DNA of 32,000 bases from Nitrosopumilaceae archaeon (GTDB taxonomy: Archaea; Thermoproteota; Nitrososphaeria; Nitrososphaerales; Nitrosopumilaceae): NCBI GenBank assembly GCA_035528495.1, contig DATKYM010000100.1, positions 72,784 through 104,783 of the forward strand, written 5' to 3'. Below the pieces are notes generated by a model that worked only from the letters and a program-made list of their open reading frames with translations, searched no databases and had not been told where the DNA came from. The position numbers and the translations under genes were made by a program. Shown here piece by piece: positions 1 through 32,000 of the stretch (within the stretch, counting starts at the first letter, position 1; each line of letters begins with the position of its first letter).

Positions 1-2660
1 TCAATTTCTTCTTTTGTTGCTTTCTTTCCTGAATCAATAAGAGTTTGTGATTCTATTAATCTAGTAACGTTAAATGCTTCACCATGATCACTTTTTGCCA
101 CATCAATTCCATCTTCTCCATACAAAAATTGAACAATGTGTCCATGTGGGTCTCTAACTGTTCCGTCATATTCTAATCTAATATGCTCAAGAGCATTAAT
201 CAATCGACGCTGCATGTATCCACTTTGTTGAGTTCTAACTGCAGTATCTACTAGTCCTTCTCTACCTCCCATCGCATGGAAGAAAAACTCTAGTGTAGAC
301 AGACCTTCTCTATAATTTGATTTTACAAATCCCTTTGCATCAGGATTTTTATCATGTTCTTGATAGTGTGGAAGGGCACGATTATGATAGCCAGAGTGTA
401 ATCTATTTCCCCTTCTTGATTGTTGTCCCAAAGCACCTGCCATCTGACCGATGTTTAGAGAAGAACCTCTGGCCCCGGTTGTTGCCATAATTCTTCCTGC
501 ATTAGTTTGATCTAAAGATTGATCAGCAGTGGTTCCGGCCTTATCTCTTGCCTTACCTAATTCGTTTACAATATAGGCCTCCAGAGCCTCTTCAGGTTTC
601 ATTCCTCGAGTTAGTTTTAGAGTTCCCTTTTCGTATTGAGAAGTTAAATCTGAAATTATATCATATGTTTCCTGAATGTTATCTAGAATTTGCTGTTTTT
701 CTTTTTCAGGAACTTCCAGATCTGCATAGCCATAACTAAATCCATAGGAAGTAATGTATTGTTTTACCATAATCAAGATTGAATTTAAAAATGATTTTCC
801 AGCAGCATTTCCATAATCTTTTGTAATTCTATGCAAAACACTCTCTGGTTCTTCAGCACCTATTGAGGCCTTGTCAATTACACCACTAATTAATTCACCT
901 TGTTTAATTACAACATCTTTTGGAGATCCGCCTGTTCCCTTTGACCATTTTGAAGTTATTACATAATTGAAGTCTTTAGGCAAGAATAATGAAAATAATT
1001 GTTTTCCAGTATAGGCAGCACCATCTTTTGTTTTAGCAGCAGGTTTTGGTAATGGTTCAGAATATCCACCAAGCATGGCAAGATTCGAGAATTCTTGAGG
1101 GGTTAAAACAGTATCATCTTTGGTTAGAAGATAAGCCCCAGTAACAAAATCTCTTAAAGCGCCGATGATTGGACCTCCATATCTTGGGGAAATTAGTTGA
1201 TCTTGAACTCTCATTAACAAAATTGCCTCAGCCCTGGCCTCTTCACTTTGAGGAACATGCAAGTTCATTTCATCACCATCAAAATCAGCATTATATGGTG
1301 GGCAAACTGATGGGTGTAATCTGAAAGTTCGTCCTGGCAAAACTCTAACATAATGCGCCATTATTGACATCTGATGCAAAGAGGGTTGTCGGTTAAACAT
1401 TACAATATCACCATTTGCCAGATGCCTCTCAATTAGATATCCAATTTCAAGAGTCTCAGCAATGATAGAACGGTCTTCAACAAAGTCAAGTCTAATCTTT
1501 ACACCATCTGGTCGAACGATATAATTTACACCAGGAAAATTACTTGGGCCATTAATTACAAGTTGTCTCATCCTTTCAATATTCCATTCAGTTACAATCT
1601 CAGGAATTGTTAATTTCATTGCAATTTGCTCAGGAACACCAACTTCCGATAAATCCAAGTTTGGATCAGGTGAGATTACTGTTCTGCTTGAAAAGTCTAC
1701 TCTCTTTCCAGATAAAGATCCTCTAAATCTTCCTTCTTTTCCTTTAAGTCTTTGAGTTAGTGTTTTTAGAGGTCTGCCAGAACGATGATGAGCTTGAGGA
1801 ATACCTGAAACTTCATTATCAAAATAAGTGGTTGCATGATATTGGAGTAGGTCCACTAAATCCTGAACAATTAAAGGAGGAGTTCCAGCTTCTTTACTTT
1901 CTTTAAGTCGTTGATTGACCCTGATTATATCTACCATTTTGTGCGTTAAATCATCTTCTGATCTAATTCCTGTTTCAAGGATAATAGATGGCCTAACTGT
2001 AACTGGTGCTACTGGCATTGCTTGTAGAATAAACCATTCAGGTCTTGCAGTTACTGGATCATAGGACAAAAGACTCAGATCAGCATCGGTGATTTGAGTA
2101 AATCTTTCTCTGATTGTAATTGGAAGTAATCTATGTTCACCTATCTCTGTTTTTTCTACAAAGATAGTTGGTTTGGTAAATATCAATTCATATTGTGTTT
2201 TTCCACAATGAGGACACTCTTTTGCTTTCTTTGCCTTTTCAATAACTTGTTCTGGAATACGTTTTTCTGAAAAAACAGTGTATGCCAAGTGTTTATCTTT
2301 AATTGCTTGTAATTCATCTAAATCTTCTTGAGGAACTCTTAGTCTTGCACAAGAGCGGCATGTAGATTGTAAGAGTTTATGGATATTATCAATAAATGCA
2401 ATATGTAAAATAGGTTCAGCAAGTTCTATATGCCCAAAGTGTCCGGGGCATCTTGCAGCAGTGTTTCCACAGGTTAGACATTTTTGTCCAGGTTCTAAAG
2501 TTCCTAATCTTCCATCCATTAATCCACCTTGAACAGGCATTCCATCTTCATCATATGTTTCAGGTGCAGTTATTTCGGAAACAGAATATTTTCTAATTTC
2601 AGTTGGAGACCAAACAGAAAATTTTATTCCGTCAATAGCTTTAATTGATTGAACCGACAT
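1..2660 (-). CDS. rpoA1: DNA-directed RNA polymerase subunit A (A'/N-terminal part; 3' end runs off the window)
   Basis: The minus-strand frame is open from ATG 2660-2658 to the window edge. It is absent from the ORF track because no stop lies inside the window. Hand translation gives MSVQSIKAIDGIKFSVWSPTEIRKYSV..., a Zn-binding CLTCGNTAARCPGHFGHIEL at 2421-2480, and the universal catalytic motif NADFDGDEMN at 1263-1292. The start overlaps the rpoB stop (TAATG). The order H-B-A is the canonical archaeal RNAP operon. Confidence 0.93.
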   Translation of the reverse strand, partial: MSVQSIKAIDGIKFSVWSPTEIRKYSVSEITAPETYDEDGMPVQGGLMDGRLGTLEPGQKCLTCGNTAARCPGHFGHIELAEPILHIAFIDNIHKLLQSTCRSCARLRVPQEDLDELQAIKDKHLAYTVFSEKRIPEQVIEKAKKAKECPHCGKTQYELIFTKPTIFVEKTEIGEHRLLPITIRERFTQITDADLSLLSYDPVTARPEWFILQAMPVAPVTVRPSIILETGIRSEDDLTHKMVDIIRVNQRLKESKEAGTPPLIVQDLVDLLQYHATTYFDNEVSGIPQAHHRSGRPLKTLTQRLKGKEGRFRGSLSGKRVDFSSRTVISPDPNLDLSEVGVPEQIAMKLTIPEIVTEWNIERMRQLVINGPSNFPGVNYIVRPDGVKIRLDFVEDRSIIAETLEIGYLIERHLANGDIVMFNRQPSLHQMSIMAHYVRVLPGRTFRLHPSVCPPYNADFDGDEMNLHVPQSEEARAEAILLMRVQDQLISPRYGGPIIGALRDFVTGAYLLTKDDTVLTPQEFSNLAMLGGYSEPLPKPAAKTKDGAAYTGKQLFSLFLPKDFNYVITSKWSKGTGGSPKDVVIKQGELISGVIDKASIGAEEPESVLHRITKDYGNAAGKSFLNSILIMVKQYITSYGFSYGYADLEVPEKEKQQILDNIQETYDIISDLTSQYEKGTLKLTRGMKPEEALEAYIVNELGKARDKAGTTADQSLDQTNAGRIMATTGARGSSLNIGQMAGALGQQSRRGNRLHSGYHNRALPHYQEHDKNPDAKGFVKSNYREGLSTLEFFFHAMGGREGLVDTAVRTQQSGYMQRRLINALEHIRLEYDGTVRDPHGHIVQFLYGEDGIDVAKSDHGEAFNVTRLIESQTLIDSGKKATKEEI

Positions 2661-5600
2661 TAGACTTTCTCCTTTATCAACAATCTGGGGGCTATATTCA
2701 AACTTTGCATTTCTTGTAACAATAATTTGAAAGCATATGCTACAGTAACCGATGATACTTTGGCTTTATCACCACAAACTCTACAAATATATTTTCTTTG
2801 TTTAACATCATGATAAGCTACTAAACCACATCTTTCACAAACAAAGATATCTGATTTATCGGATTCATCTAACAGTCTATCTTTTAGAATCATAGATGCA
2901 CCATAGGCAATAAGGCAATCTCTCTCCATTTCACCAAATCTTAAACCTCCACCCCTTGCTCGTCCCTCAGTTGGTTGTTTAGTTAACATTTGGACTTGAC
3001 CACGTGCTCTTGCGTGTATCTTATCTGCAACCATGTGATGTAATTTTTGATAATAAACTACTCCAATAAACACTTCAACTGGAAATGGTTTTCCAGTTCT
3101 TCCATCATACATTATTTCTTTTCCAGAATATTTGAAACCTACTGCATCCAAAACTGGTTTAACTTCTTCTAATTTTTCACCGACAAATGCAGAACCATCA
3201 AACTGGCTCCCTCTAAAAGCACCTGCTTTGCCGCAAATTGATTCCATCATCATTCCAACAGTCATTCTAGATGGAAATGCATGAGGATTGATAAGAACAT
3301 CAGGAGAAATTCCTTCTGCAGTATATGGTAAGTCTTCTGCTTTGGCTAAAATTCCAAGGACACCTTTTTGTCCGTGTCTTGATGCAAATTTATCTCCAAT
3401 CTCTGGGACTCGCATATCCCTTGCCCTAATTTTATACATTTTTCCTCCTTCGTTGGATTGCGTCATCACTACAGTATCAATAACTCCAGTTTCAGATGGT
3501 CTTACACCGATTGAAGTATCACGTCGATAAGGGCCAGTTGATTCGAATTCTCTATATTCTTCCATAAATCTTGGAGGACTAGTTTTTCCAATCAAGATAT
3601 CGCCGCCCTTTACAAGTGATTCAGAAGCGACGACTCCATCGTCTTCAAGAAGTCGATAGGCTTTTTCGCCTTTGTAACCTCGGATATTATCTTCAGCATT
3701 TGGGATTTCAAAATTATCACGCATTCCACCAGGATATTGTTTTGCCTCTGCATCATAAACTCTAAAGAAAAATGTCCTGCCAAGACCCCTATCAACTGAA
3801 GATTGACTCAAAACTATAGCATCCTCGATGTTATAACCGTCAAAAGGTAAAACAGCAACAACACAGTTTTGACCTGCTGGTCTATCTTCTAATCCAAGTA
3901 ATTTCATGGCTTTTGTATTTACCATAGGAGTTTGTGGATAAAGCATCAAATGTTGTCTGACATACGTACTTGTGTTCATCATTGGTGTTGAAAATCCTAA
4001 ACTCTGTTTTGCCATTGCAGATTCATATGTATTTCTTGGAGATTGATTGTGCTCAGGATATGGAATGATTGATGCTCCTGCACCTAGAATGGATGGTGGA
4101 AATACTTCTAGGTGAGTATGTTTCTTGACATCTTTATCGTCTAATGTAATGTAACAATTTTCCTCTTCATTAGCATCAATTAATTCAAGTACCCCCATTC
4201 TTAATAGATCATTCCAAGAAAGTAATTTTTTTGTTACCTTATCTAAGAGCTCCTGAGTTAGTAACGATTTATTATCTTTGATAATTATTAAAGGCCTTAA
4301 AACTCGTCCAGCATTGCAATTAACATAGAGTCTCTTAGTAGCACCCTCTGTGTCTGATTGATGGAATGAAATTCCCACATGAGGATGAACTTTTGAGTTT
4401 CTTCGTAAATCTCTAAGCGACTCTGCTAATTCTCCACCATCTTTGAAATATCCAATAAGACGACCATCAACAAATATTCTAGTTCCATCTTTTTTCAAAT
4501 CATCTTTTGCATCAAAGAAATGTACAGTACCTAAATCATATAGTTTTTCAATAATTTCTTCAGATGGGATGTTCACTGAGATAATTCCTGAAAGTGCAAG
4601 ATTTTTTACCAGACCACAATTAGAACCTTCAGGAGTTTCGCTTGGGCAAATTCTTCCAAAGTGTGTAGCATGCAAGTCTCTGGCTTCAAAGTTTGGTTGT
4701 GTTCTACTTAGAGGGGATTGTATTCTTCTTAGGTGGCTAATGGTGGAGAGATAGTTTGTTCTATCAAGAAGTTGAGTCACACCAACTCGTCCTCGCCCCC
4801 AATTCCCAGTTGCAATCGCATTGTTTAACTTATCACTAATTATTCCAGGACGAATTGCAGCAGCTACTGCATTTATTCCCCTTTTCTGACCGGATCTCTC
4901 TAATTGGTATTTCATATCTCTAACTAAATTTCTAAAAGCTGTTCTGAAAAGATCAGCTAACATTTGTCCTGCAAATTTAATCACTTTATTTCCATAATGA
5001 TCTTTGTCATCAGGGTAAATCCATCCTAGTTTTAATTCAAGTAGTTTACATGCCGCCTCCCCCAAAAATTGTGCTTTTTCTTTTCTGTTTTCAGGATGTT
5101 TTCCTAAGTGAGGTAAAAGCCCCCAATCTAAAAGAGTCTCCGCACGTTTAATCTGAAACTCCTCTAACATTCCTGGAGCAATTCTTTTACTGATGTAAAC
5201 AATCGAATCCTTAGAAGTAGGAACATCAGCAGCTTTTTCAAATGATCCTTCCAATTCATCTTGAACTTCTTCAACAAGGGAGACTGCTGCAGCTGTTTCT
5301 ATATCTGATTCTAATCCAAGTGCTCTCATCAAAATTACAACAGGAATATCTACAGGTGAGCCAGGGATTCTAGCTACGATGAGTCCATCATTTTTCATAA
5401 CTAATTCTAATTTTGCACGATAGCCAACAATTGATGAATAGACTTTAGCTTTGAAGACAATGTTTCCTCCAAGGGTTTCTCTATCGACAATTATTTTGTT
5501 GTACGAAAGATCTTCTAATCCTACTATTACTCTTTCAGATCCATTGATGATAAAATAGCCACCAGGATCATTAGGATCTTCTCCATGTTCAATTAATTTT

Positions 5601-6007
5601 TGCGATGAAAAATTATTCAAAACACATGCATTTGATTTAGCCATTACAGGAACATCACCAATGTGCACAAATCTAGATTCTAAGATTTTTCCATCTTCTA
5701 TTACACTGGCCTCCATCATAACAGGAGCTGCATATGAAACATTTCGAAGTCTTGCCTCAGCGGGAGTAATGTGAGTTATGGAACCATCAAGCTCCATCAT
5801 TCTTGGTTGTTGAAGTTTTACTTTACCTAATTGAATTCTGTAAGGGTATTCGGCATTTTCAATTTCTATTTGTCCTACTTCATTAATTATACTTTGAAGA
5901 CCTCTTTCCAAGAATTCGTCAAATGAATTAAGATGTTGTCTGGCAATTCCCTCTCTCTTTAAAATATCCTGAATAATAGGCCAACGTTTAGTTGAAGGGT
6001 CTGCCAT
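2660..6007 (-). CDS. rpoB: DNA-directed RNA polymerase subunit B (unsplit, 1115 aa)
   Basis: 1115-aa ORF with hallmark beta-subunit blocks (…YYQKLHHMVADKIHARARGQVQMLTKQPTEGRARGGGLRFGEMERDCLIAYGA…). It has a C-terminal Zn ribbon (CERCG…CRVCG). It sits between rpoH and rpoA with abutting or overlapping stop/start codons. Confidence 0.97.
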   Translation of the reverse strand: MADPSTKRWPIIQDILKREGIARQHLNSFDEFLERGLQSIINEVGQIEIENAEYPYRIQLGKVKLQQPRMMELDGSITHITPAEARLRNVSYAAPVMMEASVIEDGKILESRFVHIGDVPVMAKSNACVLNNFSSQKLIEHGEDPNDPGGYFIINGSERVIVGLEDLSYNKIIVDRETLGGNIVFKAKVYSSIVGYRAKLELVMKNDGLIVARIPGSPVDIPVVILMRALGLESDIETAAAVSLVEEVQDELEGSFEKAADVPTSKDSIVYISKRIAPGMLEEFQIKRAETLLDWGLLPHLGKHPENRKEKAQFLGEAACKLLELKLGWIYPDDKDHYGNKVIKFAGQMLADLFRTAFRNLVRDMKYQLERSGQKRGINAVAAAIRPGIISDKLNNAIATGNWGRGRVGVTQLLDRTNYLSTISHLRRIQSPLSRTQPNFEARDLHATHFGRICPSETPEGSNCGLVKNLALSGIISVNIPSEEIIEKLYDLGTVHFFDAKDDLKKDGTRIFVDGRLIGYFKDGGELAESLRDLRRNSKVHPHVGISFHQSDTEGATKRLYVNCNAGRVLRPLIIIKDNKSLLTQELLDKVTKKLLSWNDLLRMGVLELIDANEEENCYITLDDKDVKKHTHLEVFPPSILGAGASIIPYPEHNQSPRNTYESAMAKQSLGFSTPMMNTSTYVRQHLMLYPQTPMVNTKAMKLLGLEDRPAGQNCVVAVLPFDGYNIEDAIVLSQSSVDRGLGRTFFFRVYDAEAKQYPGGMRDNFEIPNAEDNIRGYKGEKAYRLLEDDGVVASESLVKGGDILIGKTSPPRFMEEYREFESTGPYRRDTSIGVRPSETGVIDTVVMTQSNEGGKMYKIRARDMRVPEIGDKFASRHGQKGVLGILAKAEDLPYTAEGISPDVLINPHAFPSRMTVGMMMESICGKAGAFRGSQFDGSAFVGEKLEEVKPVLDAVGFKYSGKEIMYDGRTGKPFPVEVFIGVVYYQKLHHMVADKIHARARGQVQMLTKQPTEGRARGGGLRFGEMERDCLIAYGASMILKDRLLDESDKSDIFVCERCGLVAYHDVKQRKYICRVCGDKAKVSSVTVAYAFKLLLQEMQSLNIAPRLLIKEKV

Positions 6008-6259
6008 CTAAATTTCCACCACATACCTATAGTAAAGACTCTTACCGGCAGTTGGACTTTTTCTAGTAATTTTTATCATATCTCCCGGTTTCACACCAAG
6101 TCCCATTATTGCAGGATCGTTTACAAAAATAAATGGTAATTCCGTTGGTTTGCAATTATATTTTTTTAAAATCTCTTCGGCCTCTTTTCTAGACATAATT
6201 TCATGAAGTGGAACATAAACATGGTCTGGTACGAGAACTTGATTTTTTTTAATTGCCAC
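6008..6259 (-). CDS. rpoH: DNA-directed RNA polymerase subunit H (Rpb5 C-terminal domain homologue)
   Basis: 83 aa with an Rpb5/RpoH pattern (VPDHVYVPLHEIMSRKEAEEILKKYNCKPTELPFIFVNDPAIMGLGVKPGDMIKITRKSPTAGKSLYYRYV). GTG start at 6259-6257 is preceded by GGAGGT (6272-6267, minus strand). Its stop (TAG) abuts the rpoB ATG. Confidence 0.9.
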   Translation of the reverse strand: MAIKKNQVLVPDHVYVPLHEIMSRKEAEEILKKYNCKPTELPFIFVNDPAIMGLGVKPGDMIKITRKSPTAGKSLYYRYVVEI

Positions 6260-6428
6260 TTTTTAAACCTCCATCAACAACATCAGATGTAACGATAAAT
6301 AATACACACAAACTGTCAAAAATTCGCGCTGAGGTTAATATATATCTAATCTGATTTCCGTCAGTATTTTTTCTTTTTAGTCAATAAAATTTTTCACAAC
6401 GTTAAATAGTATAATTCGGGGCGTAAAA

Positions 6429-7241
6429 ATGATGAAAACTCATCTATCGGTGTTTGCCTTATTTGCGATCATGATTGCAAGTATTGGAATGGCACCCGCA
6501 TTTGGACAAATAGTGCAACCAATCGTTGTTTCTACTGATAAAGACGCCTATACAGAGGGTGAGACTATCATGGTAACAGGAGAAGTAAGTGAAATTCTTT
6601 TCGGATATGCTGTTAGTCTCATGACTATAGCTCCCAATGGCAATGTAGTTTCAATTGACCAATTAATGGTTGGTTCTGATAAAAAATTCAATACAGAATT
6701 GTCTGCAGGAGGATCGCTCATGAAGGCTGGTGGAGAATACACGATTCAAGTCCTTTATGGAACCGAAAATAGAACAGCAGAGACATCATTCTCATTCCCA
6801 GGATCTAGCGGTTCTGAATCCAACCTTGTACAAGTAGAGGGAACCGACTTTATGATAGGATTTACAATCACAGGTGGAAAACTACTCTCAATCACACCTG
6901 ACGTAAATGCAAATTCTCTCATCATAGCAATTGATGCATGGGATGATGGTCAACTAACCATTACCTTGCCAAGAGAATTGATCGATGCAAAAATTGGAGA
7001 AGATGATGATGATTACTTTGTCCTAGTTGACGGTGAAGAAGTTGACTTTGATGAAACAACCACATCCACAGATAGAACTCTAACAATCCCATTCACAGCA
7101 GGTGCTGAAGAGATTGAAATTATCGGTACACATGTAATTCCAGAATTTGGTGCAATTGCAGCTTTGATTTTAGCAGTAGCAATTATTTCAATAATTGCAG
7201 TTTCTGCAAAATCAAGACTAAGTATTATGCCAAGATACTAG
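6429..7241 (+). CDS. secreted surface protein with PEFG-type C-terminal sorting tail, paralogue 1 (module A + module B)
   Basis: Signal peptide MMKTHLSVFALFAIMIASIGMAPAFG/Q. Module A of about 95 aa (STDKDAYTEGETIMVTGEV…APNGNVVSIDQL…GGEYTIQVLYG). Module B (…GGKLLSITPD…DGQLTITLPRELIDA…YFVLVDGEEV…AGAEEIEIIGTHV). C-terminus is PEFG + hydrophobic helix + SAKSRLSIMPRY. Confidence 0.85.
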   Translation: MMKTHLSVFALFAIMIASIGMAPAFGQIVQPIVVSTDKDAYTEGETIMVTGEVSEILFGYAVSLMTIAPNGNVVSIDQLMVGSDKKFNTELSAGGSLMKAGGEYTIQVLYGTENRTAETSFSFPGSSGSESNLVQVEGTDFMIGFTITGGKLLSITPDVNANSLIIAIDAWDDGQLTITLPRELIDAKIGEDDDDYFVLVDGEEVDFDETTTSTDRTLTIPFTAGAEEIEIIGTHVIPEFGAIAALILAVAIISIIAVSAKSRLSIMPRY

Positions 7242-7280
7242 ACCTACAACTTTTTTTCATTTTTTAAATATCTATAAATA
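7140..7280 (+). repeat. Direct repeat copy 1: PEFG-tail coding end + stop + T-rich spacer + TATA-like box
   Basis: 7152-7266 is 100% identical to 8992-9106. 7140-7242 equals 8059-8161 except for one synonymous T/C at 7151. The post-stop part (7243-7280) is roughly 85% similar to 8162-8199 by eye. Confidence 0.95.
7251..7280 (+). promoter_or_regulatory. Oligo-T terminator-like run followed by TATA-like box for the next paralogue
   Basis: T7 (7251-7257) and T6 (7260-7265) lie 10-24 nt after the stop. TTTTTAAATAT/CTATAAATA (7261-7280) lies about 26-45 nt upstream of ATG 7306. Archaeal termination at oligo-T and A/T-rich TATA boxes are established; the assignment here is by position only. Confidence 0.4.
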
Positions 7281-7305
7281 CCAAGATATATGGTATTGAA
7301 TCAGG

Positions 7306-8160
7306 ATGAATTTGAAAGATTCGACAACATCAATTGTGTTAGGTGTAATGGTATTCTCACTAATAACAATAAGTTCAATTCAACAAGATGTTTTTGCCGA
7401 TATGATGGGAATGTCTTTAACAGCAAAGGCAGCAGAAGGATCAGACACCATCTTAGTTCGCGGTCAAACATCTTCACAGGTTACAGATCTAACATTAACT
7501 GTAATTTCTCCTGATGGATTTAATAGATTGGCAGTTGCACAATTAACTCCCGATTCCGAGGGAAACTATTCTACAGAATTCAAAATAAGTCCCCTTTGGA
7601 AACAAAATGGTTTCTACACAATAACTGGAATGCAAAGTGTAAATAAAAATTCGTTGTACACAATGCAGGTAGAGGTAGAAGTGATTAATGGAATGGCAAT
7701 GGAAACAATGACAACAGAATCAAATTTGGTAACTGGTCTTTTAATGCCAAAAGAATCACAGATTTTCACAGGATTTACCCTAAGGGCTAATGCCATGGAA
7801 GGCTCTACCATCATAGGAATAACTGGACAATCAGATAGAACCAACTTGGATGTAATTTTGAAGGTTATTGCACCAAATGGAAACGTAGTATCTGTTAGTC
7901 AAATTACACCAAATTTAGATGGTAAATTTGCTAAAGACATTACAACAGGCGGTCCGTTATGGACTCAAGATGGTGATTATACAGTATCAGCTCATCAAGG
8001 AGATTTAGCCGATCATAATGCTTCTATAGTGGTAGGGATTATTGATGGTGTAGTTATACCAGAATTTGGCGCAATTGCAGCTTTGATTTTAGCAGTAGCA
8101 ATTATTTCAATAATTGCAGTTTCTGCAAAATCAAGACTAAGTATTATGCCAAGATACTAG
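7306..8160 (+). CDS. secreted surface protein with PEFG-type C-terminal sorting tail, paralogue 2 (module A duplicated, no module B)
   Basis: Signal peptide MNLKDSTTSIVLGVMVFSLITISSIQQDVFA. Two copies of module A (…ILVRGQTSSQVTDLTLTVISPDGFNRLAVAQLTPDSEGNYSTEFKISPLWKQNGFYTI… and …IGITGQSDRTNLDVILKVIAPNGNVVSVSQITPNLDGKFAKDITTGGPLWTQDGDYTV…). Tail PEFGAIAALILAVAIISIIAVSAKSRLSIMPRY is identical to paralogues 1 and 3. Confidence 0.85.
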   Translation: MNLKDSTTSIVLGVMVFSLITISSIQQDVFADMMGMSLTAKAAEGSDTILVRGQTSSQVTDLTLTVISPDGFNRLAVAQLTPDSEGNYSTEFKISPLWKQNGFYTITGMQSVNKNSLYTMQVEVEVINGMAMETMTTESNLVTGLLMPKESQIFTGFTLRANAMEGSTIIGITGQSDRTNLDVILKVIAPNGNVVSVSQITPNLDGKFAKDITTGGPLWTQDGDYTVSAHQGDLADHNASIVVGIIDGVVIPEFGAIAALILAVAIISIIAVSAKSRLSIMPRY

Positions 8161-8199
8161 ATCTATTACTTTTTTCATTTTTTAAATATACATAAATAG
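8059..8199 (+). repeat. Direct repeat copy 2: PEFG-tail coding end + stop + T-rich spacer + TATA-like box
   Basis: 8060-8161 is 100% identical to 8981-9082. The downstream spacer carries the same T-runs and an AAATATACATAAATA box as copy 1. Confidence 0.95.
8170..8198 (+). promoter_or_regulatory. Oligo-T terminator-like run followed by TATA-like box for the next paralogue
   Basis: T6 (8170-8175), T6 (8178-8183), then AAATATACATAAATA (8184-8198), about 26-40 nt upstream of ATG 8224. It is homologous to 7251-7280. Confidence 0.4.
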
Positions 8200-8223
8200 A
8201 GATTCTTGTGAATCGCATACAAG

Positions 8224-9081
8224 ATGAACAACCGTACGACGTTCGCGCTACTAGCCTTTTTGACTGCAGTCAGCACGTTAACTATGTCATCGGCATATGC
8301 TCAACTAGCCTGTCCTGATTGTGGATTAGATGATCCTAGAATAATTGCAAAGCAGTTATTACTTGACGATATTCCAATTTCAATTTGGACGGATAAATCA
8401 ACATATGACCATAATGACACGATTATCGTAGAAGGGCGCGTAGCAAATGTAGTTTCTGGGGTTCCAGTAACACTTACTGTAACGAGTTCCCTACATTCCA
8501 TCATCACAGTTGACCAAATCGTCGTTGATAATATGGGAAATTTTGCAACAATACTCAGTACAGAAGGTGCTCTTTGGAAACATGATGGAAGGTATATCAT
8601 TAAAGCTAATTATGGTAGTGCTGAAAAAAATAGTAGAGTACTAGTAGAGTTAGTTAATGGAGTAGTTTCTGAATCAATAAGTAAAACATGTGGTCAATCA
8701 GAACTTGATGTAATAGGCAATTGTGTGCCATTTAGTATTTCAGGTGGAACTGTAAATCGTGTAAATGTCAATACCAACGATAATTCTATCATCCTGATGA
8801 TCAGCGCAAATGTAGATGGAACGATTACATTAAGCCCATCTAAAGATGTCCTTGAAGGTCCCTTTATGGTACTTGTGGATGATGAACAATGGGATGATGC
8901 TGAAATCAATGGAAACGAAATCACAGTGATGTTCCTAGCAGGTGCTGAAAAGATTGAAATTTTCGGAACACATGTAATTCCAGAATTTGGCGCAATTGCA
9001 GCTTTGATTTTAGCAGTAGCAATTATTTCAATAATTGCAGTTTCTGCAAAATCAAGACTAAGTATTATGCCAAGATACTAG
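8224..9081 (+). CDS. secreted surface protein with PEFG-type C-terminal sorting tail, paralogue 3 (module A + module B)
   Basis: Signal peptide MNNRTTFALLAFLTAVSTLTMSSAYA/Q. Module A (WTDKSTYDHNDTIIVEGRV…VDQIVVDNMGNFATILSTEGALWKHDGRYIIKANYG). Module B (…SISGGTVNRVNVNT…DGTITLSPSKDVLEGPFMVLVDDEQ…AGAEKIEIFGTHV). Same identical PEFG tail. Confidence 0.85.
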   Translation: MNNRTTFALLAFLTAVSTLTMSSAYAQLACPDCGLDDPRIIAKQLLLDDIPISIWTDKSTYDHNDTIIVEGRVANVVSGVPVTLTVTSSLHSIITVDQIVVDNMGNFATILSTEGALWKHDGRYIIKANYGSAEKNSRVLVELVNGVVSESISKTCGQSELDVIGNCVPFSISGGTVNRVNVNTNDNSIILMISANVDGTITLSPSKDVLEGPFMVLVDDEQWDDAEINGNEITVMFLAGAEKIEIFGTHVIPEFGAIAALILAVAIISIIAVSAKSRLSIMPRY

Positions 9082-9106
9082 ACCTACAACTTTTTTTCAT
9101 TTTTTA
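8980..9106 (+). repeat. Direct repeat copy 3: PEFG-tail coding end + stop + T-rich spacer
   Basis: Identical to copy 1 over 8992-9106. The extended similarity to copy 1 starts at 8941 vs 7101 (166 bp, 4 mismatches). It diverges after 9106, so paralogue 4 has a different upstream region. Confidence 0.95.
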
Positions 9107-9142
9107 TTTTTGATAGTAAAGGAGATATAGAAATAATATGAA

Positions 9143-9961
9143 TTGCTTTTTGTGATAGTAAAGATTTTTTTTGTTTTAGCCATATTGATGTTTTCTAGCA
9201 TTCAGGCTTTTGCTCAAAGTGATGAAATTCCATTTCTTGTTGTAAAAACTGACGATAATCACTATGATGAGGGCGACATAATTGTAGTGTCAGGCCAAGT
9301 CCAAACTGTGATTGTTGAAACTCCAATTATTCTTCAAATTTGGTCCCAGGGAAATATGATTGACATTGCTCAATTTTTCCCAGCACAAGATGGTAGTTAT
9401 TCCCAAACAATTATTGCAGAAAAACCATTATGGAAAAATCAAGGGGAGTATGTGATTAGAATATCATATGGTACCGCAAATATTGCCGAAGCCTCAATTA
9501 CTTATACACCAAGGCAAGAATATCTGAAAACTACAGATAGTTTTGAGGTACAAATTCCAAATGGTGGTACCTTCGACCTAGAATATACCATCAATGGAGG
9601 AGAAGTCAAGAATATTATTCTTGACCCAAATAATTTCACTTTATTAATCCAAATCGATTCACCAGATGAGGGAACAATCTCTCTAAAAATTCCCAGAGAA
9701 TCCTTGGATGCTGAAAAATCTGACGGTCAAGATGAGACATTCATTGTTCTAATTGATGATATTCAAGTTCCTTATGAAGAAACAGAGACTAATTCCCAAT
9801 TACGATTCATCTCAATTAATTTTGAAGAAGGAGACTCTGAAATTGCAATCATAGGGACATTTATTGTTCCAGAATTTGGTGCAGTGGCCGCATTAATCTT
9901 AATATCAGGAATTATAATTTCAATAGGAATTTCCAAAAATAAGTTACTATTAAAAATTTAA
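9143..9961 (+). CDS. secreted surface protein with diverged PEFG-type tail, paralogue 4 (module A + module B)
   Basis: Signal peptide …FFVLAILMFSSIQAFA/Q. Module A (KTDDNHYDEGDIIVVSGQV…FPAQDGSYSQTIIAEKPLWKNQGEYVIRISYG). Module B (…INGGEVKNIILDP…EGTISLKIPRESLDAE…FIVLIDDIQV…GDSEIAIIGTFIV). Tail PEFGAVAALILISGIIISIGISKNKLLLKI. The start is non-AUG (TTG 9143 or GTG 9152); the first in-frame ATG (9188) would truncate the signal peptide. Confidence 0.8.
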   Translation: MLFVIVKIFFVLAILMFSSIQAFAQSDEIPFLVVKTDDNHYDEGDIIVVSGQVQTVIVETPIILQIWSQGNMIDIAQFFPAQDGSYSQTIIAEKPLWKNQGEYVIRISYGTANIAEASITYTPRQEYLKTTDSFEVQIPNGGTFDLEYTINGGEVKNIILDPNNFTLLIQIDSPDEGTISLKIPRESLDAEKSDGQDETFIVLIDDIQVPYEETETNSQLRFISINFEEGDSEIAIIGTFIVPEFGAVAALILISGIIISIGISKNKLLLKI

Positions 9962-9968
9962 ATTTTAA

Positions 9969-11126
9969 TTAAAAAGAATATTTTTCTTTAAAGGGTGAAA
10001 AAGCCCGCAGTTCTTTGACCACGTTTTTTAATATTTCAACAGTTTTATCCATCTCTTCTAAATTATTTGATGTCCCAATAGTGAGTCGTAAAGAACCTGT
10101 TATTTGCTCGTGAGAAAATCCCATTGCTTGGAGTACATGAGATGCTTTTTGTATTTGGACTGAACATGCAGAACCCGTAGATGCAGCAATTCCGAATTCA
10201 TCGAGTTTAATTAAAAGATCTTCGCCGTTAACGCCAAGAAAAGTCAAGTGAACATTATTTGGTAATCTTTCTTCAGGATGACCATTCAAGGTAACTTCAG
10301 GAATTTCTTGTATGATTTTGGTAGAAAGATAATCTCGTAATTCTTTCATTTTGGTGGAATTCTCCAAAAGATTAATGCTTGCCAGTTCACAGGCTTTTCC
10401 AAAACCTACAATGTTAGCTACATTTTCTGTTCCTGAACGTAAACCATTTTCTTGGCCACCACCTAGAATAATTGGATCTATTGAGATTCCATTTCTAATG
10501 TATAAGGCTCCTATTCCTTTAGGACCGTTAATTTTATGAGAAGAAATCGAAAGAAGATCTATTCCTAATTCTTTTACATTTATTGGGATCTTTCCTGTAG
10601 CCTGAACTGCATCAGTATGAAAAATAATATTTTTTTCTTTACAGATTTTGGCAAAATCAAATATTGGTTGAATTGTTCCCACTTCGTTATTTCCAAACAT
10701 GATAGAGACAAGTAAAGTATTTTCGGTGACGGAATTTTTTAAAATCAATGGATCTACCAATCCATAATTATTTACGGGTAGATGGATTATATCAAATCCC
10801 TCCTTGGCCAATATTTTACACGGCTCCAAAATCGCATCATGTTCGATCGATGAAGTGATAATGCGAGACTTGGGATTTTTCTTTGTTATTCCAAAAAGAA
10901 CCATATTATTTGATTCAGTACCTCCAGAAGTAAATAGAATTTCAGAAGGATCGGCGTTAATTAAATTTGCAATCTGTTTTCTTGCTTTCTTTACAGCTTT
11001 ACCTGCATCGCGGCCATACCTATGAATTGATGAAGGGTTTCCATATTGTTCCTTTAGATAAGGTAGCATTTCTTCAAGTACTAATTCATGTATTTTTGTA
11101 GAGGCAGCATTATCTAGATAAATCAA
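9969..11126 (-). CDS. nifS: cysteine desulfurase, NifS/IscS family (PLP-dependent, class V aminotransferase fold)
   Basis: Canonical N-terminus MIYLDNAAST, PLP-lysine block SSHKINGPKGIGALYIR and active-site Cys loop STGSACS. TTG start (11126-11124) overlaps the larE stop as TTGA. Confidence 0.92.
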   Translation of the reverse strand: MIYLDNAASTKIHELVLEEMLPYLKEQYGNPSSIHRYGRDAGKAVKKARKQIANLINADPSEILFTSGGTESNNMVLFGITKKNPKSRIITSSIEHDAILEPCKILAKEGFDIIHLPVNNYGLVDPLILKNSVTENTLLVSIMFGNNEVGTIQPIFDFAKICKEKNIIFHTDAVQATGKIPINVKELGIDLLSISSHKINGPKGIGALYIRNGISIDPIILGGGQENGLRSGTENVANIVGFGKACELASINLLENSTKMKELRDYLSTKIIQEIPEVTLNGHPEERLPNNVHLTFLGVNGEDLLIKLDEFGIAASTGSACSVQIQKASHVLQAMGFSHEQITGSLRLTIGTSNNLEEMDKTVEILKNVVKELRAFSPFKEKYSF

Positions 11127-11932
11127 TCTGCGATCACATTTATTTTTCCTGGTTTATACCCATCAGGATCTACAATAACATCTAAAAATCCAATTAATTT
11201 TAGTTTCTTGATAATATCTTCTAGAATTGCGCTATCCCTTAAAATCTGAATTTTGTCTTTTTCTACTTCTATTTTCGCTATACCATTTAAATCTCTCACC
11301 CTGACTTGTTTTAATTTTGTTCTTTGTTTTACAATTGTTTCTCCAAACTCTATTCTAAGTAATCTTTCAGATGTAATTTTTTGACCCCAAGGAATCCTAG
11401 ATGCTAAACAAGAATTAGAAGGTTTATCATAAACTGATAATCCAACGGATTTTGCAATTTCTCTAATTTCATTTTTATTTAATTGATTTTCTACTAATGG
11501 GCTTCGAATACCATTTTGTTTTAAAGCATCTATCCCAGGCCTATATTCCCCTAAATCATCCAAGTTTGTGCCATCCACAATTAATTCAATATCATGTTTT
11601 TTTGCTAAATCGACTAAATGAGTGCTTAATTCGTTTCTACAATGAAAGCATCTTTTAGAATCATTATTTACAAAATCTTCATTTTCAAGCTCATCATAAT
11701 CTATTAGAATTTGAGATATTCCAATTTCCGAGCAAATTTGTTTTGAAGTTTCAAGTTCTTCTTGTGATAATGTTTTGTAATCAGCAGTAACTGCAATAGC
11801 AGAAGATCCTAATTTTTGATATGCAGCATATGCTACTAAAGCACTATCAACTCCACCAGATAGAGCGACAAAAACACGATTCTTATCTTCAAACCAATTC
11901 GTTAGATTTTCAAGTTTAGTCATGTTCAACAT
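11123..11932 (-). CDS. larE: LarE-type ATP-dependent sulfur transferase (PP-loop ATP pyrophosphatase) for nickel-pincer nucleotide cofactor synthesis
   Basis: PP-loop LSGGVDSALVA, a LarE-like SNSCLASRIPWG block (Cys175) and a CFHC pair (Cys95/Cys98). It lies 2 nt downstream of larC and overlaps the cysteine desulfurase gene. Confidence 0.88.
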   Translation of the reverse strand: MLNMTKLENLTNWFEDKNRVFVALSGGVDSALVAYAAYQKLGSSAIAVTADYKTLSQEELETSKQICSEIGISQILIDYDELENEDFVNNDSKRCFHCRNELSTHLVDLAKKHDIELIVDGTNLDDLGEYRPGIDALKQNGIRSPLVENQLNKNEIREIAKSVGLSVYDKPSNSCLASRIPWGQKITSERLLRIEFGETIVKQRTKLKQVRVRDLNGIAKIEVEKDKIQILRDSAILEDIIKKLKLIGFLDVIVDPDGYKPGKINVIAD

Positions 11933-11934
11933 TC

Positions 11935-13152
11935 CTACCGTATGATTTCTTTTCTAATCAATAGTTCGGTTTCCTTAATTGATTTATTGAGGTGGTTTGC
12001 GATTTTTTTCAAATCGTCAAATTCAATTTTAAAGGTAGATTTTCCTTTAAAAGTTGAAGATTTGTATCTTACATCAAAGATTTCATTTTCCAAAGTTATT
12101 TTTACTTCATTGGTTGTTCTTGGGACAGTTATTCTATCAGAGGACATAACTCGTATTCCCAAGGTTCCAGTTTCGGTAATCAAAGTATCAGTTATCTTCT
12201 CCATGGTGGTATAATCACATATTATAGATACAAGATTTGTGGGTCTGCCTTTTTTTGTAATTCCATGATAAATGGATGCATCCTTGGCACCATCAACCAT
12301 AATTTTTTCAATTAGATTTCCCAATATTTCCCCAGAAACATCATCTACATTTGTTTCGAGAATAATAACTGAATCAGTTTCAAAATTATTTTTTAACCCC
12401 TTTACAATTTTTACCACATTAGAGAAATTATCAAAATCATTTTTCCCTGCCCCATATCCAATAGAATTGATTTTCATTGAGGGATAAAATTCAATTGGAG
12501 TATTAGTTAAATTTACTAAAATACAGGCCCCAGTCGGAGTAGTTAATTCATTTTTTACAATACTGCCATGAATTATCAAATTAGAATTTTTTAAAATTTC
12601 AAGAACTGCACTTGCAGGATTAGTCATTGTTCCATGTGAGAAAGTTATCGTGCCACTTCCAACACAAATGGGCATAGAGACGATTTCGTCATCGAAAAAG
12701 CCTAAATCATCAATTGCTATTCCAACTCCTATTATGTCAACAAGAGTATCAATGCTTGATGCCTCATGGAAATGAACAGATTCTATTGAAATTCCATGAA
12801 TTTTTGATTCAGCTGCAATAAGAGTATCAATGCAAGATTCCACAAAAATTTTTGTCCTCTTAGATAGCCCCAATTCGTTTGCTGATTTTTTTATAGCTTG
12901 TTTAATTTCAGAGCCCTTTCTTTCATGTGTTTTTTCATCGATATCTAAAATTAACGCAGTGGATTCTATTCCATGTTTATTGACTTTGATAAAATCAATT
13001 TTTTTTATGTTAGAATCTGGAAGAAATTTTTTTGAAGATTGTATTCCATCAAGTATCTTATTTTTATTTGCCCCCAAATCAACTAAGGAGCATAAAATCA
13101 TATCCCCAGATATGCCAGCTACATATGGATCTATAACGATGACCATAGACAA
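11935..13152 (-). CDS. larC: LarC nickel insertase (DUF111/UPF0272 family)
   Basis: 405 aa. The N-terminus …VIDPYVAGISGDMILCSLVDLGAN matches the LarC/DUF111 signature (…D.FSGISGDM.LGAL.DLG). Size and synteny with larE fit. Confidence 0.88.
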   Translation of the reverse strand: MSMVIVIDPYVAGISGDMILCSLVDLGANKNKILDGIQSSKKFLPDSNIKKIDFIKVNKHGIESTALILDIDEKTHERKGSEIKQAIKKSANELGLSKRTKIFVESCIDTLIAAESKIHGISIESVHFHEASSIDTLVDIIGVGIAIDDLGFFDDEIVSMPICVGSGTITFSHGTMTNPASAVLEILKNSNLIIHGSIVKNELTTPTGACILVNLTNTPIEFYPSMKINSIGYGAGKNDFDNFSNVVKIVKGLKNNFETDSVIILETNVDDVSGEILGNLIEKIMVDGAKDASIYHGITKKGRPTNLVSIICDYTTMEKITDTLITETGTLGIRVMSSDRITVPRTTNEVKITLENEIFDVRYKSSTFKGKSTFKIEFDDLKKIANHLNKSIKETELLIRKEIIR

Positions 13153-13238
13153 AAAATAACTAAAAATGCATATAAATTATGTCTAATTAATTCACAAATT
13201 TCACTAGATTTAATTAATGAAATTTAACACATCTTTTC

Positions 13239-14153
13239 ATGATTACAATTATAGGATCCGGAAAGGTTGGTGGAGATGCAGCATTATTTTCTGCATTAAA
13301 ACGATTAGACGATCAAATATTGTTACTTGATGTTGTTGATGGACTCCCTCAAGGAGAAGCAATGGATATCAATCATATGTTATCAGAGCAAGGAATTGAC
13401 GTAAAGGTTACAGGTTCTAATAATTTTGCCGACATGGAAGGTTCTAAAATAGTTGTAGTTGTGGCAGGTTCTGGAAGAAAACCCGGAATGACTAGAATGG
13501 ATCTTTTAAAAATCAACGCTAATGTTGTTAAAAGCGTTGTTGAAAATATAAAAAAACATGCAAATGATTCTATGATTATCCCAGTTACAAACCCCTTAGA
13601 TCCAATGGCTTACGTCACTTACAAATCATCAGGATTTGAGAAAAACAGAGTTTTTGGAATGGGTGGAATGCTAGATTTGTCAAGATTTAGACAATTTATC
13701 CATGAAGCTACAGGACATTCTCGTGATTCCATTAGAGCGCTTGTAATAGGGGAACACGGTGAAAACATGTTACCACTTCCTAGGTTTTCATCTGTTTCAG
13801 GTATCCCTCTATCTTCATTTCTACCAAAAGAAAAATTAGATGAAATTGTTCAAAATACAAAGCAAGTTGCGGCAAGAGTAATTGAATTAAAGGGGGCAAC
13901 TGTTCATGCTCCTGGAAATGCCATCTCTGCAATTATAGAATCAGTTGTAAGAGATAGGAAACAGATAATTCCAGTCGCCACATATCTTGATGGGGAATAT
14001 GGGCATTCAGATGTCACAATTGGAGTGCCAGCAATAATCGGAAAGAACGGCGTAGAAAAAATAATAGAGTTAGATCTTAATGACGAAGAGAAAAAAATAT
14101 TTGATCTAGGGGTAAAAAATGTAAAGGAAGCCATTTCGGGTATGGAAATCTAA
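13239..14153 (+). CDS. mdh: malate dehydrogenase, LDH-like family
   Basis: Rossmann start [12 protein letters not shown]. The substrate loop [15 protein letters not shown] has Arg at the position that is Gln in true lactate dehydrogenases. Also GEHGENM and a typical length of 304 aa. Confidence 0.9.
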
Positions 14154-14156
14154 GCC

Positions 14157-14163
14157 TTTTTTT
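14157..14163 (+). terminator. oligo-T run just after mdh stop
   Basis: T7 starts 3 nt after the TAA of mdh. However, larB begins only 24 nt later at a forced TTG start, so read-through or co-transcription is also plausible. Confidence 0.3.
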
Positions 14164-14186
14164 ATTCAATAACAATTTAATCATTA

Positions 14187-14972
14187 TTGGAAATTCAAGA
14201 AATTCTAGAATCATTGGAAAGGAGAAAAATTTCTACTCAAACTGCCAAAAAAATGTTGTCACTTTATTCAATCGAACAAATAGAAAATATAGCTAAAATT
14301 GACGTAAATAGAAGAAAAAGAAGAGGAATACCTGAAGTAATTTTTGGAGAAAGTAAATCTATTGACGAAATAAAGAAGATCCTCAAAATTACATTGGAAA
14401 AAACCAATTCAGTAATTGTGTCTAGAATAAAACCAGAAGATTATCCTAAAATAATTTCTTTTTGTAAACGATTGAAAATAAAAATAAAGGTGGGGAAAAA
14501 ATCATCCTCACTTTTATTATTTAAAAAACCAATTAAATTCAATGGAGGTAAAATTGGGATAATAACTGCAGGGACATCAGATATTGGAGTAGCAGAAGAA
14601 GCAAGATTGATGTGTGAAGCTATGAATTGCAAAAGCATTACAAGTTATGATGTTGGAGTTGCAGGAATTCAACGAATATTTCCTATTTTAAAAGAAATGA
14701 TAGAAAAAGAGGTTGATTGCGTCATAGTTGTAGCTGGAATGGAAGGTGCTTTGGCAACATTGGTTTCTTCTATGGTAGATATTCCCGTTATTGGAGTACC
14801 TACATCTGTTGGATATGGTTATGGTGAAAAAGGAATTGCAGCCCTTGCTTCAATGTTACAAAGCTGTTCGCTGGGCTTATCTGTTGTAAACATTGATAAT
14901 GGAATTGCAGCAGGTGCCATTGCAGCTAATATTTCCAACAGAGTCAATGGCAAAAACAAAAAGACGGAATAA
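14187..14972 (+). CDS. larB: LarB, pyridinium-3,5-biscarboxylic acid mononucleotide synthase (PurE/AIR-carboxylase-like)
   Basis: N-terminal helix plus …NRRKRRGIPEVIFGESKS…, then GIITAGTSDIGVAEEA and VVAGMEGALATLVSSMVDIPVIGVPTSVGYG, all characteristic of LarB. The TTG start is forced: an in-frame TAA lies at 14178-14180 and the homologous N-terminus begins immediately after it. Confidence 0.88.
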   Translation: MEIQEILESLERRKISTQTAKKMLSLYSIEQIENIAKIDVNRRKRRGIPEVIFGESKSIDEIKKILKITLEKTNSVIVSRIKPEDYPKIISFCKRLKIKIKVGKKSSSLLLFKKPIKFNGGKIGIITAGTSDIGVAEEARLMCEAMNCKSITSYDVGVAGIQRIFPILKEMIEKEVDCVIVVAGMEGALATLVSSMVDIPVIGVPTSVGYGYGEKGIAALASMLQSCSLGLSVVNIDNGIAAGAIAANISNRVNGKNKKTE

Positions 14973-15066
14973 TACTAATTTTTTGAATTTTTCGAACTTG
15001 TGTTCATAATTGGAGAATTTAACCTCGTAAATCATATATAAGATATCAAATCGAAACTGGATAGTA

Positions 15067-16644
15067 TTGTCGGGTAAAAGAATTGTTTTAACTGCAGATC
15101 GTAGTTTGATGACAAATTATCGAGGAAATTTTCTTTATGGATTTATTGCGTGTGGCCCATATGAAGTCCTTCCAGAATGGGTCTTCGACAAAGTTTTCTG
15201 TCCACCTGTTGAAACAAACCCGATAACTGGTGAAGTAAAAGTTGCACAAGTAGGGCTAAGAAGAGTGGAGAGTTCTCTTCTTCAAGGATACAAAAGAGAC
15301 GAGGTGTTTATTGCAAATCCTGAAATGTTGGACAAATCAATTGGACCAGATACTAAAGTTGTTGGAATAAATGTCATGGATCCACTTGGAATGGCTCCTG
15401 TAACAACAACAATGTCTCCTGAAAAATTATCTTATGTTGCCATGAAATTTAAAAAAATGTGTGCCAATATTATCCAACTCAAAAAGAAATATGATTTTAA
15501 AGTTGTAGTTGGAGGTAACGGTGCTTGGGAATTAGCAAAATCAGATAGAATGAAAATTCATGGGATAGACACCGTGGTGGTAGGTGAAGCCGATGAATTG
15601 GCCTTGGATTTATTTCGTGATTTAGAAAAGGGAGACGCACCAGAGTTGATGCATTGTTTTGTAAGAAATATACAAAACATTCCAGTTATTGAAGGTCCAA
15701 CAATTAATTCACTAATAGAGGCAATGCGAGGATGTGGAAGAGGTTGTGATTTTTGTGATGTTAATAAAAGATCCAAAAAAGATCTTCCATTAGAAAGACT
15801 TCAACATGAGGCAAAAATAAATCTGGATTACGGTTTTGATTCAATTTGGTTGCATTCAGATGAAATGTTATTGTATGGATGTGATAATCGAGATTTTATC
15901 CCAAATAGAGATGCCATTACAGAATTATGGAAAGGACTAAAAGGATTAGGTGCAAATTTTATTGGGACAACACATATGACTTTCTCTGCAGTTGCAGCAG
16001 ATGAAAAGTTAATGCAGAATATTTCTCAAATTAACGAACAAGATGTAACCGGTAGATGGCTTGCCACTAATTTAGGAATTGAAACTGTTTCGCCGAATTT
16101 GGTAAAGAAACATCTTGGTGTTAAAACTAAACCTTTTGCACCTGAAGAATGGGGAAGTGTAGTCAGAGAGGGGGCTAAAATATTAAATGAAAATCATTGG
16201 TTCCCAGCTGCAACAATTATCATCGGCTGGCCAGATGAAACACCAGATGATAGTCAATATACGATAGATATGATTAGTGATTTCAGAGCCATGAACTTTA
16301 GAGGGCTGGTTGCACCATTACTCTATCAAGACTTTAGTGAAAAAAACTCCATGCATTTTGGAAATTTGAACGAGGCTCAGTTTACATTGTTTTGGAAATG
16401 TTGGGAAAATAATCTTCGTGTTATTAATGATATTATTCCAATTATTCTTAGAAACAAAACATATGGTCCACCAATGAAGATATTCATGTATGGAATTCTA
16501 AAAGCTGGTACTTGGGCAATAATGAGATATCTTCGAGGCTTATGTAAAGATCTATTTAATGGAAGAACACCGGATGAAATTATCGACAAGTATGCACGTG
16601 CCAGATCAGTGTCTGCACCAACGATTCAAACAAAGAAACTATAG
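15067..16644 (+). CDS. radical SAM enzyme with N-terminal Rossmann/B12-binding-like domain (function unassigned)
   Basis: CxxxCxxC motif CGRGCDFC at 15733-15756 (Cys223/227/230), about 220 aa into the protein. An upstream pattern (KVVGINVMDP…FKVVVGGNGAWE) is possibly reminiscent of cobalamin-binding-domain radical SAM proteins. The start is TTG 15067 (first possible start after the in-frame stop at 15028-15030) or ATG 15109. Confidence 0.85.
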   Translation: MSGKRIVLTADRSLMTNYRGNFLYGFIACGPYEVLPEWVFDKVFCPPVETNPITGEVKVAQVGLRRVESSLLQGYKRDEVFIANPEMLDKSIGPDTKVVGINVMDPLGMAPVTTTMSPEKLSYVAMKFKKMCANIIQLKKKYDFKVVVGGNGAWELAKSDRMKIHGIDTVVVGEADELALDLFRDLEKGDAPELMHCFVRNIQNIPVIEGPTINSLIEAMRGCGRGCDFCDVNKRSKKDLPLERLQHEAKINLDYGFDSIWLHSDEMLLYGCDNRDFIPNRDAITELWKGLKGLGANFIGTTHMTFSAVAADEKLMQNISQINEQDVTGRWLATNLGIETVSPNLVKKHLGVKTKPFAPEEWGSVVREGAKILNENHWFPAATIIIGWPDETPDDSQYTIDMISDFRAMNFRGLVAPLLYQDFSEKNSMHFGNLNEAQFTLFWKCWENNLRVINDIIPIILRNKTYGPPMKIFMYGILKAGTWAIMRYLRGLCKDLFNGRTPDEIIDKYARARSVSAPTIQTKKL

Positions 16645-16962
16645 TTTTTCAATTGCAAAATCAGCAATTGTATTTCGTTTTGGAGTTAAAGACACAAAAT
16701 AATTTTTATCAGCTCTTTCAATTGAATCTACTTTTTTGAAAGATTTTGACGTAAAATCAAATTCATAGATTCCAGGCTCAAGTGTTCCTTTAGCATATAT
16801 CATCAGATACGTGTCATCTGATGAAGATCCTAAGGGAATAAAAGACATAACATAACCTTTGTAAGAATTTATTGGCATTGTATTTTTCATTGGAGGTGCT
16901 GCTGAGGACATATACATAAAGACGTCTTCAATAGAATCAAATTCTTCATATTCTATTTGCAT
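16639..16962 (-). CDS. hypothetical small soluble protein (107 aa)
   Basis: Clean ORF with non-repetitive, protein-like composition. An A/T-rich TATA-like element lies about 25-30 nt upstream of the ATG. No recognisable motif. Confidence 0.55.
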   Translation of the reverse strand: MQIEYEEFDSIEDVFMYMSSAAPPMKNTMPINSYKGYVMSFIPLGSSSDDTYLMIYAKGTLEPGIYEFDFTSKSFKKVDSIERADKNYFVSLTPKRNTIADFAIEKL

Positions 16963-17042
16963 TAATTTTGCATGATCTTTTTAGTATAATAACTTAGAGT
17001 AAAAATCCCCAAAAATATGGAATTTCAAAGGAAGTAAAAAAT

Positions 17043-17192
17043 CTAAGATGTAGTATTTCTTGATTGTTTATTTTTAATAATCTTAATAATCACAGCCATC
17101 ACAATTATTATTATTGTTAAAATAAATGCCAAAACACCAATTTCTATAGTAAATAAAAACACATTGGAAAAAAGGGTCAAAAAGAAATTCAT
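17043..17192 (-). CDS. possible small single-pass membrane protein (49 aa from internal ATG)
   Basis: MNFFLTLFSNVFLFTIEIGVLAFILTIIIIVMAVIIKIIKNKQSRNTTS is one strong hydrophobic helix plus a basic tail. It starts 22 nt downstream of the 323-aa gene. Only composition supports it. Confidence 0.3.
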   Translation of the reverse strand: MNFFLTLFSNVFLFTIEIGVLAFILTIIIIVMAVIIKIIKNKQSRNTTS

Positions 17193-17214
17193 TTTAATTC
17201 TGAAAAGAAAAAAA

Positions 17215-18186
17215 TTAAATTTTTGATTTAATTTGCCTATGAATTGTAAATCCAATAGCGGCTGGGGCTGCCAAATACAAACCCAAATTTAGCGCAATAA
17301 CAGATATTCCCAAAGCTAAGACTTGACTATCGTTTCCTTCTTCTGCTAATGTCATTATGGACAAAGTAGAAATCATCGGGGTGATAAATAATCTAACAGC
17401 CTCTTGGAAGACCGGATTCTCTCTTTCCAGATCAGCGATTGTTGGTGAGAATGAATAGTATAATTGGTTAAAACCAGTCATAAATGCTGAGCCTGATGTA
17501 GTTCCCATCACGGTGTTGTCCCTAATTTCTCTCAAAAATTGGACTTGGGGTGCAAGTTCAGATCCAAATGCCGCCGTAGCAATAAGGCATCCTCCTCCGC
17601 GGTCATTAATCACTTCACATTTACCGTTTACGAGTTCAGTTCCTGTACCACAAATTGGCTCTGGTTCAGGGTCGGGCTCAGTGACTTTAGGTGGTTCGGG
17701 TTCTCTTGGTGGTTCTGGTTCTCTTGGCGGTGTAGGTTCTCTTGGGGTTGTGGGTTCATCTTGTCCTGGTAATGATGGCTCGAAAATTCCACCTGTGTAA
17801 AGCATAGTTGTTTCACCCTTTATTGCCCCAAAGAATAATTGAATTTTATAATTGCCACTCTCCTTGAAGTAAATTCCTCCTGTAACAAAATTAAAAGAAA
17901 ATGTCCCATCAGAATTGGGTACCATCTGACCGATAGTTACAATATTTCCCACTGTATCCATAAGACGGTATGTCAAAGCTGTATTAGAGTGGATATCAGG
18001 ATCGAAATCACGAATGAATCCATCTACATAAGCTCTATCACCATTTTCATATGAGGGTAATTCGGTCTTGGCAGAAATCGGCGGAATATTATGAGAATCT
18101 GCAAATACAGAACCACTAAAGCCATATGAAAAGATGGAGAAAGATAAAAGTACGAACACAAGAAAACCAGCAAGTCTCATTTTCAT
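17215..18186 (-). CDS. secreted chimeric surface protein: module A + Pro/Glu-rich linker + Cys knot + CLIATAAFGS-type C-terminal membrane domain
   Basis: Signal peptide MKMRLAGFLVFVLLSFSIFSYGFSGSVFA. Module A (…YENGDRAYVDGFI…VGNIVTIGQMVPNSDGTFSFNFVTGGIYFKESGNYKIQLFFG). Linker EPTTPREPTPPREPEPPREPEPPKVTEPDPEPEP. Then CGTGTELVNGKCEV and GGGCLIATAAFGSELAPQVQFLREIRDN, followed by hydrophobic segments. Confidence 0.85.
   Translation of the reverse strand: MKMRLAGFLVFVLLSFSIFSYGFSGSVFADSHNIPPISAKTELPSYENGDRAYVDGFIRDFDPDIHSNTALTYRLMDTVGNIVTIGQMVPNSDGTFSFNFVTGGIYFKESGNYKIQLFFGAIKGETTMLYTGGIFEPSLPGQDEPTTPREPTPPREPEPPREPEPPKVTEPDPEPEPICGTGTELVNGKCEVINDRGGGCLIATAAFGSELAPQVQFLREIRDNTVMGTTSGSAFMTGFNQLYYSFSPTIADLERENPVFQEAVRLFITPMISTLSIMTLAEEGNDSQVLALGISVIALNLGLYLAAPAAIGFTIHRQIKSKI
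17690..17761 (-). repeat. degenerate 18-bp tandem repeat (4 units) encoding the PREPEP linker
   Basis: Plus-strand units are ggtggttcgggttctctt / ggtggttctggttctctt / ggcggtgtaggttctctt / ggggttgtgggttcatct. Translated on the minus strand these give (P)REPxPP repeats. Confidence 0.8.
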
Positions 18187-18239
18187 TTTGAATCAGGCCT
18201 GAGGGTATTTATGTATTAAATCAAAGAAAAATTGACCCG

Positions 18240-21200
18240 TCATATTCGAATTATTCCTTTTTTAGCTAAAAATTCAATTGTCGATAGAAATTCATCATCA
18301 GAGAGTTCATTATTTGACCACCACTTTGCCGTAATTTTTAACCACTCAGGAATACTGATTTCAGATAATGAGTTTACAGTAGATGGGATTTTAATAATCC
18401 CTTTATCAATTAGATCTTCTAAACCAACAACAAACTCTGAATCAGAAATTACATTAGATGACCATCTCTTTGCCTTATCTTTTATCGATTCGGGGACACT
18501 CTGATGTAGTACAATAAAAGAAGTAAAACCCACATCTTCATTATTATGAGATAGTTGAATGTCATAGGTTCCAGTTAACGAACCATCATTAATTGAGATT
18601 ATTCCTTTATAGTCCCCCTTGACAGTCAACGAAGCAGGGAAAGTTTGAGTGACACCGTCTGGTTTGACTAGAATAATAGTTAAAGGAATTCCCACTTTAT
18701 GATTTGATATATTTCCTGATAGTACAATGTTCTCAACCTTACCATTTGTTGGAAGAATTATTTTATTTTGGCTTAACTCGGGCTTGCTGGAATATTGAGG
18801 TGATTTTCCATTACTTGATAGACTAAAAATATTAGATTCTCCAGAATTATCTAGAGCATCATGATATTTTGCATCTAAACTTCCCCCAGCTGAAGAGATT
18901 AATTTTGTACCTGATTTATCACATATTTGCGATGGCATTTTGAAAACTCCTTTAAAAATCCCTGTAGTCGTTCCTGTTTCAACCAAGCTAAAACCTGTGG
19001 AAGATAATCCACCATACTCAACACCATTTATGGTACAACGTTTGTAACGAATATCTTTGATTAAAATTTCTAATAAAATATTTCCATCTTTTCCCACAGT
19101 GTCTACGCTAGTGGAAGTAGGATCGTTAATTACTTGATACGTATCAATGTTGTCGTTTTTTAGATTAAGATCTGGATCATTCAAGGTAAATGTTACAGGT
19201 TGACCAAATCTATATGTCGTCGAATCTAAAGACACTCTACCAGAATTTGTGTTTATATCAGATTTTGCAGAAGTTGTAACTACAACTCCAACCTTCGCTA
19301 TATCAGAATAATTAATTGAAATTCCTTTTTCATCTACTAATCTGTCAGTGACAATGAATTTTACTTCATCACCAATAGTTTTAATGGTTCGAATAAAACT
19401 TGGGTCTAAAATATTCAATTGATTTGTTACTGCAAATTCTAAAGTTCCCACAAATTTAGAGGAGTTATCACTTGTCTCTTCTAATTCAAATCTATAAATT
19501 GAATTATTGACATCATCATTATCAACAAGTCCAAATGAAAAGAAGTCAAAAACTATTGGTTGTTTATTAATTTCATTAGAAATAGTCCCTACACCGTTAT
19601 CATCTTTAGACGAATCAAAATTAATGACAACAAACACTGACCCACTTTTTGAAGATATCGCTTTTACAACTAAATCACTGAGTGGAATAAAACCATTTGA
19701 TGACATTTGTCCGGGACTCACAATTGTAATTGAGGATGATCCTAGACTACCAAAAAAAAGTTCAACTGAGGTATCTGAAAAATCACTTATTCCTAAATCG
19801 TTTGAAAAAGATTGAAGATCAAAATTAAGCCAGTTGGTTCCAAAGGAGTTTGGCACAGAAGAATCAATCAAAATAGATTGTAATTTAGATGCAGGAATTC
19901 CAAGGTTGAGTGAAATCTTCTCAAATTTACCATTTGCAACATTTGAGGTATCGATAACTAATCTATCAGATTTTTTATCGGAGACTAGAGAATTTGAGTG
20001 GATGCCGATAAGGTCATCTGAATTTGTGAAAAATTGAACGTCAAAGGAATTTTCAAGGGTAATTGGACTTCCTATTTGCAATGTTGGGATAATAGCAGTT
20101 TCTCGAAAGACATCCAAGTGATCTCTTGAACCTGAATTAATATTTTGATCATCATCAAATAGTATTACTGAAAATTCAGTTCCTGGACGCAAAGAAGTAG
20201 AGCCATCACCTATGCTAATAACAGGGTCATCGCCTAAAGAAACCCCAGCCGTAGAAGATCCAGTTAACACAGATACTGATTGTTCATTATAATTAATCCT
20301 GCCAGTTTGTCCTCTTGGCGCGTCATTTAAAATTCTAATCGTAGATTGGTCATTATCATCTACATTATCAAAAATTCCAGAGTATGGTCCTTCTTCTACC
20401 AAAGTGACAATTTTGGAATATTTTTTACCAGCCCCATTATCCACAAATGTGTTCGGTTGATCTTGATTCGACTTTAATTCCATTATATTGTTCAAATCAA
20501 TGGACAAGAGTCCATTATCTTCGAATCCCAATCTAGATAAATTTGGTTTCAAGTCTACTAACCCCGTATTACCATTAGCCGAACTTCTTCCAGAACTATC
20601 ATATGCTTGATAGAAAACTGAATTTGGTGAATCAATGTTGAATGTCCAAGAATCCTCATCAGTTGGATCTTGATTTAATTGAATATCCCTAATAGTTACA
20701 AACACTTCAGAATTTTGTGGATAATTTTCTCGGTCAAGTTCTAAGAAAATATTTTGAATGTCATCATATTCAAGATTCACTTGTTGTACACCTCCGCCAG
20801 GATTGTATTGGATGTTCACATCATCAAAAGAGAAGAGTTGGATAAGTGGCCAAGCATTTGGTTCAAGTCCTATCTGTCCTGGAGAAATTAGGGGGTTCGT
20901 GTTTATGGATTTTGCTTTTCGTACCACATTGTTTAGATTTACAGAATTTGCAGGGGTTCCAGTGCAGGAACTAAAAGAAATTTCCCCATTGGTGAAACCA
21001 GTCACACCACTGGAACGTGGAATTGCGACACCATCAGTCTCAGAAAGATCAATTCCTAGAGAACTTGTACCTCTACCACAAAAGACACCAAAGTCTAATC
21101 CTTCCCCTGCAAGACCTACTGTTGAGTCGGCAGTCTTGGCTTTATCCACATTTGCAAAGTAGGCATACCAATTTCCATCACTAGCTTGAACCATTCGGAG

Positions 21201-21428
21201 ATTTTTTCCGTTAATCGTAACATCTGGCTCCCCTTTACCTTCATCTGTATCATTAATATTCGAATTTCGAATTACAACCTCAATTACCATGGAACCTGAA
21301 AAATGATTTTCAAATTTTAAATTCTCAGCAGAGACTGAAAGATTGGGATTACTTCCAGCATCAGCTTGTGAAATTGGCATTATTAATAAAATTGAAAAGG
21401 CAAAAAGGAGTAAAAGTTTTTCACGCAT
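18240..21428 (-). CDS. large secreted surface protein (1062 aa) with internal acidic Ig-like-type repeats, one C-proximal module A and twin W-rich C-terminal repeats
   Basis: Signal peptide MREKLLLLFAFSILLIMPISQADA. Recurrent acidic stretches (IRDIQLNQDPTDED, LFDDDQNINSGSRD, LNDPDLNLKNDNID) are each followed by [LV]xE[ET][GS]xxx[GS]xFxG-like strands (LVEEGPYSGIFDN, ELEETSDNSSKFVG, LVETGTTTGIFKG). A module-A-like segment (…LSGNISNHKVGIPLTIILVKPDGVTQTF…GTYDIQLSHN) follows. It ends with two WxxNxxSDxEFxxxxExLxxKGIIxI repeats. Confidence 0.9.
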   Translation of the reverse strand: MREKLLLLFAFSILLIMPISQADAGSNPNLSVSAENLKFENHFSGSMVIEVVIRNSNINDTDEGKGEPDVTINGKNLRMVQASDGNWYAYFANVDKAKTADSTVGLAGEGLDFGVFCGRGTSSLGIDLSETDGVAIPRSSGVTGFTNGEISFSSCTGTPANSVNLNNVVRKAKSINTNPLISPGQIGLEPNAWPLIQLFSFDDVNIQYNPGGGVQQVNLEYDDIQNIFLELDRENYPQNSEVFVTIRDIQLNQDPTDEDSWTFNIDSPNSVFYQAYDSSGRSSANGNTGLVDLKPNLSRLGFEDNGLLSIDLNNIMELKSNQDQPNTFVDNGAGKKYSKIVTLVEEGPYSGIFDNVDDNDQSTIRILNDAPRGQTGRINYNEQSVSVLTGSSTAGVSLGDDPVISIGDGSTSLRPGTEFSVILFDDDQNINSGSRDHLDVFRETAIIPTLQIGSPITLENSFDVQFFTNSDDLIGIHSNSLVSDKKSDRLVIDTSNVANGKFEKISLNLGIPASKLQSILIDSSVPNSFGTNWLNFDLQSFSNDLGISDFSDTSVELFFGSLGSSSITIVSPGQMSSNGFIPLSDLVVKAISSKSGSVFVVINFDSSKDDNGVGTISNEINKQPIVFDFFSFGLVDNDDVNNSIYRFELEETSDNSSKFVGTLEFAVTNQLNILDPSFIRTIKTIGDEVKFIVTDRLVDEKGISINYSDIAKVGVVVTTSAKSDINTNSGRVSLDSTTYRFGQPVTFTLNDPDLNLKNDNIDTYQVINDPTSTSVDTVGKDGNILLEILIKDIRYKRCTINGVEYGGLSSTGFSLVETGTTTGIFKGVFKMPSQICDKSGTKLISSAGGSLDAKYHDALDNSGESNIFSLSSNGKSPQYSSKPELSQNKIILPTNGKVENIVLSGNISNHKVGIPLTIILVKPDGVTQTFPASLTVKGDYKGIISINDGSLTGTYDIQLSHNNEDVGFTSFIVLHQSVPESIKDKAKRWSSNVISDSEFVVGLEDLIDKGIIKIPSTVNSLSEISIPEWLKITAKWWSNNELSDDEFLSTIEFLAKKGIIRI

Positions 21429-21522
21429 GGTATAGGGGACTTTATCATTGTGCCAAATAATCTTGTCGCATAAGTGGTCTATTTAGAATACTTGTAATAG
21501 ATAGGACTGACAAGGGGAATAA

Positions 21523-22881
21523 ATGGAAATGTTTGTCCAAAGGACGAAAGTTCTTAAAATATCTCTTCTGGCAATTTTTTCAGCTTTTTTAGTTGAGCTG
21601 ATTTTTGGACTTTATTCTAATAGTTTGGGTCTGATAACTGATAGCATTCACGCTTTACTTGATAGTTTTGTTACACTAATTTTGCTTTTAGCAGCCAGAC
21701 TGGCAATGAAACCTCCGGATGAAGAACACACGTATGGTCATGGAAAAATTGAATCATTAGGAGGGCTAATTGGAGGAATTGCCATATTCTTAATTGCAAT
21801 ATTTTTCATTTATGAATCTGTTCACAGATTGCAAAGTCCCCCTCCAAGTATTTTTCCCGGAATTTTTGCAATGATTGGTGGGTTATACACCATAGGAATT
21901 GATGTTTTTAGAATAATTCTCTTAAAACGCTCTATTGCAAAAATGGGAGGAACAACCCTCAAAGCAGATTTTTACCACGCCTTTATGGATTTAGGATCTA
22001 CCATAGTTGCAATTGTAGGAATTGTTTTAGTTACTTATGGATTCTATAGTGGTGATTTTATTGCAGCTTTAATTTTAGGGGGGCTTTTAGTTATCCTCAG
22101 TATAAAATTAATTTACAAAACTGCTCAGGAGTTGACGGACATTATTTCACCAGAACTTGTAAAGAAGGTTAGAACAATAATTTCAAACACTGAAGACGTT
22201 ATTGATACTGGGACAATCTTGATGAGAAGATCTGGAGATATAATTTTTGCAGATGTGACGATTTCAATTAGAGGGGACACAAGTTTTGATAAAGCTCATG
22301 AGATTAGTAATAGGGTTGAAAAAAATATTAAAAATGAAATTTTAAATTCTGAAATAACAGTTCATTTTGAACCAACTTGGAAAGATGTACCATTAGATGC
22401 CAAAATTTACGATATTGCAAAAAATGTAGAAGGTGTAAAAGAAGTACATAATGTAATTACCCATAAATCAATGGGGAAAATGTACTCTAATCTTCATGTG
22501 ATGGTGGATAGAGAAATTAATCTAGAACAAGCTCACAAGATTTCAGAAAATGTAGAAGAAAATATTCAAGAAAATATTCCTGAAATTAAGCACATAACAA
22601 TTCATCTAGAGCCGTTTCTTGCCGTTCCTGAAAATTTTAATTTAGAAGATGAAATCACTGAGGAAAAAATCAAAGATATTTTGAAAGATTATTCAGAAAT
22701 TAAAAAAATTGGCCGCATAATTTCTCTTAATTTTGAAAACATACTCAAAATTGATATTGATTGTTCCTTTGAAAAGAATTTGTCAATCGAAAAAGTTCAT
22801 GATTTAACTTCAGAGATAGAGCATGTGATCCGTGCAGAAATTCAAAATGCGGTTATTACAATTCATCCAGAACCAATTTGA
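21523..22881 (+). CDS. cation diffusion facilitator (CDF) metal exporter with three tandem C-terminal cytoplasmic domains
   Basis: TM2 has HALLD (His43/Asp47) and TM5 has HAFMD (His152/Asp156), the CDF site-A quartet. EEHTYGHGKIESLGG follows TM2. There are three consecutive CTD-like modules of about 75 aa, each ending [VI]H[FLP]EP (about 22147-22374, 22393-22614, 22654-22875). Confidence 0.92.
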   Translation: MEMFVQRTKVLKISLLAIFSAFLVELIFGLYSNSLGLITDSIHALLDSFVTLILLLAARLAMKPPDEEHTYGHGKIESLGGLIGGIAIFLIAIFFIYESVHRLQSPPPSIFPGIFAMIGGLYTIGIDVFRIILLKRSIAKMGGTTLKADFYHAFMDLGSTIVAIVGIVLVTYGFYSGDFIAALILGGLLVILSIKLIYKTAQELTDIISPELVKKVRTIISNTEDVIDTGTILMRRSGDIIFADVTISIRGDTSFDKAHEISNRVEKNIKNEILNSEITVHFEPTWKDVPLDAKIYDIAKNVEGVKEVHNVITHKSMGKMYSNLHVMVDREINLEQAHKISENVEENIQENIPEIKHITIHLEPFLAVPENFNLEDEITEEKIKDILKDYSEIKKIGRIISLNFENILKIDIDCSFEKNLSIEKVHDLTSEIEHVIRAEIQNAVITIHPEPI

Positions 22882-22885
22882 TAGT

Positions 22886-24064
22886 TTAGATCAGCATACT
22901 TGTAAGATACATTATCAGCATTCCAATAGCAATTCCAGATGCCACTGCAGCACTTGAAAGATTCTTGTCTCCTTCAGTTCTAATCCATTTTAGAATAATT
23001 ACAATTACTTGAAAGATTGCGCCCGCTCCAATGGAGATAAAAATAACAGCTGAAAACGGAGAGAATGCAAATCCTCCAACCCAAGCCCCAAAAATTGCAG
23101 GTGTTCCGGCAATGAGGCCCAACCCAATTAATTTTTTTATTACATTTTTCTCGCGTGATAGTGGAGCTGCAATAGCTAGCCCTTCAGTAGTATTATGTAA
23201 AGCAAATCCTACTATTAGAAAAGAGCTAAACGCAATAGAACCAAGCCCTATTGCAGATCCTATTGCAAGTCCTTCTCCAAAATTATGTAAGCCAATTCCA
23301 ATTGCAATCATTAATCCAATGGCGACAGGTTTTGAGATTTTTAACGAATCAGCTTTACTAGTTAATTTTTCAGAAGTGTAATACAAACCAAGAAAGGACA
23401 AAACAATGGTCGTGGCAATCAACAATGCGCCATTAAAACTGTCACTTAGATTTTCAACAGATACATCAAAAGCTTCCTCAATAGAATCGATTCCTAAAAA
23501 AAGTAATAATCCAACTGTGAGTGCAAGAAAAAAATGATATTTGGCCTTACTTAGTTTTTTAATAAACGGTAACCAAAGCAGACCAATAAGCACAGGAATG
23601 ACTCCCACATAGGTTCCAATAATTGCAAAAAATCCGATGAATTCTAAATTTGGCGTTAATGCAGGAGCTGCCGCCTCAATTGCCCTTTCGAATCTAGTTC
23701 CATCTTCAATAGTCAATCCAATAATGTAGGGTTCTGCAGTATTCCATTCAAAAGGAATTCTCACTAGTGCTGTTTCGAATCTTTCCAAAAATCTATCAGG
23801 CTCTATTGCAGCTGGTTGTATTCGATCATTAACATCTGCCATTACCACCTCTACTGGAATTGGTCCTGTGTTTCTAACAGTTACTTGAATTTCTGATTTA
23901 ATAAAATTGATTTTTTCAATTGTTATCTCAGGTAGTGCAACTCCCAAATCTAACAAATAAGACCCAGGTCCAAAAATGAAAACCATCATGGATATTAAAA
24001 GGATAAATGGGATGATTCCCATTAGAATCATTTTACCTTTTGAGGAATTGTTGCTAATTTCCAT
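22886..24064 (-). CDS. ZIP-family metal permease with N-terminal TM + extracytoplasmic domain extension
   Basis: The C-terminal two thirds carry ZIP signatures GLHNFGEGLAIGSA and ALHNTTEGLAIAAPL in a multi-TM core. The first 135 aa or so are one TM helix plus a soluble beta-rich segment. ATG 24064 overlaps the stop of the upstream multicopper oxidase by 11 nt; the alternative start Met12 lies at 24031. Confidence 0.9.
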   Translation of the reverse strand: MEISNNSSKGKMILMGIIPFILLISMMVFIFGPGSYLLDLGVALPEITIEKINFIKSEIQVTVRNTGPIPVEVVMADVNDRIQPAAIEPDRFLERFETALVRIPFEWNTAEPYIIGLTIEDGTRFERAIEAAAPALTPNLEFIGFFAIIGTYVGVIPVLIGLLWLPFIKKLSKAKYHFFLALTVGLLLFLGIDSIEEAFDVSVENLSDSFNGALLIATTIVLSFLGLYYTSEKLTSKADSLKISKPVAIGLMIAIGIGLHNFGEGLAIGSAIGLGSIAFSSFLIVGFALHNTTEGLAIAAPLSREKNVIKKLIGLGLIAGTPAIFGAWVGGFAFSPFSAVIFISIGAGAIFQVIVIILKWIRTEGDKNLSSAAVASGIAIGMLIMYLTSMLI

Positions 24065-25112
24065 ATTCTATTTCCGTTTGAGATTCTTGTTTAGAGTCAT
24101 CTTTTACAAGAAAGATACCAACCCATCCTTTTTCAGAAAATTCTACTTTGTGAGCATGGAACAAATATTTTCCAGGATAAGTGTACTCAAATTCTAAAAT
24201 CCCACGTTCGGTTTGAGAGAGAGTTATCATGTCAGTGTAAAATGATGGTACTGTATCAGTTCCAGTCGGGTAGTAATGATATAGATTACCATGTAGATGT
24301 AAATTGTTAATCGGATCAAACTCAACCATATTAACTACATAAACTCGAATTAATTCATTTGTGTTTATTTGAATAGGATGATGCTGATAATAAAATGGGA
24401 CAGTGTTGGCAGCATAAAAATTATTTTCTGTGTCAAAATCGGTGTCAAACCCATTTAGGACCATAACCATCTCATCAGCAGGTTCCCTTGCCTCTTTAGG
24501 ATCAACGATGAACACACCATAAAGACCATGAACAATATGTTCCTCAAGAGGCATTACGTGGCAATGATAAGGATGAACTCCAACTGGTCCTGCTACAAAT
24601 TCATATGTAAATCTACCACCACCAGATCCTACAATCTCAAATACACCATCCATTTCAGCAGGATGAATTCCATGGAAATGCATAGTGTGTTCTTTTGATC
24701 CATTATTGATGAAATTAATTCTTACAAGGTCTCCTTCTGTGGCCCGGATGGTTGGGCCCGGAACGGTTCCATTAAAAGTCCAAACATTATAAAAAATACC
24801 AGGCGATATTTCCATGATTTTATCGTCTTCTGCGATTATTGAAAATTCTCTTAAGGTGGTGCCATCTGGTAATTCAGAAACATCGCCATAGTTGAATTCA
24901 CGCAAATATTCCATGGGATCAAATTCCATTGTGGATGCAACATAGATAGGATCGATTATTTCGCCTGTGGTTTTTATTATTCCTCCAGAATGAGTCACAA
25001 ATATTTTTTGTTCAGATGCTGCCTCAGAAATGGTTGGAAAAACAAAAACTATGGAGATTCCAAAAATTGCAAGTAAAATTGAAACCATAATTGATGATCG
25101 GTCAAACTTCAA
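24054..25112 (-). CDS. two-domain multicopper oxidase (NirK-related cupredoxin pair; ligand pattern of a trinuclear-cluster MCO)
   Basis: Signal peptide present. HTMHFH (24672-24689), YHCHVMPLEEHIVHGL (His183-Cys184-His185…His192…Leu197, 24522-24566), LHLHG (His272/274) and FHAH (His319/321). That is four HxH motifs plus a type-1 His/Cys/His set in domain 1. The start is TTG 25112 (MKFDRSS…) or ATG 25088 (MVSILLA…). Confidence 0.88.
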   Translation of the reverse strand: MKFDRSSIMVSILLAIFGISIVFVFPTISEAASEQKIFVTHSGGIIKTTGEIIDPIYVASTMEFDPMEYLREFNYGDVSELPDGTTLREFSIIAEDDKIMEISPGIFYNVWTFNGTVPGPTIRATEGDLVRINFINNGSKEHTMHFHGIHPAEMDGVFEIVGSGGGRFTYEFVAGPVGVHPYHCHVMPLEEHIVHGLYGVFIVDPKEAREPADEMVMVLNGFDTDFDTENNFYAANTVPFYYQHHPIQINTNELIRVYVVNMVEFDPINNLHLHGNLYHYYPTGTDTVPSFYTDMITLSQTERGILEFEYTYPGKYLFHAHKVEFSEKGWVGIFLVKDDSKQESQTEIEYGN

Positions 25113-25144
25113 GTAATTTACATGAAGTAAATTAGAATATTTAT

Positions 25145-25187
25145 AATTTAGCTTAGGCTAAATTTATTGCCTAAATCTAAATTTATT
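25145..25187. promoter_or_regulatory. inverted repeat and 11-bp direct repeats in the divergent MCO / membrane-protein promoter region
   Basis: AATTTAGC-ttag-GCTAAATT (25145-25164) is a perfect 8-bp-arm inverted repeat. CTAAATTTATT occurs twice (25158-25168 and 25177-25187, 19-bp register) with GCCTAAAT between. The region is very A/T-rich, so chance and TATA-box explanations remain open. Confidence 0.3.
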
Positions 25188-25255
25188 TAATAAGATAAAT
25201 TTTTAATAAATTTCAAAAAATTAGGTTTAAACTGAAGAGTGTTTATCCAAAAAGA

Positions 25256-25759
25256 GTGAAAAAATCAGGTATTCTTTTTGCTGTTGTTGGAGGTCTAATA
25301 GGAATAGGAATGCTTCTATCTGCTTATGGGAATTATGTAATTTTTGAAGATCTAGTCAAAGGTGATGGTGATGTCAAATCAGGACAAAATTTAGTTGTAG
25401 AAATAGAATTAGACCATACTGATACCCAAACAGGAATTTATGCCGTACAGATAATTGATTTTAAAGGGGCTACAATTACTGCAAATATTTTAGATCCATC
25501 TGATATTGTAATAGAATCTCAATCTGTTAATGAAGAAGTATCCGAAGGATTGTTTGAACTTACATCATCAGGAGTATACAAATTATCTATTGAAAATGAA
25601 GGAGAACAAATAAAGATCTTTGGAGTAATTGGACCTGAACCAGACGATTGGAAAAGATCTGTGGGTCTTATTTCCATGTACGTATTGATTATTGGTTTAA
25701 TTGGAATGGTAGGTTTAGCTGTCTATCTTGTAATTAATCGTAAAAAAGATGCTAGTTAA
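25256..25759 (+). CDS. hypothetical bitopic membrane protein (N- and C-terminal TM helices flanking a beta-rich domain)
   Basis: GTG start. MKKSGILFAVVGGLIGIGMLLSAYG (TM1), a soluble segment of about 110 aa, then VGLISMYVLIIGLIGMVGLAVYLVI (TM2) + NRKKDAS. No recognisable motif. Confidence 0.65.
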   Translation: MKKSGILFAVVGGLIGIGMLLSAYGNYVIFEDLVKGDGDVKSGQNLVVEIELDHTDTQTGIYAVQIIDFKGATITANILDPSDIVIESQSVNEEVSEGLFELTSSGVYKLSIENEGEQIKIFGVIGPEPDDWKRSVGLISMYVLIIGLIGMVGLAVYLVINRKKDAS

Positions 25760-26063
25760 GAAAGCTATCCATTTTTTCTAATCCTTCAATGGCTGCACCG
25801 AAATTTTCCTCATATTCTACTACTTTGGCCAATTTGTCAACATCTGCCGAAAATATTGATTCTTCGCCAATCTGATCTTTGATTATAAAACCATAATCTA
25901 TAAGATAAGATAGTCTTTCGTGAACATCTTGTTCAGATATAGATGATTTTTTTGCTAGATAAGAAGAATTTTTTTCCCCGTCTTCTAATTCTGCAATTAT
26001 AGAAGAGGTGATTGGATCGAACATACATTCTATTATTTTTTCTCGATCATAGGAATTGTCCAT
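25752..26063 (-). CDS. small winged-helix (ArsR/TrmB-like) DNA-binding protein
   Basis: 103 aa. …ITSSIIAELEDGEKNSSYLAKKSSISEQDVHERLSYLIDYGFIIKD… has the helix-turn-helix plus wing pattern of small archaeal wHTH regulators. It has no Cys/His metal-sensing cluster. Confidence 0.7.
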   Translation of the reverse strand: MDNSYDREKIIECMFDPITSSIIAELEDGEKNSSYLAKKSSISEQDVHERLSYLIDYGFIIKDQIGEESIFSADVDKLAKVVEYEENFGAAIEGLEKMDSFLN

Positions 26064-26192
26064 TTGATTCTTGGGTCAATTGCAAACTAATAATCTTTCT
26101 AAGGCACAGGTAAAATTTCCTTAAAGTAGAATTCAAAATTAAATTAAAAATATTACAAATAACATATTAAGAAAATCATTCTATTCATATTA

Positions 26193-26345
26193 ATGCAAAA
26201 ATTATGTATGAAGGATCCTTCAGGTAAAGGAATTCACTGTTTTTGCATAGATGTGGATGCTAGAATTGGCATAAAGAAATGTTGTAAGTGTAATCAATGG
26301 AATATTCAAGGCACAAATTGGACTAAAAATTCTGATTTTAGGTAA
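26193..26345 (+). CDS. candidate unannotated Cys-rich small protein (50 aa)
   Basis: The ORF is below the ORF-track cut-off: MQKLCMKDPSGKGIHCFCIDVDARIGIKKCCKCNQWNIQGTNWTKNSDFR. It has six Cys (C5, C16, C18, C30, C31, C33) plus His15. It lies in the largest otherwise non-coding gap of the window, and A/T-rich TATA-like sequence sits about 40-50 nt upstream. Confidence 0.3.
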   Translation: MQKLCMKDPSGKGIHCFCIDVDARIGIKKCCKCNQWNIQGTNWTKNSDFR

Positions 26346-26561
26346 ATAGGTCTGATTTTTGGAGAAATTGAAGGAAATAATTAACAATCCCCCATAGTTA
26401 TCTGTAAGTGAATAGATCTATTATTTTTAGAATGATTTGAAGTCAATCTATAATAAAAGGAAATTTGAAGACACCCAAAAATTTCTGTGCTGCATATCGC
26501 AAATAGGACGAGGGAACACCTAGTATGGTTTTTATCGGGGAAATTTAGAATTTTGGAATAC

Positions 26562-27137
26562 TTGAGTGCCCAAGAATATAATCACATTGTTAGAATAGTA
26601 GGAAACGATATTCCAGGAGAAAAGAAGATCACAATAGGATTAACTCAAATTAAGGGAATAGGATATAATTTTGCCACCGCCATTTTAGATACCCTAAAAA
26701 TTAACCCAGATTCTAATGTCGGATTTTTGACAGAATCCGATGTTCAAGCAATTGAGAAATTAATTACCGATCCTGCTTCGTCAAACTTTCCCATATGGTT
26801 TCTAAATAGAAGAAAGGATGTTGAAACCGGAAAGGATATTCATATTTTAACTTCAGACATTGATTTTACTCTTAGAAATGATATTGAAAGAGAGAGAATT
26901 ACTAGCAGTTGGAGAGGATATCGTCACATGTATGGACTAAAAGTAAGAGGGCAAAGAACTAGATGTACAGGTAGAAAAGGAGGAGCTGTTGGTGTTGCCA
27001 AAGGAGGAAAAGCAGCTCCAGTAAAATCATCTGGTACAGAAGCTATAGCAGCACCAACAGGTGAAGCAGCAGCTGCACCAACAGGTAAAGCAGCAGCTGC
27101 ACCAGCAAAGAAAGTTGAAACGGGGAAGAAAGCATAG
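26562..27137 (+). CDS. rps13: 30S ribosomal protein uS13 with Ala/Pro/Lys-rich C-terminal extension
   Basis: From TTG 26562 the protein reads [38 protein letters not shown]…, matching the canonical archaeal S13 N-terminus. The ORF-track start (GTG 26487) would add 25 non-homologous residues. The C-terminal tail is [41 protein letters not shown]. Confidence 0.9.
27051..27110 (+). repeat. 24-bp tandem repeat (2.5 units) inside the uS13 tail
   Basis: gcaccaacaggtgaagcagcagct (27051-27074), gcaccaacaggtaaagcagcagct (27075-27098), then a partial gcaccagcaaag. It encodes APTG(E/K)AAA repeats. Confidence 0.75.
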
Positions 27138-27146
27138 GTGAAATAA

Positions 27147-27812
27147 ATGGGAGATCCTAAATATCCACGAAAAACTTGGAGAAAACCAAAAAGACCGCTG
27201 AATTATGACTTGAAAATGGAAGAGCTTAAAACTCTCGGTACATTTGGTTTAAGAACAAAAAAAGAATTATGGAAAGCACATACAAAACTATCTAGTGTAA
27301 GACATCAAGCAAGATCATTACTTGCCTTGCAACAAGATATTCGAGAAGAGAAAGAACCAATATTAATGAAATCTTTAGCTCGGGTTGGATTAGTAAGTAG
27401 TGATGCAACTTTAGATGATGTGTTAAATCTTGAAGTTAATGATTTACTTACCCGAAGATTGCAAACATTGGTTCATAAAAAATTTGGATTCCAAACACCT
27501 TATCAGGCAAGACAAGCAGTGGTTCATGGTCACATAATGATTGGTGATAGAGTGATCAATATTCCATCATATACAGTAACAACAGCTGAAGAAGAAAATA
27601 TTAAATTTACACCAGAATCAAAGTTTCCAGAAATTTTAGAAAAAAGTAAAGCAGAATCTAAACCAGTTGTAGAAAACACATCAGAAGAATCTATTGAGAA
27701 GCAGGCTGAAATCCCATCTGAGAACACTAAAACAGAAAGCGGAAATACCTCTGAAGATCAAAAAAAGATTCAGACAGAACCGGTAGCACAAGTCACCGAG
27801 ACCAAAGAATGA
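27147..27812 (+). CDS. rps4: 30S ribosomal protein uS4 with acidic/Ser/Thr-rich C-terminal extension
   Basis: MGDPKYPRKTWRKPKRPL…GLRTKKELWKAHTKLSSVRHQARSLLA… is the archaeal S4 N-terminus, with an S4 RNA-binding domain (…RRLQTLVHKKFGFQTPYQARQAVVHGHIMIGDRVINIPSY). An extra tail of about 55 aa follows (KAESKPVVENTSEESIEKQAEIPSENTKTESGNTSEDQKKIQTEPVAQVTETKE). Confidence 0.93.
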   Translation: MGDPKYPRKTWRKPKRPLNYDLKMEELKTLGTFGLRTKKELWKAHTKLSSVRHQARSLLALQQDIREEKEPILMKSLARVGLVSSDATLDDVLNLEVNDLLTRRLQTLVHKKFGFQTPYQARQAVVHGHIMIGDRVINIPSYTVTTAEEENIKFTPESKFPEILEKSKAESKPVVENTSEESIEKQAEIPSENTKTESGNTSEDQKKIQTEPVAQVTETKE

Positions 27813-27885
27813 AAATTCTTCAACTAATTGTTCATAGTGAAAATCTAATCAATAAAATACCCCAATAATTACAGAAAGATCAATT

Positions 27886-29646
27886 ATGTGCTCAATTATA
27901 GGTTATTCTGGAAACGATATGGCAGCTCCAATCATAGTCAAGGGACTAAAGAGGATGGAGTATAGAGGATATGATAGTGTCGGAGTCGCAACTGAATCAA
28001 ACCACCAAATTGAATTAAAGAAAGGAGTAGGAAAAGTAGCAGTAGTAAATTCTAAAATTCAACTTGATGATTTACCTGGAACTATTGGAATAGGACATAC
28101 TAGGTGGGCCACTCATGGAAAGGTTACAGAAGCAAATGCTCACCCACATTCTAGTGATTCAGGAAAAATTGCCATAGTACATAATGGGATTATCGAAAAT
28201 TTTGAGGAATTAAAGGAGAGTTTGAAAAAAGAGGGATATAAGTTTCAAAGTGAAACAGACAGTGAAGTTATAGCAAATCTTTTACAAAAAAATTATGAAA
28301 ATTTAAAGAATGTAAAAAATACAATGATAAAAACATTGTCTGAATTAAAGGGACACTATTCTTTTATTGCAATGTTTGAAAATGGTCAATTAGCCGCAGC
28401 TAGATTTCATGAACCATTAATTATTGGAGTAGGAAGGGAAAATTATTTTCTATCAAGTGATGTGTTAGGATTTATTGAACAAACTGATGATGCAATTTAC
28501 ATAGACAATGGGAATTTTGTTTTAATTGATCAAGGTAAGATGCAAATTTTAAATTTTGATGGGAATGAAATAAAATCGCAAGTAACAAAGGTATCTAAGG
28601 AATTTGCAGATGTCTACAAAGGAGATTATGCTCATTTTACATTAAAGGAAATTTCTGAACAAACAGAAACAATTTTCAAGGCAGGTGAAACTACAAAAGA
28701 AGCACTAAAAATAGCTGTAGATTATCTTAAAAATGCAAAAAATATCTATCTTACCGGTAGTGGAACAAGTTATAATGCTTCTTTGGTGGGAAAATATCTT
28801 TTATCAAAATATGCAAAAATAAAATCAGAGTCAATCATTGCAAGTGAAATGCAATTTTCCCAGGATAGTATAGAACCAGAATCAATATTTATTGCACTAT
28901 CCCAAAGCGGAGAAAGTGCAGATGTGTTAGAAGCAGTAAATATTGCCAAAAAAACCAATTGTAAAATAATATCAATAATTAATTCTTTGACCTCAACTTT
29001 AGCCAGAGAGTCAGATTGTGTTATTGGAATGAATTGTGGTCCTGAAATTGGAGTAGCATCTACCAAGAGTTTTACATCACAATTAATTATTTTGTATAAA
29101 ATTATTGAAGAATTAAGTAATGAAAAAATTGACATTGATTTTCAAGAAATTTCATCTTCAATCTCACAAATCCTTATGGACCATAACAAGATTAAAAAAC
29201 TTGCCAGTGAAATTAAGGAAATATCAGATATCTATGTACTTGGAAGAGGAATCCATTATCCGATAGCCATAGAATCTGCGTTAAAAATTAAAGAGCTTAC
29301 CTATATTCATGCAGAGGGAATTGCAGGCGGAGAATTAAAGCACGGACCTCTTGCATTGATGGACTCTAGCGTTTTTGTAATTATTATCAATCCAGAAGAT
29401 TCAACTTATCAAGACACTTTGATGAGTGGCCGAGAAATTAAAGCTCGTGGAGCAAAAATAATTGGAATTTCTGATAGAAACAGCGATGTATATGACTATT
29501 GGATTCAAATTCCAAAGACACATGAGTTAACTTTCCCCATTTCAGAAACCATTCCAATTCAGCTATTATCATATTATGCTGCACTTGAAAAAGAGACCGA
29601 TCCTGATTATCCAAGAAACTTGGCAAAGTCAGTTACTGTGAAGTAA
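27886..29646 (+). CDS. glmS: glutamine--fructose-6-phosphate aminotransferase (isomerising)
   Basis: Ntn-amidotransferase start MCSIIGY…EYRGYDSVGVA, two SIS domains (…LTGSGTSYNAS…, …LSQSGESADV…) and the conserved C-terminus PRNLAKSVTVK. Confidence 0.96.
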   Translation: MCSIIGYSGNDMAAPIIVKGLKRMEYRGYDSVGVATESNHQIELKKGVGKVAVVNSKIQLDDLPGTIGIGHTRWATHGKVTEANAHPHSSDSGKIAIVHNGIIENFEELKESLKKEGYKFQSETDSEVIANLLQKNYENLKNVKNTMIKTLSELKGHYSFIAMFENGQLAAARFHEPLIIGVGRENYFLSSDVLGFIEQTDDAIYIDNGNFVLIDQGKMQILNFDGNEIKSQVTKVSKEFADVYKGDYAHFTLKEISEQTETIFKAGETTKEALKIAVDYLKNAKNIYLTGSGTSYNASLVGKYLLSKYAKIKSESIIASEMQFSQDSIEPESIFIALSQSGESADVLEAVNIAKKTNCKIISIINSLTSTLARESDCVIGMNCGPEIGVASTKSFTSQLIILYKIIEELSNEKIDIDFQEISSSISQILMDHNKIKKLASEIKEISDIYVLGRGIHYPIAIESALKIKELTYIHAEGIAGGELKHGPLALMDSSVFVIIINPEDSTYQDTLMSGREIKARGAKIIGISDRNSDVYDYWIQIPKTHELTFPISETIPIQLLSYYAALEKETDPDYPRNLAKSVTVK

Positions 29647-30706
29647 ATATTCGATCATATTCGTTTTCAGCTAGCTCTAAAAATTTTGAAGAATTATTTC
29701 TAGTTTTTAACAAGGAAGCAATGATACTTCCTCCAGCACCAACTCCCTCCTTTGCGAATCCTTCTGAAAAAGCCCTTAATCCAGGAAATTTTGAATTTTC
29801 TAGGTGTGGATTTACAGATATTGCTGGAATATCCGCAATTTCAGAAACAAGATTTTTGAAATTGGCACTTTCATCCCCTGATACATAACTGGTTGTCCCA
29901 ATTGCAGTATTTTTTTCGTTAAATCCAATTTTTGATGCAAAAGCTAAAACTGCCGTCATTTGTGTTCCGCCTGCCAACATTACTGGGTTAATTTCAGATG
30001 CAGCACTCAACATTCCAGTTACAAAAGGAATCATCGGATCCCCAACCTGTGCAATAACATCATACGGATTATCAGAATCTAATCTGTCCAGAGCCATACT
30101 AGCAATTTGATTCTTTAAAATAACAGGATTGTTTGGAATACTAGAACTTACTTTTGCATTATACCCAAAAGCCTTCATCACGGCGAGTGCAGTAGTCGTA
30201 CCGCCAGGAATACTTTCACCAATTATCAAACAATCAGTAATGGATGCCAAAGTTCTTCCAATAATTCGCCCATAATTTACTGCTTGAGAAACTTGAGAAT
30301 CAGTCATTGCAGGATTTACTGAAATGTTTTTCCCCGGCGATAAACCTGTTTGAATAAATGGTAATTGAGGAGATATTTTACTCCCAGCATTAATTACAAT
30401 GTGTGGTATACTGGATGATTCAAGTGCTGTTTTAGTAAGTAGGGCAGGAGTAGGTTTTCCATCAGGAGTCATGGGAATTTTGTCAATAGTTTTACAATTA
30501 CCATAGTAAAGGTATTCGGCATCTGCAGGAGGTGTATATTGTATTGACTCGTTATCTGCACCTGCAAAAGTTATACCTGGAATTTCACAGGTTTCGGTAT
30601 AAGAAATAACAAATGAAAATAAAAATTTTCCGTCTTTTATCCTATCAATGAAATTTTCACCTTTGGTGATATTTCCAAATAATTCAAAATCATCCAACCA
30701 CTTCAC
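29633..30706 (-). CDS. cobT: archaeal-type CobT-like nicotinate-nucleotide--dimethylbenzimidazole phosphoribosyltransferase (UPF0284 family)
   Basis: …SYTETCEIPGITFAGA…YTPPADAEYLYYGNCKTIDKIPMTPDGKPTPALLTKTALE…VINAGS…FIQTGLSPGKNI matches my memory of the MJ1598-type archaeal CobT family. GTG start overlaps the upstream gene's stop (GTGA). Confidence 0.75.
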   Translation of the reverse strand: MKWLDDFELFGNITKGENFIDRIKDGKFLFSFVISYTETCEIPGITFAGADNESIQYTPPADAEYLYYGNCKTIDKIPMTPDGKPTPALLTKTALESSSIPHIVINAGSKISPQLPFIQTGLSPGKNISVNPAMTDSQVSQAVNYGRIIGRTLASITDCLIIGESIPGGTTTALAVMKAFGYNAKVSSSIPNNPVILKNQIASMALDRLDSDNPYDVIAQVGDPMIPFVTGMLSAASEINPVMLAGGTQMTAVLAFASKIGFNEKNTAIGTTSYVSGDESANFKNLVSEIADIPAISVNPHLENSKFPGLRAFSEGFAKEGVGAGGSIIASLLKTRNNSSKFLELAENEYDRIFTSQ

Positions 30707-31314
30707 CGTCCCATCATATCAAGAAATTCTTCTTCTGTCCTTTTTTGCATTACTAGATTAGTTATTTTTTCTTTTCCAATTGTAGAAATTAAGGATGACC
30801 CATAATTGTGCCCACAGTATAGAGTGAGATTTTCATCCAAAGAATACAAAATATCAAAAAGACTGTGATAAAGTTCCTTGGCGCTACCTCCAGGTAAGTC
30901 AATACGCCCGCAATTACCCACAAAAAGTGTGTCGCCTGAAAAAATTTTTCCATCACCAACTAGACAAATACTATCTCTAGAATGTCCGGGTGTATGGAAA
31001 ACACGTAATTCTGAATTTCCAAAAGTTATCAGATCACCATCTTTGACTGTAATATCATTTTGTAATTCTGATTCTTCATGCTGAATTATTTTTGCCCCAG
31101 TTGATTTTGCCATAGCCTCATTCCCAACAGTATGATCAAAATGATGGTGAGTGTTTACAATGTATTTTATTTTTAAATTATTTCTAGTAATAACCTGTTC
31201 AATCTTGTCAAGATCCCAAGAAGGATCAATTACAATTCCTTGGTCAGTGTTATCATCTTCAACTACATATGCAAAGTTTTGCATGCTTCCAACTTGGATT
31301 TGGTGTACTTTCAT
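30703..31314 (-). CDS. metallo-beta-lactamase-fold hydrolase (glyoxalase II-like)
   Basis: THHHFDH zinc-binding motif, downstream HTPGHS and DTLF…GR.D motifs, 203 aa. The ATG overlaps the upstream stop (ATGA). Confidence 0.85.
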   Translation of the reverse strand: MKVHQIQVGSMQNFAYVVEDDNTDQGIVIDPSWDLDKIEQVITRNNLKIKYIVNTHHHFDHTVGNEAMAKSTGAKIIQHEESELQNDITVKDGDLITFGNSELRVFHTPGHSRDSICLVGDGKIFSGDTLFVGNCGRIDLPGGSAKELYHSLFDILYSLDENLTLYCGHNYGSSLISTIGKEKITNLVMQKRTEEEFLDMMGR

Positions 31315-31955
31315 AACACGCCTACCTCAGCTTCTGGAGGTATTCCAATTTTTTCAGCATAGAGTTCTCCTGTAAGATCTTTTCTTTTTGGAATTCCCCT
31401 TTTCATTTTATGAAATGTTACAGTCATGTCTGATTTTACATAAATATTTGCAGTTTCTCCACTTTCAGGGTTTAATCCAGAGGGCACATCTATTGCAAAC
31501 TTGAAACAGTTTAGTCCATTTATGTAATTTATTGCAGAGGCATATGGTTCTTTAATTTCACCTGAAATCCCAGTACCTAAAATTCCATCAATGACAACAT
31601 CTGGATTAAAATCATAACTAATTTCATTACCAGAAAGTAATTTGACAGAAGGCATTTTTTCCAAGATGGACCAATTCCAACTACTTTCCTCAGTTTTAAT
31701 TTTTTCAGGAGATCCAAGTAGAACTACAGTTACCATTGAGCCATAACCAGAAAGATGTCTTGCCATCACCAATCCATCTCCTCCATTATTTCCCATACCA
31801 ACAAAAATCAAAATTTCTTTTTTTTCAAGGTCTAATTTTTCTGCCAATCTTTTGACTGCTGCTGCTCCAGCATTTTCCATCATGAATTTTTTTAAAAATC
31901 CCATATTATGCCCGTTATTTTCGATTTGATACATTTGATCTACAGATATTTCCAT
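31311..31955 (-). CDS. nnrE: NAD(P)H-hydrate epimerase (YjeF N-terminal domain protein)
   Basis: …MENAGAAAVKRLAEKL…ILIFVGMGNNGGDGLVMARHL… is the YjeF_N/NnrE signature. At 214 aa it is the epimerase domain only. Confidence 0.85.
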   Translation of the reverse strand: MEISVDQMYQIENNGHNMGFLKKFMMENAGAAAVKRLAEKLDLEKKEILIFVGMGNNGGDGLVMARHLSGYGSMVTVVLLGSPEKIKTEESSWNWSILEKMPSVKLLSGNEISYDFNPDVVIDGILGTGISGEIKEPYASAINYINGLNCFKFAIDVPSGLNPESGETANIYVKSDMTVTFHKMKRGIPKRKDLTGELYAEKIGIPPEAEVGVL

Positions 31956-32000
31956 AAAGAATGTAAAATAGACGTAAAATATGAGCTTTGAGAATACGTT

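Follow-up and report, generated by a model that had tools for sequence, protein, structure and literature searches.

A conserved four-gene cluster of PEFG-CTERM proteins with predicted Ig/MG-like modules in the Nitrosopumilaceae

The DNA analysed here, from an ammonia-oxidising marine archaeon of the Nitrosopumilaceae (a stretch of 32,000 nucleotides, referred to as the window), contains four consecutive genes for PEFG-CTERM proteins, which sequence comparisons identify as an ancient, stably inherited and already-annotated cluster, each position of which represents its own orthologous lineage under purifying selection. The two module types of the encoded proteins, A and B, occur in the same order (AB-AA-AB-AB) and copy number in 42 Nitrosopumilaceae loci from several genera, and in comparisons between loci an array gene always finds its best match at the corresponding position (1722 of 1722 for each of the four genes). 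In 40 of 41 loci, the array is flanked by rpoH on one side and by a cysteine desulfurase gene on the other, and none of the loci examined contains an extra gene copy. Internal genes are missing in only two loci, L010 (genes 1 and 4 kept) and L051 (genes 1, 3 and 4 kept), and these deletions may be metagenome assembly artefacts. The dN/dS values, which are gene-wide and derived from six pairwise comparisons, are 0.11-0.29 for the ectodomains versus 0.05-0.13 for the neighbouring genes, and the median identity to the window is 51-65% for the array genes versus 73-93% for the neighbours. The cluster is kept in nearly all recovered Nitrosopumilaceae loci that are long enough to show it. Viewed as a genome-scan finding, it amounts to a gene family that has been annotated before: public data hold an exact match to gene 1, annotated as a PEFG-CTERM protein, and exact or nearly exact database copies of the window proteins bear the same name.

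The four ORFs span positions 6429-9961 in the same orientation, all on the + strand (Table 1), and are separated by spacers of 64, 63 and 61 nt, as the first-pass annotation had described. All four proteins have a hydrophobic N-terminus, with putative signal-peptide ends that read AFG/Q, VFA/D, AYA/Q and AFA/Q. The ectodomains are strongly acidic, with a median net charge of -16 to -28, and the gene 3 protein contains four cysteine residues in most loci. In the window, the gene 2 protein is rich in methionine, with 10 residues in its ectodomain.

Table 1. Genes, intergenic regions and repeated segments of the array (residue numbers refer to the respective protein; signal peptides are putative).
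Feature	Position	Strand	Description
Gene 1	6429-7241	+	270 aa; signal peptide aa 1-26; module A aa 27-125; module B aa 126-236; PEFG tail aa 236-270
Gene 2	7306-8160	+	284 aa; signal peptide aa 1-31; module A copy 1 aa 32-135, copy 2 aa 151-249; PEFG tail aa 250-284
Gene 3	8224-9081	+	285 aa; signal peptide aa 1-26; Cys-containing N-terminal extension aa 27-46; module A aa 47-146; module B aa 147-251; PEFG tail aa 251-285
Gene 4	9143-9961	+	272 aa, TTG start as called; signal peptide aa 1-24; module A aa 25-124; module B aa 125-241; divergent PEFG tail aa 241-272, ending KNKLLLKI
Divergent intergenic region, rpoH (-)/gene 1	6260-6428	+	contains TATA-like TTAAATAGTATAAT
Spacer, genes 1-2	7242-7305	+	oligo-T runs (CTTTTTTTCATTTTTT), then TATA-like AAATATCTATAAATA
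Spacer, genes 2-3	8161-8223	+	T-run and AAATATACATAAATA, layout as in spacer 1-2
Spacer, genes 3-4	9082-9142	+	T-run as above, followed by another conserved element (GATAGTAAAGGAGATATAG)
Repeat copy 1	7092-7266	+	end of module B, PEFG tail, stop codon, T-rich terminator-like run
Repeat copy 2	8011-8185	+	79% identical to copy 1 over 175 nt; 3 bases differ in the 105-nt coding tail
Repeat copy 3	8932-9106	+	97% identical to copy 1; 1 base differs in the 105-nt coding tail

Genes 1, 3 and 4 encode an A+B combination and gene 2 an A+A combination, an assignment made from the sequence of the window and upheld by module comparisons. Comparisons of A with A yield E values of 1.7e-5 to 2.5e-17, with the two halves of the gene 2 protein sharing 39% identity (E 6.6e-16), and those of B with B yield 8e-10 to 3.5e-21. 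No pair of A with B is significant, and their profile-profile comparison gives a probability of 0.4%. Module B is covered by no curated family. The two modules are combined in many ways across the wider superfamily, in agreement with their description as shuffled units.

Upstream of gene 1, the TATA-like TTAAATAGTATAAT (about 6402-6415) precedes the ATG by roughly 14-27 nt and is conserved across loci; standard archaeal promoter architecture suggests that it serves as a promoter. The corresponding AAATATCTATAAATA lies about 25 nt before the gene 2 ATG, in a layout that is conserved across genera. In each of the three spacers, a conserved T-run is accompanied by a TATA-like box. The T-runs would act as terminators and the TATA-like elements as promoters, and the four genes are proposed to be separately transcribed.

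At the extreme C-terminus, the PEFG motif, a hydrophobic helix of about 20 residues and basic residues follow each other and can be read directly from the proteins; in the AF2 models, the tail helix comprises residues 240-261 in gene 1 and 255-275 in gene 2. The TIGR04296 PEFG-CTERM model of NCBIfam, with a curated cutoff of 25 bits, is passed by gene 1 (41.3 bits), gene 2 (41.2 bits) and gene 3 (42.6 bits), which share with the family the PEFG motif, the hydrophobic helix and the basic end. Unlike these, gene 4 of the window falls below the cutoff (19.6 bits), but all ten gene-4 orthologues of other loci score above it (29-49 bits). The proposed identity of the array as PEFG-CTERM-tailed, putatively secreted paralogues is supported. 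TIGR04296 is defined by the tail alone and is silent on the cargo. Other members are multicopper or cupredoxin enzymes, whereas the cargo of the window proteins consists of two non-enzymatic β-sandwich modules. No archaeosortase was found in Pfam or NCBIfam scans that covered 20 of the larger neighbouring ORFs at 9969-31955, consistent with the earlier remark that the window encodes no sortase.

Conservation of the tail is very strong over its whole length, including the cytoplasmic KSRLSIMPRY end. In the window, genes 1-3 share one identical tail over its whole length, and ...SAKSRLSIMPRY is a form that recurs widely in the family. Tail dN is very low, and tail dS is also below ectodomain dS. 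At the DNA level, the tails of genes 1-3 are 94.8% identical within a genome versus 89.1% for orthologous tails of other genomes, and within-genome identity exceeds the identity of paralogues across genomes in 35 of 35 loci. Only the tail and the terminator of genes 1-3 are homogenised within genomes, a pattern suggestive of gene conversion acting together with strong selection on the sorting signal. Among inverted repeats, only a 20-nt palindrome is notable, and it lies within the repeated tail. With homogenisation limited to the anchor tail, the array illustrates mosaic concerted evolution cleanly and on a small scale.

Both modules are predicted to be Ig/MG-like β-sandwiches. The AF2 models of gene 1 (pLDDT 79.9) and gene 2 (pLDDT 70.4) show two β-sandwiches and a C-terminal helix, and Foldseek matches the models to MG domains of complement C3, C4 and C5, TEP1, A2M and A2ML1, as well as to the Haloferax S-layer protein 7ptp and to RbmA. 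The matches are generic, with low TM-scores of 0.22-0.31 and E values of 1e-4 to 7e-7, and therefore point to a fold class, not to a function; the low values against MG proteins (0.25-0.31) arise because the two domains are aligned together. The macroglobulin/Ig-like character that had been suspected for module A gains support from these matches and from weak MG2 hits (PF01835). Gene 2 scores 19.6 bits (E 0.0012), below the Pfam gathering score of 32.8 bits, and many gene-2 orthologues have a precomputed PF01835 match, while only 7 of 107 gene-1/3/4 family members reach E<=0.01. Module A is modelled with the 7-stranded sandwich fold of the MG domains of alpha-2-macroglobulin, complement C3 and TEP. 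The searches with the window proteins returned neither a match nor a domain beyond the tandem β-sandwiches, which, together with the sub-threshold MG2 score, argues for fold resemblance, not family membership.

In three cultured Nitrosopumilus strains, rpoB, rpoH, the four PEFG-CTERM proteins (OG1215-1218) and the cysteine desulfurase are encoded consecutively, and two of the four array proteins are among the H2O2-responsive proteins in all three strains (Bayer et al. 2019, PMC6593220). OG1215 and OG1216 correspond to genes 1 and 2 by gene order, not by sequence comparison. S-layer proteins also increase under the same conditions (Bayer et al. 2019, PMC6593220). Proteins of the array (syntenic orthologues) are detected by proteomics.

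The first-pass annotation viewed the array, with its variable ectodomains on a constant anchor, as a surface-variation or adhesion system. In such a cassette system, the tandem copies would supply interchangeable ectodomains that are diversified by recombination. Tail and terminator indeed form a near-identical direct repeat that could support recombination, the losses in L010 and L051 are exactly what recombination between tails would give, the ectodomains evolve faster than the neighbouring genes, and A and B are freely combined across the wider superfamily. Yet positional orthology is strict (1722/1722 per gene), order and copy number agree across genera in the 42 loci, the flanks are fixed, a gene-wide dN/dS of 0.11-0.29 reveals no diversifying selection, and ectodomains are not exchanged between positions, with homogenisation confined to the tails. 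A membrane-anchored mature protein of about 220 aa would also be unlikely to extend past the S-layer. Flanking inverted repeats or another invertible-element signature are absent from the window, and no recombinase is present among the neighbouring ORFs scanned, 20 of the larger ones at 9969-31955, which are housekeeping or metabolic genes, transporters or ORFs without a family match (rpoB and rpoH were identified from their translations only). The comparative data already go most of the way to refuting cassette variation, which is considered very improbable. The annotation itself had named an invariant array without expression as speaking against its reading; of these two observations, invariance is found in the 42 loci, but absence of expression is not, as the proteins are detected by proteomics. 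A role in adhesion or another role in the envelope is conceivable for the proteins. It is as hard to sustain as cassette variation that the proteins are accessory parts, in the pseudoperiplasm, of the machinery for ammonia oxidation, copper or electron transfer. Co-expression with amoABCX and nirK is known for two PEFG-CTERM proteins of Ca. Nitrosopelagicus brevis (bioRxiv 10.1101/175141), and the ten ectodomain methionines of gene 2 would suit such a role. However, one of the two co-expressed proteins, T478_1362, is a cupredoxin enzyme outside the array family, none of the His, Cys and Met positions in modules A and B is invariant, only a G-M is conserved in the Met-rich N-terminus of gene 2, and domain scans of the family returned no cupredoxin or other redox-domain matches.

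The array proteins are more probably acidic envelope proteins of an ancient cluster, tail-anchored and processed by a sortase, with a structural or protein-binding role in the pseudoperiplasm, a reading that is held with moderate confidence. Each gene would yield a small acidic protein of about 215-230 aa in its mature form, with two tandem Ig/MG-like β-sandwiches. After export via the N-terminal signal peptide, the PEFG-CTERM tail would hold the protein at the outer face of the cytoplasmic membrane. By analogy to PGF-CTERM and ArtA in Haloferax, the tail is probably recognised by a thaumarchaeal archaeosortase whose gene would lie elsewhere in the genome; the enzyme would cut near the PEFG motif and exchange the helix for a lipid anchor. 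The ectodomain is probably located in the pseudoperiplasm, because two domains are too short to pass the S-layer, and would serve there as a structural or protein-binding component. It is conceivable, if rather unlikely, that the proteins are instead type-I membrane proteins, in which the PEFG helix is a permanent transmembrane anchor that escapes sortase cleavage and the KSRLSIMPRY end has its own role, e.g., in partner binding or in helix-helix packing among genes 1-3. The strong conservation of the whole tail, including this end, means that the tail could be retained in the mature protein, as do its identity in genes 1-3 of the window, the widespread ...SAKSRLSIMPRY form and the low dN and dS; furthermore, no experimental report of PEFG-tail cleavage was found in the literature searched. 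On the other hand, the tail has the tripartite build that characterises exosortase and archaeosortase signals, the model it matches was made for signals of this class, and the post-helix end of gene 4 is quite different, yet gene 4 is still a member of the cluster. With either a lipid or a helix as anchor, the most likely role is that of anchored structural proteins beneath the S-layer.

Known envelope proteins offer two parallels for such anchored structural proteins. The Haloferax volcanii S-layer glycoprotein (7ptp), the rank-2 Foldseek match of gene 2 (E 8.8e-7), is a secreted chain of Ig-like β-sandwiches with a tripartite C-terminal sorting signal, comparable to the predicted build of the window proteins. 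However, it carries a PGF instead of a PEFG motif, belongs to another sortase class, is processed by the archaeosortase ArtA, is built from far more domains (its solved chain has 725 residues) and makes up the lattice itself, while the window proteins are four two-domain paralogues without detectable sequence similarity to it. SlaB-type anchors of the Sulfolobales, likened here by description, are small membrane-anchored proteins with β-sandwich domains and a C-terminal transmembrane segment beneath the S-layer canopy, which is the kind of role proposed for the window proteins, and a SlaB homologue has been reported in Nitrososphaerota (PMC11153153). In contrast to SlaB, the window proteins are PEFG-tailed and comprise four distinct paralogues, and their AF2 models have no helix beyond the signal peptide and the tail helix, so that no coiled-coil stalk is predicted.

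How the S-layer is attached to the membrane in Nitrosopumilaceae is an unresolved question (PMC11153153). In the pseudoperiplasm, the four paralogues might form a layer or tether of defined hetero-oligomeric composition and strongly acidic character, in which the identical tails of genes 1-3 would be explained by their being packed or processed together, but this is considered improbable. If true, it would answer how the Nitrosopumilus S-layer is anchored: such an assembly could link the S-layer protein, at its flexible inner end, to the membrane, and could extend the cation-concentrating charge gradient of the S-layer towards the membrane-bound ammonia monooxygenase. The Nitrosopumilaceae belong to the most abundant archaea of the ocean and are believed to concentrate ammonium for nitrification by means of their envelope. 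Being conserved, expressed and stress-responsive, with acidic and probably membrane-tethered products, the cluster is therefore a reasonable candidate for an unexplored component of this envelope.

The four tandem genes between positions 6429 and 9961 (genes 1-4, the array) form an already annotated, conserved PEFG-CTERM cluster that is ordinary in kind. Public databases hold exact copies of genes 1-3, including HUU49211.1 (gene 2) and HUU49212.1 (gene 3); these two entries and close cluster-mates of gene 1 already bear the PEFG-CTERM name. All four proteins have a hydrophobic, signal-peptide-like N-terminus and a C-terminal tail, in which PEFG is followed by a hydrophobic stretch of about 20 residues and then by basic residues. 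ORF positions, tails and segment-wise BLAST confirm the first-pass annotation in its description of four genes and two module types. With the NCBIfam model for PEFG-CTERM, TIGR04296, genes 1-3 score 41-43 bits. Gene 4 remains under the 25-bit cutoff (19.6 bits); its orthologues at other loci exceed this cutoff in 10 out of 10 cases. Gene 3 is the sole array member with four cysteines: one pair belongs to a C..C extension at the N-terminus, the other is located between modules A and B. The four cysteines are found at most of 42 loci, a pattern that suggests two disulfides.

Features of the array and its surroundings (window positions, except for the rows on loci L010 and L051)
Feature	Position	Strand	Basis or remark
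rpoH/rpoB	2660-6259	-	One flank of the array
TATA-like element of gene 1	about 6402-6415		
Gene 1	6429-7241	+	ORF call
Gene 2	7306-8160	+	ORF call
Gene 3	8224-9081	+	ORF call
Gene 4	9143-9961	+	ORF call
Near-palindromes in tails of genes 1-3	7179-7198, 8098-8117, 9019-9038		20 nt each
Class-V aminotransferase (cysteine desulfurase)	9969-11126	-	Other flank of the array
Cysteine desulfurase, LarE-like PP-loop protein, LarC (Ni_insertion), lactate/malate dehydrogenase, LarB-like AIR-carboxylase-domain protein	9969-14972		Pfam
323-aa protein	17215-18186	-	Signal peptide, one module A, Pro/Glu/Thr-rich linker, CFI-box-CTERM
Secreted 1062-aa NmSLP homologue	18240-21428	-	phmmer E 1.6e-108
Metal-handling neighbourhood	21523-25112		CDF cation-efflux protein (three ZT_dimer stretches), ZIP-like transporter, 352-aa protein
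Array of locus L010	9884-11583		Genes 1 and 4 only (without 2 and 3)
Array of locus L051	6678-9335		Genes 1, 3 and 4 (without 2)

The co-oriented genes are separated by spacers of 64, 63 and 61 nt, all of them conserved across genera. Each spacer contains oligo-T runs right after the stop codon and a TATA-like box about 25 nt ahead of the next start codon, and gene 1 has a TATA-like element of its own. Read by the usual rules for promoters and terminators in archaea, these signals suggest four separate transcription units whose leaders would be very short or absent.

The ectodomains are built from module A (about 95-100 aa; one copy each in genes 1, 3 and 4, two in gene 2, whose halves are 39% identical) and module B (about 105-115 aa; genes 1, 3 and 4). 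Segment-wise BLAST gives E values of 1.7e-5 to 2.5e-17 between A copies and of 8e-10 to 3.5e-21 between B copies. No relationship between A and B was detected by BLAST or profile comparison (hhalign probability 0.4%), and the idea that both are diverged copies of a single module was dropped. When 1.84 billion representative proteins were searched with a profile, 4646 relatives were returned at E<=0.001. The top 150 reach lengths of up to 1915 aa and combine A and B in many different numbers and arrangements; 44 of the 150 have no PEFG tail. Module shuffling, as proposed earlier for the array, thus describes the superfamily on a long evolutionary timescale; it does not describe the array in the window.

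A scan of species-representative genomes with HMMs from the window's own modules yielded 80 Nitrosopumilaceae loci (Nitrosopumilus, Nitrosarchaeum, Nitrosomaritimum and others). The order AB-AA-AB-AB across genes 1-4 is found in 42 of them, the window included, and no locus contains extra array copies; most shorter contigs end within the array. Compared with every other locus, each of genes 1-4 finds its best match at its own array position, in 1722 of 1722 comparisons per gene. This strict four-position orthology is a new observation. The surroundings are conserved, too: of the 41 other loci, all have rpoH upstream and 40 have the cysteine desulfurase gene downstream. Surface proteins usually evolve faster than cytoplasmic ones. 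Relative to the window, genes 1-4 have median identities of 65, 56, 60 and 51%, compared with 93% for RpoB, 84.5% for RpoH, 74% for the desulfurase and 73% for the LarE-like neighbour; genes 1-4 therefore evolve faster than their cytoplasmic neighbours. The ectodomains are under purifying selection, as shown by gene-wide dN/dS values of 0.11-0.29; neighbour genes have valid values of 0.05-0.13, leaving out nifS in L005 and rpoH in L014 (wrong ORF). No signature of an invertible element was found, and no recombinase is present among the scanned neighbours. To the first-pass annotation, the array had looked like a surface-variation or adhesion system. Conserved order, copy number, position-wise orthology and synteny, together with purifying selection, speak against variation: in its relatives the array is invariant and single-copy-like, which is half of what that annotation had named as refuting its reading, and it is a conserved gene cluster, not a variation system.

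The tails follow a different course from the ectodomains. Between any two of genes 1-3 of the window, the coding tails (105 nt) show just 1-3 base differences, although protein identity among the ectodomains is no higher than 32-41%, and the repeat extends into the start of each following spacer. Across 35 loci with canonical tails, coding-tail DNA identity is 94.8% between paralogues of the same genome, 89.1% between orthologues of other genomes and 88.4% between paralogues of other genomes; for tail plus flank, paralogue identity is higher within than across genomes at 35 of 35 loci. Lineage-specific substitutions are common to all three tails of a genome, e.g., TIAVMILAV in both Nitrosarchaeum loci and SIVAV...SIIPRY in L012, and synonymous divergence is lower in the tails than in the ectodomains. 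We read these sequence patterns as gene conversion that is limited to tail and terminator and superimposed on strong purifying selection. This tail-confined concerted evolution is another new observation. The tail of gene 4 differs from those of genes 1-3 and evolves faster. The helix-coding part of each repeated tail also contains a near-palindrome, GCAATTATTTCAATAATTGC, which may be a mere consequence of the AIISIIA helix codons.

Exceptions to the array pattern are rare. In L010 and L051, the remaining spacer is exactly the one that recombination (or assembly collapse) between repeated tails would leave, and these loci may represent either real deletions or metagenome-assembly collapses across the repeat of about 130 nt. 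IS- or transposase-like ORFs are inserted in array spacers at six loci. These insertions of 2.5-4.3 kb, with transposase/integrase-like ORFs recognised by eye, are located between genes 1 and 2 in L030, L033, L058, L070 and L077, and between genes 2 and 3 in L056. Mobile elements seem to be tolerated in, or attracted to, the short conserved spacers.

The AlphaFold2 model of gene 1, based on a 107-sequence alignment, contains a seven-stranded and a nine-stranded β-sandwich followed by a C-terminal helix (mean pLDDT 79.9), and the gene 2 model shows two similar sandwiches (pLDDT 70.4). Foldseek against the PDB returned generic tandem Ig/MG-like proteins only (E 7e-7 to 1e-4, TM-score 0.22-0.31), including complement C3, C4 and C5, TEP1, A2M, antibody Fabs, the Vibrio matrix protein RbmA and the Haloferax S-layer protein 7ptp. 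On module A, Pfam gave sub-threshold MG2 matches, and module B matched no Pfam family. In sequence searches of the PDB, neither gene 2 alone nor a profile built on genes 1, 3, 4 and their orthologues returned a match; that module B has neither a Pfam match nor a sequence relative of solved structure is likewise a new observation. With median net charges of -24, -16, -18 and -28 for genes 1-4, the ectodomains are strongly acidic, and they contain no invariant His, Cys or Met pointing to a metal site. A candidate Met-rich Cu(I) motif in gene 2 was dropped, as it is not conserved.

Twenty of the larger ORFs at 9969-31955 were scanned with Pfam or NCBIfam, and none matched an archaeosortase; no locus has another PEFG-tailed ORF within about 10 kb of the array. 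The S-layer protein (SLP) homologue aligns over residues 11-842 with residues 25-968 of the N. maritimus S-layer protein NmSLP (PDB 8c8k, 1734 aa). Its C-terminus (roughly 950-1062) is unlike NmSLP and, by eye, consists of a module-A-like stretch and two motif copies of about 45 aa (W.SN.ISD.EF...KGII.IP). This region matches many A/B-module proteins without PEFG tails. With the CFI-box-CTERM domain of the 323-aa protein (NF041770, 73 bits), this C-terminal motif brings the number of alternative C-terminal tags on A/B modules to at least three. A "Rosetta stone" fusion of S-layer domains with A, B and PEFG was rejected, as the S-layer-like part of the SLP homologue is not matched by the large A/B representatives. 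The genes at 9969-14972, some of which we give Lar names, look like a nickel-pincer cofactor biosynthesis set. The 352-aa protein of the metal-handling neighbourhood has a hydrophobic N-terminus, and its best matches, copper nitrite reductase and multicopper oxidases, are far under family cutoffs.

In N. maritimus SCM1, N. adriaticus NF5 and N. piranensis D3C, consecutive orthologous groups comprise rpoB (OG1213), rpoH (OG1214), four PEFG-CTERM domain-containing proteins (OG1215-OG1218) and cysteine desulfurase (OG1219) (Bayer et al. 2019, Dataset S1; PMC6593220), which is the neighbourhood found in the window. OG1215 and OG1216 correspond to genes 1 and 2 by gene order only. With H2O2, three PEFG-CTERM proteins were 4-10 times more abundant, alongside S-layer proteins (PMC6593220). 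The N. maritimus array genes are IMG gene ids 641315970-641315973; a literature search on the guessed tags Nmar_0339-0350 found nothing.

While anatomy and evolutionary pattern are established, we infer processing, location and role. The proteins would be exported by the Sec pathway and tethered by the PEFG tail at the outer face of the membrane. There, on the model of Haloferax ArtA and PGF-CTERM, the tail is probably cut by a thaumarchaeal archaeosortase and a lipid takes its place. The two acidic β-sandwich domains of each protein would then lie beneath the S-layer as structural or protein-binding components of the envelope. The main mechanistic rival, in which the mature protein keeps its tail as a true transmembrane helix, fits the conserved cytoplasmic tail end; we consider it unlikely, with perhaps one chance in four. 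The paper on the structure of the N. maritimus S-layer (PMC11153153) explicitly leaves its anchoring open. It is quite improbable that the four paralogues constitute a defined tether or charged layer between membrane and S-layer.

Follow-up and report, generated by a model that had tools for sequence, protein, structure and literature searches.

Concerted evolution of the PEFG-CTERM tails of tandem surface-protein genes in Nitrosopumilaceae

Tandem emm-like genes of Streptococcus pyogenes have conserved C-terminal anchor regions, and in the pilE/pilS system of Neisseria and the vlsE system of Borrelia, conversion from silent cassettes diversifies one expression site. Concerted evolution by gene conversion is also known from duplicated prokaryotic genes, such as tufA/tufB and the rRNA operons, and the underlying theory has been reviewed (PMC3924837, PMC3966226). 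In the mammalian BEX/WEX/GASP genes, partial-gene conversion is reported to extend over coding and non-coding ends of the family members (PMC1274310). The C-terminal signal that concerns us here, PEFG-CTERM, is the thaumarchaeal counterpart of the PGF-CTERM and PEP-CTERM sorting signals (PMC6593220). Like the signals of the PGF-CTERM/archaeosortase A system of Haloferax volcanii and the PEP-CTERM/exosortase system, it is tripartite, consisting of a motif, a transmembrane helix and a basic cluster at the C-terminus of secreted proteins, and presumably the tail is likewise either cleaved off or exchanged for a lipid anchor. In the literature searched, we found no description of nucleotide-level homogenisation of a PGF-CTERM, PEP-CTERM or PEFG-CTERM signal among neighbouring substrates.

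The tandem genes and their shared tails

The window, a stretch of 32,000 nucleotides from a Nitrosopumilaceae genome (GCA_035528495.1, contig DATKYM010000100.1), contains four tandem genes (g1 to g4) on the plus strand, flanked by rpoH and a cysteine desulfurase gene. The source is a marine ammonia-oxidising archaeon, and the four genes encode surface proteins, predicted to be secreted, with a beta-sandwich fold.

6429-7241, plus strand: g1, open reading frame for a putatively secreted two-domain beta-sandwich protein of 270 aa with a PEFG-CTERM tail
7306-8160, plus strand: g2, open reading frame for a paralogue of 284 aa with a PEFG-CTERM tail and an ectodomain that consists of an internally duplicated N-terminal domain
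8224-9081, plus strand: g3, paralogue of 285 aa with the two-domain plan of g1 and a PEFG-CTERM tail (open reading frame and alignment)
9143-9961, plus strand: g4, internal control and fourth paralogue of 272 aa, not part of the homogenised group; tail of 30 residues, divergent
7140-7241, plus strand: tail block copy 1, 33 codons and the stop codon, comprising PEFG, the transmembrane helix and the cytoplasmic end KSRLSIMPRY
8059-8160, plus strand: tail block copy 2, equal to copy 3 and 1 nt off copy 1
8980-9081, plus strand: tail block copy 3, equal to copy 2
7101-7139, plus strand: zone of g1/g3 near-identity upstream of the tail (partner 8941-8979, 3 of 39 nt mismatched), encoding the last beta-strand AGAEEIEIIGTHVI

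The proteins encoded by g1, g2 and g3 score 41.3, 41.2 and 42.6 bits against the NCBIfam model TIGR04296, above its curated cutoff of 25, and g4 fails with 19.6 bits. The canonical signal of g1 to g3 comprises 33 residues at the extreme C-terminus (the model aligns to residues 236-265 of 270 in g1) and consists of PEFG, the hydrophobic helix AIAALILAVAIISIIAV and the basic end SAKSRLSIMPRY. The AF2 model of g1 (pLDDT 75.6) contains two beta-sandwich domains and a C-terminal helix at residues 241-263. Its matches in the PDB were generic Ig/MG-like beta-sandwiches only (Fab, TCR, complement C3), and no specific function could be assigned from this search. The two halves of g2 align to each other with a BLOSUM62 score of 138, and g2 also shows a weak MG2 match. 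More than 120 orthologues of g1 were found, and orthologues carry the JGI label 'predicted secreted protein with PEFG-CTERM motif'. The hydrophobic N-termini of all four proteins end in AFGQ, AYAQ or AFAQ. All four genes are full length and possess a start codon, a putative signal peptide, a promoter-like motif and a putative terminator of their own; the array contains no silent cassettes, its genes being complete with their own flanking signals. An archaeosortase-type enzyme probably processes the tails; no gene for an enzyme of this family was present among the window open reading frames scanned. A dispersed beta-propeller family with PEFG-CTERM (P0213) is rare, with 25 homologues, none of them in a genome whose array was included in the comparison.

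The block common to g1, g2 and g3 spans 102 nt from CCAGAATTTGG to the TAG, and its sole difference is GGT/GGC at 7151. g1 and g3 are exactly equal over 115 nt (7152-7266 and 8992-9106) and mismatch at 4 of 166 positions between 7101-7266 and 8941-9106 (7110, 7122, 7127 and 7151), while g2 and g3 are identical over 8059-8161 and 8980-9082. The direct repeats thus formed are 102-125 nt long and spaced 919 and 921 bp apart. The initial annotation had described this near-perfect identity of the three 3' ends together with the longer match of copies 1 and 3, and all of its figures were reproduced. It had also judged the ectodomain-coding parts to be far more diverged, and they are, with 59-61% nucleotide and 32-41% amino acid identity among g1 to g3, so that the identity of the tails lies far beyond chance and beyond protein-level conservation.

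Counted from the start of the PEFG codons, the tracts in the mosaic of the window run from 12 to 127 for g1-g3 and from 0 to 103 for g2-g3. The zone upstream of the tail is no more alike within than between other genomes, which indicates that the g1/g3 extension is specific to the lineage of the window. g4, which starts 62 nt downstream of g3, has only the PEFG codons in common with the g1 to g3 tails; beyond them, 37 of 93 nt differ from g1, and its tail is not homogenised.

Several elements were identified in the spacers between the genes:

7242-7266, plus strand: oligo-T run in the 3' UTR of g1, terminator-like by sequence, equal to 9082-9106
8161-8184, plus strand: oligo-T run in the 3' UTR of g2, similar to the other two except for 3 substitutions and 1 indel
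9082-9106, plus strand: oligo-T run in the 3' UTR of g3, again recognised by sequence
7265-7280, plus strand: TATA-like motif AAATATCTATAAATAC, putative promoter ending 25 nt before the g2 ATG
8183-8198, plus strand: TATA-like motif AAATATACATAAATAG, putative promoter ending 25 nt before the g3 ATG

From general archaeal knowledge, we take the oligo-T runs after g1, g2 and g3 to be terminators. As had been noticed initially, similarity continues past the stop codon through these runs (25 nt alike in g1 and g3, with the changes listed above in g2), and the TATA-like box AAATAT(CT/AC)ATAAATA was confirmed in spacers 1 and 2 at a position suited to drive the next gene. The spacers may thus act as promoters and terminators; a scan for bacterial-type promoters and terminators was disregarded, as it is inapplicable to an archaeon. 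The spacer-1 variant of the motif is kept in the loci L005, L009, L014 and L015, and nearly all species have conserved the spacer-2 motif. In their promoter-like part, the spacers hold position-specific variants across species, which speaks against concerted evolution there, and we read the similarity of this part as orthologous conservation and not as conversion. The spacer lies inside the conversion tract only sometimes, and then only with the first ~25 nt past the stop codon.

Tails within and between genomes

The four-gene array, with its order kept beside rpoH, occurs at 80 GTDB species loci as well as in cultured Nitrosopumilus strains. For comparison we used 43 other species or genomes, many of them metagenome-assembled genomes (MAGs), in which all three long tails were present. 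Within these genomes, pairs of tails differed on average at 3.06 of 99 nt and 31% of the pairs were identical, while between genomes the mean difference was 9.74 nt for tails at the same position of the array and 9.84 nt for tails at different positions. The tail is therefore without orthology signal. None of 2000 permutations of the genome labels gave a mean under 8.76. In the eleven genomes with contigs of more than 250 kb, the tails had on average 1.9 mismatches, which indicates that short-read repeat collapse is not the cause.

Proportions of differing sites were computed according to NG86. Paralogues within a genome had a pS of 0.06-0.11 in the tail compared to 0.66 in the ectodomain (pN 0.43-0.51), and for orthologues of different genomes pS was 0.24-0.29 in the tail and 0.48-0.56 in the ectodomain (pN 0.21-0.27). 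Synonymous variants specific to a species are fixed in all three of its copies, for instance in L019 compared to L016. Tail position 31 is T in every copy of the window and of its sister strain L081 and C in every copy of L005, and position 18 is C in every copy of L081. The homogenised block has sharp limits at 0 and ~102 nt from the PEFG start, that is, from the PEFG codons to the stop codon. In L003, L004 and L006, the tails of g1 and g3 are equal, whereas that of g2 has evaded homogenisation and retains an orthologous variant, as would be expected if conversion is episodic. A scan of metagenomes with a window-specific 60-mer gave a single match, the same array in L081, and neither dispersed copies nor junction variants.

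The comparison that had been proposed at the outset, whether tails are alike within but not between genomes, thus gave a clear positive result in the 43 genomes and supports the original reading of concerted evolution by recent gene conversion. The lineage-specific synonymous changes in all three copies and the lack of orthology signal support this reading, too. A recent whole-gene duplication was ruled out, as orthologues of every paralogue exist in different genera and the synonymous sites of the ectodomains have reached saturation.

We consider it very probable that the tails of g1, g2 and g3 are kept near-identical by gene conversion in recurrent short tracts, and that the module on which it acts is under strong purifying selection. 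The recombination mechanism itself is suggested by the sequence pattern together with the statistics within and between genomes. The identical segments are the PEFG-CTERM modules (PEFG motif, transmembrane helix and basic cytoplasmic end) of three tandem, old paralogues, each with its own orthologues throughout the Nitrosopumilaceae. Recurrent non-reciprocal homologous recombination between the direct repeats, which lie ~920 bp apart, would copy tails from gene to gene. Tract ends would be set by the end of homology, with the PEFG codons as the 5' limit, from which the g1/g3 tract may occasionally extend into the common last beta-strand, and with the stop codon, or up to ~25 nt of the oligo-T terminator, as the 3' limit. 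Strong purifying selection on the peptide sequence of the signal would keep the copies similar enough for continued conversion, and g4, the tail of which has diverged, would have dropped out of the exchange.

Alternative explanations and the predicted hairpin

It seems extremely unlikely that the identity arose without conversion, by site-specific purifying selection at every nucleotide due to an RNA or DNA function or an extreme codon preference. Such selection would agree with the higher conservation of tails compared to ectodomains between species, and with L082, a dispersed, unrelated PEFG-CTERM gene of another genome, whose tail differs from the array tails of other species at only 7-13 nt. 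However, tails vary at ~10 of 99 nt between species, mostly synonymously and with variants common to the three paralogues of a genome, and the within-genome distance of 3.1 lies far under the between-genome distance of 9.7. Moreover, constraint alone cannot yield equal distances for the same and for different positions. The array could also be a variation system, in which unequal crossing-over or a programmed shuffling of cassettes makes use of the repeats and copy number or order are labile, but we regard this as very unlikely. The direct repeats would be suited to it by their length (102-125 nt) and spacing (919 and 921 bp), and in the two MAG contigs L010 and L024 the g1 ectodomain is followed by a tail, a g3-type 3' UTR and then directly by g4, which is the exact product of a g1-g3 tail-to-tail deletion. 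These are short-read MAG contigs, however, and could be repeat-induced misjoins. Three long-tail genes in unchanged order are present in ~42 of 48 informative arrays and more than three in none, the genes are full length with their own signals and without silent cassettes, and the orthology of the ectodomains is clean. The easy expansion, contraction or reshuffling of cassettes that had been predicted was accordingly not seen; apart from the fixed arrays, only the two MAG contigs possibly carry a deletion. An assembly artefact, by which the repeat was collapsed, duplicated or smoothed to a consensus, is barely conceivable as the explanation. Short-read assemblies do break at repeats of such length, but the pattern recurs in 43 independent genomes, chromosome-level and long-contig assemblies among them, with 0 tail mismatches in L016, L019 and L059 and at most 1 in L017 and L046. 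Furthermore, the copies in the window are distinct at 7151 and in their flanks, and cultured strains agree in gene order.

Between species, synonymous sites of the tail diverge about half as fast as those of the ectodomain, whereas the g4 tail evolves at the rate of the g4 ectodomain without any slowdown. Codons for identical amino acids differ at a frequency of 0.19-0.23 in the tails versus 0.30-0.45 expected. As conversion alone cannot lower the divergence between species, something more acts on the nucleotides. The alternative of nucleotide-level constraint, which had been raised from the beginning, is thus retained for this slower synonymous change, which the g4 tail lacks, but not as the sole cause of the identity. 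Candidates for the extra constraint are a codon choice that is selected more efficiently when conversion occurs, or a structural element. According to theory, weakly selected sites evolve slower under conversion without any structure (PMC3924837). A candidate structure is the following:

7163-7216, plus strand: interrupted 21-bp inverted repeat, predicted hairpin, also at 8082-8135 and 9003-9056 (tail positions 24-77)

Besides conversion, and compatible with it, the DNA or RNA of the tail might be a selected element, in which the 21-bp hairpin acts, for example, in 3' mRNA stability or in translation pausing, or as a recombination initiator, an idea that we put forward only tentatively. It would account for the extra synonymous conservation between species, and the halved divergence is restricted to the homogenised tail. 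The predicted minimum free energy lies between -25.5 and -27 kcal/mol, and z relative to dinucleotide shuffles between -2.3 and -2.9, compared to -0.08 for the g4 tail. Over 125 distinct tails, pairing is retained in 89% of the cells and in 97% of those of the inner helix. Double changes occur in eight cells at three pairs; pair 42-57 changed from A-U to G-C in at least two lineages and pair 45-54 flipped from U-A to A-U. Column shuffles attained the observed covariation score in 0 of 500 cases, and the most variable wobble positions (39, 48 and 63) are left unpaired. Compared to synonymous recodings, however, the native hairpin is only weakly more stable (z of -1 to -2.2), and it is less stable in L058 (+1.8) and L009 (+0.2), which suggests that much of it follows from the palindromic A-I-I-S-I-I-A peptide. 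Controls with slid partners match the real hairpin in the number of double-change cells, wobble positions outside of it (3, 15, 21, 93, 96 and 99) are equally conserved, and the slower evolution is predicted under conversion even without a hairpin (PMC3924837).

That the tail block doubles as a selected nucleic-acid element, with a hairpin in g1 to g3 that is absent from g4, appears rather unlikely to us. If it were true, a hairpin in the mRNA could link the translation of the anchor with membrane insertion or with processing by the sortase, or lend stability to the 3' end, and a DNA hairpin could trigger template switching among the three copies. Either role would explain the half-rate synonymous evolution of the block family-wide. 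An Rfam search of 6000-10200 gave no match to the tail element; one sub-threshold snoRNA hit is attributable to chance. A function of the hairpin as bacterial-style intrinsic terminator was ruled out, as it lies inside the coding region and ends 35 nt before the T-run.

Consequences and comparison with known systems

The homogenisation of the tails is clean but ordinary concerted evolution, found across a whole archaeal family. The locus provides a clear natural archaeal example of concerted evolution that is restricted to a module, in at least 43 species and with g4 as a built-in negative control. It points to the consensus PEFG-CTERM tail as the region that matters most to selection in these abundant, stress-responsive surface proteins, which is useful for the study of the uncharacterised thaumarchaeal sortase system. 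The halved synonymous rate of the converted block agrees with the prediction that selection on weakly selected sites becomes sharper under conversion, and could serve to test it.

There are also consequences for genomics. At related loci, 17-18 of 42 contig ends lie at most 160 nt after a PEFG motif, and this clustering indicates that assemblies break at a real repeat. The tail repeat thus breaks short-read MAG assemblies at a core-genome locus, and such breaks have seeded databases with 'partial PEFG-CTERM' fragments of 35-70 aa and perhaps chimeric joins. When the tail by itself, padded to 40 aa, was searched against protein sequences, the matches consisted of 29 short fragments without any full-length family, and they revealed many genes that had been called as truncated where contigs end.

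As in tufA/tufB and the rRNA operons, paralogues are closer within a genome than orthologues are between genomes, exchange would be non-reciprocal and dependent on homology, and a diverged copy can escape, here g4 and in some lineages g2. Unlike in those systems, only a terminal module of 102 nt is affected while the rest retains 59-61% nucleotide identity, the boundary lies exactly at the sorting motif, and the state persists across the whole family. A homogenised terminal module in tandem genes for surface or secreted proteins is shared with the emm-like genes, a parallel that we offer as a lead. The BEX/WEX/GASP genes likewise appear to combine a homogenised terminal module and adjoining UTR with diverged functional domains (PMC1274310). 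Unlike either of these, the present case concerns Archaea and an archaeosortase-type PEFG-CTERM anchoring rather than LPXTG. With pilE/pilS and vlsE, the array has in common gene conversion among tandem surface-protein sequences with conserved segments, but the g1 to g4 array is not a system of cassette-type antigenic or phase variation: here, a constant module is homogenised among three complete, separately expressed genes, the ectodomains of which are stable orthologues.

The PEFG-CTERM gene array and its sorting signal

The source organism belongs to the Nitrosopumilaceae, which are ammonia-oxidising Thaumarchaeota. Four tandem surface-protein paralogues (g1 to g4) lie in the window between RNA polymerase genes and a cysteine desulfurase gene.

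Table. The g1-g4 array and its flanks (window coordinates)
2660-6259 (-): rpoB/rpoH, upstream flank
6429-7241 (+): g1, ORF
7306-8160 (+): g2, ORF
8224-9081 (+): g3, ORF
9143-9961 (+): g4, ORF
9969-11126: NifS/IscS-type cysteine desulfurase, downstream flank

According to a proteomics supplement, three cultured Nitrosopumilus strains, N. maritimus among them, share this gene order, namely rpoA', rpoB, rpoH, four PEFG-CTERM proteins, cysteine desulfurase, mdh and later S13, S4 and glmS (PMC6593220). Therefore, the window represents a conserved core-genome region. The start of g4 is uncertain (9139-9160): the listed ORF opens with a TTG (9143), and an ATG at 9139 lies in another frame, which closes after 5 codons. 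Upstream of g4 there is a conserved GATAGTAAAGGAG motif and not the AAATATACATAAATA found ahead of g2 and g3.

The tails of g1-g3 score 41-43 bits against the NCBIfam PEFG-CTERM sorting domain (TIGR04296, cutoff 25); g4 reaches 19.6 bits, below the cutoff. The layout in g1-g3 is PEFG, a hydrophobic helix AIAALILAVAIISIIAV and a basic end SAKSRLSIMPRY. For g1, AlphaFold (mean pLDDT 75.6, 77 homologues used) predicts a hydrophobic helix at the N-terminus, a pair of beta-sandwich domains and a C-terminal helix, and comparison of the model to the PDB returned only generic Ig/MG-like folds. The C-terminal 'stalk' domain is common to g1, g3 and g4 and missing in g2, whose ectodomain (the part ahead of the tail, 7306-8058) consists of the N-terminal beta-sandwich domain duplicated in tandem. 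PEFG-CTERM proteins have been published as abundant, co-expressed with amo and 4-10 times upregulated under H2O2 stress.

Among 1.84 billion representative proteins, only 199 clusters with the g1-g3 tail were recovered. Most of them are array-type proteins of 260-310 amino acids or fragments, and the remainder includes beta-propeller, cupredoxin/DsbA, plastocyanin and MG2-domain proteins with tails that are 81-91% identical. The g1-g3 tail is therefore the family-wide consensus signal and under strong protein-level selection. The tail of g4 is variable and an outlier. On the DNA level, the tail of one dispersed gene (L082) differs by 7-13 nt from array tails of other species, and its 3' UTR is unrelated. 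The final beta-strand ahead of the signal (xIEIIGTxVIPEFG) and the preceding domain (window 7020-7139, 8860-8979 and 9750-9868) recur in PEFG-CTERM proteins that are not related to the array, for example a beta-propeller and an HExxH protein (P0213, P0238, P0231), which suggests a stalk-plus-anchor module that is shared and shuffled between protein families.

Several neighbouring genes were also noted. LarE, LarC and LarB homologues of nickel-pincer cofactor biosynthesis surround a malate/lactate dehydrogenase-family gene (11123-14972); LarA was not seen among the scanned window ORFs. A CFI-box-CTERM domain protein (17215-18186, -; 73 bits, cutoff 40) carries another C-terminal sorting/maturation tag and adjoins a 1062-aa ORF (18240-21428, -) without NCBIfam or Pfam match. 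In a 352-aa protein (24054-25112, -) the multicopper-oxidase/NirK-like domain is just partial (79 bits, cutoff 296), and the gene shares 11 nt with the beginning of a ZIP-like transporter gene (22886-24064).

Concerted evolution of the g1-g3 tails

The initial annotation had described near-identical 3' ends in three otherwise divergent paralogues, and all of its measurements were reproduced. The 102-nt tail from CCAGAATTTGG to TAG (33 codons and stop; 7140-7241, 8059-8160 and 8980-9081) is identical in g1-g3 except for GGT/GGC at 7151. The 115-bp identity of g1 and g3 (7152-7266 = 8992-9106), the 4 mismatches in 166 nt between 7101-7266 and 8941-9106 and the direct-repeat spacings of 919 and 921 bp were likewise found. 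In addition, g2 equals g3 exactly over 8059-8161 = 8980-9082. The ectodomains are indeed far more diverged (59-61% identity in DNA, 32-41% in protein), and g4 has the PEFG codons in common with g1-g3, after which 37 of 93 nt differ.

With each GTDB species represented by a single genome, a scan yielded 80 loci with a g1 orthologue; the four genes recur there in unchanged order, with tails of 33 residues in g1-g3 and about 30 in g4. In the 43 genomes with all three long tails (99 nt compared), tails within a genome differ on average by 3.06 nt, with 31% of the pairs identical. Tails of different genomes differ by a mean of 9.74 nt for the same and 9.84 nt for different gene positions, so the tail is without any orthology signal. 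Permutation of the genome labels (2000 rounds) never gave a mean below 8.76. The ectodomains, in contrast, show clean orthology, with proportions of synonymous (pS) and nonsynonymous (pN) differences (NG86) of 0.48-0.56 and 0.21-0.27 between genomes, compared to a saturated pS of 0.66 and a pN of 0.43-0.51 between paralogues within a genome.

Lineage-specific synonymous states are fixed in all three copies, for example in locus L019 compared to L016. Counted from the PEFG start, tail position 31 is T in every copy of the window and of the sister-strain metagenome contig L081 but C in every L005 copy, and L081 has C at position 18 in each of its three copies. Smoothing of the repeat during short-read assembly was considered as a cause and ruled out, because chromosome-level and long-contig assemblies show the same pattern (eleven genomes, contigs >250 kb, on average 1.9 mismatches). 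The greater similarity of tails within than between genomes and the lineage variants shared by all three copies thus uphold the proposed concerted evolution by gene conversion.

The divergence within genomes, taken as a mean over genomes, falls precisely where the PEFG codons lie, from 0.2-0.8 to 0.01-0.04, and climbs again directly past the stop codon. As the last domain of g2 differs, g2 has no homology to g1 or g3 upstream of 'IPEFG'. The upstream strands of g1 and g3 are homologous, but in most genomes they are no more alike within than between genomes; the near-identity from 7101 in the window is a lineage-specific longer tract. Of the spacer similarity that had also been described, only a part shows a concerted signal: 3' UTRs of g2 and g3 are closer to each other in the same genome than in different genomes (edit distance 3.3 vs 5.9), whereas pairs involving the g1 3' UTR showed no excess within-genome likeness and the promoter zone of the spacers gave no concerted signal in this comparison. 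The variant AAATATCTATAAATAC is particular to the spacer between g1 and g2 and has been kept in several species. In the L003/L004/L006 clade the g2 tail has escaped (6-13 mismatches) and an orthologous variant is kept, while g1 equals g3. Such mosaic tract ends and episodic escape are as recurrent short-tract conversion predicts.

Synonymous divergence and a predicted hairpin

Between species, tail pS is 0.24-0.29, about half of the 0.48-0.56 in the ectodomains. At positions with the same amino acid, 19-23% of the tail codons differ, compared to 30-45% expected from ectodomain rates per amino acid; the g4 tail, with 45.5% observed and 44.9% expected, is in line with these rates. The suggestion of a constraint on the nucleic acid itself is therefore borne out as far as the rate is concerned, but a selected structure is unproven. 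One explanation that we considered is more efficient selection under conversion, which would slow weakly selected tail sites; theory holds that conversion makes selection more efficient, so that weakly selected sites slow and neutral sites are unaffected (PMC3924837). The other is selection on a structural element, for which the tail offers one candidate:

7163-7216, 8082-8135 and 9003-9056 (tail positions 24-77): interrupted 21-bp inverted repeat, predicted hairpin

Its predicted dG is -25.5 to -27 kcal/mol (z -2.3 to -2.9 compared to dinucleotide shuffles), g4 lacks an equivalent, and among 125 distinct tails 89% of the hairpin cells pair, with 97% in the inner helix and a few compensatory changes. 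However, native tails are just 1-2 SD more stable than synonymous recodings of the same peptide, and in two species they are less stable than expected from these. Furthermore, double-change counts are similar in slid-partner controls, conservation of wobble positions is as high outside the hairpin as in it, and Rfam contains no match. A selected hairpin is thus possible but unproven.

Array stability and insertions

The direct repeats had been expected to permit easy expansion and reshuffling of cassettes. This was not observed: in the 48 informative arrays the number of long-tail genes never exceeds three, and in about 42 of them it is exactly three. On two MAG contigs (L010:5953-7700, L024:1112-2856) the g1 ectodomain and tail are followed by a g3-type 3' UTR and then g4, with g2 and g3 missing, which may equally be a tail-to-tail deletion or a repeat-induced misjoin in short-read MAGs. 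In related loci 17-18 of 42 contig ends lie within 160 nt past a PEFG motif (L011, L013, L021, L038, L039, L042, L044, L049, L052, L053, L055, L056, L061, L062, L071, L075, L079). This clustering indicates that the tail repeat breaks metagenome assemblies, which accounts for the many 'partial PEFG-CTERM' fragments of 35-70 aa in protein databases and makes the repeat a practical assembly obstacle. In two further MAGs, the PEFG codons of g3 run into g4-like sequence (L007:7785-8603) or the g3 tail is interrupted by a run of N (L069:7783-8652); both are probably assembly problems at the repeat.

In several species, elements of 2.5-3.9 kb encoding IS240/IS6-type DDE transposases with a SWIM zinc finger separate array genes, directly behind a tail terminator (L033:6844-9321, L065:7764-10262, L067:6838-10049, L080:6841-10732). 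The T-rich spacer looks like an insertion hot spot. Inserts of 250-990 bp occupy the same spacer position (L017:7753-8020, L038:7781-8030, L077:2482-2750, L059:7776-8252, L019:6826-7656, L034:1613-2234, L043:6820-7809 and 8692-9397). Many short inserts open with AAGATTCT..GTAATC-like sequence and one encodes a TauE-family exporter; no clear terminal inverted repeats were found in them. A 4.3-kb segment between array genes of a 2.8-Mb 'Nitrosopumilus' assembly (L037:6865-11204) contains foreign-looking ORFs with GC-rich, low-complexity Ser/Leu/Ile runs and KKES repeats, and may stem from a chimeric assembly or from inserted foreign DNA.

Just four papers in the searchable literature mention PEFG-CTERM, and no link of archaeosortase-type signals or Nitrosopumilus with gene conversion was found in it. 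The proposed mechanism itself is ordinary concerted evolution by gene conversion. Particular to this array are the limitation of homogenisation to a 102-nt sorting-signal module with its edge at the motif, the persistence across a whole archaeal family, the escaped copy next to it and the reduced synonymous rate.

Follow-up and report, generated by a model that had tools for sequence, protein, structure and literature searches.

A predicted nickel-pincer nucleotide cofactor pathway encoded around a malate dehydrogenase gene in a marine ammonia-oxidizing archaeon

The locus described here very probably encodes a complete and functional pathway for a nickel-pincer nucleotide cofactor (NPN/NPMN). 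Judged from the sequence, the enzyme that uses this cofactor (the client) would be encoded elsewhere in the genome, and the malate dehydrogenase gene embedded among the lar genes would be an ordinary one held in place by regional synteny. The initial annotation overstated the novelty of such a locus. It also did not recognise that LarE is of the predicted [4Fe-4S] type and probably coupled to the adjacent desulfurase, or that the mdh is the housekeeping copy. The occurrence of larBCE without larA is a known pattern, found in ~15% of surveyed genomes (PMC11796402), and clients outside the LarA family are now known from two families (PMC13524815). Lar genes are also already annotated in ammonia-oxidizing archaea (AOA), as larA and a "nickel cofactor maturation system" were described in sediment AOA by Kerou et al. 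2021 (PMC8397731).

Host and gene organization

The host is a marine Nitrosopumilaceae ammonia oxidizer of the genus JACEMX01 ("Ca. Nitrosomaritimum"), which is NP-gamma-2.2.2.1 in the AOA clade scheme. The thaumarchaeal context proposed in the initial annotation is borne out by identical loci on a MAG contig labelled Nitrosopumilaceae_JACEMX01 and by homologues at ~80% identity that are named "LarC [Nitrosopumilus sp.]" by NCBI. Its coordinates and strands for five open reading frames (ORFs) in the window (the whole 32-kb stretch of DNA analysed) were confirmed from the ORF translations: the desulfurase gene, larE and larC are on the minus strand and mdh and larB are on the plus strand (Table 1). 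The true starts of larC (ATG at 13146) and larE (ATG at 11923) likely lie slightly inside the longest ORFs, and the resulting 403-aa and 266-aa versions are the called genes in public assemblies.

Table 1. Features of the lar locus (positions in the window)
Feature	Position	Strand	Evidence
Cysteine desulfurase, NifS/IscS-type (group I), PLP-dependent, 385 aa	9969..11126	-	PF00266, NF002806
LarE, predicted ATP-dependent sulfur insertase, [4Fe-4S]-binding CxxC...C type, 266 aa	11123..11923	-	TIGR00268
LarC, predicted CTP-dependent nickel insertase (cyclometallase), 403 aa	11935..13146	-	PF01969, TIGR00299, NF052512
Divergent intergenic region, two promoter-like blocks	13147..13238	.	Alignment of 68 distinct versions
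LDH-like NAD-dependent malate dehydrogenase (mdh), predicted, 304 aa	13239..14153	+	NF004863
LarB, predicted NaAD C5-carboxylase/hydrolase, 261 aa	14187..14972	+	NF033503

This layout is near-invariant, and all of the genes are intact in 87 related loci (LarC identity 54-91%). The dN/dS values across all five genes (0.03-0.15) indicate purifying selection. Gene order is conserved throughout this region, from rpoB to the S13/S4 genes, so the background of synteny is high. Within the divergent intergenic region, the blocks AAAAATGCWTATAAATTC and TTCAYTAGATTTAATTAWTGAAAAT are at least 90% conserved in the alignment. One of these promoter-like blocks would serve larC-larE-nifS and the other mdh; each is located ~20-35 nt upstream of its start codon, and they may correspond to archaeal BRE/TATA elements. 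An oligo-T run is found between mdh and larB.

LarB and LarC

The assignments of LarB, LarC and LarE in the initial annotation hold, as all three proteins exceed NCBI's curated equivalog cut-offs and keep their catalytic residues. Its claim that the set is complete for cofactor synthesis is likewise upheld.

LarB scores 248.9 bits against the equivalog model NF033503 (cut-off: 175) but only 40 bits against the PurE model TIGR01162 (cut-off: 149.6), and so is not PurE. Residues 5-251 align to residues 6-244 of Lactiplantibacillus plantarum LarB (7mj0), including the N-terminal extension that is absent from PurE. The catalytic cysteine (equivalent of Lp C221) is kept in an SC..G..VVNIDNG motif; the role of L. 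plantarum LarB Cys221 as the catalytic cysteine was reportedly described by Rankin et al. in 2021. The larB gene follows mdh in all 54 related loci compared (dN/dS: 0.05-0.12). By analogy, LarB would make pyridinium-3,5-biscarboxylate mononucleotide, or possibly the dinucleotide form.

LarC has the conserved domain PF01969 (E-value: 1e-104) and matches TIGR00299 (161.1 bits; cut-off: 90), and its LarC2 domain matches NF052512 (103.2 bits; cut-off: 50). A single unbroken ORF encodes both domains, LarC1 and LarC2, as a fusion, and the protein can be aligned with Moorella LarC (12bi) along its entire length. Mutagenesis of the latter protein, LarC(Mt), identified eleven essential residues: D15, R71, E104, H108, H116, H118, E119, D124, D128, H160 and E187 (PMC13510736). 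All eleven are identical here (D15, R76, E113, H117, H125, H127, E128, D133, D137, H171 and E200, respectively). The dN/dS of larC is 0.08-0.12.

LarE and its cysteine desulfurase

LarE scores 260.7 bits against the equivalog model TIGR00268 (cut-off: 150), can be aligned end to end with L. plantarum LarE (5udq) and contains the PP-loop SGGVDS. It has the sequence C-F-H-C where L. plantarum LarE has no cysteine, and a third cysteine (SNSC-LASR) located one residue after the position of L. plantarum Cys176. A CxxC...C motif was defined for LarE of Thermotoga maritima, and enzymes of this [4Fe-4S] class are served catalytically by IscS (PMC9283937). The LarE protein encoded here is classified on its cysteine pattern as a member of the predicted [4Fe-4S] (CxxC...C) subclass. 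A sacrificial enzyme of the L. plantarum type was considered and rejected, as the residue aligned to Cys176 is a serine and the CxxC motif is present. The larE gene follows larC in all 74 related loci compared (dN/dS: 0.13-0.15).

The desulfurase has the conserved domain PF00266 (E-value: 9e-86). It exceeds the cut-off of NF002806 (321.8 bits; cut-off: 304) and is slightly below that of the NifS model TIGR03402 (510 bits; cut-off: 530). The motif SSHK, with the PLP lysine, and the catalytic cysteine loop STGSACS are both seen in its translation; together with its class V aminotransferase fold, they place it in group I (NifS/IscS). The TTG start codon of its gene overlaps the larE stop codon by 4 nt (GAT-TGA / TTG-ATT), and in 66 of 68 related loci the gene comes next after larE (dN/dS: 0.07-0.10). 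This overlap and the retention of the pair provide genomic evidence for a dedicated partnership between LarE and the desulfurase, in which the latter would be the persulfide sulfur donor. The combination of a [4Fe-4S]-type LarE with a gene overlap to a NifS/IscS-like desulfurase points to catalytic sulfur supply. Alternatively, the gene could lie next to larE by chance and encode an IscS-type desulfurase with general housekeeping functions.

Proposed cofactor pathway

The pathway is pictured as follows, with its steps drawn from characterised bacterial enzymes. LarB would carboxylate nicotinic acid adenine dinucleotide at C5, with release of AMP. Through its PP-loop, LarE would adenylylate each carboxylate and exchange oxygen for sulfur twice, with the sulfur drawn from the non-core sulfide of a [4Fe-4S] cluster to which the CxxC...C cysteines are ligands. 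The persulfide of the NifS/IscS-like desulfurase would replenish this sulfide, such that LarE would turn over catalytically rather than be consumed. The fused LarC1-LarC2 protein would then CMPylate the LarE product and insert nickel. Malate dehydrogenase would have no part in these reactions, its gene being kept between larC and larB by strong regional synteny. The recipient of the cofactor would be encoded at another place in the genome, and may be a LarA homologue distant from this locus or an enzyme outside the LarA family.

The client enzyme

That the lar genes are under strong purifying selection implies the existence of a client enzyme. As the initial annotation had claimed, there is no larA gene in the window: a profile search for LarA (PF09861) gave no match among the ORFs of at least 100 aa in these 32 kb. 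That annotation had named beforehand a larA gene just outside the window as a finding that would count against an orphan cluster, and no such gene is seen. From 10 kb to the left to 20 kb to the right of the window, there are no matches to PF09861, PF00248 (aldo-keto reductase, AKR) or PF02423 (ornithine cyclodeaminase, OCD), and PF09861 is not found up to the window-equivalent coordinate of 52 kb. No linked client candidate (LarA, AKR, OCD or other plausible protein) is present in any of the 87 related loci. The absence of larA near the cluster says little, however, because published AOA genomes with LarA homologues encode them unlinked. In Kerou et al. 2021, larA is on a different contig from larB and larC (PMC8397731), and so a lack of larA in 32 kb does not in itself make the cluster an orphan in this lineage.

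There is about an even chance that the host genome encodes no LarA homologue, in which case the client would be an NphT-like aldo-keto reductase, an ornithine-cyclodeaminase-type Rossmann enzyme or a member of an unrecognised family. Both the frequency of larBCE without larA (~15% of surveyed genomes) and the proof of two non-LarA client families (PMC13524815) are consistent with such a client, as is the selection that implies one. Kerou et al. 2021 stated that LarA occurs only in the clades NP-theta, NP-delta and NP-iota (PMC8397731), and it is reported absent from NP-gamma AOA. NphT-like clients are PF00248 proteins marked by a His/Lys motif; one AKR (PF00248), GWHAABI00000002_11, is encoded in an NP-alpha MAG and is a candidate only. 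Against this reading, the reported absence of LarA comes from a paper whose own table contains an undiscussed PF09861 cluster in other pelagic AOA, and none of the 87 loci has a candidate client linked to the lar genes.

It is possible, if on balance doubtful, that the cluster is not an orphan and that the cofactor serves a LarA-superfamily homologue elsewhere in the genome, most likely at a site between rseP and pyrE. The protein in the table of Kerou et al. 2021 (361 aa; arCOG02046/COG3875/PF09861) is listed for two NP-alpha MAGs. In one of these, Alpha_AOA_ma1, it is encoded on the contig that carries LarC-Mdh-LarB, 45 genes downstream and between rseP and pyrE (PMC8397731). Genes _100 to _129 of the NP-alpha MAG match the window and its flanks, and genes _100 to _138 match the gene order of the host genome almost gene for gene; the equivalent rseP-pyrE site in the host is predicted to be ~35 kb beyond the right end of the window, and so ~15 kb past the flanking DNA covered here. 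The unlinked larA genes that accompany larB and larC in sediment AOA also favour a distal LarA. Three of 13 Nitrososphaerota genomes encode a COG3875 protein, which can be read either way: the family does occur, but it is far rarer than the lar cluster (87 of 87 sampled Nitrosopumilaceae loci). The restriction of reported LarA to three clades that do not include that of JACEMX01, and the lack of a PF09861 match up to 52 kb, argue against this possibility. If a distal LarA does exist, the host would have a LarABCE set that is dispersed but otherwise ordinary, with some 2-hydroxy acid as its substrate.

The embedded malate dehydrogenase

The mdh product scores 380.7 bits against NF004863 (cut-off: 283) and is ~55% identical to the solved malate dehydrogenases 7aob, 4plh and 2d4a. 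It keeps the GxGxxG motif, the Asp after beta-2, R102 (not Gln), R109, N140, D168, R171 and H195, and the sequence GEHG is seen. The mdh gene between larC and larB is the single TCA-cycle mdh in the AOA MAGs of Kerou et al. 2021 (PMC8397731). On these features, the gene is assigned as a canonical NAD-type malate dehydrogenase, the housekeeping copy and only TCA-cycle mdh of the lineage, and, despite its place within the cluster, is probably no part of the cofactor pathway. In 64 of 65 related loci it lies divergently next to larC (dN/dS: 0.03-0.06), and its adjacency to larB is conserved as well as the lar genes themselves. This adjacency may reflect a functional tie between mdh and the pathway, but synteny alone is a poor judge of it because the whole region from rpoB to S13/S4 is conserved.

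It is very unlikely that this enzyme is itself the client, which would mean an LDH/MDH-fold protein with a nickel-pincer (di)nucleotide in place of NAD and a redox-neutral malate/oxaloacetate reaction. The position of mdh between larC and larB, seen also in NP-theta, NP-delta and NP-alpha MAGs, would fit this idea, but carries little weight for the same reason of regional synteny. Many larBCE neighbours that are called NAD(P)H oxidoreductases may in fact use NPN (Nat Chem 2026), and a Rossmann-fold OCD uses the dinucleotide form. However, the NAD-binding and catalytic residues are all intact in a protein that passes a curated malate dehydrogenase model, and mdh has its own conserved promoter block and is separated from larB by the oligo-T run. 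Furthermore, NAD is a dissociating co-substrate of malate dehydrogenase, which would be a poor fit with a scarce prosthetic cofactor.

Least probable of all is that the genes encode lar-like paralogues that make no nickel-pincer cofactor (for example a PurE-type mutase, a general PP-loop thiolase or an unrelated DUF111 protein): Pfam alone gives only generic matches for LarB (AIRC) and LarE (QueC, PP-loop), but the equivalog scores are far above their cut-offs while those for PurE, QueC and other PP-loop families are far below theirs, family-specific catalytic residues are conserved, and larB, larC and larE co-occur invariably in related loci.

Comparison with known systems

In its sulfur chemistry, the predicted pathway resembles that of T. 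maritima (PMC9283937). LarE of both organisms has an SGGxDS PP-loop, CxxC...C ligands and a third cysteine one residue away from the position of L. plantarum Cys176, and a cysteine desulfurase is the expected sulfur source. In T. maritima, however, the desulfurase genes are far from larE, whereas the NifS/IscS-like gene overlaps larE here, and T. maritima has LarA homologues.

The larABCDE operon of L. plantarum encodes the same three biosynthetic enzyme families, with conserved catalytic residues. Unlike this operon, the locus has no linked larA, larD or nickel transporter gene, its LarC is encoded by one ORF without a programmed frameshift, its LarE is of the predicted Fe-S type rather than sacrificial, and its genes form two divergently oriented units, with mdh lying between larC and larB.

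Ornithine cyclodeaminases that use NPAD, the adenine-dinucleotide variant, were reportedly described as lar clients by Desguin in 2025. Like the LarBCE-only clusters associated with these enzymes and with the NphT aldo-keto reductases (PMC13524815), the locus has larB, larC and larE without larA within 20 ORFs, which is the criterion used by the authors of that work. The client gene lies beside the lar genes in those clusters, whereas none is adjacent in the 87 loci related to this one.

A further counterpart is the lar system of sediment AOA (Kerou et al. 2021; PMC8397731), where only larB and larC are listed as the "nickel cofactor maturation system". The sediment clades NP-theta, NP-delta and NP-iota have an unlinked larA, whereas no LarA is reported for the host clade, NP-gamma-2.2.2.1; both share the larC-mdh-larB arrangement near the rpo operon.

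Gene calls and family assignments

ORF re-calling recovered all five cluster genes with the coordinates and strands of the initial annotation, and its identification of LarB, LarC and LarE is upheld by profile searches in which all models score above their cut-offs. The family calls rest on NCBI curated equivalog models, each with its own cut-off; with Pfam, two of the cluster proteins receive no more than a generic label. The rival families PurE, QueC, NAD synthase, MnmA and TilS all fall well under their own cut-offs against the cluster proteins. The real start codons are likely to be ATG 13146 for larC and ATG 11923 for larE. The larC start is preferred because the LarC on record is the 403-aa version, beginning at the ATG two codons 3' of the TTG, while the longest-ORF version with the TTG start returned no record on look-up. 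Gene callers give a LarE of 266 aa. No tRNA or Rfam elements were found in the window.

Features of the lar region and its surroundings, with family models (positions are those of the window unless a locus is named; L100, L101 and L104 lie beyond its right end, and L018 is a related Nitrosopumilaceae locus)
Feature	Coordinates	Strand	Model	Score (bits)	Cut-off (bits)
Four tandem PEFG-CTERM paralogues	6429-9961	+	TIGR04296		
Cysteine desulfurase (nifS; class-V aminotransferase), 385 aa	9969-11126	-	NF002806	321.8	304
larE (PP-loop protein)	11123-11932 (longest ORF)	-	TIGR00268	260.7	150
larC (DUF111/Ni_insertion protein)	11935-13152 (longest ORF)	-	LarC1 TIGR00299; LarC2 NF052512	161.1; 103.2	90; 50
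mdh promoter block	13200-13222				
mdh (LDH/MDH family)	13239-14153	+	NF004863	380.7	283
larB (PurE-like)	14187-14972	+	NF033503	248.9	175
Radical-SAM gene, 525 aa	15067-16644	+	TIGR04013	56	251
h323, secreted protein, 323 aa	17215-18186	-	NF041770	73	
1062-aa protein	18240-21428	-			
Metal trio	21523-25112				
CobT-like NaMN:DMB phosphoribosyltransferase	29633-30706	-			
Nnr/YjeF_N NAD(P)HX-repair protein	31311-31955	-			
Insertion between nnr and translin gene	L100:476-9785 and L101:1-4500				
Fur-family regulator (PF01475)	L104:17133-17567	-			
VIT1/CCC1-type transporter-like protein, 240 aa	L018:5465-6184				

Several metagenome assemblies from sediment and soil contain the identical locus, and one of these copies is on a MAG contig labelled Nitrosopumilaceae_JACEMX01_2. 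JACEMX01 corresponds to 'Ca. Nitrosomaritimum', a coastal-sediment genus of ammonia-oxidizing archaea (AOA) of amoA clade NP-gamma-2.2.2.1 (PMC12753310). The neighbours in the window (among them rpoH, rpoB, rpoA, PEFG-CTERM surface proteins, CDF and ZIP transporters, multicopper oxidase, S13, S4, glmS, cobT and nnr) fit a conserved archaeal core region.

Residue-level analysis of the pathway proteins

LarB retains, within the motif SC..G..VVNIDNG, the cysteine equivalent to the catalytic Cys221 of L. plantarum LarB. Residues 5 to 251 of the protein align with that enzyme (7mj0). LarC is alignable end to end with the cryo-EM structure of the Moorella thermoacetica protein (12bi). In Moorella LarC, alanine at D15, R71, E104, H108, H116, H118, E119, D124, D128, H160 or E187 cripples the enzyme (PMC13510736); all eleven residues are identical in the present protein (D15, R76, E113, H117, H125, H127, E128, D133, D137, H171 and E200). 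LarC1 and LarC2 are fused in a single ORF and so, in contrast to L. plantarum larC, no frameshift is required.

LarE has the PP-loop SGGVDS and the sequence C-F-H-C at a site that lacks cysteine in L. plantarum LarE, and its third cysteine lies one residue past the position of LpLarE Cys176. A 'CXXC-C' signature is typical of most LarE homologues, and in T. maritima LarE it binds a [4Fe-4S] cluster with a transferable non-core sulfide that is refilled by IscS (PMC9283937). As the present LarE bears exactly this signature, it is predicted to be of the [4Fe-4S] type. The translated desulfurase has the PLP-lysine motif SSHK and the catalytic loop STGSACS, and there is a four-base overlap between its TTG start and the larE stop. 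The pathway is predicted to be the catalytic, non-sacrificial version, with a genetically coupled sulfur donor; the initial annotation had listed the desulfurase without drawing this consequence.

Conservation and synteny

Conservation was assessed in 87 loci: seven GTDB genome loci retrieved with a single LarC query and the best 80 metagenome loci retrieved with a LarC alignment, the latter all with at least 66% identity. LarC identity over the whole set is 54-91%. Counting only contigs of sufficient length, mdh is divergent from larC in 64/65 loci, larB follows mdh in 54/54, larE follows larC in 74/74 and the desulfurase gene follows larE in 66/68. In pairwise comparisons with close relatives, the four biosynthetic genes have dN/dS of 0.05-0.15 and mdh has 0.03-0.06, values that point to maintenance of the nickel-pincer pathway. 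The whole region is syntenic, with the same order over 30 consecutive genes in the NP-alpha MAG of the sediment-AOA survey of Kerou et al. (2021; PMC8397731), and adjacency is therefore weak evidence tying mdh or the radical-SAM gene to lar function.

The radical-SAM gene follows larB in 40/40 loci and encodes a protein with a B12-binding domain, a weak NCBIfam match and marginal PDB matches (E ~1e-3). Its conservation (median identity 92%, dN/dS 0.02-0.03) exceeds that of mdh and of every lar gene. A role as a lar accessory was rejected because conservation is so far above that of the lar genes and because the gene has a separate intergenic region containing a TATA-like element. An archaeal lipid (GDGT) radical-SAM enzyme is one possible identity. 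In one divergent Nitrosopumilaceae genome, a membrane protein resembling VIT1/CCC1-type iron/manganese transporters is encoded between larB and the radical-SAM gene.

Search for a client enzyme

No ORF of at least 100 aa in the window matches PF09861 (LarA), as first reported for this stretch, and a larA just outside it can be set aside: PF09861, PF00248 (aldo-keto reductases) and PF02423 (ornithine cyclodeaminases) are all absent from 10 kb left to 20 kb right of the window. None of 17 non-standard ORFs across the 87 loci is client-like. The lack of a client gene in this stretch points towards an orphan cluster. That reading is weakened by the arrangement in AOA that do have larA, where larA and the larB/larC pair are found on separate contigs (PMC8397731); its absence from a 32-kb window is expected either way.

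We lean slightly towards a genome without a LarA homologue. COG3875 is found in only 3/13 Nitrososphaerota genomes (PMC11770544, Table S1), and Kerou et al. state that LarA is restricted to clades NP-theta, NP-delta and NP-iota (PMC8397731). That the genome encodes such a homologue at another site is a somewhat less favoured reading to which we still give real weight. The per-gene table of Kerou et al. lists, in two pelagic NP-alpha MAGs, a 361-aa arCOG02046/COG3875/PF09861 protein (CLUSTER_5018) that is separate from the sediment larA clusters and absent from the discussion of that paper (PMC8397731). In one of these MAGs the PF09861 protein (gene _157) is encoded on the LarC-Mdh-LarB contig, 45 genes further downstream, where it is flanked by rseP and pyrE and adjoins the nuo operon. 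The 20 kb to the right of the window, on a 134-kb contig, keeps the NP-alpha order (Translin, RpoN, Eno, S2, MVK, IPK, IDI, GGPS, GlnS, MhpD) apart from the additional genes Memo and Fur, and the flank was read to about 14-15 kb short of the predicted rseP-pyrE site. Gene _11 of NP-alpha MAG GWHAABI00000002 encodes a 332-aa aldo-keto reductase (PF00248) that Kerou et al. do not discuss as a client. Either this reductase or the 361-aa PF09861 protein could be the cofactor user in pelagic AOA. Rather unlikely, in our estimate, is the broader proposition that this archaeon and most marine Nitrosopumilaceae lack LarA and that the pathway feeds an enzyme outside LarA, the NphT-type aldo-keto reductases and the NPAD-dependent ornithine cyclodeaminases.

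The embedded malate dehydrogenase gene

MDH is ~55% identical to the solved LDH-like malate dehydrogenases 7aob, 4plh and 2d4a, and has the motif GSGKVG, the NAD-specifying Asp (LLDV), Arg102, Arg109, TNPLD, Asp168 and Arg171 (LDLSRFR) and His195 (GEHG). In eleven sediment AOA MAGs, the sole mdh listed for the TCA cycle carries the gene number between those of larC and larB (for example NPMRTH1_1580009/10/11 and NPMRD3_220005/06/07; PMC8397731). These conserved residues and this sole listing argue that the embedded gene encodes a housekeeping malate dehydrogenase. That mdh is itself the nickel-pincer client is considered as a rival because NAD-type oxidoreductases adjoining larBCE can be misannotated nickel-pincer enzymes, as has been demonstrated (PMC13524815), and we regard it as very improbable.

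In an alignment of 68 distinct sequences, the 92-bp larC/mdh divergent spacer shows two blocks with conservation of at least 90%, each 20-35 nt upstream of one start codon. These are read as separate putative BRE/TATA promoters. The 33-bp mdh-larB spacer opens with an oligo-T run. The mdh promoter block includes an imperfect palindrome, TTCAYTA-N8-TAWTGAA, across its TATA-like element; this could be an operator, or merely AT-rich promoter sequence. Locus L019, from a related Nitrosopumilaceae, has an additional PEFG-CTERM paralogue between mdh and larC.

Neighbouring genes

The four tandem paralogues (~270-285 aa) begin with signal-like segments and end in PEFG-CTERM sorting domains, and are probably archaeosortase substrates. 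The set is kept between rpoH and nifS, including in the NP-alpha MAG. The protein h323 has a Pro/Glu-rich linker and a CFI-box-CTERM domain, and the 1062-aa protein has no Pfam or NCBIfam match; both are syntenic yet fast-evolving (41-79% and 52-73% identity, respectively). Unannotated neighbours were rejected as cryptic clients, h323 being a CFI-box-CTERM protein and the four paralogues PEFG-CTERM proteins.

The metal trio comprises a CDF efflux protein (three ZT_dimer matches), a ZIP/ZupT-like transporter and a multicopper oxidase with two domains. It is 6-10 kb away from the lar genes and kept in the NP-alpha MAG; nickel handling is not indicated for any member. The Fur-family metal-responsive regulator, between GGPS and glnS and ~35 kb from the lar cluster, is missing at the equivalent position of the NP-alpha MAG. 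The CobT-like and Nnr proteins are encoded 15-17 kb from larB, and it is probably a coincidence that they and LarB all act on nicotinate/nicotinamide nucleotides. Relative to the NP-alpha MAG, ~14 genes are inserted between nnr and the translin gene, including DsbD_TM, EB_dh/cupredoxin, YHS, thioredoxin and methyltransferase genes. The distal part is strain-variable, one version having DUF5906 and SHOCT genes, whose presence suggests an integrated element.

Significance and comparison with known systems

AOA are among the most abundant ocean microbes, and their trace-metal needs shape nitrification models. Since an intact pathway is under purifying selection in every sampled Nitrosopumilaceae locus, members of this family are predicted, very probably, to make the nickel cofactor, which in most of them would have no assigned reaction. 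If a distal LarA homologue, for instance at the rseP-pyrE site, is the user, the matter becomes one of routine annotation. If there is none, AOA would be a clean and ecologically important system for a further class of nickel-pincer enzyme; with a LarA-less pathway and a new client, the ocean's principal nitrifiers would have, in their core metabolism, a nickel cofactor that has so far escaped notice and a nickel requirement hidden with it.

Prior work has established the three-enzyme pathway as well as both mechanisms of LarE (PMC13524815, PMC9283937). Genomes that encode LarBCE but not LarA have been recognised since 2014, at ~15% of the total (PMC11796402) or as 'hundreds of prokaryotes' (PMC13524815), and two families of non-LarA clients are proven, NPAD-dependent ornithine cyclodeaminases and NphT-type aldo-keto reductases (PMC13524815). 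The larB and larC genes of AOA were tabulated by Kerou et al. (2021; PMC8397731), and Nitrosopumilus proteins are already named LarC by the NCBI pipeline. The novelty first attached to nickel-pincer chemistry in AOA was thus overstated. The Kerou survey was the one relevant paper in a literature search on nickel-pincer, LarC or DUF2088 in Nitrosopumilus or Thaumarchaeota. Modestly new are the near-invariance of the cluster across sampled Nitrosopumilaceae, the explicit question of the client in NP-gamma AOA and the tight larE-nifS coupling. In T. maritima the desulfurase genes are far from larE (PMC9283937), whereas here the desulfurase gene overlaps it. This arrangement lends natural genomic support to the model in which [4Fe-4S] LarE receives its sulfur from IscS, and offers enzymologists LarE and the nifS product as a matched pair for reconstitution.
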